Shown here piece by piece: positions 1-64,000 of a stretch of 64,000 nucleotides of DNA; positions within the stretch are counted from its first letter, which is position 1, and each line of letters starts with the position of its first letter. Below the pieces are notes generated by a model. That model made no database searches. It was not told where the DNA came from and was given only the letters and a program-made list of their open reading frames with translations. Source of the stretch: Nitrospirota bacterium. GTDB lineage: Bacteria; Nitrospirota; Thermodesulfovibrionia; Thermodesulfovibrionales; UBA6898. Made by a program: the position numbers and the translations under genes. The stretch covers positions 38,234-102,233 of the forward strand of contig JAJZPM010000005.1 of assembly GCA_021811105.1 (NCBI GenBank). The letters run 5' to 3'.

Positions 1-126
1 TCGGAATATAATTACGGCGCCTGCTGGGTGGACCGAGACACTATGGTTACAAACAAGTATAAGAAGGTGAACAGGAGGTCCGGCATACCCCTGAGCGCAG
101 TTGACGGAGGGTTCTGGAGGCCTTGA
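1..126 (+). CDS. 3' end of an upstream gene cut by the window edge (41 codons + TGA); product not recognised
   Basis: Frame 1 is open from base 1 to TGA at 124-126 (...EYNYGACWVDRDTMVTNKYKKVNRRSGIPLSAVDGGFWRP*). It is absent from the ORF track because it has no start codon in the window. Confidence 0.3.
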   Translation, partial: SEYNYGACWVDRDTMVTNKYKKVNRRSGIPLSAVDGGFWRP

Positions 127-270
127 TAATGGGCGGTTGTGAAGTAACCGTTAGGCTTGACAAAATTCCAAGAAATGACTCCCGGTTCAGGTAGTCGCGG
201 ATTACAGCATGAAGCGCAATCATGCATTTCGATCAAGCCGGATTCCGTCTCTTCTCATGATTAAATATTA

Positions 271-1329
271 ATGATATTTCGCAAGATATATAAATTCCTC
301 TCATCGGCAAAACTTGCGCTAACGCTGCTGGTCGTAATACTTGTAAGCTGCCTGCTCGGTGTCACTATCTTCCGGGGTGAACGGGCTTGGGAAATGATCT
401 TTAACACGCTTTGGTTCAACGGACTCCTGGTATTGCTCGTGATGAACGTGGCGTTCTGTTTCTTTCCAAGGATGTGGGGCAGAAGACTAACGCTTATTTC
501 TCTCGGCATGGTCCTGTTTCATCTGAGTTTTGTCGCGATATTGGGCGGCATTATCTATAACAGTCTCTTTTATTTCAGGGGTCTGATCAGACTCACTGAA
601 GGGGAGACGCTCCTCAGCGGAAATCCACAAAGCTATGACTCTATCGAAAAAGGCAGGTATTTCAATTTTGGCCGGCTCAGGGGGGAGACGACGCTTATCA
701 GGATGCATAGCGGCTATAAGGTCGACGGGGTTGACAAGAGGGCGGCTTATGAAATTGCTGTAGGCGAGGGGATATCCAAAAAGCTTGGAATTATCTATAT
801 CACCCATAATCTCGATAACCAGGGCTTCAAGTACCTGCCCGACAGGGAAGGCTATTCCTTGCTCGTCATCCTCTACGACAAAAGGGGTCGGGAGCTTTAC
901 GGCGCTCATATCCCACTCCAAAGCCTTAAGCAGAGGGACGGTGGGTACTTGTATACGACTGGGACGAAGTATGCACCCGGAAGCTTTCCGTTTCCGCAGA
1001 ATCAGATGAAGCCCCTTTGGTCCCTTCAGGTTTCCTACCGCCCGGAGCCGAAAAAGGAGAGAGCTGGCGATGCGTTCTTTCAGGTCTGGCCGCTTAATAA
1101 TTCGGATGAAAGTCACTCTGGGAAGGTTACTGCCGAGGGCAAAGCTGCGGTCGGAGAAAAATTTGGGGTGGGAGATTATTATCTCGAGGTGAAGGAAGTC
1201 CGTTACTGGGCCGCTATGACCGTGCGTTATGAACCCGGGAAGCCGATTGTCCTGACAAGTCTTTGGGTGGCGCTGGCAGGGATAGTCATGACGTTCGTCG
1301 GACGGATGAGTAGGAAAAGAAAGGATTAA
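271..1329 (+). CDS. ResB/Ccs1-like cytochrome c biogenesis protein (System II), short form
   Basis: N-terminus MIFRKIYKFLSSAKLALTLLVVILVSCLLG is typical of the ResB family. It has TM segments at both ends and sits directly upstream of ccsA. Confidence 0.75.
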   Translation: MIFRKIYKFLSSAKLALTLLVVILVSCLLGVTIFRGERAWEMIFNTLWFNGLLVLLVMNVAFCFFPRMWGRRLTLISLGMVLFHLSFVAILGGIIYNSLFYFRGLIRLTEGETLLSGNPQSYDSIEKGRYFNFGRLRGETTLIRMHSGYKVDGVDKRAAYEIAVGEGISKKLGIIYITHNLDNQGFKYLPDREGYSLLVILYDKRGRELYGAHIPLQSLKQRDGGYLYTTGTKYAPGSFPFPQNQMKPLWSLQVSYRPEPKKERAGDAFFQVWPLNNSDESHSGKVTAEGKAAVGEKFGVGDYYLEVKEVRYWAAMTVRYEPGKPIVLTSLWVALAGIVMTFVGRMSRKRKD

Positions 1330-1529
1330 GAAGGCCGGTCCTTGTTATGTCACCCTCTATTTAATTCAGGGTCTCGTCTATGCGGGGAGACAGTGATGCC
1401 GAACGACCCTGTCATGAGGAGATTCCGAACCAGGTTCAGGGTTAGCGTGACATAGAGCGACGGGACTGAAATTGTTTTAACATGTGAAATTGTGTTTAAA
1501 TAATACGTTATATAAGTCATATCTTTGAG

Positions 1530-2360
1530 GTGCATATGAAGCCCGAATTTGTATTTTTTTGGATTGCCGTGGCGCTGTATGGGGTGAGTGCATTCAGTTA
1601 TATTTTTGGCCTTATTTCGGGCTCCGGGAAGCTTTTTACTTTCGGACTGTTTGCCGCCCTCGCCGGGCTTGTTCCGCATACTGTTGTGATGGCCCTCCGA
1701 TGGTCCGAGACGGGGATATCTCCTTTTATCTCGATATCCGAGTCGATTACCTTAGGCATGTTCATGACGGTCCTCTTCTTTCTCATCTTTCAGTTCAGCA
1801 CAAAAAAAGTGAGGCCCCTGGGCGTCCTCATTATGCCGGTCGCGTTTGTCCTAATGGGTTGGGCCGGAACGCTCTTGAAGGGAGCTGCAAATACGCTTGT
1901 GCCGGCCTTGCAGAGCGCCTGGATATGGGTCCACATCATCGGCGCGTCAACGGGTTTTAGCTCGGTCCTGATCGCTGCCGGCCTGGGATTGATGTATCTG
2001 CTCAAAGAGAAAAAGTCAGGGGGGATATACGAAAAACTGCCCGACCTGCAGTCCCTCGATAATCTAAGTTACCGGTTTGTTGCCGGCGGATTTATCATGT
2101 ATGGGCTTATGATTGTATCGGGCGCTTTTTGGGCGAACCAGGTGAAGGGAAGTTACTGGAACTGGGACCCTGTCGAGGTCTGGTCTCTTGTATCGTGGCT
2201 TACATACGGAATATATCTGCATCTTCGTATAACCATGCATTGGCGCGGCAGGCGCCTGGCGTGGTACGCGCTGATCGCCATGCTGGCGATGATAGTAAGT
2301 TATTGGGGCATCCCGTTTAGCGTTGAAACGTTCCATCAGGGCTTCAGGATTGAGCATTGA
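1530..2360 (+). CDS. ccsA: Cytochrome c-type biogenesis protein CcsA/ResC (heme handling)
   Basis: Polytopic membrane protein with the W-rich heme motif GSYWNWDPVEVWSLVSWLTYGIYLHLR. Confidence 0.9.
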   Translation: MHMKPEFVFFWIAVALYGVSAFSYIFGLISGSGKLFTFGLFAALAGLVPHTVVMALRWSETGISPFISISESITLGMFMTVLFFLIFQFSTKKVRPLGVLIMPVAFVLMGWAGTLLKGAANTLVPALQSAWIWVHIIGASTGFSSVLIAAGLGLMYLLKEKKSGGIYEKLPDLQSLDNLSYRFVAGGFIMYGLMIVSGAFWANQVKGSYWNWDPVEVWSLVSWLTYGIYLHLRITMHWRGRRLAWYALIAMLAMIVSYWGIPFSVETFHQGFRIEH

Positions 2361-2411
2361 ATATAGCGATTAGCCTTCAGCCATCAGCGGTCAGGTGTCA
2401 GCTCCTGAATG

Positions 2412-2426
2412 CTGATTACTGATAGC
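2412..2426 (+). repeat. 15-mer CTGAWWACTGATAGC, copy 1 (ctgattactgatagc), 22 nt upstream of the ATG at 2448
   Basis: Direct reading. The same 15-mer recurs at 3389-3403 and 4887-4901. Confidence 0.85.
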
Positions 2427-2447
2427 TTTTTAGGAGGAGAAATAGTA

Positions 2448-2939
2448 ATGCGCAAATTATTATTGTTGCTGCTTATTGTCGGGCTCATTTTGGGTGCGGG
2501 CGCTTGCAAAAAGGGAGTGACTGACAGCCCCGATAAACAGAAAGTCGAGAAGCCGGCTGCCGGAACGCCGAACGCCGGACTTATTGACTTTATAAAAAAA
2601 CAGAAACTGGTCAACTATCAATCGACTACCATCGGAAATGCTTTTGATTCATATAGCTATCTGACAAAAAAGGAATGGAAGGTAGAACAACAGAAGAGCG
2701 GCCCTTTCACTATTGATTTTATCGGATGGTTTGGGTCGGACGCGTTGAAGGACGAAGATATCAAGAAAGGCGTTACGGGCAAGGGACTCGACGTGATGTT
2801 CGTGATCGAGCCCAATGGCTCATTTTATGCGTTTATGGCTTCGATACTTGAGGCTAGGAATGACGGCAAGATATATCGGAATCAGCTGGCCGATACTGCC
2901 GGCGTACTGGCCAAGATTTATGGAAATCAGAAAATATGA
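2448..2939 (+). CDS. Hypothetical lipoprotein
   Basis: AGGAGG lies upstream. MRKLLLLLLIVGLILGAGAC is a signal peptide with a lipobox-like Cys. The ORF track start at 2409 is probably too early. Confidence 0.6.
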   Translation: MRKLLLLLLIVGLILGAGACKKGVTDSPDKQKVEKPAAGTPNAGLIDFIKKQKLVNYQSTTIGNAFDSYSYLTKKEWKVEQQKSGPFTIDFIGWFGSDALKDEDIKKGVTGKGLDVMFVIEPNGSFYAFMASILEARNDGKIYRNQLADTAGVLAKIYGNQKI

Positions 2940-2944
2940 GAAGA

Positions 2945-2977
2945 GCAGCTATCAGCCGTCAGCGGTCAGCAATCAGC
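2945..2977. repeat. TCAGC-rich element containing GCTATCAG, the left inverted arm flanking the four-helix-bundle gene
   Basis: gcagctatcagccgtcagcggtcagcaatcagc. GCTATCAG is the reverse complement of the CTGATAGC at 3396-3403. Confidence 0.7.
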
Positions 2978-3009
2978 GCGGACAAAACTGAATACTAATA
3001 GGCAATCTA

Positions 3010-3399
3010 ATGCGCGATTTTAGAGAACTGAAGGTGTGGCAAAAAAGCCATGCGTTGACGAGGGCAGTTTACAAAGCCACCACAGTCTTTCCCAAAGAAG
3101 AAATTTATGGTTTGACGAGTCAGCTCCGACGAGCCTCCGTTTCCATTCCGGCTAATGTGGCAGAAGGCTGCTGCCGAAAAGGGAAGGATGATTTTGCCCG
3201 TTTTCTTCAGATAGCCGCCGGTTCTGCCAGTGAACTTGAGTATTTGTTGCTTCTGTCATATGAAATTGAGTTGTTAAAAGAGGCTCAGTATGAGCTTCTT
3301 TCGAGTCAGGTCACGGAAGTGAAGCGCATGCTGACATCTTTCATGCAAAAGCTAAGAGCTGGTGAAGTGCCGGCCTCTGACTTCAAAACTGATAACTGA
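3010..3399 (+). CDS. Four-helix bundle protein (23S rRNA intervening-sequence protein family)
   Basis: FRELKVWQKSHALTRAVYKAT...LTSQLRRASVSIPANVAEG...GSASELEYLLLLS is the characteristic family signature. Confidence 0.9.
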   Translation: MRDFRELKVWQKSHALTRAVYKATTVFPKEEIYGLTSQLRRASVSIPANVAEGCCRKGKDDFARFLQIAAGSASELEYLLLLSYEIELLKEAQYELLSSQVTEVKRMLTSFMQKLRAGEVPASDFKTDN

Positions 3400-3403
3400 T
3401 AGC
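3389..3403 (+). repeat. 15-mer CTGAWWACTGATAGC, copy 2 (ctgataactgatagc); it overlaps the 4HB stop codon and lies 12 nt upstream of the ATG at 3415
   Basis: Direct reading. Confidence 0.85.
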
Positions 3404-3414
3404 TTTTTTTTGAT

Positions 3415-4758
3415 ATGAAACTCGCTATCATTTTCCCGCCTTTGCCTTTCGGCTGGACCCCTGTGGCCCCGCCGAGTCTCGAATATATTGCAGCCCTCAC
3501 CCGGAGGGTGGATCCTGATATTGAAATAGCACTGATCAGCGCAGGCGCCGACCCGGATGCTGTCGAAAGGCTGGAGTGCGACCTTGCTGCCATCAGCATC
3601 CTGACTCCTACGGCTGTGGGAGGGTACAAAATAGCTGAAAAGCTGCGGGCGCGGGGGATCAAGATTGTCTTCGGCAATATGCACGCCTCGGCGATGCCTG
3701 AAGAAGCCAAACAGCATGGGGACGCGGTGGTGATCGGGGAGGCCGAATCGGTATGGCCGGCGGTGCTGCGCGATTTTCGCGCCGGAAGGTTGAAGCCTTT
3801 TTACCGGGGAGATCAGATATCCCTCGACGATTTGCCTACGCCGCTATATGGAATGCTTAAAGGCAAACGCAAGCACCAATTCCGGATCGTGAATACTTCC
3901 CGCGGCTGCCCCTATAACTGTACCTTCTGTTCGGTCAAGCCGTTCTACGGACCGAGGATACGTTTCAGGCCAATCGATCATGTCGTGCGCGATGTGGCCG
4001 CCATACCGGAAAAGATGTACATAAACGGTGACGAAAACATCTGGTGGACCGGCAAGGCGGAGCGTGCGATAGATCTTTTTACCGCGCTCAAAGGAAGCGG
4101 CAAGCGTTGGATGGGGTTTGGCAGTCTTGGGCCTGTGCTTTCACCGGTCGGGTCCCGTATGCTGAACGCAGCCAGGGAGAGCGGACTACTTTCCCTATGG
4201 GTCGGATGGGAGTCCCTGACCGCCGACGGATTAAAGGCATACTCGGCCAGCGGCAAGATCGGCGTAGACCGGGAGCGGGCGGTGAAGACGCTCAGGGACC
4301 ATGGGATCGATGTTTCGCTTTTTTATATGCTCGGCAGCCGTCATGATTCGATGGAAGACTTTAAACGGTCCGTGGAGATTGCAGACAGGCTTGGCGTCAG
4401 CATGCATCCTTCCCTGACTGTTCCTTATCCGGGGACTAAGCTGCGCGAACAGTATGATGCGTATCTTTACAAGGATTTGGGCTGGGAATATTATAATGGA
4501 GCATATGCGCTGTTCGAGCATCCGGAGCCGGATATGACCCCGGAAGTCCGCGAAGAGCGGTTCTTCGAGACTGCGCTTGAGCTGCTGAGCCTCGGGCGGG
4601 TATTGCGGCATATGAAGAACGTCCCTCTGCGGAGCTTCCCGCACGCACATATACTTTCGCTTATGTCCCAGTTGCCTGTCAGGCACGGCATGAAGATAGC
4701 GTATGAAAAATGGAAGGCAGAGAGAAAATTGGTGGCCGAAAAAAGGCGTAAGATATGA
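3415..4758 (+). CDS. B12-binding-domain radical SAM protein (class B), paralogue 1
   Basis: The N-terminal MKLAIIFPPLPFGW...LEYIAA region resembles a B12-binding domain. The CxxxCxxC motif is NTSRGCPYNCTFCSV. It is clearly paralogous to 6961-8367. Confidence 0.85.
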   Translation: MKLAIIFPPLPFGWTPVAPPSLEYIAALTRRVDPDIEIALISAGADPDAVERLECDLAAISILTPTAVGGYKIAEKLRARGIKIVFGNMHASAMPEEAKQHGDAVVIGEAESVWPAVLRDFRAGRLKPFYRGDQISLDDLPTPLYGMLKGKRKHQFRIVNTSRGCPYNCTFCSVKPFYGPRIRFRPIDHVVRDVAAIPEKMYINGDENIWWTGKAERAIDLFTALKGSGKRWMGFGSLGPVLSPVGSRMLNAARESGLLSLWVGWESLTADGLKAYSASGKIGVDRERAVKTLRDHGIDVSLFYMLGSRHDSMEDFKRSVEIADRLGVSMHPSLTVPYPGTKLREQYDAYLYKDLGWEYYNGAYALFEHPEPDMTPEVREERFFETALELLSLGRVLRHMKNVPLRSFPHAHILSLMSQLPVRHGMKIAYEKWKAERKLVAEKRRKI

Positions 4759-4761
4759 TCG

Positions 4762-4860
4762 ATGAAGACATTTGATTATGAAATCCCTCCCAACCTCCCT
4801 TTGTAAAGGGAGGAAAGTTCCCCATCGTTGGCAAAGAGGGAAAGGGGGAGTTTTTTTTAT
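4762..4860 (+). repeat. Dispersed hairpin repeat, copy 1 (ATGAAGACATT..AAATCCCTCCCAACCTCCCTTTG-TAAAGGGAGG..GGGGGAGTTTTTTTT)
   Basis: Shares long identical blocks with 57576-57750 and 12650-12805. It contains the CCTCCCTTTGTAAAGGGAGG hairpin. Confidence 0.8.
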
Positions 4861-4886
4861 TATGTCATCATGCTGAAAGCTGACAG

Positions 4887-4901
4887 CTGAAAACTGATAG
4901 C
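4887..4901 (+). repeat. 15-mer CTGAWWACTGATAGC, copy 3 (ctgaaaactgatagc), 22 nt upstream of the ATG at 4923
   Basis: Direct reading. Confidence 0.85.
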
Positions 4902-4922
4902 CGATTAAGGAGGTCATTGCCT

Positions 4923-6419
4923 ATGTCCGAACAGCCATCAACCCCAATAAATAATTCCGAAGCCGAGCGCCATCGTCTCACCGAGGACGTGCTCAGATTT
5001 ATCGAGGCGGGGGTGGACTCCGAGGTCCCGGATTTTAATGACTACGCGCTCAGGATGTTCGCTCTTCACTATGAGGTGAATAGCATCTTCAGGGAGTTCT
5101 GTGACGCCAAGAAGGTGAAGCCGGGCGACATTAATCGCTGGGAAGATATCCCGATGGTCTACAACGACGTCTTCAAAACACATCTTGTCGCCTCGTTTCC
5201 TCTGGAAAAATCCGTAATGGCGTGTCTGACCGGCGGTACCACAAGCCTGACCCAGCGGGGCCGCATCTTCCGCGATGAAGACGGCAAACGGCTTGTCTTT
5301 TCGGCAAACAAGATGATGACCGGCTCGTACCTCTTCCCGGACTTCGAAGCCGGCGGGCGATGCCGCATTCTCGTCCTTGCGCCGAGTCCGGAAATGGCGC
5401 CTTCCATGGGTATGGCTATAGGCATAGACCAGACACGCCGCCATTTCGGTACGCCCGACAGCAAGTTTCTTCTGGGGAAGTCGGGCATCCATATCAATGA
5501 GCTTCTGAAGGCGCTGCGTGAGTCGGAGGCGAGCGGTGTCCCCGTGGCGCTGATAGGGGCCACGTCGGCCTATGTCTATTTCTTTCAGGCCTGCCGCCGC
5601 AAGAAGATGAAGTTCTGCCTGCCGCCCGGCAGCCGGATATGCGACGGCGGCGGGTATAGAGGGCGTTTTGGAAAGTTGACCCGAGCCGACTACTATGCTA
5701 TGGTGCAGGAGACGCTTGGCATACCCGGGAGCCACTGTGTAAACGTGCTCGGCGAGGCCGAGACGGCAACGAACCTCTTTGACGATTCCCTTCGCAGGAA
5801 GGTGAAGGGCCTGCCTTTTCGCGAGCGGTCGCGGCCGGTGCCGCCGTGGTGCAGGGTGCGGGCTATGAGCATAGATGATCTCAGCCCCCTTCCCGACGGC
5901 GAGATCGGGCTTCTTGCGCACTGGGACCTGGCCAATGTGCCGACCGTACTCGCAGTGATTACCGATAATCTCGGATACACGACTGACAATGGCAGGGGCT
6001 GCGAGATGGTGGGCAGGGCAAAGATCGAAAACGGCAAGGTCTCTCCGCTTCCTGACGAGACTGCCGGTAGTCCTATGGGCGACTCCATGATCTTCAGGAT
6101 GCTCGAACGGTATGTGAACTTTTCGATCGAGCTGAAGATGGCCATGGCCAAGAGCCCCGAAGTCGAGCCGAGCGTGCGCGAGGAGGTCGAAGCAAGGCCC
6201 GGATCTCTCCCCTCCTGTCCCCAGGTGGTGGACGAGATCCTCGTTTCGCAGCAGGAGGCCGAGGCGGCCGAGATGCGCGACGAGGCCCTCGGCGCGTTCA
6301 AGGACCAGACGGACCGGCCCCTTGAGTGGTTCGAAGAAGAGGCAAAGAAGCAGAAACTGGCTGACCACCCCGCAGGCCTCAAGTCGGAGAAGCCGGGTAA
6401 GAAGGAGGGGAAAAAATAG
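4923..6419 (+). CDS. LuxE/PaaK-like acyl-adenylate-forming enzyme (acyl-protein synthetase family) with a ~90-aa charged C-terminal tail
   Basis: AAGGAGG lies 9 nt before the ATG at 4923. The overall N-terminal pattern (FALHYE.N..FREFC...W.DIP.V....FK) and the LTGGTTS.TQRG P-loop-like motif resemble the LuxE family. Family assignment is from memory, not a search. Confidence 0.55.
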   Translation: MSEQPSTPINNSEAERHRLTEDVLRFIEAGVDSEVPDFNDYALRMFALHYEVNSIFREFCDAKKVKPGDINRWEDIPMVYNDVFKTHLVASFPLEKSVMACLTGGTTSLTQRGRIFRDEDGKRLVFSANKMMTGSYLFPDFEAGGRCRILVLAPSPEMAPSMGMAIGIDQTRRHFGTPDSKFLLGKSGIHINELLKALRESEASGVPVALIGATSAYVYFFQACRRKKMKFCLPPGSRICDGGGYRGRFGKLTRADYYAMVQETLGIPGSHCVNVLGEAETATNLFDDSLRRKVKGLPFRERSRPVPPWCRVRAMSIDDLSPLPDGEIGLLAHWDLANVPTVLAVITDNLGYTTDNGRGCEMVGRAKIENGKVSPLPDETAGSPMGDSMIFRMLERYVNFSIELKMAMAKSPEVEPSVREEVEARPGSLPSCPQVVDEILVSQQEAEAAEMRDEALGAFKDQTDRPLEWFEEEAKKQKLADHPAGLKSEKPGKKEGKK

Positions 6420-6559
6420 GAAAGAATGGAAACAGTCTCAAAGTTATTTCCTTGGTTATTCCGTGCCATGCTCCTGTGCGGTAAGAAATTGCGTTTTGGT
6501 AACCGTCCGGACCGGGTAACGGGCATTGACCTTTCCTCCGGCTTCTGTTATTTTCTTAC

Positions 6560-6832
6560 ATGCCTTTGAAATGTGCCGGGAATATCCTTCGACTGACTGC
6601 TGCGGTGATGCTGTTGTCGGTCACATCGCTATCGCTGTATGTCGACTTTCCGCGGGATGCCTCTTCGCTTGAAGTGAACGACGATTGTTTCGACTTTGAC
6701 GACCTGGAGTTGATCCCTCAAGTCTATCAGTTTGATGGGTCTTTCTTTCGGGGCATAAGAATGTCTCACGATTTTTTGTCCCCTGCCGATGAAGTTTTCA
6801 TCGCTTCAATTTTCAGACCTCCCGTAATGTAG
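6560..6832 (+). CDS. Hypothetical small protein with an N-terminal hydrophobic anchor and an acidic middle
   Basis: 90-aa ORF. TTGACC-17-TATTTT (6526-6554) ends 6 nt before the ATG, giving a leaderless-like arrangement. No family recognised. Confidence 0.3.
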   Translation: MPLKCAGNILRLTAAVMLLSVTSLSLYVDFPRDASSLEVNDDCFDFDDLELIPQVYQFDGSFFRGIRMSHDFLSPADEVFIASIFRPPVM

Positions 6833-6960
6833 CGTCCATTCTCCCTTCCCCAGAAAGCCTTTTTGGGCCTCATCTGAAGAGGGAGTATAGCGTCTTCATT
6901 TTATTGCATCGTCCGAAGACAGTTTGTCTGCAATGACGAACGAAGGAGGTTGACATTATT

Positions 6961-8367
6961 ATGGATTCGACAGCTGAAATACGCTACGAGCATGGAAGTC
7001 GTCAGACGACGTTTATTGAACCGGAATCCGGCGGGAATGCCAATACAAGCGGCAGTTCAGGAGGCATGAAGGTCACGCTCATATCTCCTGCCTTTCCTTT
7101 CTCGGGCCGCGTTCCAATGGTGCCGCCGGTGCTCGAATATCTCGGGGCGCTGACTTTGAAGGAGGCGCCCGACGCCGAAGTCACCCTCATCGATGCTAAC
7201 GTCAACGAGCCTGCTCCGGAGCAGATCGAAGCCGACCTTGTCGGCATCAGTGCAATGACTGCTACCGTCACCTGGGCCTATGCGTTCAGCGACGCGCTCA
7301 GGGGACTCGGCAAGAAGGTTGCGCTCGGCGGCATCCATCCCACTGCGCTTCCGCAGGAGGCGAAGGAGCATGCTGATGCGGTTGTGGTGGGGGAGGCGGA
7401 GTCCGTCTGGCGGCAGGTATTGAATGACGTCTCACGCGGGAACTTGAAGCCGTTTTATCATGGGGAACGGATTCCCCTTGATGGGCTGCCGCTGCCGCTT
7501 GCCGGCGCACTGAAAGGGCCATACCACTTCAGGGCCGTCTTTACGGCCCGTGGCTGCCCCTACCGGTGTTCATTCTGCTCGGTGAGAAAATTTTTCGGAG
7601 ATACCATCAGATACCGTCCGATCGACAGCGTGGCAGAGGAAGTCGAGAAATGCGCCGGCAAGGTTTATTTCAACGGGGACGACAATATATGGGGCGGAGA
7701 TATCAAGCGCTCGATCGAATTATTTACCGAACTGTCTCGCGGCTCGAAGAAATACTGGTACGGGTTCGGCGACCTTCGGGCGCCGCAGGGCAGAGAGGGG
7801 GAGAATATGTTGAAGGCGGCCCGGAAGAGCGGCCTCTTTTCCGTCTGGGCCGGATGGGAGACTTCGTCGAGCGAAGGCCTCAAGGGCTACCGGGCATCAG
7901 CAAAACAGGGGACGAACCGTGAGGAGGCGATCAGGCGCATTAAAGATCACGGGATCAATGTTACCCTCTTTGTCGTGCTCGGCGGTAGGAGCGACACGCG
8001 CGACGATTTCAACTATGCACTGGAGCTTTCGGAAAGGCTTGGCGTGGGCATTCATCCCGTGCTATTGACGCCTCTGCCCGGAACGGAACTGTATGATGAG
8101 TATAAACCCTACCTTTTCCGGGAGAAGGGATGGGACAATTACACCGGTGTCAATGCGGTGTTCGATCACCCTACGATGACGGCCCGGGAACGAGAGGAGG
8201 CCTTTTATCAGACCTCGCTTTCCCTTTTAAGCTGGAAGAGAATCTGGAAGCACCTCCTCGACACCCCGCGCGGGGGGTTCCCGATGAACCACCTGCTGTT
8301 GCTCATGGAGAAGGTCCCCATGAGGAGGGCGATGAGGAAGGCTTACAGGGGATGGTGTACTGCATAG
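6961..8367 (+). CDS. B12-binding-domain radical SAM protein (class B), paralogue 2
   Basis: FTARGCPYRCSFCSV, with long colinear similarity to 3415-4758 (GEAESVW..VL.D...G.LKPFY.G). GAAGGAGG lies upstream. Confidence 0.85.
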   Translation: MDSTAEIRYEHGSRQTTFIEPESGGNANTSGSSGGMKVTLISPAFPFSGRVPMVPPVLEYLGALTLKEAPDAEVTLIDANVNEPAPEQIEADLVGISAMTATVTWAYAFSDALRGLGKKVALGGIHPTALPQEAKEHADAVVVGEAESVWRQVLNDVSRGNLKPFYHGERIPLDGLPLPLAGALKGPYHFRAVFTARGCPYRCSFCSVRKFFGDTIRYRPIDSVAEEVEKCAGKVYFNGDDNIWGGDIKRSIELFTELSRGSKKYWYGFGDLRAPQGREGENMLKAARKSGLFSVWAGWETSSSEGLKGYRASAKQGTNREEAIRRIKDHGINVTLFVVLGGRSDTRDDFNYALELSERLGVGIHPVLLTPLPGTELYDEYKPYLFREKGWDNYTGVNAVFDHPTMTAREREEAFYQTSLSLLSWKRIWKHLLDTPRGGFPMNHLLLLMEKVPMRRAMRKAYRGWCTA

Positions 8368-8398
8368 GGGCCCCCATTTCCGGAAGGGGTATGCTATT

Positions 8399-8509
8399 AT
8401 GAAAAGTGATCTTCTATGGCGCTCTGCTACTGTATTTCAGTCCGAGGTTGCTGAAATGACCTGCGCTCATGGTTGCGGAAAATCTTCGGATGAAGGCCTG
8501 GACAAATGA
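8399..8509 (+). CDS. Candidate 36-aa sORF (MKSDLLWRSATVFQSEVAEMTCAHGCGKSSDEGLDK) with an ATGA overlap onto the next gene
   Basis: Found by hand translation. GGAAGGGG lies 9 nt upstream, and its TGA overlaps the ATG at 8506. It is below the ORF-track length cutoff. Confidence 0.25.
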   Translation: MKSDLLWRSATVFQSEVAEMTCAHGCGKSSDEGLDK

Positions 8510-16792: not shown

Positions 16793-17713
16793 GTGCCGAT
16801 ACCCCAAAAGAAGTTTGAGAGGCCCTTTCGTTTTCTCGCATCGAAAGAGCTGACGGCAGTCCTTCTGGTGGCCCTCTGTGCGGTCCTGATACCCCGGACA
16901 TTGAAAGAGACAGAGGAGATTACCGTAGGCGTACTGCCCCGCATCCTCTTCGGATGTCTCGCGATCAACCTTGTCTTCTGCACCGTAAAGAGGATCAGGT
17001 CTCTTTCAAATGCGGTCCTCGTGGTTCATGCCGGGGTATTTGTGACCCTTATTGGAGCGGTGATCAGTTCATTCGGATATGTCGCGACCGCGAACATCTA
17101 TGAGGGGACCTCGGTAGACAGCGCCTACCGGTGGGACGTGAAAAAAGAGGTCCCCCTCGGGTTCGACCTCACGGTGAAGAAGATCCACCTGCAATATTAT
17201 CCTGTGCCTGTCAAGGTGGGCGTGCTCAGGGGCGGTGAAAAGCATGCGCTCTTTGTCCTGAAGACAGGGGAGAGCTTCAGTCTCGACGGGTATACTGTAA
17301 GGGCCGATGAGCTGGTCTTTCCTTCAGAGGACCTGAGGCTGAGCGTGTTTCTCCGGGGACGCCTGATAGGGGAATCGGATACCGAAGGCATGCGGGACCT
17401 TCCGCCCGATTTTCCTTATGACTTCAAACTTGTCGCCTTCAAGGACCCTGCGCTGAAAGGTGCCTGGGTGGACATGACGATCTCGAAAGGCCCGAGCATA
17501 TTCAAAGAGGGGACTTCGGGCGTCAACAGTCCGTTGACATGGGAAAAACTTAATTTTTATAATACGTCGTCGGACGCGGACCGTTTCGGTAATCGTTTCG
17601 CGGGAATTCAGATAACGTACGACCCCGGCAAGCCGCTTGTCTATCTGGGGTTTGCGGTTATAGGTCTCGGATCCGGAATGTATTTCGTAAGGAAGGTGTA
17701 TGGATATCGGTAA
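16793..17713 (+). CDS. Second ResB-like membrane protein with no CcsA partner
   Basis: GTG start. FRFLASKELTAVLLVALCAVLIPRTL...LAINLVFCTVKRI resembles the ResB N-terminus, and there is a C-terminal TM segment. Confidence 0.5.
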   Translation: MPIPQKKFERPFRFLASKELTAVLLVALCAVLIPRTLKETEEITVGVLPRILFGCLAINLVFCTVKRIRSLSNAVLVVHAGVFVTLIGAVISSFGYVATANIYEGTSVDSAYRWDVKKEVPLGFDLTVKKIHLQYYPVPVKVGVLRGGEKHALFVLKTGESFSLDGYTVRADELVFPSEDLRLSVFLRGRLIGESDTEGMRDLPPDFPYDFKLVAFKDPALKGAWVDMTISKGPSIFKEGTSGVNSPLTWEKLNFYNTSSDADRFGNRFAGIQITYDPGKPLVYLGFAVIGLGSGMYFVRKVYGYR

Positions 17714-18638
17714 TCCCGAAGCGGCTTATCGAGGGTGGTCTGTGACGCGGCGGCATCTTGTTGCGTTGCTTCTACTTTTTTCCCTTCTTTCCTGCAGCGC
17801 TCCTTCCGCGAAGCAGGAGAAAAAGACCTACCGTATCGGCTATATGATCTGCAACAGCGAGCAGGAGACGCTTCACCGGTTCAGGCCGCTCACCGCATAT
17901 CTGTCAAAGAAGCTCGGCGTAAAATTCGACATGGTCGCGATAGACACCGTGGACTTCGTAAAGCAGGTCGATACACTCGATTTCACCCACACCAACTCGC
18001 TGCTCTATATCATCATGAACAGAAACCACGGGGTAGACGTTCTTGCCGCGGAAAAGTCCGGGCCACTCGGCGCAAGGTCGCAGGGCGTCATCATTGCACT
18101 GAAGAAGAGCGGTCTGAAGAGTATCGGGGACCTGAAGGGAAAGACGATGCTTTTCGGTCCTTCTCTCGGCCCGACTGCGTATATGTCTCAGCTGGACCTG
18201 CTGATCAAGAGGGGAGTAAACCCCGAGAACGACCTTGCGTTTTATTCCATCCCCGCGGGTTCCTTCAAGCATGAGAAGGTCATCTACGGTGTCTTGTTCG
18301 GTAAATATGACGCCGGAGCCGTGCCCATGACCGACTTCGAGAGAATGGCGGAGGACGGCCGGATCGACCGTAACGACTTCACTGTGATCGCGGAAGGGCA
18401 GCCGATTCCCTATTGTACGTTCGGCGTGACGCAGAGGGTCGACGACGGGCTCGCGCAGAAGGTCAAAAAAGCGCTCCTGGACCTCAGGAAGGACGATACC
18501 GTCGAGGTCGACGGTCAGGGCGTGCGGGTGCTGGAACAGGCGAACGTGGACGGTTATGAAGATATCAAAGATCGCGATTACGACAGTGTGCGCGACATGG
18601 CGAAGAGAACGAACATGCCGCCCTATCAGAGGTATTGA
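17700..18638 (+). CDS. PhnD-like (phosphonate/phosphite-type) periplasmic substrate-binding protein
   Basis: YRIGYMICNSEQETLHRFRPLTAYLSKKLGV.F......D...FV......DF.H.N and GKYDAGAVP motifs. It overlaps the previous gene by 14 nt. Confidence 0.65.
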   Translation: MDIGNPEAAYRGWSVTRRHLVALLLLFSLLSCSAPSAKQEKKTYRIGYMICNSEQETLHRFRPLTAYLSKKLGVKFDMVAIDTVDFVKQVDTLDFTHTNSLLYIIMNRNHGVDVLAAEKSGPLGARSQGVIIALKKSGLKSIGDLKGKTMLFGPSLGPTAYMSQLDLLIKRGVNPENDLAFYSIPAGSFKHEKVIYGVLFGKYDAGAVPMTDFERMAEDGRIDRNDFTVIAEGQPIPYCTFGVTQRVDDGLAQKVKKALLDLRKDDTVEVDGQGVRVLEQANVDGYEDIKDRDYDSVRDMAKRTNMPPYQRY

Positions 18639-19165
18639 TGGACCGGCTTGACAGGATCTCTATATGGGCGATCGTGATTCTCATCATCAGCTCTTTTGCG
18701 CTGATAAGCGGACACACGGGGGAAGCGAGGCCGGATCGGGGTCCGCAGCAGAGGGCCGCGGTTTCGAATGCCGCCGCGAGCAGCGGCGGGATAGCGGGGA
18801 GAATGAAGCTGGCGAGAAATCTTATGGAAGCGGGGAATCTGGTCAAGGCCGAAGTTCTTGTCCGCGACCTGATACAGAACTACCCGTACGAGGGTGAACC
18901 GCGTATGGTCATGGGTGATATCTGCATGAGGAGACAGGACCCGGTCAGGGGCATGCTCGAATATAAGGAAGCGATCGACCTGAATCCTGATTATCTCGAC
19001 AAGAAGACCCCTCTTTTTCAGGGGAAGAAGCTGAAGGTTGCGGTGAGGGAGGCGCTGGCGGAGATCGACGAGGGCCTCCGGCAAAACCCCGCGGATGAAT
19101 CGCTGAAGAAGGACAGAAAGACACTCTACTACCTGCAGAGGAGGATTGCGGGAAGCTGCTCCTGA
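18638..19165 (+). CDS. TPR-repeat protein with an N-terminal membrane anchor
   Basis: ARNLMEAGNLVKAEVLVRDLIQNYPYEGEPRMVMGDICMRRQDPVRGMLEYKEAIDLNPDY. The ATG overlaps the previous stop (TGATG). Confidence 0.6.
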   Translation: MDRLDRISIWAIVILIISSFALISGHTGEARPDRGPQQRAAVSNAAASSGGIAGRMKLARNLMEAGNLVKAEVLVRDLIQNYPYEGEPRMVMGDICMRRQDPVRGMLEYKEAIDLNPDYLDKKTPLFQGKKLKVAVREALAEIDEGLRQNPADESLKKDRKTLYYLQRRIAGSCS

Positions 19166-19194
19166 GGGAGCGGTAATTATCCCTCCGTAAATAT

Positions 19195-20367
19195 ATGAAA
19201 GCGCCGAAAGAGATACAGAATGGACCGGCGGGTCCGGCTTCGATGGCCGGGCAGCCCTGTTATCCTAAGTACCTCTTTCTCCTCGCAGGGGCTGTAATCG
19301 GCCTCGGCGGGGTCATGCTCAGTTATTACGGGAATCCGGCCAATACGGGCTTTTGCGTATCGTGCTTTATGGAGAATATCGCCGGGGCGATCGGCCTTCA
19401 CGGAAATATCCGGATGCAATACCTGAGGCCGGAGATCATCGGGTTTGTGATCGGTTCTTTCTTAATGTCGGTCTCCAGGAGGGAATTTGCCGCCACGGGA
19501 GGAAGCTCCCCCCTGCTTCGGTATCTTGTGGGTATCCTCCTGATTATCGGCTGCGCAGTGTTTATGGGATGTCCTATCAAGATGGTATTGAGGATCGCGG
19601 CCGGGGACCTCACAGCATGGATCGGGGTCGCAGGGCTTGCCGCAGGGGTCTATATCGGTCTGAAATTTCTCGAAAACGGCTTCAGCCTTGGAAAGGCGGG
19701 CCGGGTGCCGCAGGCAAACGGTCTTCTGATACCGGTTTTCATGGCGCTTCTCCTCGCTGCTCTCCTTTGGAAACCGGCGTTTATCTCGATAAGCACGAAA
19801 GGCGCGGGCGCTCAGTATGCGCCTCTCGCCCTCTCCCTCCTGGCAGGACTCGCGGTCGGCGCGCTTGGGCAGAGGACCGGCTTCTGCATAACCGGAGGGT
19901 TGTCGAGAATCTTCCTCTGGGGGCCGCGCGAATTTACCTCCTGTCCGAAAACGACCGGTCTGGCGGTCGGCATCGCCTCGTTCTTCGGGTTTGCACTGGT
20001 TGCGAGCCTTCTGACCGGTCAATTTTCGCTTGGCTGGCATGGTCAGCCGAGTTCGAATGATAGCCATGTCTGGAATTTTCTCGGGATGCTCGTCGTCGGT
20101 TTCGGTTCCGTGCTGATCAAGGGCTGCCCCTTCAGACAGCTGGTTTCCGCAGGTCAGGGAGACACCGATGCCGGGGCCGCGGTGCTCGGGATGCTGACCG
20201 GCGCCGCGCTTGTACAGGACTGGGGGCTTGGAGGCACCGCAGCCGGAACTCCGTACGAAGGTCAGGTTGCCGTGCTCGTCGGTTTCTGCGCCCTGCTGAT
20301 AATCGGGCTCCTGTACCGGAAACGGGGCGAAACATTTGCCCCTGAATTTCAGGCGGGTCTCGATTAA
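19195..20367 (+). CDS. YedE/FdhT-family (selenium/sulfur-compound transporter-like) membrane protein
   Basis: About 10 TM helices. NTGFCVSCFMENIAGAIGLHG and RTGFCITGGLSRI are the paired conserved Cys motifs I associate with the YedE family. Assignment is from memory. Confidence 0.65.
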   Translation: MKAPKEIQNGPAGPASMAGQPCYPKYLFLLAGAVIGLGGVMLSYYGNPANTGFCVSCFMENIAGAIGLHGNIRMQYLRPEIIGFVIGSFLMSVSRREFAATGGSSPLLRYLVGILLIIGCAVFMGCPIKMVLRIAAGDLTAWIGVAGLAAGVYIGLKFLENGFSLGKAGRVPQANGLLIPVFMALLLAALLWKPAFISISTKGAGAQYAPLALSLLAGLAVGALGQRTGFCITGGLSRIFLWGPREFTSCPKTTGLAVGIASFFGFALVASLLTGQFSLGWHGQPSSNDSHVWNFLGMLVVGFGSVLIKGCPFRQLVSAGQGDTDAGAAVLGMLTGAALVQDWGLGGTAAGTPYEGQVAVLVGFCALLIIGLLYRKRGETFAPEFQAGLD

Positions 20368-20382
20368 CGTGAGACGGATGAG

Positions 20383-22299
20383 ATGCAGCTGAAAATAGCC
20401 GGTATGAAGAGGACCGAAGAGTGCCAGGTTCACGGGGCCCCTTCCAGGGCCGCCAATAAGACGCTTTTTTTCATGGTACTCGCCTCCCTTTCGCTGATAA
20501 TCTGGCATGTCTGGAGCTATGGACCGACCGGACAGACGGCGAACCCAGCATTGCCCGGAAGGCCGTTCCCCGTCTTGCTGGGAAGCGAGATATGGGACTT
20601 GCTGTTCAATCGTCACGGTATCCTTGCGGAACTGTGGGATGTGTTTCCGTACTTCATCGTCGGTATACTCCTGGCCGGATATTTACGCACCTACAAGATC
20701 GCGATGAAGCTCCAGGCAAGCCTCAGGAGGTACGGCGTCCTGAGCGTCTTCCTGGCATCTTTCGTCGGCATTCTGACACCGCTCTGTGCGTGCGGCACCC
20801 TGACTACCGCGGTAAGCCTCTTGTTTGCCGGCCTGCCGCTTGCGCCGGTGATGTCCCTGTTGGTGACTTCACCACTTCTGAGTCCCTCGGCCTATCTGCT
20901 CACCCTCAACGACCTCGGACCTGAATGGACGGTGATCAGGACTATCGCGGCGTTATCAATGGGCATTTTCGCCGGCCTGATCACCCATTTTCTCAGGGAC
21001 AGGGGGTTTCAGACAAATACTATATTTATTGAAGGCGCGGTTCCAAGGGGTGACTTCCACGATGAGGCATATCCCGATGCACGGCTGAAATGCAACTGCA
21101 AGGAGAAGTTCGGCCACAGGGTGGCGGCAAGGACGGACAACATGTTCGTCATCTTCCTTGCAAAGTCGTCCGAGATGCTCTGGCTGGTGGGGAAGTACGT
21201 CCTTGTCGGGGTTGCGATAGGGAGCATAGTCGAACGGTACATGCCCTATGAATGGATATACAGGCTGTTCGGACAAAAGGACGCGCTTAACATCGTATGG
21301 GTTACCCTGGGTTCGGTCCCAATTTTTCTTCATCAGATCAGCGCCTCGAGCATCCTCTATCATATAAAGAGCTCCCTGCACGGTACGCTCGACGGAGGGG
21401 CGGCGCTCGCTTTCATGATAGGCGGCCCGGTTACCGCGGTCCCGACCATGGTGATGTTCTGGACGATATTCAAAAAAAGGGTCTTTTTTCTCTATCTGTT
21501 CGTCTGTCTCGCGGGAACGATTCTCATCTCCTATGCGTTTCAGTTCTTTGTGTTCGTTCCGTATGCGGACATGGGCAATCCTCTTCTGAAAAACGTAGCT
21601 GCGATATCCGGAGGGAGTTCGGCCGCTATTACCAAACGGGACGAGCATGTGCGGATCGTAATGGACCCGGGCGGCAAAAGCATCATCGCGACCTGTACAA
21701 ACGACGTTGATGGACAGGGAGGCATTGTCTTTGACGGTGGCTTTCCCCGTTTTCTAAACGGTTCGGCCGACAAGTACGACAACCTGAGATATATCGGGAA
21801 CGTCGCTCAATGGCTGGAACAAAGCAATACTTCGCCGGCAAAGAAGAGTATCCTCATCTACGATACGTTGCATGCCTCGGGACCGGCAAAAGAAGCATTC
21901 AGCAGGAGCGCCGTTACGCTCCTCGAGAAAAAGGGTTTTACGGTAAGGATCACGGACAGGAAGGAGACCCCTGAGATCTCTGAAGGGTTGCTTGGTGGAT
22001 ACGGACAGCTCTGGATGATCTTTGGAGAGTCTGCTCCCGGAAAGTATCTTTCCGATGCCGAACTGGAGACGATTTCGCAGTTTTCCGGCGACGGGAAGGG
22101 CATGCTGATCGTGGCAGGGAAGCGCGGGTCGGACCCGTATGACCTTTCCGCGGCAAATCAGCTGTCTTCCCGTTACGGCGTGCTTTTCTCCGGCTCTGTT
22201 GAAAATGGAGAGGAAATTCCCACTGCCGCGGCGTCCTATTTCTTCAACAGGGCGTCGGTGATTCTCGGGAAGGTCTTGAAACTTGTGCATAAAGCGTGA
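20383..22299 (+). CDS. COG0701/ArsP-type permease (CxC motif) fused to a ~230-aa soluble C-terminal domain of unknown function
   Basis: FIVGILLAGYLRTY...LTPLCACGTLTTAV is typical of the 'predicted permease' family. Residues from about 400 to 638 are hydrophilic (GNVAQWLEQS...ILIYDTLHASG...LWMIFGES...GKGMLIVAG). Confidence 0.65.
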   Translation: MQLKIAGMKRTEECQVHGAPSRAANKTLFFMVLASLSLIIWHVWSYGPTGQTANPALPGRPFPVLLGSEIWDLLFNRHGILAELWDVFPYFIVGILLAGYLRTYKIAMKLQASLRRYGVLSVFLASFVGILTPLCACGTLTTAVSLLFAGLPLAPVMSLLVTSPLLSPSAYLLTLNDLGPEWTVIRTIAALSMGIFAGLITHFLRDRGFQTNTIFIEGAVPRGDFHDEAYPDARLKCNCKEKFGHRVAARTDNMFVIFLAKSSEMLWLVGKYVLVGVAIGSIVERYMPYEWIYRLFGQKDALNIVWVTLGSVPIFLHQISASSILYHIKSSLHGTLDGGAALAFMIGGPVTAVPTMVMFWTIFKKRVFFLYLFVCLAGTILISYAFQFFVFVPYADMGNPLLKNVAAISGGSSAAITKRDEHVRIVMDPGGKSIIATCTNDVDGQGGIVFDGGFPRFLNGSADKYDNLRYIGNVAQWLEQSNTSPAKKSILIYDTLHASGPAKEAFSRSAVTLLEKKGFTVRITDRKETPEISEGLLGGYGQLWMIFGESAPGKYLSDAELETISQFSGDGKGMLIVAGKRGSDPYDLSAANQLSSRYGVLFSGSVENGEEIPTAAASYFFNRASVILGKVLKLVHKA

Positions 22300-22342
22300 A
22301 AAGGTTCGCGCAGGAAATAACTATCAAGAATCGAGGGGGACT

Positions 22343-22663
22343 ATGAAAACAACGATCCTGGATATTCAGAGGCTCAAGAAGTTCAGCGATGAAAAGCGCC
22401 ACCAGGAGACGATATGGACGGACGAACATTCGAAGATAAACCTGCTCTGCATGAAGCCGGGACAGGAGATTGTTACCCACACCCACCACGGAAACCATAT
22501 GTGGGTAGTCATCGAGGGCAAGGGAGAATTCCGCTCAGGCAAGGAGACGCAGGTCATCGAGAGCGGAAAGATCGTGATTGTCCCCCCTCTCGTGGACCAC
22601 GGGATACGGAATGCGTCGAACGAAAATCTTGTAATTGCGTCTATCACGGCGCACGGCGACTGA
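22343..22663 (+). CDS. Cupin-domain protein
   Basis: MKPGQEIVTHTHHGNHMWVVIEGKGEF...VIVPPLVDHGIRN matches cupin motifs 1 and 2. The start is taken at MKTTIL. Confidence 0.8.
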   Translation: MKTTILDIQRLKKFSDEKRHQETIWTDEHSKINLLCMKPGQEIVTHTHHGNHMWVVIEGKGEFRSGKETQVIESGKIVIVPPLVDHGIRNASNENLVIASITAHGD

Positions 22664-22692
22664 CAAGTAATACCTAAAAGGGCGTGAGTGGA

Positions 22693-23001
22693 ATGAAGAT
22701 ATTCAGAAATCCTGATGCGAAGTGGCGGGAAGAGGACAAGTTCAGGGAAAAGGCATACGAAGGACTCGGCAAGGGACAGGACGTCTCCGGTATCGGGACC
22801 TCGATAATCCTTCATTCCGGCAAGATGCATTCTTTCAATCTTCTCGGCACCGAGATATGGAAATTGTGTGACGGCAGGACCGTGGAAGAAATCGTCTCGG
22901 AGTTGAAAGAAAAATTCGAGGTGGACGAAGAGACCTTGCGGAGCGATGTCGACGCTTTTTTGGAGCATCTGAAGGAGGAAGGACTTGTCCATGAAAAATA
23001 G
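22693..23001 (+). CDS. PqqD-like (RRE-type) peptide-chaperone family protein
   Basis: SFNLLGTEIWKLCDGRTVEEIVSELKEKFEVDEETLRSDVDAFLEHLKEEGLV is the classical PqqD pattern. Confidence 0.75.
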   Translation: MKIFRNPDAKWREEDKFREKAYEGLGKGQDVSGIGTSIILHSGKMHSFNLLGTEIWKLCDGRTVEEIVSELKEKFEVDEETLRSDVDAFLEHLKEEGLVHEK

Positions 23002-23998
23002 TTTGATTCCCGCCGCGCCACTTACCGTAAACTGGGCGGTCACGAACCGGTGTAATTTCAAGTGCGGTCACTGTTACAGCAGGGCCGATGTGAGCGAAGA
23101 ACTCGGCTTCGATATGGTCAGCGCAATAGTCGAAAAATTGGCCGCCGCGAAGGTCTTCTCGGTGAACTTCGGGGGGGGAGAGCCCCTTTTGAGAAGAGAC
23201 CTGACAGATATCGCGCGGTTCGCGGCGGACCGCGGCCTTGCGGTCTCGATGAACAGCAACGGGTTTCTGATCGACCGGGACATGGCCCGGCGACTCAAGG
23301 AGGCCGGGTTCGGCAAGGTGGGTATCAGCATCGACAGCCCTAAACCCGAAGTCCACGACCGGTTCAGGGGCATTCAGGGGAGCCATGGAAGGGCGCGGGC
23401 AGCCCTGGGTCACCTGAAAGACGCAGGTATCGAGACCTCGATTTCATCGGTGATCTGCAAGATCAATATCGACGATATCGAAGGGCTTGTCGGCATGGCG
23501 CGCGCGACGGGTGTGTCCAATATCAATTTTCATAATTTCAAGTGCTCGGGCCTTGGTTTTACCAACAAGGACGTTCTTGATCTCAGCCCTGAAGAGTGGA
23601 GGGACTTTTATATCAAGGCGATCGCGCTGAAGGACACGGTAAAGGGACTAAGCATATCCCTCGAAGACCCGATCATCGCCCTGCTCGGCCATAAGAGCAG
23701 CGACTCGCTCGTGAAGGGGAGCGTCTGCGGAAAACTCTCCCTGAATATAAAATCGAACGGGGATATCACGCCGTGCGGCTTTATTCCTATCGTGGTCGGC
23801 AACATCTGCAGAGACGATCTGATCGAGGTTTGGGACAACTCACCGGTCCTCGGCATGATGCGGAACAAGGTGCCGAAGGGGAAATGCCTGAGCTGCAAGA
23901 GCCATTCCGAATGTCTCGGTGGCTGTACCGCCAGGACCCTTGCCCTCACCGGCGACATGAACAACCCCGATCCCCATTGCTGGAGAAATGAATCTTAG
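22991..23998 (+). CDS. Radical SAM/SPASM-domain protein
   Basis: NWAVTNRCNFKCGHCY (CxxxCxxC). SPASM pattern CGKLSLNIKSNGDITPCG...GKCLSCKSHSECLGGCTARTL. It overlaps the PqqD-like gene. Confidence 0.85.
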   Translation: MKNSLIPAAPLTVNWAVTNRCNFKCGHCYSRADVSEELGFDMVSAIVEKLAAAKVFSVNFGGGEPLLRRDLTDIARFAADRGLAVSMNSNGFLIDRDMARRLKEAGFGKVGISIDSPKPEVHDRFRGIQGSHGRARAALGHLKDAGIETSISSVICKINIDDIEGLVGMARATGVSNINFHNFKCSGLGFTNKDVLDLSPEEWRDFYIKAIALKDTVKGLSISLEDPIIALLGHKSSDSLVKGSVCGKLSLNIKSNGDITPCGFIPIVVGNICRDDLIEVWDNSPVLGMMRNKVPKGKCLSCKSHSECLGGCTARTLALTGDMNNPDPHCWRNES

Positions 23999-24890
23999 AG
24001 AATTACCCTCGCCTCTCAGGATATACTGGGACCTGCCGGAGGCCACGCCTGACCCGGCCCTTTGCCGGAGGGTCTGCGAAGAGATCATCGCGACAAAGAT
24101 GTTGTTCCTCAGCCTGCGTGATTCCGGTTCCCCGGTGGGCTGTTCCTGCCGGGAGATCCTCTACGCACTGAATGGGGGCAGTATCGGCATATCGCTGACG
24201 GTCCCGGGGGCTGTGGCGACCCCTTCTTTTCTTGGCGGACTGTCGGGTTCTGCTGTGGCGACCCTGCTTATCGATACCTCTTCATTGAGTGAGGTTCGCT
24301 CTTTTTTTGAAAAGTGGGGACCTTACGGGCAGGGGGGACTGACGCCAGGCGTCTCGTTCGCCAACAGCAGGCAGAATTACCGGGAGATTCCCGGAGTGGT
24401 TTCCTTCTGCCTGCAGCAGGGAATTCATGATCTCGTCTTCCCCATCCAGAGACTTGGGACGGAGGGGGCCGCGTACCTGGAGCATGAGAGGGGAGATGAA
24501 CTTGCTGTGAAATTGCGGGCAATGGATTATCGTTCGTTGCGGATTACGATACATGATCCTTTCTTATGGCAGATATTTTATCCTGAAGCCGATTATCACG
24601 AAGGGGGATGCCAGGCGGCCAACAGCATGCTTTACCTTTCCCCGGATTACAAGGTCTATCCCTGTCCCGCAATGCCCCTGGAACTCGGCGACCTGCGTGA
24701 AACGACGCTCGGGGAGATAATCAATTCCGGGAAGAAACAAGCGCTGCGACGGTCCCTCCTGGTTCCGCCGGTTGAATGCGCTCTCTGCCCGCAGGCGGAC
24801 AAATGCCTGGGGGGGTGCAGGGGGAGGGCGCTTGCGTCAGCCGGCTCTTTGGACCGGCGCGATCCTGCGTGCGGGTGTATTTTATCGTGA
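23988..24890 (+). CDS. SPASM-domain paralogue lacking the radical SAM CxxxCxxC motif (pseudo-rSAM)
   Basis: The N-terminus PLRIYWDLPEATPDPALCRRVCEEI stands where CxxxCxxC is expected. The C-terminal GGCQAANSMLYLSPDYKVYPCP...ECALCPQADKCLGGCRGRALA is an intact SPASM pattern. It overlaps the previous gene by 11 nt. Confidence 0.7.
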   Translation: MNLRELPSPLRIYWDLPEATPDPALCRRVCEEIIATKMLFLSLRDSGSPVGCSCREILYALNGGSIGISLTVPGAVATPSFLGGLSGSAVATLLIDTSSLSEVRSFFEKWGPYGQGGLTPGVSFANSRQNYREIPGVVSFCLQQGIHDLVFPIQRLGTEGAAYLEHERGDELAVKLRAMDYRSLRITIHDPFLWQIFYPEADYHEGGCQAANSMLYLSPDYKVYPCPAMPLELGDLRETTLGEIINSGKKQALRRSLLVPPVECALCPQADKCLGGCRGRALASAGSLDRRDPACGCILS

Positions 24891-25057
24891 CGCCCGGCGC
24901 ATGCCAGGGCCTGCGGTACGGTTTCTGCATCGGTTGATGACCTTCCGGTAACCTTTAGGAGATGCTTTTTACTGTTCATTTGCCTGTGCAGAACCGTTCC
25001 TTACCCCACCCTGAAGGGTTACAGATTTTTTAAAACCCGCTGTGGTAAAATGCTTAT

Positions 25058-25486
25058 GTGGTAGAAGAAATCGGCGTCGTCAAGAGCGTGCAGGGGATGT
25101 CCGCCATGGTCCAGATCCCCAAAAAGAGCGCCTGCGAAGGGTGCACGATGGGCATCTGCAAGCCCGAAGAGCAGGGCATGGAGATCGAGGCTTTCAACGA
25201 GGTCGGCGCGAAGGTCGGCCAGAAGGTCAGGGTGGCCATCAAGTCATACGCCTATATGAAGGGCACTATGGTGGTCTACGGGTTGCCCGCGATCATGCTT
25301 GTGGCAGGCGCCGTATTCGGCAAGGAAGTCATGAGCAGGGTATTCCCTGGGAGCGACCCTGATATCCTCTCCGCCATTTTCGGGTTCGCTGCGTTTATCC
25401 TTTCCTTTGTCATCGTAAAGTTCTGGTCCGGCCGGGCGAGTCGGAAGACCGAGTCCAGACCCGTAATCGAAGAGATACTGAATTAA
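25058..25486 (+). CDS. RseC/MucC-family (SoxR-reducing-system) membrane protein
   Basis: GVVKSVQGMSAMVQIPKKSACEGCTMG.C followed by two TM helices. GTG start. Confidence 0.7.
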   Translation: MVEEIGVVKSVQGMSAMVQIPKKSACEGCTMGICKPEEQGMEIEAFNEVGAKVGQKVRVAIKSYAYMKGTMVVYGLPAIMLVAGAVFGKEVMSRVFPGSDPDILSAIFGFAAFILSFVIVKFWSGRASRKTESRPVIEEILN

Positions 25487-25540
25487 CACGGGCTGTTCGT
25501 CGAACGGTCCCGAAGGAATTTTTTGATATAGGGGGACTTC

Positions 25541-27637
25541 ATGGCAAACTTTGAGGTAGCGAAGATCAGGAATGTGGCGGTGATTGCGCACGGCGGCGCG
25601 GGAAAGACGTCTCTTGTCGAGGCGATGCTCTATGATGCGGGCATGACCGACAGGCTCGGAAACGTGCAGGACGGCACCACGGTCACCGATTACGAGCCCG
25701 AGGAGATCGACCGGAAGATCACGATCACCTCCGCACTCGCCTTCTGCGACTGGGACAAGCACCGCATTAACCTCATGGACACGCCCGGCTTCATCAATTT
25801 TATCGAGGACACGAGGGGGTGTCTCAGGGTCGCCGACGGGGCGGTCATCATCGTGAGCGCTATGTCCGGCGTGAAGGCCGAGACAGAGAAGGTCTGGAAA
25901 TACGCATGCGAGGTCGAAATACCGAGGATTGTTTTCATAAATAAGATGGACAAGGAGACTGCGAATTTCGAGAGGGCGCTCGGCGAACTCGAAAAATCAT
26001 TCGATACAGAGGGGATACCACTTCAGATCCCGATAGGCATCGGAGATAACTTTACGGGTGTGGTCGATATCGTGAAGATGAAGGCCTACCGGTTTGCGAA
26101 CGGGAAGCCGGAAGAATCGGATGTCCCTGCCGAAATGAGGCCGGAGGCTGACGCATACAGGAAGAAGCTTATCGAGAAGGTCGCGGAATCCGACGACAAA
26201 CTCCTCGAAAAATATCTTGAGGGAGGAGAGCTTACGCACGACGAGATCATGAACGGCATAAAGGAAGGTTCGCTGACAAGAAAGTTCATCCCGGTGACAT
26301 GCGGATCGGCCCTGAAGAATATCGGCATTCCCAGCCTGATCGATTCGATCATCCTCTGCCTGCCTTCCCCGGCCGAGATGGCCTCCATATCGCCTGTCAA
26401 GGGCAAGAACCCCAAAGACCAGAGCGATGTCCTGAGAAAACCGGCTGAAAACGAGCCCCTGGCCGCCTACGTCTTCAAGACGATCGCGGACCCTTACGCC
26501 GGAAAACTCTCGCTCTTCAGGGTATATTCGGGCACGCTGAAGGCGGATTCAACTGTATACAATTCGACGACGGATTCGAAGGAAAGGGTCGGACAGCTCT
26601 TCTACCTGCTCGGCAAGAAGCAGACGCCCGCGCAGTCTCTTGGTGCCGGCGAGATCGGCGTTGTTGCAAAGCTGAAAGGGACGAACACCGGCGACACGTT
26701 CTCGGACGAGGCTAAGCCGATTGTCTTCGATAAGGTGAAATTCGCCGACCCGATCATATCCTATGCTATCGCGCCGAAGAGCAAAGGAGATGAAGAGAAG
26801 GTCAGCCAGAGCCTTCACCGCGTGCTCGAAGAGGACCCGACGCTGAGGTTTTCGCGGGATGAGGAGACGAAGGAGATGCTTATCTCCGGCATGGGACAGG
26901 TCCATATCGAAGTCGCCCTCGAACGACTCAAGAGGAGGTTCGGCGTCGAGGTCGAGATGAAGACGCCGAAGATACCTTACCGCGAAACGATAAAGGGGGC
27001 CACCAGCGTCCAGGGCAAATACAAAAAGCAGTCCGGCGGCAAGGGGCAGTACGGCGATTGTCATATCAGGGTCGAGCCCCTGCCGAGAGGCACCGGTTTC
27101 GAGTTCGTCGACAAGATCGTCGGCGGGTCAATCCCCAGGCAGTATATACCTGCCGTAGAAAAGGGGATCATAGATGCGATGCATGAAGGCGTGGTCGCCG
27201 GATATCCGATCGTCGATCTGCGGGTCACGCTGTTCGACGGTTCCTACCATACGGTCGATTCCTCTGAGATGGCGTTTAAGATAGCAGGCTCCATGGCGAT
27301 CAAGAAGGCGGTGACCGAGGCCAAGCCGACCCTGCTGGAGCCCATCGTGAGGGTCGAGGTCACGACGCCGGACGATACCCTCGGTGCGGTGATCGGAGAC
27401 CTCAATTCAAAGAGGGGAAAAGTCCAGGGTGTCGAGCCGCAGGCCGGCGGGAACCAAAAGATCATGGCCCTGGCGCCGATGTCCGAAATGCTCACCTACG
27501 CAAACCAGCTCCATAGTCTCACGTCCGGACGCGGACTCTATTCGATGGAATTTTCTCACTATGAGGAAGTGCCTTCGCATCTTGCGCAGAAGATCGTCGC
27601 CGAGCGGCAGGCCCAAAAAGAAGAGAAGAATGCATAA
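25541..27637 (+). CDS. Elongation factor G paralogue (EF-G2-like)
   Basis: IRNVAVIAHGGAGKTSLVEAML, DTPGFINF and NKMD G-motifs, with the full five-domain length (698 aa). It is not located in a str operon. Confidence 0.9.
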   Translation: MANFEVAKIRNVAVIAHGGAGKTSLVEAMLYDAGMTDRLGNVQDGTTVTDYEPEEIDRKITITSALAFCDWDKHRINLMDTPGFINFIEDTRGCLRVADGAVIIVSAMSGVKAETEKVWKYACEVEIPRIVFINKMDKETANFERALGELEKSFDTEGIPLQIPIGIGDNFTGVVDIVKMKAYRFANGKPEESDVPAEMRPEADAYRKKLIEKVAESDDKLLEKYLEGGELTHDEIMNGIKEGSLTRKFIPVTCGSALKNIGIPSLIDSIILCLPSPAEMASISPVKGKNPKDQSDVLRKPAENEPLAAYVFKTIADPYAGKLSLFRVYSGTLKADSTVYNSTTDSKERVGQLFYLLGKKQTPAQSLGAGEIGVVAKLKGTNTGDTFSDEAKPIVFDKVKFADPIISYAIAPKSKGDEEKVSQSLHRVLEEDPTLRFSRDEETKEMLISGMGQVHIEVALERLKRRFGVEVEMKTPKIPYRETIKGATSVQGKYKKQSGGKGQYGDCHIRVEPLPRGTGFEFVDKIVGGSIPRQYIPAVEKGIIDAMHEGVVAGYPIVDLRVTLFDGSYHTVDSSEMAFKIAGSMAIKKAVTEAKPTLLEPIVRVEVTTPDDTLGAVIGDLNSKRGKVQGVEPQAGGNQKIMALAPMSEMLTYANQLHSLTSGRGLYSMEFSHYEEVPSHLAQKIVAERQAQKEEKNA

Positions 27638-28334
27638 AAGGAGAGCGCTTGTCCTCTTCTTGCTGGTTTTTTTTGCCGGTGTCCCGGTTTTTGCGGCGGC
27701 AGCCGGCAGGGAAGGTGAGACCACAGGAGATGAAGGGACTGCCCTTCAAAGCGAAATCCCGAGGCCTCTTTCCCGGGTCGAAGTAAAAAACGGCCGCCTC
27801 AGTGTCGAACTTGTCGATGCAGGTTTCGGGGAAGTGATGCAGGCGATCTCCGAAAAATCGGGAATAAAGATGGAGATTGCCGGCGGCGTATATGTGAAGA
27901 CGGTGACGACTTCGTTCATCGATCTCGACCTAGAAAGGGGAATCGCAAGACTGCTGTCGCTTGTGAAAGAAAAGAACTACATGATACGGTATGACACGAA
28001 GGGGATGGTGAGTAAAGTGGAGGTGTACGGCTCCGGGGCAACGCCGGTCAAACAGGATGTTTCGACGAAACCCCGGCCCCTGCCTGCCGAAACAGCTTCC
28101 TTCCCTCCTGCCCGTTCGCGGCCGCGGGGTATGCCGGCGGTCCGCAAGAACCCTCCCGCTTCGAAGAGAATATTGTCCCCTATTCAGGAGACCGGGACGG
28201 ACCGTTCTGCTTCAAAAGAGACCCGCATGGAGGAAAAAGAAGACGCTGACAGCGAGGGGTATGAGGAAGAAATGCCCTTTGAACCCGCCGGGAAAATCCC
28301 CGTCTATATTCCGCCCCAGCGCCAGGGAAATTAA
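27630..28334 (+). CDS. Hypothetical secreted protein with a Pro-rich C-terminal half
   Basis: MHKRRALVLFLLVFFAGVPVFAAAAG signal peptide. The start overlaps the EF-G stop by 8 nt. The longer ORF-track version (27429) overlaps EF-G and was rejected. Confidence 0.5.
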   Translation: MHKRRALVLFLLVFFAGVPVFAAAAGREGETTGDEGTALQSEIPRPLSRVEVKNGRLSVELVDAGFGEVMQAISEKSGIKMEIAGGVYVKTVTTSFIDLDLERGIARLLSLVKEKNYMIRYDTKGMVSKVEVYGSGATPVKQDVSTKPRPLPAETASFPPARSRPRGMPAVRKNPPASKRILSPIQETGTDRSASKETRMEEKEDADSEGYEEEMPFEPAGKIPVYIPPQRQGN

Positions 28335-28370
28335 TTATCGGCAACCCCGGCGCGGGCTGCTGTTGTCAAA

Positions 28371-28400
28371 TTGAATTTCCGGCATTTTTTAGGCTATCAT
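28371..28400 (+). promoter_or_regulatory. Candidate promoter TTGAAT-18-TATCAT ending 7 nt before the rmlA ATG (leaderless-like)
   Basis: Direct reading. There is no SD between the -10 element and the ATG at 28408. Confidence 0.35.
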
Positions 28401-28407
28401 ATACCGC

Positions 28408-29472
28408 ATGAAGGCGTTGATATTGAGCGGAGGGAAGGGGACTCGTCTCAGGCCGCTGACCTACTCGGGTGCTAAACAGCTTGTCCCTGTGGCGAACAGA
28501 CCGATCCTTTTTTACTGCATCGACAACATCGTGCAGGCGGGGATCAGGGACATCGGTATTATCATTTCGCCCGAGACCGGCGAGGAGATACGCGAGGCGG
28601 TGGGCGACGGCAAGCTGTGGAACGCGAAGATCACCTACATCCAGCAAGATGCGCCTGCAGGCCTGGCGCATGCCGTAAAGACTGCGGCGCCTTTCCTCAA
28701 GAAATCGCCCTTCGTGATGTACCTCGGCGACAACCTCATCGGGAGAGACATCAGGAAATTCGTCGAGGATTTCGCTAAAAAGAAGTCCGATGCGCTTATA
28801 CTCCTGAAGGAGGTCGACAATCCGAAACAGTTCGGCGTTGCCGAGGTGTCCGGAAAGGGAAATATCATCAGGCTGGTCGAAAAGCCCGATAACCCGCCCT
28901 CGAATCTGGCCCTTGTCGGCGTCTACATCTTTTCTCCGAGAATCCATGAAGCCATCGAGCGCATCAACCCGTCGAAGCGGGGTGAACTCGAAATCACCGA
29001 CGCCATACAGGAACTGGTCTTTATGGGAAAACGGGTGAGGAGTTTCGTGCTCGACTCATGGTGGCTCGATACCGGCAAGAAGGACGACCTCCTCACAGCG
29101 AACGCGATCGTGCTCGACGAATGGGGGAAGAAGAACATCGCCGGTACCGTAGACAAGTCGAGCAAGGTCCTCGGGAGAGTGACGGTGGCTAAGACTTCTC
29201 TCGTGAAAGGCAGCACTATCCGCGGCCCTGTGGTGATCGGCGAACACACGATCATCGAAAATTCCTTTATCGGGCCGCATACCAGCATCGGGGAAAACGT
29301 CAGGGTGATCAACTCATCGATAGAGCACTCCGTCGTGATGAACGGCAGCGAGGTGCTGAACATCGATCGGCTTGAAGAGAGCCTGATCGGCAGGAGGGTC
29401 AGGATAGTGAAGAACAGCAGGCACAGCGCCCTGCGGCTCATGCTTGGTGATGATTCGGTGATGGAGGTATAA
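28408..29472 (+). CDS. rmlA: Glucose-1-phosphate thymidylyltransferase, long form (with a C-terminal left-handed beta-helix)
   Basis: LSGGKGTRLRPLTYSGAKQLVPVANRPIL. Hexapeptide repeats at the C-terminus. Context with rmlC, rmlB and rmlD. Confidence 0.85.
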   Translation: MKALILSGGKGTRLRPLTYSGAKQLVPVANRPILFYCIDNIVQAGIRDIGIIISPETGEEIREAVGDGKLWNAKITYIQQDAPAGLAHAVKTAAPFLKKSPFVMYLGDNLIGRDIRKFVEDFAKKKSDALILLKEVDNPKQFGVAEVSGKGNIIRLVEKPDNPPSNLALVGVYIFSPRIHEAIERINPSKRGELEITDAIQELVFMGKRVRSFVLDSWWLDTGKKDDLLTANAIVLDEWGKKNIAGTVDKSSKVLGRVTVAKTSLVKGSTIRGPVVIGEHTIIENSFIGPHTSIGENVRVINSSIEHSVVMNGSEVLNIDRLEESLIGRRVRIVKNSRHSALRLMLGDDSVMEV

Positions 29473-29478
29473 GCACCG

Positions 29479-29919
29479 GTGGAAGGCGTGGTGATAAAAG
29501 AACTGAACGCGTACCACGACGATAGGGGGTGGCTCGCCGAGATATTCAGGGATGATGAGACGGACTACCGGGCGGTCATGTCGTATGTCTCGATGACGCG
29601 GCCGAATGTGGCAAGGGGTCCGCACGAGCATATCGAACAATCCGATTTCTTCTGCTTTCTCGGGATATTCAGGCTTTATCTATGGGACAACAGGAAAGGC
29701 TCCGCGACGTACGGAAAGAGGATAGTATTTGAGGGCAAGGGTACGCCTTTTACTGCAATCGTCCCCCCCGGGGTGGTGCACGCTTACAGGAACATCGGAA
29801 GCACCGACGGACTTGTCCTTAACCTGCCCGACAGGCTTTATCGTGGGCATGGGAAGGCCGGTCCGGTGGATGAGGTCAGATACGAGGACGATGCTTCTTC
29901 GCCGTTCAGGATAGACTGA
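29479..29919 (+). CDS. rmlC: dTDP-4-dehydrorhamnose 3,5-epimerase-family cupin (short form)
   Basis: DDRGWLAEIFR...RGPHEH...D.R..S.T.G pattern, plus operon context. Confidence 0.7.
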   Translation: MEGVVIKELNAYHDDRGWLAEIFRDDETDYRAVMSYVSMTRPNVARGPHEHIEQSDFFCFLGIFRLYLWDNRKGSATYGKRIVFEGKGTPFTAIVPPGVVHAYRNIGSTDGLVLNLPDRLYRGHGKAGPVDEVRYEDDASSPFRID

Positions 29920-30941
29920 TGAAGATACTCGTTACCGGCGGCGCGGGGTTTATCGGCTCCAATTTTATCCGGCATATGCTTAAGTCCTATCCGGAGTACG
30001 AGGTCATCAACCTCGACCTGCTCACCTATGCCGGCAATCTTGAAAATCTCTCTGATCTCGAAGATATTCCGAATTACCGGTTCGTAAAGGGCGATATCTG
30101 CGACCGTGGCCTGCTTGAAGGTATAGGGTTCGATGCAATCGTCCATTTCGCCGCGGAGAGCCACGTCGACAGGAGTATCCTCGATTCCACGCCTTTTCTC
30201 CGGACCAACGTCATCGGGACGCAGTGTCTTCTCGATATCGCACGGAAGCGGCGGTGCAGGATGGTCCATGTCTCGACCGACGAGGTATACGGATCGATCG
30301 AAAAAGGGTCGTTTCATGAGGAATCCCCCCTCATGCCGAACAGCCCGTATGCGGCGAGCAAGGCCTCATCCGACCTTATCGCCAGGAGCTACCACGAGAC
30401 CCACGGTCTGGACGTCGTAATCACGAGATGTTCCAACAATTACGGGCCCTATCAGTTTCCGGAGAAACTGATCCCCCTCGTGATCGCAAACGCTATCCGC
30501 AACAAGCCGGTCCCGGTATACGGAGACGGGCTGAACGTGCGCGACTGGCTTTTTGTCGGTGACCACTGCCGCGCGGTCGATATCGTGCTTCATAAGGGCA
30601 GGGCCGGCGGGGTCTACAATATCGGCGGCAAGAATGAACAAAAAAACATCGACATCGTCAGGAAGCTGCTTATGACGGTCGCCCGCAAGACCGGCTCATC
30701 CGAGGGCCCGTTTCTCGGACTTATCACCTTTGTGAAAGACAGGCCCGGTCACGACCGGAGATACGCCATCGACCCTTCGAAGATGGAACGGGAATTCGGC
30801 TGGGGGCCGGCTACCGGTTTCGACGAGGGAATAGAGGCGACCGTGGACTGGTATCTGGCGCACCGGGCGTGGTGGGAACGGATCATCTCCGGCGCGTATC
30901 GCGAATACTACCAGCTGCAGTATGGAAAAAAGGCGGACTGA
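29919..30941 (+). CDS. rmlB: dTDP-glucose 4,6-dehydratase
   Basis: MKILVTGGAGFIGSNF, YAASKASSDLI (YxxxK) and DVVITRCSNNYGPYQFPEKLIP. Confidence 0.95.
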   Translation: MKILVTGGAGFIGSNFIRHMLKSYPEYEVINLDLLTYAGNLENLSDLEDIPNYRFVKGDICDRGLLEGIGFDAIVHFAAESHVDRSILDSTPFLRTNVIGTQCLLDIARKRRCRMVHVSTDEVYGSIEKGSFHEESPLMPNSPYAASKASSDLIARSYHETHGLDVVITRCSNNYGPYQFPEKLIPLVIANAIRNKPVPVYGDGLNVRDWLFVGDHCRAVDIVLHKGRAGGVYNIGGKNEQKNIDIVRKLLMTVARKTGSSEGPFLGLITFVKDRPGHDRRYAIDPSKMEREFGWGPATGFDEGIEATVDWYLAHRAWWERIISGAYREYYQLQYGKKAD

Positions 30942-31765
30942 TGAAGATAGCTGTGACAGGCTCTGAAGGCATGCTCGGCCATGATATCGAGCGGGTCTTT
31001 TCTGACGTGGAGCTCGTCGGACTTACCTACGATACGCTCGATATCACCAAGCTCGATGCGGTGGTGGAGCGGATAAGGGAGATAAAGCCGGATTATGTGA
31101 TCAACGCTGCAGCATTCACCGACGTCGACCGGTGCGAATCGGAACCCGACCTCGCATACCTCGTCAACGGTCTCGGCGCGAGGAATATCACAATCGCCTG
31201 CGAGGAGGCCGGATGTCCGGTCGTGCAGATCAGCACGGATTACGTCTTCGACGGTGAAAAAAAAGGCCCGTACAACGAATGGGACGATACGAACCCCGTC
31301 AACCAATACGGGCTGTCGAAGCTTTTGGGAGAGCGGTTCGTCATGTCTCTCACAAACAGGTATTACATCGTGCGGACCTCGTGGCTTTACGGCAAAAACG
31401 GGAAAAACTTCGTCGATACGATAGGGAAGCTCCTTTCGGAACGGGAAGGGATAGATGTGGTGAACGACCAGGTCGGCTCCCCGACCCATACCGCGGACCT
31501 CGCGAAGAAGCTGAAGGAGATCGTAGGGAAAGGATACGGGACATACCACGTCACGAACTCCGGGAAATGTTCATGGTATGAGTTCGCCGTTGCGATCGCC
31601 AGGAAGAGAGGGATCGGCAAAAGGATCACGCCGGTAACCTCGGAGATGTTCAAAAGGCCCGCCAGGAGACCGGCGAATTCGGTCCTCGGACATACGATGC
31701 TGAGACTCGAAGGGCTTGGCGGGATGCGCCATTGGGAAGAGGCGCTCACGGATTATCTGGCATAG
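30941..31765 (+). CDS. rmlD: dTDP-4-dehydrorhamnose reductase
   Basis: MKIAVTGSEGMLG, YGLSKLLGE and IVRTSWLYG. TGATG overlap with rmlB. Confidence 0.9.
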   Translation: MKIAVTGSEGMLGHDIERVFSDVELVGLTYDTLDITKLDAVVERIREIKPDYVINAAAFTDVDRCESEPDLAYLVNGLGARNITIACEEAGCPVVQISTDYVFDGEKKGPYNEWDDTNPVNQYGLSKLLGERFVMSLTNRYYIVRTSWLYGKNGKNFVDTIGKLLSEREGIDVVNDQVGSPTHTADLAKKLKEIVGKGYGTYHVTNSGKCSWYEFAVAIARKRGIGKRITPVTSEMFKRPARRPANSVLGHTMLRLEGLGGMRHWEEALTDYLA

Positions 31766-31769
31766 GCCT

Positions 31770-32399
31770 ATGTTCAGGTGCCTTAAGCTGCTCATCCTTC
31801 TTCTCGTCCTTGCAGGAATAGTCTATTTCGGGCACGGCTTTCTGCTCGAAAAGGCCGGGGGGTATCTCCTTGCGAAAGACGAGCTCAAGCCTGCCGATGT
31901 GATCGTGGTGCTCGGCGGGGAAAAGTCTGAACGCGTCGAATACGGAGTGAAACTCTTCAAGGAGGGATGGGCGAGGAAAGACCGGATCATCATGACGGGC
32001 GGTCCCATCGTCGGCAGATATACCTGGGCCGGGGTGATGAAGGAACAGGCAGAGGCGCTCGGCGTCCCCGGGAAGGACATCTTCCTTGCCGACCGGTCGA
32101 TGTCGACCGAAGAAGATGCAGAATATACTGCTGATATAGTGAGAAGACAGAGGTACAAATCTCTGATTCTCGTCACATCGCCTTATCACAGCAGACGGGC
32201 ATCGATCTATTTCAGACGGATAGTCCCCGGCGTGACAATTGTCAGCGCCCCCGTCGAAAAGAGCTGGTTCAGTTTGGATGGATGGTGGAAGAGACCGCGC
32301 GACAGGGACACCGTCTTCAGCGAATATGCGAAATTTATCAAGCTCTGGATATTCGGACGCCGGCAGAGCGGTCCTGCCGCGGCCCATGTTGCCGGTTGA
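31770..32399 (+). CDS. DUF218/YdcF (ElyC/SanA-like) family protein
   Basis: N-terminal TM segment, DVIVVLGGE and LVTSPYHSRRA motifs. Confidence 0.75.
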   Translation: MFRCLKLLILLLVLAGIVYFGHGFLLEKAGGYLLAKDELKPADVIVVLGGEKSERVEYGVKLFKEGWARKDRIIMTGGPIVGRYTWAGVMKEQAEALGVPGKDIFLADRSMSTEEDAEYTADIVRRQRYKSLILVTSPYHSRRASIYFRRIVPGVTIVSAPVEKSWFSLDGWWKRPRDRDTVFSEYAKFIKLWIFGRRQSGPAAAHVAG

Positions 32400-33059
32400 T
32401 AGCTGCGATGTTATTTTGCCGTCTTCACAATCTGCTCCGCGACATAATTTGTAAGCAGCGGGTCTTTTCGCCCCAGCACCCGACTCCAATCTGCCGAATG
32501 AGGCTACGCCGATAGCCCACTCGGATATGTTAAATCCGGGGACTATGTAAGTTTTATGACATCTGGAATTGCCTTTCCAGACACCGCGAAGTGGTGTCAC
32601 ACTTTTCACTCTAAAATCAAAGACAGGCGCACCGGCGTCCGCAGCCATTCTCTTTCCGGGAGATGTGCCTGCAGTTGCAGCTGCTACTTCAGCGGCGCTC
32701 AGCTGTCGGGTCGAAACCAACTCAAGACTGGCATCATATTTTTCAGAGCCCATGACAAGCGACGCAATGTTCACTGTCAATTGCTCGGACTGAAACAGCT
32801 GCGACTGGGGGGCGCAGTTTTGGGTCGTTTCTCTTGCGTCTGCAATAATAAACCCCAAAAGCTCGTTTGAAGGACCGGCATTGCCGACATACTTCAGATC
32901 CAGAGAATAGAGTTTGTCGAGGTAACTGATGACCGGGATATGCAAGATAAGGTCAGTCCAGTTACAGTATATTCGTACAACGAAGTAAATAAGGCGCGGG
33001 GGCAATCAGCCAAAATGAAAACCAAAAAGGCGTTATTCCCCGTCTGCTGGATGCGTTTG

Positions 33060-33321
33060 TTACCCTTGTTGTTTAATAATTCTTTCGTATTCGTCATGGG
33101 TCCCGATCCAAACCCAGATGAAATCGTGACCGTCTTCGACGGCGAGAGCTCTATAATTCATTCCAGCCCCTTATGGACCAGAACTTTCCTATTTTCTTGA
33201 AATGAAGTGATGGATGAGAGGAATCGGTTTTCAGTCGTTCAAAATTCTTTTTGGCCGTTTTTTGAGCTGGGTCGGGCAGCCGGTCGAAACATTCCCAGAA
33301 GCGATCTGTCGAACGGTGCAA
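33060..33321 (-). pseudogene. RelE/ParE-family toxin gene disrupted by a 1-nt frameshift
   Basis: The TTG start directly follows the antitoxin stop. Frame a gives ...HPSLHFKKIGKFWSIRGWNEL*, stopping at 33151-33153. Frame b continues NYRALAVEDGHDFIWVWIGTHDEYERIIKQQG* to 33060. The total of 262 nt is not a multiple of 3. Confidence 0.6.
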
Positions 33322-33522
33322 TTATAGTTCTCTTAATTTATTTTGTGACTTAGCTTCTAATGCTTCTTTGACTAAAAAAGCCAATTTCCCCGATTCGGAG
33401 TCCTCGGCAAGTTGGCGGTCCCATTTTTCCCAATCTTTTTCAGTGAACCACCGCCACAATTCCTTGTATTCCTGTTCGGGCAACGAGTCAATGGCTTCTT
33501 TAATTTCTTCTACCTTTGACAT
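33322..33522 (-). CDS. Small antitoxin-like protein (66 aa)
   Basis: AAGGAG lies 6 nt before the ATG at 33522. Sequence MSKVEEIKEAIDSLPEQEYKELWRWFTEKDWEKWDRQL... It sits directly upstream of the toxin remnant. The ORF-track N-terminal extension runs into the 129-bp repeat and was rejected. Confidence 0.55.
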   Translation of the reverse strand: MSKVEEIKEAIDSLPEQEYKELWRWFTEKDWEKWDRQLAEDSESGKLAFLVKEALEAKSQNKLREL

Positions 33523-33544
33523 GGCAACTCCTTGGCTATAGTAT

Positions 33545-33673
33545 ACCCTAACGTTGCATAAAGTGTGTGTATTTAGGCCGTCATTCCCGCAGTCTTTAGG
33601 CGGGAATCCATTCTTAAGAAAACATGGATGCCCGACTGAGAACCTCGGGCATGACGGAAAAAGAACTATGACC
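33545..33673 (+). repeat. 129-bp structured repeat, copy A (MITE-like; contains the GTCATTCCCGCAGTCTTTAGGCGGGAATCC hairpin)
   Basis: Hand alignment gives 127/129 identity to the reverse complement of 50038-50166. Confidence 0.9.
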
Positions 33674-33780
33674 TGGAGGCAACATTCGGTGAACTCCAAC
33701 GTAAGAGTGTCATCAGGCTCAAGAGCCCGTCAATCAAGCTTTTGTGGCTGTTAATTTACAATCTTTATGCAACTGGAAGG

Positions 33781-36156
33781 TTATTTCAGCCTCGCGACGG
33801 TGACCCCGCCGCCGCCTTCCGCCGGTTCCCCTTTCCTGAAGTTCTTTATCAGCGGATGTCCTTCGAGATGCTCACGGACCGCCTTGGCAAGCGCCCCTGT
33901 CCCGAACCCGTGGATAACAGTTATCTCTGCCAGTCCGGCGAGCGCCGCATGATTGAGAAAGGGTTCCAGTTTCGAGAGTGCCTCGTCTACCCTCAAACCC
34001 ACGAGGTTGATCCTCGAAGAAAGCGCTTCCTCAGGCGCCGCGGCCTGCGTCTCCTTTCCTCCGGCCAGGGACTTCCCTCTCCCGGCGCCGATGTCGGCAG
34101 CAGGGACTTCGATCTCTTTGCCGCCTGCCAGGACCCTTATTCGCCTTTCCTTTTTGTTGACTTTGATCACTGAGGCATCATAGCCTAGCGACATGACGAA
34201 TACGACATCGCCTTCCCTGATCTCGCCGAGCGGGAGTGGTCCGCTGTCGGCGATGTCATATTCCCTTAATTTGCCGGAGAGATCTCTCCGGACCTCTTCA
34301 ACTTCCTTAATAATCTCACGGCCCCTGGCCCTCTCGCTCCTCTTCAGCTCCTCCATCAGGGAGTGCATCCTTCTTTTTGCGTCAAGGACGATCCCGGCGG
34401 CCTCCTGATAGGCTTTTGCGAGCGCCTCTTTCTTGGATGCCTCGGCCTCGGACAGTTTCCTGTCGGCCAGTCCCATCCTTTCCCGGAGGTCTTTTCTCTC
34501 TCTTTCGATCTCTTCCAGCCCTGATTCGTAAGCCTCTCTTTTACTGTGCAGATCATCGATAAGGTTGTCGAACTCAGTCTTGACTCCCCCGAGCATCGCC
34601 TTTGCCGAATCGATTATGCTTTCCGGAAGCCCGTACCTCCGCGCTGTCTCGAGTGCGTGGGACTGCCCAGGCTCTCCTATCCGAAGGCGGTAAAGCGGCA
34701 GGAGCGTCTTTCGATCGAACTCCATTGACGCGTTCAGCATCCCCTCTGTCCTGTGAACAAAGCCCTTGATGTCGGAAAGATGGGTGGTGGCAAATACGAG
34801 GCCGCCGGTCTCCCTAAGCTCCTTCAGGACCGCGCAGGCGAGCGCCGCACCCTCATCCGGATCAGTGCCGGTGCCGAGTTCATCGATCAGAACAAGGGCC
34901 CCCGGACCTGCCGATTTGAGTATCGCCGAGATGTTCGAGATATGCGCCGAGAAGGTCGACAGGCTGTTCTCGATAGACTGTTCGTCGCCTATGTCGACGA
35001 GGATGCGTGTTGCAAGGGGGAAGATCGAAGCAGAGGACGCCGGCACCGGCATGCCCGAGAGCGCCATCAGGAAGAGCAGCCCTATCGTCTTGATCGCGAT
35101 CGTCTTGCCTCCTGCGTTCGAACCGGTGATCACCATGACGGTATTGTCGCCTCCCAAAGAAGCGTCCAGCGGCACCACCTCCTGCTTTTCGGGGGCCCTC
35201 TTAAGGGCGATCAGCAGCAGGGGATGGCGGGCACTGCGGAGAGTGACGCCGCCTGTCCCGTTCACCTGGGGGATCTCCATCGCCAGCGATTCCGCAAAGT
35301 CAGCGATCGAGTTCAGAAGATCGAGCTGGACGATGACGCCATACTCGGCGGCGATACCGTCGGCCGATTCCCGTATCCTTGCGGAGATATTTCTAAGTAT
35401 CCGTATCTCTTCGGCCTTCTGTTCGGCCACGAGGTTCTCGAGTTCGTTGGCGATATTGATGATCGCCAGCGGCTCCATGAAGGCGGTCTCCCCGGAGTGT
35501 GAGACATCATGGACCACGCCGGCAACCTGCCCCTTAGAGTCCATCCTGACCGGGATGACCCATCTGCCTGACCTTTTGGTGATGAAATCGTCCTGGAGGA
35601 AAACGGCGAGTCTTTCATCTCTCACCATCTCTTCGAGCCTTTTTTGTATCCTTGCCTCGAGCCTCCTTATCCGTTCCCGCAGGTCGGAGAGCAGGGCGGA
35701 CGCGCTGTCAAGGATATTGCCCTCGCTGTCGACGGAACGTTTGAGCAGCCGGAGGATATCCGGGAACCCGGTCAATTCGAAGGTGAGTTCCTCTAGAAAG
35801 GGAAGGCCTTCTTTTTCATGGACCTGTTCCGATATGGTCTTCGCGATATCCAGCACCGGGACGAAACCGGCGAGCTCAAAGGCCTCGAGCACAGCGCCTT
35901 CGGGCCTCGTCTTTGAGATCAACGGCGCTATATCGTGGAAAGAAGAGATCCGCAGGGGACTGCCCTCACTGGACATTCTCAGGATCTCGCCGACCAGTCC
36001 CTGCCGCCTGAGAATGTCCTCCATTTTGTCAAAAGGGGTGATCTCCCGCACGGCACGCCTTGATGCGTCGCCGTGGGCATATCCCGCGACCAGTTCCAGG
36101 AGTTTCGGGAATTCGAGCGAATTAAGGGAATTAGTGTCCATATATATAAAGGTCAT
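33781..36156 (-). CDS. mutS2: Endonuclease MutS2 (MutS domain + C-terminal Smr)
   Basis: GSNAGGKTIAIKTIGL Walker A, a long coiled-coil region, and the Smr domain INLVGLRVDEALSKLEPFLNHA...VIHGFGTG. Confidence 0.95.
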   Translation of the reverse strand: MTFIYMDTNSLNSLEFPKLLELVAGYAHGDASRRAVREITPFDKMEDILRRQGLVGEILRMSSEGSPLRISSFHDIAPLISKTRPEGAVLEAFELAGFVPVLDIAKTISEQVHEKEGLPFLEELTFELTGFPDILRLLKRSVDSEGNILDSASALLSDLRERIRRLEARIQKRLEEMVRDERLAVFLQDDFITKRSGRWVIPVRMDSKGQVAGVVHDVSHSGETAFMEPLAIINIANELENLVAEQKAEEIRILRNISARIRESADGIAAEYGVIVQLDLLNSIADFAESLAMEIPQVNGTGGVTLRSARHPLLLIALKRAPEKQEVVPLDASLGGDNTVMVITGSNAGGKTIAIKTIGLLFLMALSGMPVPASSASIFPLATRILVDIGDEQSIENSLSTFSAHISNISAILKSAGPGALVLIDELGTGTDPDEGAALACAVLKELRETGGLVFATTHLSDIKGFVHRTEGMLNASMEFDRKTLLPLYRLRIGEPGQSHALETARRYGLPESIIDSAKAMLGGVKTEFDNLIDDLHSKREAYESGLEEIERERKDLRERMGLADRKLSEAEASKKEALAKAYQEAAGIVLDAKRRMHSLMEELKRSERARGREIIKEVEEVRRDLSGKLREYDIADSGPLPLGEIREGDVVFVMSLGYDASVIKVNKKERRIRVLAGGKEIEVPAADIGAGRGKSLAGGKETQAAAPEEALSSRINLVGLRVDEALSKLEPFLNHAALAGLAEITVIHGFGTGALAKAVREHLEGHPLIKNFRKGEPAEGGGGVTVARLK

Positions 36157-36376
36157 AGAAGATCATTAATCTGATTATAATAATACAAACTGCATCTTCT
36201 TTTTTGTTTTGGGCGGAGTCCAAGGTTCTTTTTCTTTCATTTATATGGTGCCGGAGTAAGCGCCGTCCGCCGGGGAGAAAGGGGCGTAAACTTAGCACAG
36301 GGGATGATAATAAAAATTACTTATCAACCTATAGATAAATTTTTAGATAACCTCTTATTTCTAAATACAAAAAGGC

Positions 36377-36405
36377 TTGACAAACTTTTGCCTCTATGCT
36401 AATCT
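36377..36405 (+). promoter_or_regulatory. Candidate atp operon promoter (TTGACA-17-TAATCT) with an A/T-rich upstream region
   Basis: Perfect -35 at 36377-36382 but a weak -10. It lies 45 nt upstream of the ATG at 36450. Confidence 0.4.
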
Positions 36406-36449
36406 TCGTGAGTTTCTAAGCAAAAAATCTCATAACAAGAGGAGATAAG

Positions 36450-36872
36450 ATGCTTGACATACACATTAACTGGCTCCTGATTTTGGCAGCTAATTTCCTC
36501 GGTCTGATGGTTGTCCTCAATATTATTCTGTACAAACCCCTCCTCAGGGTCTTCAAGGAAAGAGATGACTCGACCAGGGGCGCCCTGAACGCCGCGAAAG
36601 AAATGGATGCGAAGAAAGAAGAAGGTATCGCCCGGATGAACAGGGAACTCATGGAGGCGAGGAAGAAGGCGAAAGGCGCGTTCGAAGGGTTGAGGAACGA
36701 AGGGCTCAGTGCACAGAAGCAGGCCCTTACGGATGCCGAGGCCACCGCGGCCGGCATGCTCCAGAAGGCGAGGGAGGAACTGCAGGCCGAAGTCGGCAAG
36801 GCGAGACAAGCGCTGAGGGGAGACGTCGAAAAATTCTCCGACGAGATAGTCAGGAAGTTGGTAAAGGCATGA
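36450..36872 (+). CDS. ATP synthase Fo subunit b'
   Basis: Single N-terminal TM helix followed by a long charged helix. First gene of the atp operon. Confidence 0.8.
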   Translation: MLDIHINWLLILAANFLGLMVVLNIILYKPLLRVFKERDDSTRGALNAAKEMDAKKEEGIARMNRELMEARKKAKGAFEGLRNEGLSAQKQALTDAEATAAGMLQKAREELQAEVGKARQALRGDVEKFSDEIVRKLVKA

Positions 36873-37480
36873 AGAAAGTTCAAGGTTCAAAGTTCAAAGT
36901 TCAAAGTCGGGCGGCCCTTATTTCCCTGCTTGTCGCGTTTCAATTCCTTCTTTTTGCCGCCGTAGCGTTTGCGGAAGAGGGCGGAGAGGCACCCCAGTCA
37001 CTTTTCAAGGCCTATTTCTGGCCTATCATAAACTTCCTCGTCCTGGTCTTTCTTCTCGTCTATGCGATGAAGAAGGCGGACATCAAGGGATACTTCAAAA
37101 AGAGGACCGAGCTTATCGAGCAGAGTCTGAAGGAGGCCCGGGAGGCCAAGGAGCTTGCCCAGAAGGCCCTGGCCCAGGTCGAAGAGCGGCTTCGGGTCAA
37201 GGACACCGAGATCGAGGAGATCATCGCCTCGGCACGAGTTTCCGGGGAGAAGGAAAAGGCGAGGCTGGTGGAAGAAGGTGCCAAGCTGCAGGAGAAGATA
37301 CTGGAGCAGGCGAAGACAAACATAGATTTCGAGGTTAAGCAGGCGAAGTCCGCGATCAAGAAGGAGGCCGCCGAACTCGCGATGGAACTTGCCGAGAAGA
37401 AGCTGAAAGAGAAACTCACCAAGGAAGAGCAGTTGAAACTGCTCGAGGAATCCGTTGCAAAGATAGAGGGCAAAAATTGA
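36869..37480 (+). CDS. atpF: ATP synthase Fo subunit b
   Basis: ATGA overlap with the b' gene. TM helix YFWPIINFLVLVFLLVY followed by a charged coiled coil. Confidence 0.85.
   Translation: MKKVQGSKFKVQSRAALISLLVAFQFLLFAAVAFAEEGGEAPQSLFKAYFWPIINFLVLVFLLVYAMKKADIKGYFKKRTELIEQSLKEAREAKELAQKALAQVEERLRVKDTEIEEIIASARVSGEKEKARLVEEGAKLQEKILEQAKTNIDFEVKQAKSAIKKEAAELAMELAEKKLKEKLTKEEQLKLLEESVAKIEGKN
36878..36905 (+). repeat. Four tandem GTTCAAR heptamers inside the first codons of atpF
   Basis: gttcaag gttcaaa gttcaaa gttcaaa, translated as VQGSKFKVQS. Confidence 0.9.
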
Positions 37481-38016
37481 AACCGGTAAAACAGGCAAAG
37501 AAATACGCAAAGACATTCATGAGCGTGGTGGGCGTCGAGGAGATGCCGAAGGCGTTGGTGGAACTCGGCGCGGTTGAAACCCTGATGCAGAAGAGCATGG
37601 AGTTCAGGAGCCTGCTCGTGAACCCCGGTTTTTCCGGCGCCGAGAGGACAAAGGCGTTGCAGCAGGTTGCGGCGAAGGCGGGGCTTTCCGACAAGGTCGT
37701 CAAGTTCGTCATGCACCTCACCGAGATCAGGGTGATTGCGGCGCTTTCGGACATCCTGAAGATCGCGACCGCGCTCTATCTCGAAAGGATGAAGCGCGCG
37801 AAGGCGGTGGTGATGACGCCGGTGGAGGTGAGCAAGAACTATGAAGAGAGGCTGAAGGCCTCCCTGAAAAAGATGATCGAGCGGGAAATCGATATCGAAT
37901 ACGTGATCGACGCTTCCCTGCTCGGGGGGGTGCTGGTCAAGGTGGGCAGCACTATGTACGACAGCAGCGTAAAAGGCCAGCTTAGGCTGTTAAAAGATGA
38001 GCTTATAAAGGGGTGA
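37477..38016 (+). CDS. atpH: ATP synthase F1 subunit delta (OSCP)
   Basis: TTG start overlapping the atpF stop. The C-terminal [23 protein letters not shown] is an OSCP signature. Confidence 0.85.
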
Positions 38017-38020
38017 TCAG

Positions 38021-39529
38021 ATGGAGATTAAAGTAGACGAGATAAGTGAACTCTTAAGGAAGCAGATAACGGACTTTGAAAAGAAGGTCGACGTGAGCGA
38101 GGTCGGCTCGGTCTTATCGGTCGGCGACGGTATCGCGAGGATCTACGGCCTCGAGAAATGCATGGCATCGGAGCTTCTCGAATTCCCGAACAACATTATG
38201 GGGATGGCCCTCAACCTCGAAGAGGACAGCGTCGGTGCGGTCCTCTTCGGCGAAGATTCACTTATCCACGAAGGCGATGTGGTGAAGCGTACCGGCAGGA
38301 TCATGTCGGTGCCGGTGGGCGATGCACTCCGGGGGAGGGTCGTCAACGCAATCGGCCAGCCGATCGACGGCAAAGGGCCGATCAACACGAAGGAATTCCG
38401 TATCGTAGACGTCGTCGCGCCGGGCATCATCGAAAGGAAGTCGGTCCACGAGCCGCTCCAGACCGGCATCAAGGCGATCGACGCCATGATCCCGATCGGC
38501 CGCGGACAGCGTGAGCTGATCATCGGCGACCGTCAGACCGGAAAGACCGCCGTTGCGATCGACGCCATCATCAACCAGAAGGGCGGGGACGTCACCTGCA
38601 TCTACGTCGCGGTCGGCCAGAAGCGCTCGAATGTCGCGCGTACCATGAAGATCCTCGAGGAAAACGGGGCGCTGGATCATACGATCATCGTCTCTTCTAC
38701 CGCCAGCGAGCCCGCGCCCCTTCAATACATCGCTCCGTATACCGGCTGCACTATCGGTGAGTTTTTCAGGGACAGCGGCAAGCACGCGCTGATCATATAC
38801 GATGACTTGAGCAAGCAGGCTACCGCCTACAGGCAGCTCTCGCTGCTCCTGAGGCGTCCGCCCGGTCGTGAGGCCTTCCCCGGCGACGTCTTCTACCTCC
38901 ATTCGAGACTGCTCGAAAGGGCGGCGAAGCTTTCCGACGACAAGGGCGCAGGTTCATTGACCGCCCTGCCGATCATCGAGACGCAGGCCGGCGACGTGTC
39001 GGGTTACATCCCGACGAACGTTATCTCGATCACGGACGGCCAGATCTACCTGGAGCCGGAACTCTTCTATGCGGGCGTGCGGCCCGCGGTCAACGTCGGA
39101 CTTTCGGTCAGCCGCGTCGGCGGCGCAGCGCAGACGAAGGCGATGAAACAGGTCGCCGGTACGCTCAGGCTGACGATGGCGCAGTTCCGTGAACTTGCCG
39201 CCTTCGCCCAGTTCGGCTCGGACCTCGACAAGAACACGCTGCAGCAGATCGAGCGAGGCAAGCGCATGGTCGAGATCCTGAAGCAGGACCAATATGTGCC
39301 GATGAGCGCGGAAGAGCAGATCATGATCATCTTCGCGGGGACCCAGGGCTCCATCGACGATGTTCCGGTCGAGGCTATCAAGAAGTTCGAGGAGGAGTTC
39401 CTCCGCTACATGAGGGACCGCAAGGCGGACGTCGTGAAGGAACTCGCGCAGAAGAAGGCGATTGACGACGACATGAAGGCAAAGCTGACTGCGGCGATTG
39501 AGGAGTTCAAGAAGGGGTTCCAGGCATAA
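38021..39529 (+). CDS. atpA: ATP synthase F1 subunit alpha
   Basis: [18 protein letters not shown] plus full-length alpha-subunit similarity. Confidence 0.98.
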
Positions 39530-39608
39530 AGACAGTGAATAGTGATTAGTGAATTGTGAGTAGAAAAAAGAGAAATCACTAATGAACGGTCAGGATAAAG
39601 GATAAGAA

Positions 39609-41933
<2,325 letters not shown>

Positions 41934-41934
<1 letters not shown>

Positions 41935-42347
41935 TGGCGGAAGGCAAGGTTCTTCTTGAGATAGTTACCCCGCAGGGCCTTGTGTTCAGCGAGGAGGTCG
42001 ATGAAGTCACTGCTGCGGGCAGCGAGGGTGAGTTCGGGGTCCTTCCCGGCCATGTGCCGTTCGTGACCACGCTCAAGATCGGCATGCTCACATGCAAGAA
42101 GGGCAATGAATCAAAGTACTTCTTTGTGAACTGGGGCTATGCCGAGGTCGGCGCCGAGAAGGTGATGATACTCGCCGACAGCGCCGAGCGGTCGGAAGAC
42201 ATCGACCTCGACCGCGCTACGGCCGCGAAGAAGAGGGCTGAAGAGAGGCTGAAGCAGGCCGAGAACGTCGACTTCGCGAGGGCCGAATCAGCGCTCGAGC
42301 GCGCGGTAACGAGGTCCCAGGTCGTAGAGATCAGGAGAGTCAAGTAG
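41934..42347 (+). CDS. atpC: ATP synthase F1 subunit epsilon
   Basis: TAATG overlap with atp[34 protein letters not shown]. Confidence 0.95.
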
Positions 42348-42373
42348 GTACGAGAGAAAAGGCTGAAGCAATA

Positions 42374-42405
42374 AAAAGGGGTCGTGATGAACGACCCCTT
42401 TTTTA
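42374..42405 (+). terminator. Rho-independent terminator of the atp operon
   Basis: aaaaGGGGTCG-tgatgaa-CGACCCCtttttt. Confidence 0.8.
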
Positions 42406-42561
42406 TTTTAGGATGACATCGGCAATGAATTTCGCGGTTTTTTTCTGGACATCCGGTCTTTCATTAGAATATACTTGAAAAAAATAAAAGTACGATTACT
42501 GAAAAGACAGCGGACATTAACATACAGATTCTCAAAATAACTCTTGGGAGGATTCGAAAAT

Positions 42562-44448
42562 ATGTCTTTCAGTAGGGCCGGTCTGGTTCTGTTGCTTGTC
42601 CTCGTTCTCTCGTATCTCTCGTCTGCCGCCTTTGCAATGTCCGAGGAAGAGCGCAGTTTCCTTCTCATGTATTTCAAGGAAGAAGAGCTCCAGGTCGTCT
42701 CCGCCACCAGGAGCCTCAAGTCTATCACTCGCGTCGCAGAGAACGTCGAGGTTGTCACAAAAGACGACATCGAACTGATGAACGCCCATACAGTCGCCGA
42801 GGCCCTTTATTTCGTGACAGGCGTGGAGATTAGCGTGTTTGTCGGCCCTGGTGCGCAGGGAGAGATAGGCATACATGGCTCCGACTATACGAGGGTTGCT
42901 GTCCTGCTCGATGGCGTCCCGCTTCAGAATGAGAACAATGCGGTTGCCGCAGGCATCCTCCCTGTCCAGATGATAGAGAGGATAGAGATCATAAAGGGGC
43001 CTGCGTCATCCATCTGGGGCTCTTCCTTCGGAGGCGTAATAAACATCATCACGAAATCAGCTGGCGGGGGAGATCACATAAACGGGCTCGCCTATGCCTC
43101 GGGTGGGGAGCATGCAACGAGCGACGTCAGGGCTGAGCTTAACGGGAGGAAAGGGCCCATAGGCGTATATCTCTTCGGCGGCGCGATGAACTCCAGCGGC
43201 CTCATAGACAGCCACTTCTTTCATCACAATAATTTCTTTTCGAAGTTCACAGTCGATGCGGGTGAGAAAACGAAGATCGACCTCTCTTTTTTCTACCACA
43301 AGGACGACAGCGTTCAGTGGGATTATCTTTTCATTGACTATGACGCCTTCGACGCCTACAAACAGGAACAGGTTTATGGCAGGGCGTCGCTTCAGTCTGC
43401 ACTCAGCAATGACCTCGACCTTAACGTCTCGGGATGGATCTTCAACACCAATACGGATATTTATGAAAAGACGGTCAGCACAAACGAGCCGATTTTTGAT
43501 TCGGGCTCAAGCTTCGACAAGTATGGCTTCAGCGGTAGTCTCACGTGGAGGGCAGGGGCTCATACCATTGTCGCGGGCACTGATGTTCTGAATGGGAAGT
43601 CCAAGGCGAACATCTACCCAGGGGGAGACGTTGAACAGAGGAAATATGCGTTCTTCGCAAACGACACTATATCTCTTGGAAGTCTCACCATAACGCCCGG
43701 GCTGAGATATGACCACTCCAATCTGGGCGGCGATATCGTAAGCCCGAGTTTGGGTGTGACGTATCTTCTTTCGAAGGACCTTCTGCTCAGGGCGCTTGTG
43801 AGCAGGGGATTTCATGACCCAGGGATTACAAGCTTTTTTGATGACCCGTCTGTCGGATTTGTCGGAAATACCGGCATCAAGCCTGAGAAGATATGGTCTT
43901 ACCAGATCGGCGCGGAGGCTAATGTTGCCAATATCCTTAGCACAAAACTTACCTTATTCCTGCATGATATCGACGACATCATACTCGACAAGGACCTTGG
44001 CGATGGTTCTTTTACGAGTGAAAACGGCGGCAAGGAAAAGACGATAGGCGGGGAGATCGAGATAATCACGAAGAAATACCGGGGCTTTATTCTTAAGGCG
44101 GGAGCTCATTATGAGAGCGTCAAACTGGACAACTTCTCTGACATAAGGCTGTTCGATAACACAAAGAGATACGGATTCAATACGTCTCTATCCTATGATG
44201 AAGGGAAGGGTTTGAGGGCGGTGCTCAAGGGCCATTATCTATGGTGGAATGAGCCCTCGTTCTGGGATGCGAAGTATAACGGAGTTGTGATGGACTTCAA
44301 CGTCATCAAAGAAATCCTCACAAGGAACAATGCGACGCTCGAGGCGTTCTTTACGGGCCACAACATATTTAACGCGTCATCGTATGATAATAATTTCTTA
44401 ATGAACCCTAACCGTTGGATAGAGGCAGGCATCAGGTGCAAATTCTGA
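42562..44448 (+). CDS. TonB-dependent outer-membrane receptor
   Basis: GGGAGGA SD. Signal peptide MSFSRAGLVLLLVLVLSYLSSAAFA. Plug-domain motifs (VVSATRS...ENVEVVTKDDI, GPASSIWGSSFGGVINIITK). C-terminal ...IRCKF. Confidence 0.85.
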   Translation: MSFSRAGLVLLLVLVLSYLSSAAFAMSEEERSFLLMYFKEEELQVVSATRSLKSITRVAENVEVVTKDDIELMNAHTVAEALYFVTGVEISVFVGPGAQGEIGIHGSDYTRVAVLLDGVPLQNENNAVAAGILPVQMIERIEIIKGPASSIWGSSFGGVINIITKSAGGGDHINGLAYASGGEHATSDVRAELNGRKGPIGVYLFGGAMNSSGLIDSHFFHHNNFFSKFTVDAGEKTKIDLSFFYHKDDSVQWDYLFIDYDAFDAYKQEQVYGRASLQSALSNDLDLNVSGWIFNTNTDIYEKTVSTNEPIFDSGSSFDKYGFSGSLTWRAGAHTIVAGTDVLNGKSKANIYPGGDVEQRKYAFFANDTISLGSLTITPGLRYDHSNLGGDIVSPSLGVTYLLSKDLLLRALVSRGFHDPGITSFFDDPSVGFVGNTGIKPEKIWSYQIGAEANVANILSTKLTLFLHDIDDIILDKDLGDGSFTSENGGKEKTIGGEIEIITKKYRGFILKAGAHYESVKLDNFSDIRLFDNTKRYGFNTSLSYDEGKGLRAVLKGHYLWWNEPSFWDAKYNGVVMDFNVIKEILTRNNATLEAFFTGHNIFNASSYDNNFLMNPNRWIEAGIRCKF

Positions 44449-44505
44449 GAGGGAAGCGGCCCCTTTCAGGGGTTTAACATATTCCAAAATAAGGGAGGGC
44501 ATGAG

Positions 44506-44706
44506 ATGAAAAAGACCATCAGGAAGGCGGCTGCAAAGGCACCGGCGAAAAAGAAAACAGCTGCAAAAAAGAAAACGGCGAAGAAGCCAGCTGCCAAGAA
44601 GACTACGGCAAAGAAAACGACCGCAAAGAAGGTGGCCAAGCCTGCGGCCAGGAAGAAGACGGCGAAAGCGGTATGCTGCAGGGGCGGGGCAGTGTCCATA
44701 AGATAG
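44506..44706 (+). CDS. 66-aa polycationic (A/T)AKK-repeat protein with an AVCCRGGAVSIR tail (histone-H1-like, or a candidate RiPP precursor)
   Basis: AAGGGAGGG-N6-ATG. By my count 22 Lys and 4 Arg, with no Asp or Glu. The only two Cys residues are in the last 12 aa. Confidence 0.7.
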   Translation: MKKTIRKAAAKAPAKKKTAAKKKTAKKPAAKKTTAKKTTAKKVAKPAARKKTAKAVCCRGGAVSIR

Positions 44707-44725
44707 AAGGCGGTCTTTCGAATCA

Positions 44726-44751
44726 GGGAGGGCGAAGGCCCTCCTTTTTTT
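44726..44751 (+). terminator. Hairpin + T7 (GGAGGGC-gaag-GCCCTCC-ttttttt) between the small basic ORF and the rSAM gene
   Basis: Direct reading. The T-tract ends 3 nt before the ATG at 44755. Confidence 0.7.
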
Positions 44752-44754
44752 GTT

Positions 44755-46050
44755 ATGCAACTTTCAAGGTACTGTAAGGCATATCCCGACCCCGGAGACC
44801 CTCAGGGTCTGATCCTTTTCTCGACAAAAAACGCTGCCATTATCCGAATCCCGAAGTCCAGCCTCGGAAATATCTCGCGCCTCGAAGGGGACAGGAAGCT
44901 CCTGAAAAATTGGGGTTTCCTCATAGAAGATCCCGGAAAAGAGAAAATAGATATGCTCGGCTTTATCGACGAGCTAAACCGCTTGAACAGGACGCTGAGC
45001 ATCAAGCTTGTGATGTGCCTCGACTGCAACCTCGCCTGCAGGTACTGCTTCGAGGGGACGAGAAAGGGCAGACATTATATGACGAAGGAGACGGCCGACG
45101 ACTTCGTTGAGTTCGTGAGGAAGAGAATAGCCAGCCGTCCGAAGATCAAGGAACTCCAGGTCACCTTTTACGGCGGCGAACCGCTCATGAGCAAACAACT
45201 GATCCTCCGCATCTCCTCACGACTGAAGCGGCTGGCCCGGTCGCCCGGAATCCCTTTCAGCTTCTACCTGATCACCAACGGCACGCTCCTGACAAAAGAG
45301 ACGGTAAAGGAGATGAAACGCCTCGGACTGAAAGAGGCGTATGTCAGTATTGACGGGCCGCAGGACAACCATGACATTACCAGACCATATAAATCGGGCA
45401 GGGGCAGCTTCGGAAGAATAATATGCAATATCCATGACGTCTGCGGCATGATCGAGGTGCAGACAGGCGGCAATTTTACAAAGGAGAATTATAAAAGGTT
45501 TCCGGAACTCCTCGGTTATCTGACGGCCGAGGGGCTGCTGCCCTCGAAGGTGGCGGTGCGCGGGTTCTTTCCGGTCACGGCCGAAAGCGCCGACTTTGCG
45601 CTCCCTGATTTTCATGAGGGCATTGCTTCCATTGATGAGCCATGGCTCTTCGATGCAAGCGTCTATCTCAGGGAGGAGATACTGAAGAGGGGCTGCAGGC
45701 TGGAGCCGGTCGGTCCGGGGGTCTGCATGATGGAGCACAGGAACAATATCCTCGTGAACTATGACGGCAGCATCTGCAAATGTCCCGGTCTGATCGGAAG
45801 AAAGGAATATGTAATCGGGGACATATGGAGCGGGACCGGGGACTATCGCGCCTCCCACAACCTCGACAACTGGAAAAATGACGAATGTCTTGACTGCGCG
45901 TATCTTCCGCTCTGCTTCGGCGGGTGCAGGTATATGAAGCTGGTCCGCGACGGGAACATGGACGGGGTCGACTGCAGGAAGGCGTATTTCGATGCTACGC
46001 TCGAAGCGTTTGTGAATCAGGACATGAAGTATGGATTGGTGAGGAAATGA
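44755..46050 (+). CDS. Radical SAM/SPASM-domain protein with a ~90-aa N-terminal (RRE-like) extension; putative peptide maturase
   Basis: MCLDCNLACRYCFEG (CxxxCxxC) begins about 90 aa in. SPASM pattern GSICKCPG...ECLDCAYLPLCFGGCRYM. The N-terminal LILFSTKNAAIIRIPKSSL resembles peptide-binding extensions of sacti/ranthipeptide synthases. Confidence 0.8.
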   Translation: MQLSRYCKAYPDPGDPQGLILFSTKNAAIIRIPKSSLGNISRLEGDRKLLKNWGFLIEDPGKEKIDMLGFIDELNRLNRTLSIKLVMCLDCNLACRYCFEGTRKGRHYMTKETADDFVEFVRKRIASRPKIKELQVTFYGGEPLMSKQLILRISSRLKRLARSPGIPFSFYLITNGTLLTKETVKEMKRLGLKEAYVSIDGPQDNHDITRPYKSGRGSFGRIICNIHDVCGMIEVQTGGNFTKENYKRFPELLGYLTAEGLLPSKVAVRGFFPVTAESADFALPDFHEGIASIDEPWLFDASVYLREEILKRGCRLEPVGPGVCMMEHRNNILVNYDGSICKCPGLIGRKEYVIGDIWSGTGDYRASHNLDNWKNDECLDCAYLPLCFGGCRYMKLVRDGNMDGVDCRKAYFDATLEAFVNQDMKYGLVRK

Positions 46051-46188
46051 GTTGACCTACCCTTCCACCCCTCCCAAGAGGGGACCAACCCCAGACCTCC
46101 TTAATCAAGTAATTGGAAGTACCTCCTTATTGTGTTATTTGCTGTCTTCTGATATAGTTTCAAGTGAGAAAATATTCCGTGGGGACGG

Positions 46189-47094
46189 ATGCTTAACAAA
46201 AGAGATCCTATATCAGTAGTCTTGCTTTTCCTGCTTATCCTTGGGCTTCCAGTGTCCGCCGGGGCAGGGGAGATCGTCGCACTGAAAAGCGCCGACATTC
46301 AACCCTACAACGAGGCGGTTGAGGGATTTATGAAGTCCTGCAGGTGCGACGTCAGCGAGATCGTGCTCAACGAAACGGCCGGCCGGGACGTCCTCGAAAA
46401 AATCAGGGACGCGGACCCTGAGGCGGTCTTTGCGGTAGGGATGGACGCCCTGAATTTCTCGAAGACGATCGGAAATGTCCCGGTGGTATATTCGATGGTG
46501 CCCAACTCTCAGTTGTTGAGCGTGGCCCAACAGAACGCGTCCGGCGTGAGCATGTATATTTCCCCCGAAAAATTTATTGCCGCAATACTCGAGGTCTTTC
46601 CCCATGCAAAGAAGATCGGCCTGATATTCGACGCCAGACATTCCGGGTCGTTCGTGAGGGATGCCGATTCAGCCTGTCGCGCCAGGGGGATAGAGCTCGT
46701 CGCGGAAAAGACTTCGAGGCCGGGTGACATCCCCACGCTCATCGACAGCATGAGGGGCCGGATCGACGTATTCCTGATGGTCCCCGACGTAACGGTTATC
46801 AACCCGGAATCGGTAAAATATCTCCTTCTTTTTTCATTCAGGAACAAGGTGCCGGTCTTTACCTTCTCCAGAAAATATGTCGAGATGGGGTCCGCCGCCG
46901 GGCTTTACGCTGCGCCTTACGACATGGGGCTGCAGGCCGGAGAGATCGTCCAAAAAATCGTCTCCGAGAAAAACGGAAAGGTGATCAGGGCCGATGCCAG
47001 GAAGACTGTCCTGGTGATCAACAGAAAGATCATGAATAAACTTGGTATCAGGATCCGGGGCGAGGTCCTGGGCAGGGCGGAATATGCCGACTAA
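46189..47094 (+). CDS. Periplasmic ABC-type substrate-binding-like protein (COG2984/PF04392-like)
   Basis: Signal peptide. VFAVGMDALNFSKTIGNVPVVYSMV...KIGLIFD pattern. Its 3' end overlaps the kinase gene. Confidence 0.6.
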   Translation: MLNKRDPISVVLLFLLILGLPVSAGAGEIVALKSADIQPYNEAVEGFMKSCRCDVSEIVLNETAGRDVLEKIRDADPEAVFAVGMDALNFSKTIGNVPVVYSMVPNSQLLSVAQQNASGVSMYISPEKFIAAILEVFPHAKKIGLIFDARHSGSFVRDADSACRARGIELVAEKTSRPGDIPTLIDSMRGRIDVFLMVPDVTVINPESVKYLLLFSFRNKVPVFTFSRKYVEMGSAAGLYAAPYDMGLQAGEIVQKIVSEKNGKVIRADARKTVLVINRKIMNKLGIRIRGEVLGRAEYAD

Positions 47095-48658
47095 GAGTTT
47101 CAGAAAGAGTTTCGGGTTCAAGGTCTTCAGGTCCTTTGCGCTCTCGATCCTGGTCGTGGCGATCGTCCTTTCGGCGTTGCTCGTCTATTACCAAAACAGC
47201 ATGGTGAAAAAGGACCTCTATAAGGAGGGCACGATGCTCGCCGACATGCTTGCCTACAGCATCAGGACATGGGTCTTCGCCGAAAACAAGGACATGCTGA
47301 AGGACGCGGTGCAGGGGGTCATGGGCCAGAAAAATGTTGTGGCGGTAGTGGTATACAATGCCGATAGGCAGGTCCTGATCATCGAGAAGAAACAGTCTGC
47401 CGACAAGAAGGACCCCTTTGGAAATGATCCTGCGGCCGCGGGGAAAATGCGGATGGAACAGGCCGGCATTATTCCGAAGACAGCCGAAAGAGAAGGGACG
47501 ATAGGGTTCCTGTCGCCTGTCGTGCTCGAGACGTACAAGAACATGGAAGAGGCCATTTACTTCGAAGAGTCGCCCAAACAGAGCGTGCAGCACGTTATAG
47601 GATACGTGGAGGTTGTTCTCGACAAGGGGGTGCTCAGGACCGAGATGAGGTCGATCCTCATCCGGAACGCCGTGGCCACCCTGCTGTTCTTGCTCGCCGG
47701 CAGCGTCGCGATTTACATCGCGGTGAGGAGGCTGATGCGTCCGCTGACGAACCTTGCCGCTTCTGTGCGGTCCCTCGGCAGGGGAGAGACCGTTGCGCAG
47801 GTGCCGGTCGAGTCGATGGACGAGATAGGCAGGCTCGCTACGGATTTCAACACGATGTCCGACAACCTGAAAAAGAGGGAGGCGGAAAAGGAGTTGCTCG
47901 AGGAAAAACTCAGGTATGCCCAGAAAATGGAAGCGGTAGGCACACTGGCGCGAGGGATCGCTCACGACTTTAACAACATCCTTGCGACCCTGCGGGGCTC
48001 GATCTACCTCATCGACAAAAAATTGCCCGCTCATGACGAACTCCGCCAGTATACGCGGCAGGTCCACGGTTCCATCGCTAGGGCACAGAACCTCATACGG
48101 GGGCTCCTCACCTTCAGCAGGACGCAGCGCATCAATTTCCGGCCGGCGGACCTGGGCGGCATCATCAGGAGATTACAGCCGATGCTCACGAACATGGCCG
48201 GAGAGGGCGTGCATCTGAAGGTTTCGCTGCCGGAGGGGCCGGTCATGGCGATGAGCGACAGTGTTCAGCTGGAACAGATCCTCATGAACCTCTGCGCCAA
48301 CGGCCGCGACGCGATGCCCGACGGCGGAGTGCTGTCGATCTCGGTGGAGATGGTCACGGTCGGGTCTGAGGCCGGCAGGCAATACCCGCCGGCGCCCGGC
48401 AGGTACGCAGTGATGTCCGTGCGGGACACTGGCCCGGGTATGGACGAGAAGACGAGAGAGAGGATATTCGAGCCGTATTTCACGACAAAAGACGTGGGCA
48501 AGGGGACCGGTCTCGGCCTTGCAATCGTCTACGGCATCGTCAAACAGCATAGAGGTTGGATATGGGTGGAGTCCGAGAAAGGGGAGGGTACGATATTCAG
48601 GGTCTATCTTCCTTTGCTCGAAAAAAATGAGGAAGATATGGAAAATAAGAGTAGATAG
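47084..48658 (+). CDS. Sensor histidine kinase (2 TM, HAMP, HisKA, HATPase_c)
   Basis: HAMP region ([10 protein letters not shown]...[13 protein letters not shown]), H-box [10 protein letters not shown], and G-boxes DTGPGM and GTGLGLAIV. Confidence 0.9.
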
Positions 48659-48681
48659 AATTTACCGCGAGGTGCTGATGC

Positions 48682-50025
48682 ATGGATAAAGTGCTGCTGG
48701 TTGACGATGAGAAGGACCTGCGGGCGATCGTCAGACAGGTGTTGAAGGAAGAGGGTTTCTCGGTCATCGAGGCGGAGGACGGCCTGCAGGCGGTCAGGCT
48801 CTTCAGGAAAGAGCCCCCGGACGTGGTGCTGCTCGATCTGAATATGCCTCATATGGACGGCCTCGACGCGATGCGGGAACTCAGGAGGATGGGTCCCGGC
48901 GTCCCTATCATAATCCTCACCGCACATGGCGACATCCCTACTGCCGTCGATGCCATAAAAAACGGTGTCTATGACTTCATGGTGAAGCCTCCTGAATTCG
49001 ACAGGCTTGTCATCACGCTCCGCAGGGCGATCGAGACACGGCGGCTGGAAAAAGAAGTTGTGAAGGCCCAGACGGCCCTGAAGTCTTCCCTCGAGCACCA
49101 GCTCGGCAGGAGCGACGCCATGAAAACCGTGATAAAACAGGTCAACCAGGTGGCAGGGACCGAGTTCTCGGTCATTATCCAGGGCGAGACAGGGACCGGC
49201 AAGTCGGTGGTGGCGGCGGCTATTCATAGCCTCAGCGGGAGGTCGGAGAGGCCCTTCATGAGTGTGGACATAGGTCTGATCCCGGACCTTCTTGTGGAGA
49301 GCGAGCTGTTCGGGTACAAGAAAGGGGCCTTTACCGGCGCGGAGAAGGACAAGTCCGGGTATTTCGAGGCCGCGCATGGCGGTACACTCTTCCTCGATGA
49401 ACTCGAGAATATGTCGGCTCACGTCCAGGCGAAGCTCCTCAGCGTCATAGAGAAGAAGAAGATATATCCACTGGGAGGCACAGGCGAAGTGGATGTCGAC
49501 ATCCGGATCATCGCAGCGACCAACAGGGACATCAGGGAGGGCGTCGAAAAGAAAGAGTTCAGGGAAGACCTCTATTACCGCCTCGGGGAATTCATTGTGA
49601 GCCTGCCGCCGCTCAGAGAGAGGGTGGAAGATATCCCCTTTTTCGCCCAGAAGTTTCTTTTCGATGCGGCATCTGAACTGAACAAGCAGATCAAGGAGAT
49701 CTCCGGAGACGCCCTCGGTACTCTTATCAAACACCCATGGCCCGGAAACCTGCGGGAGCTTAAGAACATGATGAGGAGGGCCGCCTTGCACACGGAGGGA
49801 GACGTGATCGGCTGGTCCTGCATTGAGACGCTGATGAGCCAGAAGTCCAGGGACCGGTTTACGTATCCGGTCATGTCGGTCAAGGAGGCGGTAAAGGACC
49901 TCGAAAAAAGGATGATCGTAGAGGCGCTTGCGAGGACCGAAGGCAATAAAACCAGGGCAGCCGAGATGCTCGAACTCAGTTATGCCACGCTCTTCGCGAA
50001 GATAAAAGAATTCGGGATAAAATAG
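48682..50025 (+). CDS. Sigma54-dependent response regulator (NtrC family: REC + AAA+ + Fis HTH)
   Basis: DVVLLDLNMPHMDG, GETGTGKS, ESELFGYKKGAFTGA, and the C-terminal NKTRAAEMLELSYATLFAKIKEFGI. Confidence 0.95.
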   Translation: MDKVLLVDDEKDLRAIVRQVLKEEGFSVIEAEDGLQAVRLFRKEPPDVVLLDLNMPHMDGLDAMRELRRMGPGVPIIILTAHGDIPTAVDAIKNGVYDFMVKPPEFDRLVITLRRAIETRRLEKEVVKAQTALKSSLEHQLGRSDAMKTVIKQVNQVAGTEFSVIIQGETGTGKSVVAAAIHSLSGRSERPFMSVDIGLIPDLLVESELFGYKKGAFTGAEKDKSGYFEAAHGGTLFLDELENMSAHVQAKLLSVIEKKKIYPLGGTGEVDVDIRIIAATNRDIREGVEKKEFREDLYYRLGEFIVSLPPLRERVEDIPFFAQKFLFDAASELNKQIKEISGDALGTLIKHPWPGNLRELKNMMRRAALHTEGDVIGWSCIETLMSQKSRDRFTYPVMSVKEAVKDLEKRMIVEALARTEGNKTRAAEMLELSYATLFAKIKEFGIK

Positions 50026-50037
50026 CCGCTACCTCCG

Positions 50038-50166
50038 GGTCATAGTTCTTTTTCCGTCATGCTCGAGGTTCTCAGTCGGGCATCCATGTTTTCTTAAGAA
50101 TGGATTCCCGCCTAAAGACTGCGGGAATGACGGCCTAAATACACATACTTTATGCAACGTTAGGGT
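50038..50166 (-). repeat. 129-bp structured repeat, copy B (inverted relative to copy A)
   Basis: Two mismatches to the reverse complement of 33545-33673. It starts 12 nt after the regulator stop codon. Confidence 0.9.
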
Positions 50167-50282
50167 TAATTGTCTGATTTTTTTATAGTGCCCCTCTAAT
50201 ATCTTTATGCCCCCGGTCCGCGGAAGATTATTCCCCGGGAAAAAATCCTTTAAAGCCCATGGCTTTTGCTGTCCCTGAATTT

Positions 50283-50299
50283 TGGCCCGCTCTTTGCTA
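50283..50299 (+). promoter_or_regulatory. Near-consensus sigma54 (-24/-12) promoter TGGCCCGCTCTTTGCTA
   Basis: GG and GC are at the canonical spacing (TGGCac-N5-tTGCw). It lies 46 nt upstream of the ATG at 50345. Confidence 0.6.
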
Positions 50300-50344
50300 T
50301 TGCTTCCATAGCGGAAGATTCAAATACACCGGCACAGAGGGGAT

Positions 50345-50584
50345 ATGAAATACGGACCGGGCGGCTGTGACGGAGATTTGCTGCATCTTCTTTCCCCCAG
50401 GGAAAGAGAAGTGCTTGGATGGTTGAGGATGGGCAAGACCTCGTGGGACATATCGGTGATCCTTCGCATCAGCGAGAGGACGGTGAATTATCATGTCAAC
50501 AACATCATACGGAAGTTGGGCGTGGTGAACCGAATGCAGGCAGTATCCATGGCGGCGAACCTTGACACGGATGAAGGTACGTGA
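50345..50584 (+). CDS. Stand-alone LuxR/GerE-type HTH protein (79 aa, no sensor domain)
   Basis: LSPREREVLGWLRMGKTSWDISVILRISERTVNYHVNNIIRKLGVVNRMQAV. Confidence 0.8.
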   Translation: MKYGPGGCDGDLLHLLSPREREVLGWLRMGKTSWDISVILRISERTVNYHVNNIIRKLGVVNRMQAVSMAANLDTDEGT

Positions 50585-50650
50585 GGAAGTCCGGGGAAAC
50601 TCAGAGAATGCGGATCGGCCAACGGTTCCGAAAAGGAGGAAATTGACAGA

Positions 50651-51721
50651 ATGGCTGGGAGCGAGGTAATGAGCCGGGTGCAAGGCACGGAAAGGTCTGA
50701 CCGGGCGATCGGCACAAAGGTGATCGATCTGCATGTTCACGTGGTGGGTGTGGGCGAATCGGGAACAGGCTGCAGGGCATCGAGGGAATTCATCTACAGC
50801 CCGACCTTCGCAGCGATGCTCATCTCTCTCAAGACAGCGCCGTTTGAAGCCGGAGACCGAAAGATACGGCAGATACTTCTCGATAGCATCGATACTTCTG
50901 AAAATGTCGATTACGCCGTTCTGCTTGCGATGGACGGAGTATATAAAAACGGCAAGTTCGTAGAGGCTGAGTCGCATCTTGTCGTCCCGAATGACTATGT
51001 GATCGGTATGACCGGAGAGAACAGACGTGCCCTTTTCGGAGCTTCGGTCCACCCGTACCGGTTGGCGGACGAAATGATCGCCGAAACGAAGCGCTGCGTC
51101 GACGAAGGGGCGGTGCTGTTCAAGTGGTCGCCGTCGGGCCAGCAGATCAATCCCGAAGACGACCGGTGTATCCCCTTTTATATTTGCCTGGCCCGGGAGG
51201 GGATCCCACTTTTTTGCCATGCCGGGACGGAATTCACGATGCGCACATCAGACTTCAGAATCAGCGGGTACAATGACCCCAGAAAACTGATACGGGCACT
51301 CGACATCGGCGTCAAGGTGATCGTAGCGCATTGTGCTTCCCCCTCAGCCGGAAGCGTTGTGCCGTCCGACCGGGGATACTTCGAAGAGCTGATGCAGATG
51401 CTGAGAGATGCGGAGTCAAGGAGATGGGAGCTTTATGCCGACGTATCGGCCTGCTGTAGTCCGTCAAGAATAGGCTACCTTGAAAGGATCGTGCGGGAGA
51501 TCGAAGAAGGGAAGATAAGCCCGAAACGTTTTCTCTATGGAAGTGACTTCCCGATGCCTGCGGTGGACATCAACCTTTTTAGAAAGCCTCTGAGTTCCCA
51601 TGAACTCCTTGAACATATCAAGGGGCAGGGGAACCTGCTCGATAATCATTACCGGATACTGAAGCAATTCGGAATACATGAGTCGATCTTTACGAACGCC
51701 TGCGATGTGCTGAGGCTGTAA
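50651..51721 (+). CDS. Metal-dependent amidohydrolase-superfamily (TIM-barrel hydrolase) protein
   Basis: VIDLHVHVVG (HxH), ...FCHAG..., ...VIVAHCA... and a C-terminal YGSDFP pattern. Confidence 0.65.
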   Translation: MAGSEVMSRVQGTERSDRAIGTKVIDLHVHVVGVGESGTGCRASREFIYSPTFAAMLISLKTAPFEAGDRKIRQILLDSIDTSENVDYAVLLAMDGVYKNGKFVEAESHLVVPNDYVIGMTGENRRALFGASVHPYRLADEMIAETKRCVDEGAVLFKWSPSGQQINPEDDRCIPFYICLAREGIPLFCHAGTEFTMRTSDFRISGYNDPRKLIRALDIGVKVIVAHCASPSAGSVVPSDRGYFEELMQMLRDAESRRWELYADVSACCSPSRIGYLERIVREIEEGKISPKRFLYGSDFPMPAVDINLFRKPLSSHELLEHIKGQGNLLDNHYRILKQFGIHESIFTNACDVLRL

Positions 51722-51777
51722 CCGCCTCGTCGGTTTTGGGGGACTGCTTTTTCCCCACGCGTTGAAGACTGGGCTGG

Positions 51778-51853
51778 GGCGGCGGACTGATCTGTCCTGG
51801 ACGACCCTGCACCCTATGGGGATGGTGCAGGGTCCGGGATCAGGTCCGCCGCC
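51778..51853. repeat. 76-nt imperfect hairpin (GGCGGCGGACTGATC ... GACCCTGCACC-loop-GGTGCAGGGTC ... GATCAGGTCCGCCGCC)
   Basis: Hand folding gives 15-bp outer and 11-bp inner helices. Confidence 0.7.
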
Positions 51854-51856
51854 GGG

Positions 51857-51919
51857 GATAACTCCCCCAGGCTGCGCCTCTCCCCCTCTTAAGATAAGAG
51901 GGGGTTAGGGGGAGTTATC
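51857..51919. repeat. Dispersed hairpin repeat, copy 3 (GATAACTCCCCC ... CCCCCTCTTAAGATAAGAGGGGG ... GGGGGAGTTATC)
   Basis: 12-nt terminal inverted repeat around the CCCCTCTTAAGATAAGAGGGG hairpin that is also present at 57677-57697. Confidence 0.75.
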
Positions 51920-52008
51920 TTTTCCACCATGCCCCACGGGCATTGTCCTACCCCGGATTGTATTAACCCCTTTTTTCGTTTACTATATACAATAATGGGG
52001 GCGATGGG

Positions 52009-52827
52009 ATGAGAAGCGCTGTGAAACGGGTCCTGTTTTTTCTGTTGACGTTTGTGTTGTTGAGCGGATTTCTGTATGCCGCTGCGGTCGCCTTTGTCCC
52101 GGACGCGCGTTTTTCAGGCGGCATAGTGCACTCTACGCGTTCCAAACGCGGCGACACGCCTGACCTGCTGAATTTTACGAGAGAGAAGTTTTATTACGAC
52201 ATTTACTGGATCGGCATCTATGTCGGCAGCGCGGTCCTTGAGGGCGTCAATGAAAACGGCATGGTAAAGATCACTTCCCGGGCGCATTCGGCCGCCTTTC
52301 TGTCGAACTTCTACAAGGTGGAGGACTTCGCCGAGAGTAAGGTCAAAGACGGCGTGCCCTTAAACTTCAGGATCCGGCAGCACGAGGGCAGATACAGGAG
52401 CGACAAGGAGACGAAGTTCGACGTGCGTAACGGGAAGATCACCTATTTCGATTATCTGAAAGGCCTCAAGGAAGAGCACGAGGGAAAGCGGGGTGTGTTC
52501 TGGGACGTGATCTCCGGTTTTTATTTTCTCAGGACGAAGGGGATGGAACTGGAAAAGACGATCTTCATCAATATATTCGACAGCAACAAGTTCCTCAACG
52601 CAGAGGTGAATGTGCTCGGGAAAGAGAAGATACATTTCGAGGGGAAAGGGGAGATAGAGGCGATCGTGGTGAAGCCGATCCTTAAGTCCGACGGTCTTTT
52701 CCAGAACAAGGGCGACATCCGCATCTGGCTTTCTAACGATGGGAACAGATTCCCGATAAGGGTGGAGACAAAGGTGCCTATCGGCAAGGTCGTGGCCGAA
52801 CTGAAAAAAGTCGAAACCGAAAAATAG
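52009..52827 (+). CDS. DUF3108-like secreted protein
   Basis: Signal peptide, and the FYYDIYWIGIYVGSAVLE... beta-rich pattern I associate with DUF3108. Assignment is from memory. Confidence 0.5.
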   Translation: MRSAVKRVLFFLLTFVLLSGFLYAAAVAFVPDARFSGGIVHSTRSKRGDTPDLLNFTREKFYYDIYWIGIYVGSAVLEGVNENGMVKITSRAHSAAFLSNFYKVEDFAESKVKDGVPLNFRIRQHEGRYRSDKETKFDVRNGKITYFDYLKGLKEEHEGKRGVFWDVISGFYFLRTKGMELEKTIFINIFDSNKFLNAEVNVLGKEKIHFEGKGEIEAIVVKPILKSDGLFQNKGDIRIWLSNDGNRFPIRVETKVPIGKVVAELKKVETEK

Positions 52828-53049
52828 TCTTTTTCCAGTCTACGGCATGCGGCAAAGATGCAGGGCAGGGACGCTGAAAAAGTCTTGCAATACGACAAAC
52901 TTTGTTTTGATTTACATAAGTGATAAACGATTACGCATAATGTCATGCATATGGGTTGATGGGTTACATCCGGTGCAGATAAGGGTGTCGCAGGCAATCC
53001 ATTTTTCATCGACCTCTGCCCTGCATTGGAGACCGCCGTTAAGCGGCAA

Positions 53050-54249
53050 TCATTCTTTGCGTGGCCTGACGCGCGTGCCGTCATTGATAGAGTCGTCGGG
53101 ATGCGCGATCACTTCCTCGCCTTCCGAGAGACCTGAAACAATCTCGGCAGCAAGCCCGGTTCTGTGCCCTACCTGAACAGGCCGCAGGCGCGCCTTCCCG
53201 TTATGCACTGCGAAGACTTCCCACTCGTCGCCTTTCCTGAAAAGGGAACTGGCAGGGACCTGCAATACGTCCTTCCCCTCCCATATCACGAAACGGGCCT
53301 CGACGCGATATCCATCGCCGAGTCGCTGCCAGCTTTCGGGCGGGGCAGTGATATCTGCGATGACGAGGGTCCGCTGTTCCTCGACGCCTAGACTCGAGAT
53401 CTTCGTGAAGCCCGCCGGCTCGACGACCCTCACCCGTCCCGAGAGGTTCGCATCGCCCCCCCAGCGTTCGAAGAGCACGGCCATGCCGGGTTTTATTTTG
53501 ACCGCGTCTTCAGAGAGGACCTCTACTTTCACCTCAAGTGCGGCTGGGTTGCCTATGTCGATCAGAGGGTCTCCGGAGTTTACCGTGCCCTCGCTCTCGT
53601 GATAGACCTTTAATACGTGGCCTGCCGCGGGAGCGCGCACGAATACGACTTTACCACGATTCACTGCCTGCTCTGCAGCGGAGTACCCGAGCGAGGTCCG
53701 TGCCTTGTCCAGGTCGAACTGCGCCGACCTGGCGGCCGAACGTGCAGCATGGAGGTCCGCATCCGTCCTTTTCGCCTGTGCCTCGGACTGGTCCATAGAA
53801 TCCTTCGAGATGTAACCGGACTTATAAAGTTTTGTCGCGCGTACGGCGTTTGCGTTCGCATATTCCGCATCCGCGGCCCGGGCCCGGACGGCCTCCTCGG
53901 CCGCTTTCAGCGTCGCCTCGGCAGCCGAGACCGCGGCCTCCGCAGCCGCCCGGCTCCGCGGATCTAGGACAGCTGACCTCTGGGACTCGAGCTCGGCCAG
54001 CACCTCTCCTTTTTTTACCGGATCGCCTACATCCAGTTCGACCCTTCTCAGGTAACCGGCGACAGGCGCGGAGATGACGTAGCGGTCTTTCACCCTGGTC
54101 TTCCCTTCTTCCTCTACCGTGACCATCATCCGGCCGCGCGTTGTCTTCGCGATGTCCACAGTCACCGGTTTCGGCAAGAAGCCGAAGACGATCGCGAATA
54201 TAACGAGCGCCGCGATACCGATGACAACGATCCATCTGTTCCTGCTCAT
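53050..54249 (-). CDS. HlyD/MacA-family periplasmic adaptor (membrane fusion protein)
   Basis: N-terminal TM segment, an Ala-rich coiled-coil hairpin, a beta-barrel C-terminus, and context with the ABC exporter. Confidence 0.9.
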   Translation of the reverse strand: MSRNRWIVVIGIAALVIFAIVFGFLPKPVTVDIAKTTRGRMMVTVEEEGKTRVKDRYVISAPVAGYLRRVELDVGDPVKKGEVLAELESQRSAVLDPRSRAAAEAAVSAAEATLKAAEEAVRARAADAEYANANAVRATKLYKSGYISKDSMDQSEAQAKRTDADLHAARSAARSAQFDLDKARTSLGYSAAEQAVNRGKVVFVRAPAAGHVLKVYHESEGTVNSGDPLIDIGNPAALEVKVEVLSEDAVKIKPGMAVLFERWGGDANLSGRVRVVEPAGFTKISSLGVEEQRTLVIADITAPPESWQRLGDGYRVEARFVIWEGKDVLQVPASSLFRKGDEWEVFAVHNGKARLRPVQVGHRTGLAAEIVSGLSEGEEVIAHPDDSINDGTRVRPRKE

Positions 54250-54255
54250 GATGGT

Positions 54256-56628
54256 CTACTCCCTTGCCTTAAGCACCGCCACGAGGTCGAGGTGGTCGAG
54301 CCGGTGGCGCACAATGAGCCCCGAGAGACAGGCGGAGACCACCACCACTGCGGCGGCAAGAGAATAGGTGACCTGTTCTACGACCGCCGGCACTCTGAAA
54401 AGGTCGGAGCTGATCGCCCCTGCGATGTAAGAAGCGATCCCCCGTCCTACGAGCATTCCAACAGGGATCGAGGCGATTGTCATCAGCCCGAGTTCCCCCA
54501 GGAAGATATACGAGATCTCTGCGCGCGTATAGCCGAGCACCCGCAGGCTTGCGAGTTCCCGGCTCCGCTCCGACAGCGCGATCCGCGCGCTGTTATAGAC
54601 GACGCCGAATGCGATTGTGCCTCCCAGAATCGTGGCGACAAAGGTGAAGAAGAGGAGCGCCTCGGCCTGGGTGTCGTAGAAATTCCTGATCTCTTCCTTT
54701 CTGATGACAGCACCTGCGACCCGCGGCATGTTGACAAGAGTGTTATATAGCCTTGCGCGATAGCGGGAATCCACGGCAAGATAGGCCCCGGAGATCGCAT
54801 CTCCTTCCTTCATGAGGCGGTTGAGGGCATGAATATCCATGTAGCCCTGCAGGCCTATATACTGTTTTACGAGCCCGGCCACCGGGACCTGTCGGACGGG
54901 CCTGTTCCCTTCGAGCACTTCGACGGTGAGCATGTTCCCGGGCTTAATGCCCAGAATTGCACCGAGATAGTCATTGAGCACGATGCCGTCCTGCGGAAGG
55001 CTGATCGGATGCAGGCTGCTGTCGAGGGGGGTGCTGAGGGAGTTCCCCGGCTCGATGCCCTGGATGGAGGTGCGATAACTGCGGTGCCCGAACCTTAGCC
55101 GTGCAGGCACGGACCTGAAGACCTCAGCCTGCGTCACCCCCTGCAGGCCCTTCAATTCACAGACCGCCTTTTTCGACGTGGGATCGGTAAACGTCACCGT
55201 AAGGTCCTCATTCTGCGAGCGTTTGAACTGCACATCCACCATAAAGTCGACTGCGTCTTTCGAAAAAGTCGCTGCAATCATGATAGCACAGGAAAGCGAG
55301 ATCCCGGCAATCGTCAGCAAAGACCTCAGGGGCCTTCTGCCGATGTTCCGCAGGATCATCCGTGTCGGCTGCGCCAGGAACCTGCCGATGCCGAGTTGCT
55401 CCACTGCGGACCGGCGGTATTGCGCGGGCGGCTCGGGCCGCATCGCCTCCGCCGGCGGGAGCGTTGCGGCCCTGTATACCGAAAATATCGTGCCTGCCAG
55501 GGTGGCGGAGGCGGTGATGAAGGCGGCGGAAAGAGCGACAGACGGCCTGAGTTCGAAGACGAGATACGGGAAACGGTAGAACTCCATGTATACGCCGCCG
55601 AGCCCCTCCCCGAGCCTGATGCCTGCGGCGAGTCCTCCTGCAATTCCGAGAAGCACGATGAGCAGCACCATCTTTGCATAATGGACCCCGATGGCGCGGT
55701 TTCCGTACCCGAAGGCCTTCAGGATCGCGATCTGGTCACGCTGGATGCCGACGGTCCTGCTGACAACGACGTTCAACAGAAACGCCGAGACAGCGATGAA
55801 GATCGTCGGGAATATCTCGGCGCTCCTCTGGAGCTGTTTGAACTCTTCGCTCAGGAAGCGGTGAGAGATCTGGTCCTTCCTGCCATAGGCACCGAGACCA
55901 CCGTAGCGGTCGAGGAGCGCGTCGAGCATGACGATCACGTCCTCCGCATTCGCGCCGCGCAAGAGGGTCAGCACCACGTCATTGAACGCCCCCTTCATGT
56001 TGTAGGCGGTACCGAGAGCGTCACGCCCCATCCAGAGGATCGCATAGCGTCTGTAATCCGGACTGATCGCACCGGGCCTGGACTGGAGCACGAACTCCGG
56101 TGACAAGGCCGTGCCTACGATGACGAGCGTCTTCCATTTGCCGTTGATGATCGCGCCGAAGGTGTCGCCGGGGGAGAGATGATGTGCTTCTGCGAATGCC
56201 TCGCTTACAAGCGCCTCGTTGTCTCTATAAGGCTCGACCATCCTGCCCTTTCTGATGTATGGTATGTTCAGCAGCGGGTCGCCGATGTCCGGCAGAGAGA
56301 CTATCCGGGCGGTCACCGGTTCCGGGAAGCCTCTGATGTCGAGCTTCACGTCGGCGGCAACGCGGGTCTCCACGGTTTCCACACCGGGTATTTCCGCGAT
56401 CCTCTCCTTAAGGCTGTCGGGCGCCCGTTTCAGCGAAGAGAATACCTCGGCAAAGCGATTGTCGCGGTAGAACCTGTCCCTTGTCACGTTCAGCGAGTCC
56501 ATCGTGCCTATCAGCATCACATAGGTCGCAACACCGCTTACGATGACAAGGACGATGGCAAGGGCCTGTCCCTTCATCTTCCAGAGGTCACGCAGGAGTT
56601 TGCGGTCGAGCATCGTGAACGACTTCAC
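54256..56628 (-). CDS. ABC exporter permease with two FtsX/MacB-type domains
   Basis: 790 aa with duplicated 4-TM FtsX modules and large periplasmic loops. [20 protein letters not shown]-terminus. Confidence 0.9.
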
Positions 56629-57335
56629 CAGTGGAGTTCTCCCGGTCTCTTTTTCACCGCGGTTGTGGTGATTTCCGATATCCGGCCGTCGCTCAGATGG
56701 ATTACACGGTCGGACATCCCGGCGATGTCGGCGTTATGGGTGATGATGACCGTGGTCGTACCTAGCTCACGGTTTGCCCTTTCAAGCGCCTCTAATACCT
56801 TGATCCCGGTCGAAGAATCAAGGGCGCCCGTGGGTTCATCACAGAGGAGGACGTCCGGGTTCTTCGAGACTGCCCGCGCGATCGCCACACGCTGCTGCTC
56901 CCCGCCCGACATCTGGGCTGGAAAGTGGTCGAGCCTCTCGCCGAGCCCGACGAGACCGAGGGCGTCTTCGGGCCTCATCGGCTTTTTTGCGATGTCCGTG
57001 ACGACTGCGACATTCTCGCGGGCGGTCAGGCTCGGAATAAGGTTATAGAACTGGAAGACGAAGCCGACGTGATACCGGCGGTATTCGGTAAGTTCGCGCT
57101 CATTCGCCGTGGTGAGGTCTTTTCCCCTATAGGTCACGACTCCCTCCGACGCGGTGTCCAGGCCGCCAAGTATATTGAGGAGCGTGGATTTTCCGCTGCC
57201 CGAAGGGCCGAGCAGAACGACGAGTTCTCCCGCAGAGAGTTCGAGATCAATGCCGCGGAGGGCGTGCACCTGTACCTCTCCCATGCGGTAGAGTTTTTTG
57301 AGGCCCTTTACTTTAAATACGACATCTTCAGATAT
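56625..57335 (-). CDS. ABC transporter ATP-binding protein (MacB/LolD-type); the start is probably a non-canonical ATA at 57335
   Basis: [26 protein letters not shown] and [11 protein letters not shown]. The first canonical start (ATG at 57284) would delete the conserved first beta-strand. See the finding at 57282-57346. Confidence 0.85.
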
Positions 57336-57575
57336 CGGGCACCTCCGGGCCGGCCGTGATGAACGCGTCCATGCTATAGCTATAGTATGCCATTACCGGA
57401 AGAGTAAATGTCGCCCTAATATTGCATAAATCAGGACAATGAAGAAGGCGGATGTGATGCGAAAAAGTCCATAATCAGTCCTCCTCGGGCGGATCCGCCG
57501 TGTGCGGACGGCTCCGCATAGCCCCCGGGTGTTGCCGGCCAACCCTTTCCAGAAGTTACTAAGAAGTTCATAAGT

Positions 57576-57750
57576 ATGAAGACATTCTATTATAAAATCC
57601 CTCCTAACCTCCCTTTGCTAAAGGGAGGAAGGTTGCCCCTCTTTGGAGTAACGCCCTCCCGAAAGCATTCGGGACACCCCTCTTAAGATAAGAGGGGGAA
57701 GGGGGAGTTATGATACCGGAGAGGGGTGCGGGGAGATTTTACATTCAATG
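57576..57750 (+). repeat. Dispersed hairpin repeat, copy 4 (the longest)
   Basis: ATGAAGACATTCTATTATAAAATCCCTCCTAACCTCCCTTTGCTAAAGGGAGG ... CCCCTCTTAAGATAAGAGGGG ... GGGGGAGTTATGATACCGGAGAGGGGT. Confidence 0.8.
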
Positions 57751-57873
57751 TTCTTTTACCTATGCACCAATTAATAATTATTGCAGAAGCTGCGTTTACG
57801 TGAATCAAAATCTGATCCTGCCGCTTTTATGGCTTTTTCCAGCATGTCCGCCTCTGTCTTATAAAATGAGGGG

Positions 57874-58965
57874 CTACCTTTGTCTATCAAACGCCTCGGC
57901 GACGCTTTTATGGACGATCATGCCCCGGTAGGTATTGAGCGCGCTCCTTAGCGAAGGGTCTTCGCTGACCGCCTTTTCGACCCCCAGGTTCGCGATTGTC
58001 TTTATGTACGGCAGCGTCGCGTTCGTGAGCGCGATCGTGGAGGTCCGCGGGAAGGCGCCGGGCATGTTGGCGACCGCGTAATGTATGACGCCGTCGACGG
58101 TGTAAACGGGATTGTCGTGGGTAGTCGGCTTGGAAGTCTCGGTGCAGCCGCCCTGGTCCACCGAGACATCGACAATCACCGCCCCTTTTTTCATCGACCG
58201 GAGCATGTCTCTCGTGATCAGCACCGGCGTCCTGCCGCCGGGCACGAGCACCGCGCCTATCACTATGTCGGCATCCCTGATCTCTTCAGCCACGTCATGC
58301 GCTGTCACAGGGAGTGTATGGATCCTCCCCATGAACAGCTCATCGAGCCTCTGAAGTTTATCAGTCCCCTTGCTGATGACGACCGTATCCATCCCGAGGC
58401 CGATGCAGACCCTCGCCGCGTTGCCGCCCACGACACCCGCCCCGAGGATGAGCGCCTTTGCCGGCCTGACCCCGGCGACCCCGGTCGCCAATACCCCTGT
58501 ACCTCCGTGGATCATCTGAAGGTAATAGACACCCATGAGCGGCGCCATCCTGCCGGCCACTTCGCTCATGGGGGAAAGGAGCGGGAGGCCCCCCTCTTTT
58601 TCGAGGGTCTCATATCCTATTGCGGCAATTTCCTTCTCCAGAAGAAACTCGGTGAGGCTTCTGTTCGGCGCTAGATGGAGGTACGTGAAGATCGCCTGTC
58701 CGGTCCTCAAAAGACCGTATTCCTCCGGCAGCGGCTCTTTTACTTTGACGATGAGGTCGGACTTTTGGAAGAGGATGTTTCTCTCAACGACGTCTGCGTC
58801 GGCATCGAGATATTCATCATCCCGGAACCCGCTTCCTGCCCCTGCATCCTTTTCGACCAGCACGGTGTGGCCCGAACTTTTGAGCTCCTTCACCCCGGAA
58901 GGTACGATGCCGACCCTGTATTCCTCTTTTTTTATTTCCTTCGGGACCCCGATTATCATCTTCAT
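57874..58965 (-). CDS. ald: Alanine dehydrogenase
   Basis: [23 protein letters not shown] and [11 protein letters not shown] (Rossmann fold). Full-length match to the Ald pattern. Confidence 0.93.
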
Positions 58966-59402
58966 TCGAAATAGGAGAGGATCTCAGCCTTTTTCTTCTT
59001 GGTCAGGTTCGCCGAAACGTTCTTTGCAAGCCTCGCCTTTGCCCAGGAAGAGAGCTTCTCGACGATGCGGCCGTTGATCCCGGCCGGGGCCGCAAGATAC
59101 CATTCCGTACCGTTTTCTTTCAGGAGTATCTTTTCGATATCTCCCGCGATGCACTTAACCATCTTCTTCTCGGCCTCGAGTTCGATGTTGTGAGTTTCAC
59201 CGTTTCCCGTCGCCGTCCCGCCCTTGCCCCCCATAAGCCCGAACTTCCCGTTGGCGTCGCTGTATTTCTCGGATAATTTGCCGTGCGCCTCGGTGGAATC
59301 ATAGCTCTCGATCAGTTCCAGATGCGGGCTTTCCAAGGGTTTCTGTGTTACGCCGTACGCCTTGAAATGACCCAAGTCTACTGCGATTATTATCCTGTCC
59401 AT
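58962..59402 (-). CDS. Host-attachment-protein / baeRF-like family protein
   Basis: IIAVDLGHFKAY... and the C-terminal ...NVSANLTKKKKAEILSYF resemble PF10116-type proteins. Assignment is from memory. The ATG at 59402 is preferred over the TTG at 59420. Confidence 0.45.
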   Translation of the reverse strand: MDRIIIAVDLGHFKAYGVTQKPLESPHLELIESYDSTEAHGKLSEKYSDANGKFGLMGGKGGTATGNGETHNIELEAEKKMVKCIAGDIEKILLKENGTEWYLAAPAGINGRIVEKLSSWAKARLAKNVSANLTKKKKAEILSYFE

Positions 59403-59576
59403 AGGGCCCCTTTCTTTCAAGATTACTTTTTTTAGTTCGGTCTCCTCAGTTCCATTGTATCCGTTTATGGACAGCTTGCAAAGAGGAAAAAGTGACGCCT
59501 GTGGGTGGGCGCTAAAAAAAAGTACTTCATCAGGAAATCACTTCCGAATTTGGGGATAAGATGCTACAATTACAGC

Positions 59577-61502
59577 ATGGCGGAAAAGGAAGACCCTAAC
59601 GTAAAGGAGAACATCTCGGAAAAACTGAAAAACCCGCAGTGGCGGATGGGGATCGTTATCGTCCTCGTTTTTCTGGTCATGCTTATCTGGAGCCAGTATT
59701 TCGCCCCTTCCGGGCCGCAACAGTACGACGTAAGCTACACCCGGTTCATCGATCAGCTCAACGCCGGAAACATCAAATCTGTCTCTATAAAAAAGCTCCA
59801 GGTGACGGGCGAGTTCATCAAGGGGGTAGATATCACGTACCCTGGAGAAAAGAAACCCGTGACGGTCAAGGATTTCCGGACCTATCTGCCGTCTTTTCAG
59901 GGGGAGGGGCTTCTTGCGGAGCTCGAAAAAAAGAACGTGACGATCACCGTCGAGCCGGAGGAGGGGAGGTCGCTCTTTTGGCAGTTCGTCATCGGCATCC
60001 TCCCGTGGGTGGTGATCATCGGGGTCTGGGTGCTGATCATGAGGAGGGCGCAGCACCAGATACAGGGCGGTCCCGGGGGACTTTTCACCTTCGGGGCGAG
60101 CAAGGCGAAGCTCTTCGACGCGAAAAAGCCGAGCGTCACCTTTCAGGACGTAGCGGGGATGGACAACGTGAAACAGGAGCTCCGTGAGACCATCGAGTAT
60201 CTGAAGGACCCTTCGAAATACGCACAGATCGGGGCGAATGTCCCGAAGGGTGTGCTTCTGGTCGGACCGCCGGGGACCGGCAAGACGCTTCTTGCCCGCG
60301 CCACCGCAGGCGAGGCCGGTGTGCCTTTTTACAGCATCAGCGCGTCGGAGTTTATCGAAATGTTCGTCGGCGTCGGTGCCTCGCGCGTGAGGGACATGTT
60401 CCAGAAGGCAAAAGCGTCTCACCCAAGCATCATCTTCATCGATGAGATCGACGCGGTCGGCCGTACGCGCGGGGCAGGGCTCGGTGGTGGACACGACGAA
60501 AGGGAACAGACCCTTAACCAGCTCCTGAGCGAGATGGACGGCTTCGACCCCCATGAGGAGGTGATCGTTATTGCGGCAACCAACAGGCCCGACGTGCTCG
60601 ATCCGGCGCTTCTGAGACCCGGACGTTTCGATAGACATATCGTGGTCGACAGGCCGGGGTGGAAGGAACGGAGGGCGATCCTTCAGATCCACGTGAGGGA
60701 CAAGATCATGTCGGACGACGTGGACCTCGAGACGATCGCGAAGGGCACGCCCGGTATGACCGGCGCGGACCTCGAAAACCTTGCGAACGAGGCGGCACTC
60801 GTGGCCTTGCGGAAGAAGAAGGAAAAAGTGGAGATGAGCGATTTCGAGGAGGCGAAGGATATCATCCTTATGGGCTCCGAGCGGGAGGAGACAATCAGCG
60901 ATTTCGAGAAGAAGATCACCGCCTACCACGAGGCCGGCCATACCCTTGTCGCGCGGGAGCTGCCGGGCACCGACCCTATCTATAAGGTGAGCATCATCCC
61001 CCGCGGCATGGCGATGGGCGTGACGCAGCTTCTTCCGGAGGAGGACAGGCATTATTATCCGAAGGCGTATCTCGTGAACAGGCTCTGCGTGGCGCTCGGC
61101 GGCAGGAACGCCGAGAAGCTGGTCTTCAACGACGTCAGCAGCGGCGCACAGAACGACCTGAAGGATGCGACGTCGCTCGCCGAAAAGATGGTCGCACAAT
61201 GGGGCATGAGCGACAAGGTCGGTCCGGTGAACCTAGGCAGGGGCGAGGAGCACCCGTTTCTCGGACGCGAGCTCTCGATGCCGAAGCGCTACAGCGAAGA
61301 GATGGCCTGGATCATGGACCAGGAGATCCAGAAGCTGATCAACGAGGCCGATGCGAAGGCACGGGAGATCCTTTCCGGAAACAGGCCGGTGCTCGACGCG
61401 CTCGCCGAGGCGCTCATGAAGGAAGAGGTCCTCGAAAAAGGACAGATCGAAAAGATCATCAAAGAAGCGAAGGGAAACGGCTCGCCTCCGGCCGGCAGCT
61501 AA
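59577..61502 (+). CDS. ftsH: ATP-dependent zinc metalloprotease FtsH
   Basis: [22 protein letters not shown] and the HEAGHTL zinc site. Two N-terminal TM helices. Confidence 0.97.
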
Positions 61503-61812
61503 GCGTCAATTAACCTTTTCAGTTCCGAAGCAAAAGCATCGCCCCGGGCAGGGGAAATATCCACTTTGCACTGAAAACGCGTGCAAATAGCAGCTTCTTG
61601 AAAATCTGCAGGAGTCGCAGTGTTCGATGACTACTGAGTACCCTCCTAATCAGCAAAAAATGGTATGTTCATTTGCCGCTATAGTTGACAGGAGTCCGCA
61701 GGGATGACGATCCAGAGAGTTCTGTGGGCTACAAGTAGAAAAAGTTGCAAGGCTAACATCCCACAGGGCTCTTGACAGTGTGGCCTTTAATGGGTGACCC
61801 CGCATCCCCTGA

Positions 61813-62274
61813 TTATGGGCTGCAGACAGTCACATATATGGGTATCGGAGTGACCTTGGTCTGAGCAGTTTGCTGAGTCAGGTCGAATGTCATCCTCGTT
61901 ATCGTACTCGTACCACCCGTCTCGAAGTTCAGCACAAGATGACTTACCGTGAAGGATGTGTTAGTGGAATTGACCAGGGAAGAAACCAACGTTGCAACAA
62001 AGGTGTTTCCATCGATCATCCCAGTTCCACTTATTGGCTCATCCAGCCCTGGTGCGCCACTACCATTCAATACAAAGTGGCCACTACCATAGTTTAGAAT
62101 GCCTAGTTTCATAAGCAAAACTGGCGGCATCCCCATAACGCCCGGCGTAGCTTCCCATATACAAGCTTCTCCGAGATAGCTCACTTCAGCGTGAGCATAT
62201 GTAGAGGTGTAAAAAGATAAGCACACCAATAGAGCCAGCATCAATAACATTTTCTTGCTATTCTTTGTTTTCAT
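61813..62274 (-). CDS. Hypothetical secreted protein (beta-rich)
   Basis: MKTKNSKKMLLMLALLVCLSFYTSTYAHA signal peptide, with an AAAAGGAGAAG SD. AT-richer than the bulk of the window. Confidence 0.5.
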   Translation of the reverse strand: MKTKNSKKMLLMLALLVCLSFYTSTYAHAEVSYLGEACIWEATPGVMGMPPVLLMKLGILNYGSGHFVLNGSGAPGLDEPISGTGMIDGNTFVATLVSSLVNSTNTSFTVSHLVLNFETGGTSTITRMTFDLTQQTAQTKVTPIPIYVTVCSP

Positions 62275-62322
62275 CTTTCTTCTCCTTTTCATAATGATGT
62301 GCTTCAATTCCTCATCATCAAA

Positions 62323-62346
62323 GAGGGCGAGGTCTTACTCGCCCTC
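62323..62346 (-). terminator. 9-bp GC hairpin (GAGGGCGAG-N6-CTCGCCCTC) between the BNR gene and the downstream small gene; only T3 follows
   Basis: Direct reading. Weak as a terminator; it may be an intra-operon stem-loop. Confidence 0.35.
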
Positions 62347-62369
62347 CTTTCACCGCCGGTCAAACCCGC

Positions 62370-64000
62370 TCAAGGCACAATTGTCGACATATAAATATCG
62401 CCAATACCCGAAGTAACAGGAATACCTACCCATGCGGGAAAATAGTTATTCACGTTTGAGATAGTCTGGTCCCAGATGTCCTGGTAATCGCCGATAAAGC
62501 ATGGATACTGGGTATATCTTGTAGGATCAGATTGGAAAGTGCTCACTCGCGTATTGCCTTGGAGAAGCCTTCCCGTCGAATCGATACGAGACATATATTC
62601 ATAGTACCTAATATTGTTGGTGTCGTCTCTCTTGTCGTAGAAGGTCACAGTTAGGCTTCCGGTCAGGTCGAAATCAAGAGCCGGCAGGAATTGGTCGTTT
62701 GAGGCTGCGTCACTGATCTTAACCTTGCTTTGCCATCCGGAGGGTGATTTGGCAGTGTAATAAACATCTGTGGTACAGCCCGAGGAGCCCGGAGGAAGAC
62801 TATTACAATTGGAAGGACTCCCTTGTTGCCATTCGTGCCAGACTACGGATATCTTATTGGCAACCCAATTGAAGCGAGCCATTGATAACGAGGGAGCCCG
62901 AATGCCATTATTGGAGCCGCTGCATTTGAGAAAACCATATTCCTGTGACCCGCTGTAGTGTGGGAAGACCAGATTTCCGCTAACCGCGATTTCGGGCGCA
63001 CTCCAGGTTGAACCCGTGTCCTTAGAAGTGGACATGTAGATAGTGTTATTGCTGAAATCCGTCCACAACACGTATACGTACCCACTATAATAATCTACTA
63101 AAACCTGGACTCCGTTTATTACATCTTGACTTGAAAACGGGACTGTAGTCTGCGGAAATGTAACTCCTCCGTCTATACTTCTGCTGACGCCAATATACGT
63201 AGTAGGCGGGTATGTTCCGCCATAAATATATACATACGTTGCGTAAACGTAGCCAAGATCAGAGCCTCTGTGCCAGGAAACATCAATTGCCGGTTTGTCG
63301 AAGGTGGACGTTGAATCACTCGGATTAGAGATTACGATTGTTGGTTGAGACCAGGAACGCCCGCCGTCGTCACTATGCCATACGGCAATACCATTTGGGG
63401 GGGCTTGGTTGGGATTATAAATTAATCCCGTTGAGTATACTCTTCCAGGTGCGACACCGCCATTGATTGCATTCTTAGACATAAGAGGATCAGCAGAGTA
63501 TTGATAACCAGGCGGCATCGACAGTTGTCCGCGATAAAACGTAGAAAAGTTTGGGGTAGTGGAATAGTAAATTCCTGGCGTACCATTGGAAAGAAACTTG
63601 ATATAGGTTGTCGATTTGTATATCGTACCGTTGCTGTTATATGCCATGACCGACGGTTCCACGTCTTGATTATTATCACCAGTCATATTGTATGAAGGTG
63701 AAATTGACAGAGCCGGCGCGACTTGCCCGATAGTCGGACTCGTCTCTTGAAGAGGATATTGTGGATTTGATGGTAAAAGGCCCATGTCCTTCAAATAGCT
63801 GTAATAAGGAACCCCACTCAGATAGTTAAGAATATCCGGCGCCGCGTAAGTGCTCGAAACTGGCGGTATGGGAACCACAAATGTCTCTGCAGGCTGCGGA
63901 GGAAATTCGGGCTCGATAGACGGCACATTAGATATCTCCTGCTGGTGTTCAAATTCCGGCGATGCAAAAGATAGGCCTGAAAGTAAAAGAAAAAATATCA
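62370..64000 (-). CDS. Secreted BNR/Asp-box repeat (sialidase-fold-like) protein; 5' end lies beyond the window
   Basis: Asp-boxes SDDGGRSW, SIDGGVTF and SKDTGSTW. The frame stays open upstream of the ORF-track GTG (63926) through ...IFFLLLSGLSFASPEFEHQQEISN, a signal-peptide-like segment, up to the window edge. Confidence 0.75.
   Translation of the reverse strand, partial: IFFLLLSGLSFASPEFEHQQEISNVPSIEPEFPPQPAETFVVPIPPVSSTYAAPDILNYLSGVPYYSYLKDMGLLPSNPQYPLQETSPTIGQVAPALSISPSYNMTGDNNQDVEPSVMAYNSNGTIYKSTTYIKFLSNGTPGIYYSTTPNFSTFYRGQLSMPPGYQYSADPLMSKNAINGGVAPGRVYSTGLIYNPNQAPPNGIAVWHSDDGGRSWSQPTIVISNPSDSTSTFDKPAIDVSWHRGSDLGYVYATYVYIYGGTYPPTTYIGVSRSIDGGVTFPQTTVPFSSQDVINGVQVLVDYYSGYVYVLWTDFSNNTIYMSTSKDTGSTWSAPEIAVSGNLVFPHYSGSQEYGFLKCSGSNNGIRAPSLSMARFNWVANKISVVWHEWQQGSPSNCNSLPPGSSGCTTDVYYTAKSPSGWQSKVKISDAASNDQFLPALDFDLTGSLTVTFYDKRDDTNNIRYYEYMSRIDSTGRLLQGNTRVSTFQSDPTRYTQYPCFIGDYQDIWDQTISNVNNYFPAWVGIPVTSGIGDIYMSTIVP

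What the first reader, a model, noticed from the sequence alone, without database searches (positions are those of the whole stretch)
22343..24890. Cupin / PqqD-like / rSAM-SPASM / pseudo-rSAM operon with no visible precursor, directly after YedE and a CxC permease
Seen in sequence:
- Four tightly packed genes, the last three overlapping one another by about 11 nt.
- They encode a 106-aa cupin (THTHHGNHMW...H), a PqqD-like protein, a radical SAM/SPASM enzyme (NRCNFKCGHCY; CLSCKSHSECLGGC) and a SPASM paralogue.
- They follow a YedE-type transporter gene and a permease-fusion gene on the same strand with short gaps.

Established knowledge: a PqqD-like RRE paired with an rSAM/SPASM enzyme is the hallmark of peptide-derived cofactor or RiPP pathways (PQQ, mycofactocin, sactipeptides). 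Those pathways need a small precursor gene.

I found no convincing precursor ORF between 22300 and 25058.

Inference: the substrate may be encoded elsewhere, it may be one of the adjacent proteins, or this may be a cofactor-type pathway coupled to Se/S or metal import. I cannot match this gene set to a named system.
Basis: partly seen in the sequence, partly recalled or inferred. Interest (0 to 1): 0.66.

Follow-up and report, generated by a model that had tools for sequence, protein, structure and literature searches.

The report
Orphan radical-SAM peptide system, candidate precursor found
The four genes are the named but never characterised "GeoRSP" radical-SAM system, and a conserved 20-residue peptide gene 12 kb upstream in the same 13-gene cluster is probably its missing substrate, which makes the system testable.

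Summary
The last three are the NCBIfam/TIGRFAMs "GeoRSP system": a PqqD-family chaperone, a radical SAM/SPASM enzyme, and a SPASM paralogue without the SAM cluster. The system has a name but no known function, and I found no paper on it.

It is not next to YedE and the CxC permease by chance. Across 172 related loci from Nitrospirota and Geobacterales, the block belongs to a conserved cluster of about 13 genes (window 11721-24890). The gene modules change order between lineages but stay linked.

A conserved small gene lies at 10819-10881 and encodes MKKLTYVRPKVVGTASVHPC.
- There are 70 copies in 59 loci.
- All 55 copies inspected have a ribosome-binding site, and variation is mostly at third codon positions.
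- Most copies are followed by a hairpin.
- It matches no Pfam or NCBIfam family.

I propose it is the GeoRSP substrate, modified at the invariant C-terminal His-Pro-Cys. This is inferred from genome context only. The peptide gene sits beside genes for periplasmic proteins, not beside the maturase, and is visible in 32 of 59 well-covered GeoRSP loci.

Some loci point to nickel: a flanking NikR regulator, a NicO-type transporter in place of the permease, and a NikMNQO transporter.

The parts
10735..10763 (+). Promoter-like site (TCGCCA-17-TATAAT) about 55 nt upstream of the small peptide gene
   Evidence: Consensus scan, 10 of 12 matches. This is a consensus match only and has not been shown to function.
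10819..10881 (+). Small gene for a 20-aa peptide, MKKLTYVRPKVVGTASVHPC, plus its stop codon. It is the candidate GeoRSP precursor.
   Evidence: A profile of this peptide separates cleanly from noise: 26 hits at E<=4e-9, and the next hit is at E>5. There are 70 copies in 59 loci. All 55 copies inspected have a Shine-Dalgarno sequence, weaker in the window's copy, and differences are concentrated at codon position 3. It matches no Pfam or NCBIfam family. All 26 database hits are unnamed or 'hypothetical'.
10882..10951 (+). Strong stem-loop followed by a T run, directly after the peptide gene (terminator or attenuator-like)
   Evidence: Sequence read. Folding energy is -35.5 kcal/mol with z = -5.5. 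A comparable hairpin (z < -2) follows 41 of 55 copies.
11721..12599 (+). Secreted protein with CarboxypepD_reg domains (weak DUF4198 match), called CPR2 in this report. It is the most frequent neighbour of the peptide gene together with the NosD-like gene.
   Evidence: Pfam. Conserved in related loci. 59 of 70 peptide copies lie within 400 nt of a NosD-like or CPR gene.
12824..15418 (+). Secreted 864-aa right-handed beta-helix protein (NosD-like)
   Evidence: Pfam Beta_helix and NosD. Orthologues are 43-52% identical across phyla. Conserved position in the cluster.
15415..16125 (+). Secreted CarboxypepD_reg-domain protein, called CPR1 in this report
   Evidence: Pfam. Its start overlaps the end of the NosD-like gene by 4 nt in most loci.
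16203..16781 (+). Small OpuAC-like lipoprotein (half-size substrate-binding fold)
   Evidence: Pfam OpuAC. Invariant lipobox cysteine. Syntenic.
16793..17713 (+). ResB-like membrane protein
   Evidence: Pfam ResB. Syntenic in about 60 genome loci.
17700..18638 (+). PhnD-like lipoprotein substrate-binding protein with two further invariant cysteines. No ABC transporter partner genes are nearby.
   Evidence: Pfam Phosphonate-bd, 160 bits. Cysteine columns. It moves together with the TPR and YedE genes as one module.
18635..19165 (+). Membrane-anchored TPR protein with an invariant cysteine one residue before the C-terminus (AGxCx-COOH)
   Evidence: Pfam TPR. The cysteine column is conserved in all 55 sequences. 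Its gene abuts or overlaps the YedE gene.
19195..20367 (+). YedE-family putative selenium transporter
   Evidence: TIGR04112 scores 386 bits against a cut-off of 200. Six invariant cysteines.
20383..22299 (+). ArsP_1-type permease with CxC and CxC/His motifs, fused to a C-terminal domain of about 240 aa with unknown function
   Evidence: Pfam ArsP_1 scores 128 bits. Related to the SO_0444 and SaoE metal efflux families, but below their cut-offs. Invariant C14, C135/C137 and C237/C239. The C-terminal domain matches no Pfam family and only weakly matches IFT52 in the PDB (E 0.033). In other loci it is replaced by a NicO-like or MFS transporter.
22343..22663 (+). 106-aa single-domain cupin whose motifs suggest a four-histidine metal site
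   Evidence: Pfam Cupin_2. Conserved tHtHhg.H and dHG motifs. The closest solved structures are small cupins of unknown function.
22684..23001 (+). GeoRSP PqqD-family peptide-recognition protein
   Evidence: TIGR04302 scores 129.8 bits against a cut-off of 100. Pfam PqqD scores 77 bits.
22985..23998 (+). GeoRSP radical SAM/SPASM enzyme (probable start at ATG 22991)
   Evidence: TIGR04303 scores 545 bits against a cut-off of 400. Has CX3CX2C and SPASM cysteines. Orthologues are 57-98% identical. The closest solved structure is PqqE, 6c8v, E 4e-22.
23988..24890 (+). GeoRSP SPASM-domain paralogue without the SAM-cleaving cluster
   Evidence: TIGR04304 is the best hit, full length, 277.9 bits, just under the cut-off of 300. 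All SPASM cysteines are invariant and there is no CX3CX2C.
9129..10607 (+). BchE-like B12-binding radical SAM gene directly upstream of the peptide gene. It may be an accessory to the system.
   Evidence: Pfam and NCBIfam. A 57%-identical homologue sits directly upstream of the peptide gene in Geobacter locus L080 as well, but it is present in only 3 other loci.

Best explanation
The cupin, PqqD, rSAM/SPASM and SPASM-only genes form the cytoplasmic maturation module of a conserved cluster of about 13 genes (window 11721-24890, plus a small gene at 10819-10881).

Shown:
- The last three genes are the GeoRSP cassette.
- The whole cluster is conserved in Nitrospirota and Geobacterales.
- A translated, conserved gene for a 19-21-aa peptide (consensus MKKxKYVxPRIVGSAxVHPC) belongs to the same cluster.

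Inferred:
1. The peptide is the missing substrate.
2. Its N-terminal half is bound by the PqqD-type protein.
3. The rSAM enzyme cleaves SAM and uses the resulting radical to modify the invariant C-terminal His-Pro-Cys.
4. My best guess for the chemistry is a mycofactocin-type oxidative decarboxylation of the C-terminal cysteine, or a cysteine-derived crosslink.
5. The SPASM-only paralogue supplies auxiliary iron-sulfur clusters or substrate binding.
6. The cupin, whose motifs suggest a four-histidine site, tailors the product or loads it with metal.
7. The adjacent transporter (the ArsP_1 CxC permease here, NicO-like or MFS elsewhere) moves the product or its metal across the membrane.
8. The product then works with the secreted beta-helix, CarboxypepD_reg and binding-protein components and the PhnD-TPR-YedE module, in handling a soft metal (nickel is the best lead) and/or sulfur or selenium.
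For: GeoRSP membership:
- TIGR04302 scores 129.8 (cut-off 100), TIGR04303 scores 545 (cut-off 400), and TIGR04304 scores 277.9 (cut-off 300).
- Public annotation names the close homologues GeoRSP.

Cluster conservation and linkage:
- 80 genome loci, all with Nitrospirota or Geobacterales/Desulfuromonadales-type names, show modules that are rearranged but stay linked.
- 80 metagenome loci centred on the NosD-like gene show the same cluster.

The peptide gene is real:
- The profile separates hits from noise cleanly.
- All 55 copies inspected (51 distinct sequences) have a ribosome-binding site, and differences are biased to codon position 3: 14886 against 5244 and 6204 at positions 1 and 2.
- A hairpin (z < -2) follows 41 of 55 copies.

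The peptide gene is linked to GeoRSP:
- 38 loci show both. In these, 35 of 43 peptide copies are on the same strand as the rSAM gene and upstream of it.
- Look-ups that started from the peptide alone recovered the full cluster with GeoRSP in 3 of 6 cases, and the start of the cluster (contig cut short) in a fourth.
- Apart from the conserved cupin and GeoRSP proteins (and an FmdE-like protein in some loci), the cluster proteins look secreted or membrane-bound, judged from visible signal peptides, lipoboxes and transmembrane segments.

The enzyme resembles peptide-modifying enzymes:
- The closest solved structures are PqqE, SkfB and SuiB.
- MftC is the best-scoring peptide-modifying family.

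Nickel leads:
- NikR (224 bits, cut-off 105) flanks one or the other end of the cluster in 12 loci.
- A NicO-like transporter replaces the permease in 13 loci.
- NikMNQO lies beside the peptide gene in L080, and a NikM-like gene lies beside it in L100.
Against: - There is no biochemical or structural evidence that the peptide binds the PqqD protein.
- The peptide gene lies 5.7-14 kb from the rSAM gene, beside genes for periplasmic proteins. RiPP precursors usually sit beside their maturase.
- Only 32 of 59 GeoRSP loci with at least 1.5 kb visible upstream of the NosD-like gene show the peptide.
- Three loci (L100, L150, L154) have the peptide with no GeoRSP in view.
- Compact loci with only the permease, cupin and GeoRSP genes (L036, L043, L055) have no peptide within 10 kb.
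- No leader peptidase was seen in the cluster.
- The nickel signals are confined to Geobacterales loci and are absent from the window.
- A candidate NikR operator motif taken from L100 recurred in only one other place in the roughly 2.3 Mb of sequence held at that point.
- YedE points to selenium or sulfur rather than nickel.
- The enzyme's best-scoring characterised families by profile are the heme enzymes AhbD and NirJ2, though both score far below their cut-offs.
Confidence: 0.5

Rival explanations
1. GeoRSP acts on something other than the small peptide. Candidates are a tail of a cluster protein, such as the invariant AGxCx C-terminus of the TPR protein, or a small molecule or metal species brought in by the transporters. 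On this reading the 20-aa peptide is an independent small protein or a regulatory leader for the NosD-like and CPR genes.
For: - 59 of 70 peptide copies lie within 400 nt of NosD-like or CPR genes, often 43-97 nt upstream of the NosD-like gene. The unit peptide-NosD-CPR is repeated in tandem.
- A hairpin follows the ORF, as in attenuators.
- 27 of 59 well-covered GeoRSP loci lack the peptide in view.
- The TPR C-terminal cysteine is invariant.
Against: - The peptide gene is not always upstream of a gene on the same strand, as seen in the window, L016, L062, L075, L080 and L100. That argues against a purely cis-acting leader.
- The whole 20-residue sequence is conserved across two phyla, not just a few stalling residues.
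- The PqqD family is known for binding peptides, and no other conserved small ORF was found.
- The cupin and permease are dispensable, so they cannot be the substrate.
- The TPR protein may be periplasmic.
Confidence: 0.25
2. The rSAM pair builds a sulfur- or selenium-containing cofactor or carrier. YedE, with the PhnD-like and TPR proteins, imports the chalcogen. The peptide's or the TPR protein's terminal cysteine carries it. The system has nothing specifically to do with nickel.
For: - YedE belongs to the selenium-associated family TIGR04112 (386 bits).
- The PhnD-like protein weakly resembles a putative selenate-binding protein, TIGR04553.
- PhnD-TPR-YedE stays linked to GeoRSP despite rearrangements.
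- A simpler cluster type keeps NosD-CPR-TPR-YedE, which suggests that this is the core.
Against: - There is no SelD, SelA or other selenium gene in the cluster.
- There is no selenocysteine recoding of the peptide's stop codon: TGA 44, TAA 11, TAG 3, with no conserved read-through frame.
- Compact GeoRSP loci lack YedE within 10 kb.
- SPASM enzymes are not known as sulfur or selenium inserters (established knowledge, not tested here).
Confidence: 0.1
3. The enzyme pair modifies a tetrapyrrole (heme-type chemistry, like AhbC/AhbD or NirJ1/NirJ2), and the ResB-like protein handles the product.
For: - The best-scoring characterised families are AhbD (181.6 bits) and NirJ2 (173 bits).
- A pseudo-SAM/SPASM family linked to that pathway also scores.
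- A ResB-like gene lies in the cluster, and a BchE-like B12 rSAM gene lies nearby.
Against: - All these scores are far below the family cut-offs of 500-650.
- A dedicated PqqD-family protein is translationally coupled to the enzyme.
- The closest solved structures are peptide-modifying enzymes.
- No other tetrapyrrole biosynthesis genes are in the cluster.
Confidence: 0.07

Closest known systems
GeoRSP system (NCBIfam/TIGRFAMs TIGR04302, TIGR04303, TIGR04304)
   Same: It is the same three-gene cassette in the same order. Two of the three proteins score above the curated cut-offs, and the third is a full-length best hit. Public annotation names the close homologues GeoRSP.
   Different: The family definition covers only the three proteins and gives no function or substrate. 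The 13-gene context, the candidate precursor and the metal signals are not part of it. No paper in the searchable library mentions it.
Mycofactocin maturation (MftA peptide, MftB PqqD-type chaperone, MftC rSAM/SPASM)
   Same: Both have a short precursor with an invariant C-terminal motif, a separate PqqD-type chaperone and an rSAM/SPASM enzyme. MftC is the best-scoring peptide-modifying family (156.9 bits).
   Different: The score is below the MftC cut-off of 265. The peptide ends in His-Pro-Cys rather than Gly-Val-Tyr. There are no MftD, MftE or MftF genes. There is an extra SPASM-only paralogue. The precursor is encoded far from the maturase.
PQQ biosynthesis (PqqA, PqqD, PqqE)
   Same: Both have a precursor of about 20 aa, a PqqD protein and an rSAM/SPASM enzyme. 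PqqE is the closest solved structure. The PQQ product is used by periplasmic proteins (established knowledge).
   Different: PqqE scores 123 against a cut-off of 381, and PqqD scores 42.9 against 46. No PqqB or PqqC was seen among the cluster's Pfam and NCBIfam matches. The invariant residues of the peptide include no glutamate, so a PqqA-type Glu...Tyr motif is not apparent.
Methanobactin-type peptide metallophore operons
   Same: Both combine a small ribosomal peptide whose cysteines are key with cytoplasmic maturation, a dedicated membrane transporter and periplasmic binding proteins in one metal-related cluster (established knowledge, used as an analogy).
   Different: The maturation enzymes are of a different class (MbnBC there, rSAM/SPASM here). 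There is no TonB-dependent receptor. The metal link here rests only on neighbouring NikR, NicO and NikMNQO genes in some loci.
NosDFY accessory system of nitrous oxide reductase
   Same: Both have a secreted NosD-type beta-helix protein paired with a membrane transporter. In Nos, this pair is thought to supply a sulfur or metal species to the periplasm (established knowledge).
   Different: There are no NosZ, NosF, NosY or NosL genes. The NosD family model scores 24 bits against a cut-off of 300.

Membership tests
GeoRSP system (NCBIfam) | PqqD-family protein scoring above the TIGR04302 cut-off | tested here: met
   129.8 bits against a cut-off of 100, matched over the full length.
GeoRSP system (NCBIfam) | Radical SAM/SPASM protein scoring above the TIGR04303 cut-off, with CX3CX2C and SPASM cysteines | tested here: met
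   545.2 bits against a cut-off of 400. CNFKCGHC and CLSCKSHSECLGGC are present.
GeoRSP system (NCBIfam) | SPASM-domain protein without a radical SAM cluster, scoring above the TIGR04304 cut-off | tested here: inconclusive
   It is the best hit and matches over the full length (5-295 of 300 aa), but scores 277.9 bits against a cut-off of 300. The SPASM cysteines are invariant and there is no CX3CX2C.
GeoRSP system (NCBIfam) | The three genes are adjacent and on the same strand | tested here: met
   The genes overlap by 11 nt. The same order is seen in nearly all of the 80 genome loci; L022 lacks the third gene.
RRE-dependent rSAM/SPASM peptide maturation (RiPP or peptide-derived cofactor) | A ribosomally made precursor peptide encoded with the maturase | tested here: inconclusive
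   A conserved 20-aa gene lies in the same cluster. However, it is 5.7-14 kb from the maturase, is seen in 32 of 59 well-covered loci, and has no biochemical link to the maturase.
RRE-dependent rSAM/SPASM peptide maturation (RiPP or peptide-derived cofactor) | A peptide-recognition element of the PqqD type | tested here: met
   Pfam PqqD scores 77 bits and TIGR04302 scores 130 bits.
RRE-dependent rSAM/SPASM peptide maturation (RiPP or peptide-derived cofactor) | The PqqD protein binds the peptide and the enzyme modifies it | not testable with these tools
   This needs binding assays and mass spectrometry.
Heme / heme d1 rSAM enzymes (AhbC, AhbD, NirJ) | Score above the family cut-off | tested here: not met
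   AhbD 181.6 against 500, NirJ2 173 against 500, NirJ 152.7 against 515, AhbC 149.8 against 650.
PQQ biosynthesis | PqqE and PqqD above their cut-offs, with PqqB and PqqC present | tested here: not met
   PqqE scores 123.4 against 381, and PqqD scores 42.9 against 46. No PqqB or PqqC domains were found among the cluster proteins.
Mycofactocin | MftC above its cut-off, and a precursor ending in Gly-Val-Tyr | tested here: not met
   MftC scores 156.9 against 265. The peptide ends in His-Pro-Cys.
YedE family putative selenium transporter (TIGR04112) | Score above the cut-off | tested here: met
   386.2 bits against a cut-off of 200.
NikR-controlled nickel homeostasis genes | A NikR regulator or operator associated with the cluster | tested here: inconclusive
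   A NikR gene (224 bits against 105) flanks the cluster in 12 Geobacterales loci. It is absent from the window, and no shared operator motif was found.

The most novel reading that the evidence does not exclude
GeoRSP converts a 20-residue peptide ending in His-Pro-Cys into an exported, metal-binding peptide product: either a ribosomal-peptide nickelophore or a peptide-derived cofactor for the secreted beta-helix proteins. The product would work in the periplasm of iron- and sulfate-reducing anaerobes under NikR control. That would be a new class of radical-SAM peptide product and the first peptide-based nickel carrier.
Probability: 0.25. Interest if true: 0.85.

Novelty: new variant of a known kind. 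Interest (0 to 1): 0.68.

Why it matters
GeoRSP is a curated family with a name but no substrate, no known function and no literature that I could find. Three results turn it into a set of direct experiments:
- a concrete candidate precursor;
- the finding that the cassette is part of a conserved 13-gene cluster in two phyla;
- transporter swaps and NikR neighbours that point to metal handling.

The organisms concerned, Geobacterales and Thermodesulfovibrionia-type Nitrospirota, are central to metal and sulfur cycling in sediments and aquifers. A new peptide-derived cofactor or metal carrier in them would be of wide interest. The case also shows that precursor searches limited to the flanks of the maturase can miss the substrate.

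Tried and rejected
1. Small ORFs inside 22200-25100 and in the 80-256-nt cupin-PqqD gaps of other loci. Nothing is conserved there; the gaps hold unrelated repeat-like sequence.
2. The cupin or the permease as substrate. Rejected, because both are replaced by NicO-like or MFS transporters plus a short NosD-like protein in about 12 loci that keep GeoRSP.
3. Selenocysteine read-through of the peptide's TGA stop, with the hairpin acting as the insertion signal. Rejected: 14 of 58 distinct copies end in TAA or TAG, and no downstream frame is conserved.
4. The peptide as a lipoprotein signal peptide. Rejected, because the cysteine is the last residue and the middle segment is charged.
5. The peptide as a purely cis-acting leader ORF. 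Unlikely, because several copies have no downstream gene on the same strand.
6. A shared NikR operator. A candidate motif taken from L100 recurred in only one other place in the roughly 2.3 Mb of sequence held at that point. Two pattern searches failed on syntax.
7. Riboswitches or other known RNAs in the window and four loci: none.
8. A known family for the peptide: none in NCBIfam or Pfam.
9. RseC and EF-G downstream as part of the system. They are not conserved neighbours.
10. Literature on GeoRSP, on TIGR04302-04304, or on SPASM + PqqD + Geobacter: nothing found.

Full report

Yes. The + strand carries four genes:
- a 106-aa cupin (22343-22663);
- a 105-aa PqqD-family protein (22684-23001);
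- a radical SAM/SPASM enzyme (22985-23998);
- a 300-aa SPASM paralogue (23988-24890).

The identical database protein for the enzyme is 335 aa, so its start is probably ATG 22991. With that start, the last three genes overlap by 11 nt each. Pfam confirms Cupin_2, PqqD, Radical_SAM + SPASM, and SPASM alone.

The paralogue aligns with the enzyme over 270 residues (23% identity, E 2e-15). It lacks the N-terminal segment that carries CX3CX2C. All its SPASM cysteines are invariant in 71 orthologues.

YedE and a 638-aa ArsP_1 permease fusion with a CxC motif lie directly upstream.

**2. What the four genes are**

The last three are the three families of the NCBIfam/TIGRFAMs "GeoRSP system":

| Family | Score (bits) | Cut-off |
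|---|---|---|
| TIGR04302 | 129.8 | 100 |
| TIGR04303 | 545.2 | 400 |
| TIGR04304 | 277.9 (full-length best hit) | 300 |

Public annotation already names the close homologues "GeoRSP system radical SAM/SPASM protein".

The name carries no function. No paper in the searchable library mentions GeoRSP or these accession numbers.

The enzyme is not a heme-pathway member. AhbD scores 181.6 and NirJ2 scores 173, both against cut-offs of 500. Its closest solved structures are peptide-modifying enzymes: PqqE (E 4e-22, full length), then SkfB and SuiB.

**3. The surroundings are part of the system**

A scan of one genome per species found 112 loci that encode a relative of the enzyme. The best 80 all come from Nitrospirota or Geobacterales/Desulfuromonadales-type records. 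Mapping the window's proteins onto them shows a much larger conserved unit.

In the window the unit runs from 11721 to 24890:
- CarboxypepD_reg protein (CPR2);
- NosD-like beta-helix protein;
- second CarboxypepD_reg protein (CPR1);
- OpuAC-like lipoprotein;
- ResB-like membrane protein;
- PhnD-like binding protein;
- TPR protein;
- YedE;
- ArsP_1 permease fusion;
- cupin;
- PqqD, rSAM and SPASM.

Nitrospirota keep this order. Geobacterales place PhnD-TPR-YedE after the SPASM gene, sometimes inverted or a few kb away. The modules are rearranged but stay linked, which is good evidence of a functional connection.

RseC and EF-G, downstream in the window, are not conserved neighbours.

In about a dozen loci the permease and cupin are replaced:
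- by a NicO/RcnA-like histidine-rich transporter, a periplasmic TPR protein and a short NosD-like protein; or
- by a short NosD-like protein and an MFS transporter.

Three loci carry only the permease (or its separated C-terminal domain), the cupin and GeoRSP.

**4. The missing precursor**

Nothing conserved lies inside 22200-25100, nor in the longer cupin-PqqD gaps of other loci.

Clustering of small ORFs across the loci did turn up a family ending in ...VHPC. A regular-expression search and then a profile search gave 26 hits at E<=4e-9, with the next hit at E>5.

The window copy is at 10819-10881 and encodes MKKLTYVRPKVVGTASVHPC.
- A promoter-like site precedes it (10735-10763), along with a purine-rich ribosome-binding site.
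- A strong hairpin and a T run follow it (-35.5 kcal/mol, z -5.5).

A toxin-antitoxin pair (11109-11668) appears to have inserted between the peptide gene and CPR2.

Over all loci held, there are 70 copies in 59 loci.
- All 55 copies inspected (51 distinct sequences) have a Shine-Dalgarno sequence.
- Differences concentrate at the third codon position: 14886 against 5244 and 6204.
- 41 of 55 are followed by a hairpin with z < -2.

This is a translated gene under purifying selection. It matches no Pfam or NCBIfam family. All 26 hits in 5.8 billion database proteins are unnamed or "hypothetical".

**5. Is the peptide the GeoRSP substrate?**

This is an inference.

For:
- It is the only conserved small ORF found in the cluster.
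- In the 38 loci that show both, 35 of 43 copies are on the same strand as the rSAM gene and upstream of it. Often the peptide gene is the first gene of one uninterrupted gene string.
- Look-ups that started from the peptide alone recovered the full cluster with GeoRSP in 3 of 6 cases. A fourth recovered the start of the cluster on a contig that was cut short.
- Some loci carry two slightly different copies, as is common for peptide natural-product precursors.
- The conserved cluster proteins that look cytoplasmic are the cupin and GeoRSP, plus an FmdE-like protein in some loci.
- Six simpler clusters that lack GeoRSP also lack the peptide.

Against:
- The gene sits beside NosD-like or CPR genes (59 of 70 copies within 400 nt) and 5.7-14 kb from the maturase.
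- Only 32 of 59 well-covered GeoRSP loci show it.
- L100, L150 and L154 have the peptide with no GeoRSP in view.
- One look-up found the peptide and a CPR2-like gene alone among housekeeping genes.

A purely cis-acting leader ORF is unlikely, because several copies have no downstream gene on the same strand. Selenocysteine read-through of the stop codon is rejected.

**6. Likely mechanism**

*Shown:* a PqqD-type recognition protein translationally coupled to an rSAM/SPASM enzyme with all cluster ligands, and a paralogue that keeps only the auxiliary-cluster domain.

*Inferred:* the PqqD protein binds the conserved N-terminal half of the peptide (K2, Y6, P9, V12, G13). The enzyme then abstracts a hydrogen atom near the invariant V17-H18-P19-C20.

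The chemistry is my guess only. MftC is the best-scoring peptide-modifying family and acts on a C-terminal residue, so I favour oxidative decarboxylation of the terminal cysteine or a cysteine-derived crosslink.

The cupin's conserved motifs suggest a four-histidine site, so it would tailor the product or load it with metal. The adjacent transporter would move the product or its metal. Its interchangeable type (CxC permease, NicO-like or MFS) fits a small metal-associated cargo.

**7. What it is for**

This is the weakest part.

Nickel is the best lead:
- NikR (224 bits against a cut-off of 105) flanks one or the other end of the cluster in 12 Geobacterales loci. In four of them it is divergent from the NosD-to-GeoRSP operon and on the same strand as CPR2 and the peptide gene.
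- A NicO-like transporter replaces the permease in 13 loci.
- NikMNQO lies beside the peptide gene in L080, and a NikM-like gene lies beside it in L100.
- The CPR proteins give faint DUF4198 matches.

None of this is present in the window, and no shared NikR operator was found.

YedE instead points to selenium or sulfur (TIGR04112, 386 bits).

Three features fit soft-metal or chalcogen handling (the ArsP-type CxC inference follows bioRxiv 10.1101/2022.07.06.499078):
- the invariant cysteine tail of the TPR protein;
- the two invariant cysteines of the PhnD-like protein;
- the cysteine and histidine motifs of the permease.

**8. Comparison and verdict**

The system works like the mycofactocin and PQQ pathways: a short peptide, a PqqD-type chaperone and an rSAM/SPASM enzyme. 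It fails the membership tests for both, and for the heme enzymes. It is a member of GeoRSP.

The new elements are:
- the candidate precursor family;
- the 13-gene two-phylum cluster;
- the transporter swaps;
- the nickel-regulator neighbours.

I rate it a new variant of a known kind. My confidence is about 0.95 that it is GeoRSP within a conserved cluster, about 0.5 that the peptide is the substrate, and about 0.25 for an exported nickel-related peptide product.

Noticed in passing
window 11109-11668: A MazE/AbrB-type antitoxin gene and a small toxin-like ORF that I read as RelE/ParE-type sit between the small peptide gene and the first cluster gene (CPR2). They look like an insertion. Only the antitoxin was checked against Pfam.
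   Followed up: partly
window 3415-10607; L080 18851-20365; L046 and L051 about 16100-19400: Three B12-binding radical SAM genes and a LuxE-like acyl-protein synthetase lie upstream of the peptide gene. A 57%-identical homologue of the BchE-like one (9129-10607) again lies directly upstream of the peptide gene in Geobacter locus L080. L046 and L051 have two of these genes next to NikR.
   Followed up: partly
window 18635-19165: The TPR protein encoded just before YedE has an invariant cysteine one residue before its C-terminus (AGxCx) in all 55 orthologues aligned. It could be a sulfur or selenium acceptor, taking the place of the missing YedF partner.
   Followed up: partly
window 17700-18638: The PhnD-like lipoprotein has two invariant cysteines besides the lipobox cysteine (C51 and C239). 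No ABC permease or ATPase genes are nearby. It always moves together with the TPR and YedE genes.
   Followed up: partly
L072 11938-12498 and 20 other Geobacterales loci: A gene for an FmdE-domain protein with a DksA/TraR zinc finger sits between the SPASM gene and the PhnD-like gene in 21 loci. It is absent from the window.
   Followed up: partly
L036 8526-9164: The C-terminal domain of the permease fusion, of unknown function, occurs as a separate 212-aa protein next to the cupin and GeoRSP genes. The domain, not only the permease, seems tied to the cassette. It matches no Pfam family and only weakly matches IFT52 in the PDB (E 0.033).
   Followed up: partly
L131, L138, L140, L141, L143, L152: A simpler cluster type (CPR2, NosD-like, CPR1, TPR, YedE, short NosD-like, and an MFS transporter where the contig reaches that far) lacks the OpuAC-like, ResB-like, PhnD-like and GeoRSP genes and the peptide gene. 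It may be the ancestral core.
   Followed up: partly
window 271-2360: A second ResB-like gene and a CcsA-type cytochrome c assembly gene lie at the start of the window. They are separate from the ResB-like gene inside the cluster.
   Followed up: no
L011, L022, L029, L065, L076, L078 (cupin-PqqD gaps): A GC-rich repeat-like element, whose translation reads ...PLPxGERVxxRG..., fills the gap between the cupin and PqqD genes in several unrelated loci.
   Followed up: no
L040 14926-18261; L137 6438-9563; L163 13601-19495; L167 1-10001: Very large multiheme cytochrome genes lie next to the cluster or the peptide gene in several Geobacterales loci. In L167 the peptide gene starts at the stop codon of a 1650-aa cytochrome gene.
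   Followed up: no

Follow-up and report, generated by a model that had tools for sequence, protein, structure and literature searches.

A probable geopeptide-type RiPP operon with a polycationic precursor leader in a Nitrospirota bacterium

The geopeptide family was first described from Geobacter, and as a system, consisting of the precursor model TIGR04229 and the radical SAM (rSAM)/SPASM maturase model TIGR04280, it has already been defined by comparative genomics, with the enzyme curated. Like many other rSAM/SPASM peptide systems, it is represented solely by database models. Among 8 million full texts, no relevant paper was found on the family, on TIGR04280 or TIGR04229, or on their chemistry or role, and searches on lysine-rich leaders or on SPASM with Geobacter returned nothing on the family. 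The CteB (thermocellin), PapB and SCIFF maturases combine an N-terminal peptide-binding domain with a CX3CX2C core and a seven-Cys SPASM region; their substrates are Cys-containing peptides encoded next door, in which spaced Cys residues have defined acceptors, and their neighbourhoods hold a protease and an ABC exporter. Methanobactin operons combine a RiPP precursor and the maturase MbnBC with MbnT, a TonB-dependent transporter dedicated to the product, and the periplasmic binding protein MbnE, and in LuxP-LuxQ-LuxO an autoinducer is sensed in the periplasm through a substrate-binding protein (SBP), a membrane histidine kinase and a sigma54-dependent response regulator.

Here we analyze a locus in a 64-kb stretch of Nitrospirota DNA (GCA_021811105.1, JAJZPM010000005.1:38234-102233; "the window"), which we consider likely to be a geopeptide-type RiPP operon made up of a 66-aa precursor and a 431-aa maturase. 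Its unusual point is that the leader has grown into a histone-H1-like polycation of variable length. Coordinates are positions in the window, and features lie on the plus strand unless noted.

The rSAM/SPASM maturase

The maturase gene (44755..46050) starts with an ATG 3 nt past a T-tract, and it encodes a 431-aa protein with a CxxxCxxC motif and a C-terminal SPASM pattern, all as the initial annotation had described; it has no Shine-Dalgarno sequence of its own. A search of the enzyme against the NCBIfam families placed it, as had been anticipated, in a peptide maturase family, TIGR04280 (528.9 bits against a cut-off of 400; E = 9.6e-159), with residues 1-426 aligned to profile positions 1-427 of 428. 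The next family scored 165 bits. The runner-up models (TIGR04463, CefB and PapB, with the SCIFF maturase lower) were all far below their own cut-offs and represent mostly Cys-directed peptide maturases. An identical protein from a Nitrospiraceae metagenome-assembled genome (MAG) is named geopeptide radical SAM maturase in NCBI. The suggestion that the system lies outside the described RiPP classes was therefore abandoned, since the enzyme is a full-length, above-cut-off member of a curated family and already carries its name.

The CX3CX2C motif (C91-x3-C95-x2-C98; residues 91-98, 45025-45048) and the seven Cys of the SPASM region (C324, C343, C378, C381, C387, C391 and C407; residues 324-407, 45724-45975) were invariant in 80 homologues. 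Pfam Radical_SAM was matched with an E value of 1.2e-16, and the Pfam SPASM model gave no match. An RRE is a PqqD-like winged helix of three strands and three helices. In the AlphaFold2 model of the enzyme (pLDDT 91.6), several helices come after strands at residues 7-12, 15-23 and 29-33, an order that resembles an RRE, in what is predicted to be an RRE-like N-terminal domain (residues 1-85; 44755-45009). CteB, a sactipeptide/ranthipeptide synthase that bears an RRE, was the best match of the enzyme among solved structures, both by fold (TM score 0.68 over 448-477 columns at about 20% identity) and by sequence (E = 1.8e-16). The best match of the isolated N-domain model was the RRE protein TbiB1 with its leader, at a weak E value of 0.028 and TM score of 0.34, and none of four N-domains searched gave a PqqD or other Pfam match. 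The description of the enzyme as RRE-type is thus tentative: it is supported by fold (the CteB alignment and the weak TbiB1 match), and no PqqD match was found in sequence.

The locus shares with the CteB, PapB and SCIFF systems the domain plan of the enzyme, with a putative peptide-binding N-domain, and a Cys-containing peptide encoded next door. It differs from them in its low identity to CteB and its scores far below the PapB and SCIFF cut-offs, in a substrate with a single adjacent Cys pair instead of spaced Cys, and in a neighbourhood with a receptor and a two-component system in place of the protease and ABC exporter.

The precursor gene and its Cys-Cys core

The precursor gene (44506..44706) is a 66-codon ORF with a strong Shine-Dalgarno sequence, AAGGGAGGG (44491..44499), located 6 nt before the ATG; GGAGG-type sites also precede the precursor in the relatives L083-L086. 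The encoded peptide contains 22 Lys, 4 Arg and no Asp or Glu, and its only Cys are residues 57 and 58 (codons at 44674-44679), with 8 residues after them, in agreement with the initial annotation of a polycationic, acid-free ORF with two Cys in its tail. It can be divided into a conserved N terminus (residues 1-16, MKKTIRKAAAKAPAKK), a variable stretch of AKK/TAKKT repeats (residues 17-41), a conserved pre-core (residues 42-56, KVAKPAARKKTAKAV) and the core (residues 57-66, CCRGGAVSIR; 44674..44703), which is the presumed modification site. Among the 512 ORFs of at least 35 aa in the window, only this peptide exceeds 22% Lys, and of three CC-tail ORFs of 35-100 aa it is the only one that adjoins an rSAM gene. 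The idea that it represents an unannotated gene was dropped, as a 66-aa gene is called there in the public assembly.

The best 80 of 349 loci, mostly on MAG contigs, were surveyed. In 76 of 79 loci, the enzyme gene was directly preceded on its own strand by a small ORF whose last 8-12 residues follow a CC, ending 43-135 nt before the enzyme start in 70 of the 76; the window precursor ends 48 nt upstream. Only about 7 stray CC-tail ORFs were found in the remaining approximately 1.5 kb of upstream DNA per locus, so the arrangement is more than chance. The survey proposed with the initial annotation thus yielded a syntenic peptide, and it supports the core inference of a RiPP-like precursor with a neighbouring rSAM/SPASM maturase. 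Most of the precursors found in this way are about 31 aa long and have the form MKKRIVVLDKGVxKK-x6-CC-x9. Across the 76 loci, CC is the sole invariant element of these ORFs, Gly at CC+3 is the majority residue, and the core sequences are highly variable between lineages.

The window peptide matches the geopeptide system in having its precursor gene immediately upstream of the enzyme gene and its CC about 10 residues from the end. It differs in that the TIGR04229 precursor model (22 positions; cut-off 30 bits) did not match it even at E values up to 10. Of seven other family precursors, six gave no match to this model, and one Geobacteraceae peptide scored 14 bits. TIGR04229 is narrow and misses most precursors of the geopeptide family, and annotation could be improved accordingly. 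A broader profile was built from 57 canonical peptides, with significance assessed by 300 shuffles: the window peptide scored 6.7 bits, a value reached by 2 of 300 shuffles, and its clade mates scored 16-23 bits, reached by none of the 300.

The initial annotation had named, as its alternative, a generic H1-like nucleoid protein that merely sits upstream. In its wider form, in which the Lys-rich ORF is a histone-H1/Hc2-like protein or non-coding low-complexity DNA beside an unrelated rSAM gene, we regard this explanation as very improbable. The peptide does share with Hc2 (PF07382) and with the H1-like models NF038052 and NF038053 an AKK/KKT-rich, acid-free, low-complexity composition; a database search with it as the query returned low-complexity matches only, and an exact-sequence look-up of four polycationic peptides found no match. 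However, the compositional scores fall well below the cut-offs (21.1 against 40 bits for PF07382, 17.8 against 135 for NF038052 and 17.4 against 80 for NF038053). Moreover, the ORF sits exactly where 76 of 79 loci have their CC-tail precursor, its C-terminal 28 residues are in register with canonical precursors, and its Lys-rich stretch, far from being a conserved DNA-binding protein, is an insertion in a RiPP leader that varies across the family. The frame is open through repeats of different lengths in all relatives, and between the window and L083 the conserved blocks hold 16 synonymous and 6 non-synonymous differences among 43 codons, which indicates purifying selection on the precursor.

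In the geopeptide-type reading, the 66-aa ORF would be a ribosomal precursor whose leader is bound by the RRE-like N-terminal domain of the maturase; the enzyme, with a 5'-deoxyadenosyl radical and two auxiliary Fe-S clusters, would then modify the invariant Cys-Cys core. The chemistry is probably thioether formation, judged by likeness to CteB, PapB and the SCIFF maturase, and in the likeliest product the Cys pair would be cross-linked to the 8-residue tail by one or two thioethers. A bond from Cys sulfur to an alpha, beta or gamma carbon would make the product a sactipeptide or ranthipeptide, a class suggested by the relatedness of the enzyme. In the aligned upstream ORFs, no conserved acceptor residue was seen in the tail except the frequent Gly at CC+3, so the tail points to no particular cross-link partner. 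SbtM (TIGR04082), an rSAM/SPASM enzyme of Geobacter and Desulfobacteria, acts on Cys or Sec beside Gly in a small peptide (PMC9204691), and by analogy thio-oxazole formation of the SbtM type is a possible alternative Cys chemistry for a CCxG core (PMC9204691). SbtM differs in its substrate motif, GGUG, and in architecture, and it was outside the best 25 NCBIfam matches of the window enzyme.

Distribution and charge of the leader

Across the family, canonical leaders are about 21 aa long with charges of -7 to +7, and the KK repeat is not a hallmark of the geopeptide family, most of whose precursors carry this short leader. Polycationic leaders, which are 25-78 aa long and carry net charges of +8 to +33, are confined to three separate enzyme clades with bootstrap values of 93, 77 and 100, and no union of these clades was ever monophyletic. 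The window leader, with 56 aa and a charge of +24, is of this kind. In its clade, the N terminus and the pre-core motif are kept around a (TAKKT)n repeat of variable length. At the DNA level, this is an imperfect tandem repeat (44550..44631) that codes for (A/T)AKK(T) pentapeptides, to which Tandem Repeats Finder assigned a period of 15 or 30 nt with 5.5 or 2.7 copies. Peptide lengths in close relatives vary with the number of repeats (66, 70, 74, 88, 89, 90 and 90 aa), copy number differs among relatives whose enzymes are 58-83% identical, and the composition of the repeat is kept while its copy number changes. The polycation is thus a lineage-specific expansion, by in-frame 15-nt duplications, of a 21-aa leader that is normally Lys rich.

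The expansion leaves the canonical leader motif recognizable in part of the family. Several clade-A peptides have the motif [VL]-[SD]-K-G-[VT]-x-K-K in register at positions -14 to -7 relative to CC, and with CC as the anchor it aligns without gaps to the canonical motif. In the window peptide, the motif is degenerate (VAKPAARK), and the hydrophobic RIVV strand of positions -18 to -15 is missing. In clade A, the repeats lie N-terminal of the motif; in clade B, they separate it from the core.

Could the polycation itself be part of the working molecule? A Lys-rich product with an rSAM-modified C-terminal cap might act by charge on, for example, membranes, nucleic acids, polyphosphate or mineral surfaces. 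The occurrence of polycationic leaders in three separate enzyme clades argues for this, as do the placement of the repeats at two different sites of the peptide (clade A versus clade B), which resembles selection for charge and not drift, the retention of repeat composition despite changes in copy number, and a cassette that lacks a leader protease. We nevertheless think it unlikely that the product works in this way. Most family members have no such segment, which therefore cannot be essential to the function of the family, and close relatives differ by over 20 residues in repeat length, as is more typical for a tolerant spacer than for a precise effector. In addition, the net charges of the receptor and the SBP encoded in these loci did not differ between polycationic and canonical loci; they show no adaptation to a ligand of +24 to +33, as fits a polycation that neither protein ever meets.

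Charge complementarity between the leader and the enzyme N-domain was also considered and was rejected, with no monotonic relation between the two (rho = -0.01). In the window's clade, the N-domain carries a basic charge of +4, and in most enzymes with mildly basic leaders it is acidic; thus, simple charge complementarity fails to explain how a +24 leader would be bound. Outside the N-domain, the basicity of the enzyme increases with leader charge (rho = 0.52), a correlation that is confounded by phylogeny.

The intergenic hairpin and the conserved cassette

Between the precursor and maturase genes lies a terminator-like hairpin, AGGGAGGGC-GAAG-GCCCTCCTT, followed by T7 (44725..44751). The initial annotation had described a 7-bp GC stem plus T7; the hairpin and the T-tract are there, but the stem (44725-44746) is longer, with 9 pairs, 6 of them G-C. 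The folding energy is -22.1 kcal/mol (z = -2.3 versus shuffles), and only two strict terminator-like hairpins, this one included, were found in the 64-kb window. A stem with a G-rich 5' arm was present in 66 of 69 homologous precursor-enzyme gaps, 64 of which have a GGGAG-like motif, and a T-run was also present in 51 of the 69. With its GC-rich stem-loop and T-tract, the element has the features of an intrinsic (Rho-independent) terminator or attenuator, and its position is conserved. Rfam searches of 42300-46300 gave only two sub-threshold sRNA matches, over the atpC terminator, and no Qrr-type sRNA. The hairpin may act as an attenuator that ends most transcripts after the precursor gene, in which case the receptor and the precursor would be made in excess over the products of the enzyme and sensor genes, whose expression would depend on read-through.

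The first gene of the cassette encodes a 628-aa TonB-dependent outer-membrane receptor (42562..44448). It is preceded by a candidate sigma70-like promoter (TGGACA-18-TATACT; 42446..42475), which sits just after the atpC terminator at 42373-42403. The receptor has a signal peptide, a Plug domain and a beta-barrel (Pfam Plug and TonB_dep_Rec_b-barrel) and has no STN signalling domain; none of the NCBIfam receptor models reached its cut-off. Of the 80 loci, 74 have an upstream homologue encoded in the same orientation, and the receptor-precursor gap is only about 50 nt in most loci. Downstream of the maturase gene are genes for a periplasmic substrate-binding-type protein with a signal peptide (PF04392; 46189..47094), a sensor histidine kinase with two transmembrane segments and periplasmic sCache_4, HAMP, HisKA and HATPase domains (47084..48658), and a sigma54-dependent response regulator with receiver, AAA+ and Fis-type HTH domains (48682..50025). 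Within a 4-kb flank, 58 of 80 loci had an SBP homologue, whose gene lay either downstream in the same orientation or upstream of the receptor gene and divergent from it, and a histidine kinase was found in 41 of 80, a count limited by the length of the flank. The sigma54 regulator is kept in the close relatives L083-L088; in L081 and L089 a hybrid kinase takes its place.

The conserved cassette thus consists of the TonB-dependent receptor, the peptide, the rSAM enzyme, the periplasmic SBP and the histidine kinase, the same partners being held in two different gene orders. Pairwise identities of the rSAM enzymes correlate with those of the receptors (rho = 0.44) and of the SBPs (rho = 0.54). 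The flanking receptor and SBP/kinase genes, which the initial annotation had thought relevant, are indeed conserved parts of the system.

Further downstream, a candidate sigma54 -24/-12-like site, TGGCCCGCTCTTTGCT (50283..50298), may be an output promoter of the regulator. It is the only single-mismatch sigma54 match in the window, where the overall count of such matches is not above chance; equivalent sites, TGGCATCCCCTTTGC[TA], occur at the same place in L087 and L088, and in three relatives the site precedes a GerE gene. In the window, this gene encodes a stand-alone GerE/LuxR-type HTH protein of 79 aa (50345..50584; PF00196, E = 1.9e-22). It is conserved in L088 and truncated in L087, and the protein probably belongs to an extended cassette in the window's lineage. 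An Amidohydrolase_2 gene (PF04909; 50669..51721), whose product gave no NCBIfam match, follows it; this gene is kept after GerE in L088 and decayed in L087, and its membership in the cassette is uncertain. No sigma54 site precedes the receptor-precursor operon of the window, and across 56 loci such sites were found in 4, near background, so autoregulation is not evident in the window. A sigma54 site before the precursor was found only where the receptor-precursor gap is long and the precursor has its own promoter region; L006, L015, L076, L078 and L079 have good sites some 96 nt ahead of the precursor.

The neighbourhood invites comparison with two described systems. As in methanobactin operons, genes for a dedicated TonB-dependent receptor and a periplasmic binding protein accompany those for the precursor and maturase, an arrangement that implies uptake of a secreted product; unlike in those operons, the maturase is an rSAM/SPASM enzyme, the PF04392 SBP is paired with a histidine kinase, and no evidence of metal binding was found. 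No ABC permease or ATPase gene was found beside the SBP gene in the window, which suggests sensing and not cytoplasmic transport. With LuxP-LuxQ-LuxO the locus shares the succession of a periplasmic SBP, a membrane histidine kinase and a sigma54-dependent response regulator, with a LuxR-family HTH gene downstream of the candidate sigma54 site. Homology is limited to shared domain families (the regulator scored 345 bits with the LuxO model, against a cut-off of 800), and the presumed signal here is a peptide that would need a TonB-dependent receptor to cross the outer membrane. Conservation of a dedicated receptor and SBP-kinase pair, with lineage-specific regulators and the amidohydrolase, suggests export, re-entry and sensing. 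Judged from this gene content, the product is probably secreted, taken up again and sensed: the mature peptide, presumably freed of its leader, would leave the cell, re-enter the periplasm through the receptor and be sensed there.

No conserved protease or exporter was found in the cassette across the loci examined, and the precursor has no signal peptide; leader removal and secretion are thus unsupported by cassette genes. A MacAB-like pump (53050-57284, minus strand) was considered as the missing exporter and set aside, since it is absent from the relatives. These absences would fit an intracellular role of the modified peptide, either as the precursor of a cofactor or in metal handling, in the manner of PqqA/PqqE or mycofactocin; the receptor and SBP-kinase would then import and sense another ligand, such as a metal complex, which the peptide system requires or to which it responds. 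The adjacent Cys pair could form a thiol-based metal site, the receptor comes nearest, below the cut-off in every case, to NCBIfam models of haem, B12 and siderophore receptors, and the weaker SPASM relatives include the PQQ and mycofactocin maturases, as seen for the second rSAM protein of the window. We judge such an intracellular role improbable. The receptor and precursor genes, separated by about 50 nt in most loci, would be co-transcribed and are followed by the terminator-like hairpin before the enzyme gene, the pattern expected of an abundant ligand-receptor pair; the best relatives of the enzyme are peptide cross-linking maturases, not cofactor synthases; and lineage-variable cores are typical of signals or antimicrobials, unlike cofactor precursors.

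A broader proposal extends the geopeptide-type operon to a self-contained peptide signalling loop of diderm anaerobes, or possibly a loop for metallophore sensing, in which an H1-like polycation of rapidly changing length that arose three times independently has a charge-dependent role. The rSAM-cross-linked CC-peptide would leave the cell, pass through the TonB receptor to the SBP and act through the Cache kinase and sigma54 regulator on the LuxR-type regulator, and the polycation would serve, for example, export, retention by a polyanion, or presentation to a basic maturase. We put this forward as a tentative possibility, one that we doubt more than we favour.

The window and its relatives make the geopeptide family experimentally approachable. 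A leader motif at a constant distance from the invariant Cys-Cys shows the experimenter what to mutate, and the conserved cassette predicts an extracellular, sensed product, with ready-made genetic read-outs in tractable Geobacter species. To our knowledge, no described RiPP class has a leader series that runs from acidic (-7) to extremely basic (+33), and this natural series amounts to a natural experiment on how an RRE-type maturase deals with leader length and charge. If the signalling reading is true, the family would represent peptide communication in Gram-negative anaerobes that depends on TonB-mediated import.

The precursor gene and its maturase

The precursor ORF (44506 to 44706, plus strand) encodes MKKTIRKAAAKAPAKKKTAAKKKTAKKPAAKKTTAKKTTAKKVAKPAARKKTAKAVCCRGGAVSIR and is preceded by a ribosome binding site of the form AAGGGAGGG-N6-ATG. 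The peptide has 22 Lys and 4 Arg, lacks acidic residues, and contains Cys only at positions 57 and 58; among the 512 window ORFs of at least 35 aa, it alone exceeds 22% Lys. Its DNA carries a 15/30-nt tandem repeat. Neither this precursor nor three other polycationic precursors had an exact match in a collection of 15 billion proteins; the assembly gene table does record a 66-aa gene at 44506 to 44706 and disagrees with that collection for such low-complexity peptides. Matches to H1 and Hc2 proteins were compositional and far under threshold, and this identity was rejected.

The adjacent 431-aa radical SAM/SPASM protein (44755 to 46050, plus strand) was matched end to end by the NCBIfam model TIGR04280, "geopeptide radical SAM maturase," at 528.9 bits against a cutoff of 400. 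The runner-up NCBIfam models (TIGR04463, CefB, PapB, and, lower, the SCIFF maturase) each scored far under their own cutoffs; these next-ranked families are peptide maturases, several of them Cys directed. An identical copy with the same NCBI name is found in a Nitrospiraceae MAG (GCA_027331185.1, contig DAHVXV010000062.1), and more than 1,500 relatives were recovered at an E value of <1e-30, chiefly from Nitrospirota/Thermodesulfovibrionia MAGs, with a few labelled Acidobacteriota. The C91x3C95x2C98 motif and seven SPASM cysteines did not vary across 80 homologues. Among solved structures, the thioether synthase CteB is nearest, both by sequence (E value, 1.8e-16) and by fold (Foldseek TM, 0.68 over 448 to 477 columns; AF2 model pLDDT, 91.6). 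Thioether chemistry on the CC core is an evenly balanced prospect.

The initial annotation had called the enzyme RRE type. Residues 1 to 85 are modeled (AF2) as three strands plus helices, and this fold order, together with a weak match of the isolated N-terminal 85 residues to the RRE protein TbiB1 (E value, 0.028), agrees with that description; the N domain gave no PqqD sequence match. Because the TbiB1 match of the domain alone is weak and PqqD is not matched, an RRE-type N domain is graded as likely rather than proven. A second, unrelated radical SAM/SPASM gene in the window (22985 to 23998, plus strand) matched TIGR04303, "GeoRSP system radical SAM/SPASM protein," at 545 bits against a cutoff of 400, and is a member of another computationally defined system.

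Pairing of precursor and enzyme and the intergenic hairpin

Comparisons used related loci (handles beginning with L): of 349 confirmed in species-representative genomes, the best 80 were taken; most lie on MAG contigs, and start codons were picked by a heuristic. A small same-strand ORF with "CC" 8 to 12 residues before its stop was found upstream of the enzyme in 76 of the 79 loci having upstream DNA, and its end lay 43 to 135 nt from the enzyme start in 70 of these 76. The usual precursor has about 31 aa and reads M-K-K-R-I-V-V-L-[DK]-K-G-V-x-K-K, six variable residues, CC, and 8 to 10 variable residues, with an almost constant spacing from Met to CC (21 ± 1 residues). When peptides were aligned on CC, several members of the window's clade kept the motif [VL]-[SD]-K-G-[VT]-x-K-K in register at −14 to −7 (e.g., KKVSKGTTKKK in L069 and TLSKGTTKK in L081). 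The window peptide itself reads VAKPAARKK, a degenerate form. Against a profile built from 57 of the usual (canonical) peptides, five other clade members scored 16 to 23 bits (0 of 300 shuffles), and the window peptide scored 6.7 bits, a value matched by 2 of 300 shuffles. The conserved precursor blocks of the window and the related locus L083 differ by 16 synonymous and 6 nonsynonymous changes in 43 codons. The 22-position precursor model TIGR04229 recognized neither the window peptide nor most other precursors of the family. The reading of the peptide as a generic H1-like protein that merely neighbors the enzyme is effectively excluded.

Three loci (L012, L018, and L059) have the enzyme and lack an upstream CC-tail ORF under the criteria used; they may be decayed systems or have precursors of another form. 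The sister lineage of L012 is the polycationic pair L010/L011. Several geopeptide cassettes with differing cores occur in a single MAG, GcC11-22 (L017, L041, L054, and L066), two cassettes lie about 66 kb apart on one contig (L044 and L050), and two tandem precursor genes precede one enzyme in L078 (3700 to 4000).

In the window, a hairpin of nine pairs, six of them G-C (44725 to 44746; −22.1 kcal/mol), starts 18 nt past the precursor stop and is followed by T7, and the enzyme's ATG lies 3 nt past this T-run. The peptide ORF, hairpin, enzyme ORF, and Cys motifs listed in the initial annotation are all present in the sequence. In 66 of 69 precursor-to-enzyme gaps there was an uninterrupted stem of 6 bp or more that included four or more G-C pairs (median start, 15.5 nt after the stop), with a T-run after the stem in 51 of 69, supporting the proposal that a leaky terminator separates the two genes. 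The hairpin is conserved at the level of sequence and not of structure alone: all 66 stems have a G-rich, Shine-Dalgarno-like 5' arm, with an anti-SD-like CTCCC on the 3' arm, and a GGGAG-like motif occurs in 64, yielding the pattern GGGAGRGC...GCYCTCCC. The enzyme gene lacks its own SD, and the hairpin matched no Rfam family. The fixed orientation and SD-like 5' arm exceed what a terminator needs; since a plain terminator requires no fixed arm orientation, the hairpin may act in translational coupling or be bound by a protein or the ribosome. We are highly confident that the two genes form a geopeptide-family precursor/maturase pair and that the hairpin between them is conserved and attenuating. 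Elsewhere in the window, subthreshold Rfam matches on the minus strand (42366 to 42495) to sraA (30.7 bits against a gathering threshold of 56) and BASRCI414 overlap the bidirectional atpC terminator and most likely reflect that terminator hairpin alone.

Polycationic leaders

Some leaders are acidic (−3 to −7; Geobacteraceae and Desulfobacterium-like loci), others are mildly basic, and at the far end of the range are strongly polycationic leaders of 25 to 78 aa with charges of +8 to +33. The polycationic leaders were confined to three enzyme clades: A (window, L001 to L005, L007 to L009, and L069), B (L028, L032, L034, L039, L043, and L056), and C (L010 and L011). In a neighbor-joining tree these had bootstrap values of 93, 77, and 100, respectively, and no union of them was ever monophyletic. 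The two larger clades also differ in architecture: in clade A the repeats are N-terminal to the retained leader motif, whereas in clade B the N terminus MAKRI.VKKKG is retained and (KKKAT)n is placed between it and the core. Relatives with enzymes 58 to 83% identical to that of the window have peptides of 66 to 90 aa that vary in the number of TAKKT-type units and share the N terminus MKKTIRKAAAK, mostly followed by APAKK. The pre-core is similar among close relatives (KKV[AS]KPAAKKKTAK in the closest four); the window shares a CC[RK]GG-type core with three of the four, and other relatives have different cores.

Neither the charge of the periplasmic substrate binding protein (SBP) nor that of the TonB-dependent receptor tracked leader charge, a result in favor of removal of the polycation or of its never being presented. 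The polycation is somewhat better read as a removable leader extension than as part of the product. The charge of the enzyme relates to that of the leader in an unexpected manner. Where leaders are mildly basic, the enzyme N domain (residues 1 to 85) is acidic (−3 to −12), but in the window's polycationic clade it is mostly basic (+1 to +11), the exception being L005 (−12). The net charge of residues 86 to 431 increases with that of the leader (rho, 0.52 for L001 to L079 plus the window, with kinship ignored).

The geopeptide kind is known as curated genomic models only; a literature search found no publication on the family and no paper on a RiPP leader of the polycationic, repeat-expanding kind. 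As far as we found, this leader and its recurrence in three clades appear to be undescribed, as do the leader motif at its fixed distance from CC, the sequence constraint on the hairpin, and the cassette of receptor, SBP, and kinase, all as read from genome sequence.

The receptor, binding protein, and kinase cassette

Neighboring genes within 4 kb on either side of the 80 loci were clustered. An upstream same-strand TonB-dependent receptor was present in 74 of 80; 58 loci had a PF04392 SBP, and 41 had a histidine kinase. Two layouts were observed. The first, in Nitrospirota and including all polycationic clades, runs receptor, peptide, radical SAM enzyme, SBP, and kinase. In the second, the SBP is divergent and upstream of receptor, peptide, and enzyme. 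This layout was seen in L038, L040 to L042, L048, L050, L052, L054, L057, L059, L062, L064, L066, L068, and L075 to L079; the Geobacteraceae and Desulfobacterium-like loci belong to the clades that have it, and it accompanies leaders that are acidic or close to neutral and cores of the CCxGAFxPxR type. Pairwise identities of the enzyme, receptor, and SBP correlate.

The window also encodes a MacAB-like tripartite exporter on the minus strand, 7 kb downstream of the cassette (53050 to 57284; HlyD, 53050 to 54249; FtsX permease, 54256 to 56628; ABC ATPase, 56625 to 57284). It is missing at that place in the related loci L087 and L088 and is thus probably unrelated to the cassette. No protease or exporter was conserved in the cassette in the loci compared.

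Both the receptor and the SBP carry signal peptides; the receptor lacks an STN domain, and the SBP lacks a partner permease. A periplasmic sCache_4 domain is part of the kinase. In the lineage of the window, the cassette runs on to a sigma54 response regulator, followed in the window (50283 to 51721) by a sigma54 −24/−12-like site, a stand-alone 79-aa GerE/LuxR-type HTH protein, and an amidohydrolase_2. The sequence of the site is TGGCCCGCTCTTTGCT in the window, and two relatives have TGGCATCCCCTTTGC[TA]. Site, GerE, and amidohydrolase_2 occur in the same order in L088 (15490 to 16899); in L087 (15420 to 15750) the two genes have decayed and the site is retained. Site, GerE, and amidohydrolase_2 may form the output module of the two-component system. 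We tentatively suggest, at slightly less than even likelihood, that the product is extracellular, re-imported, and sensed.
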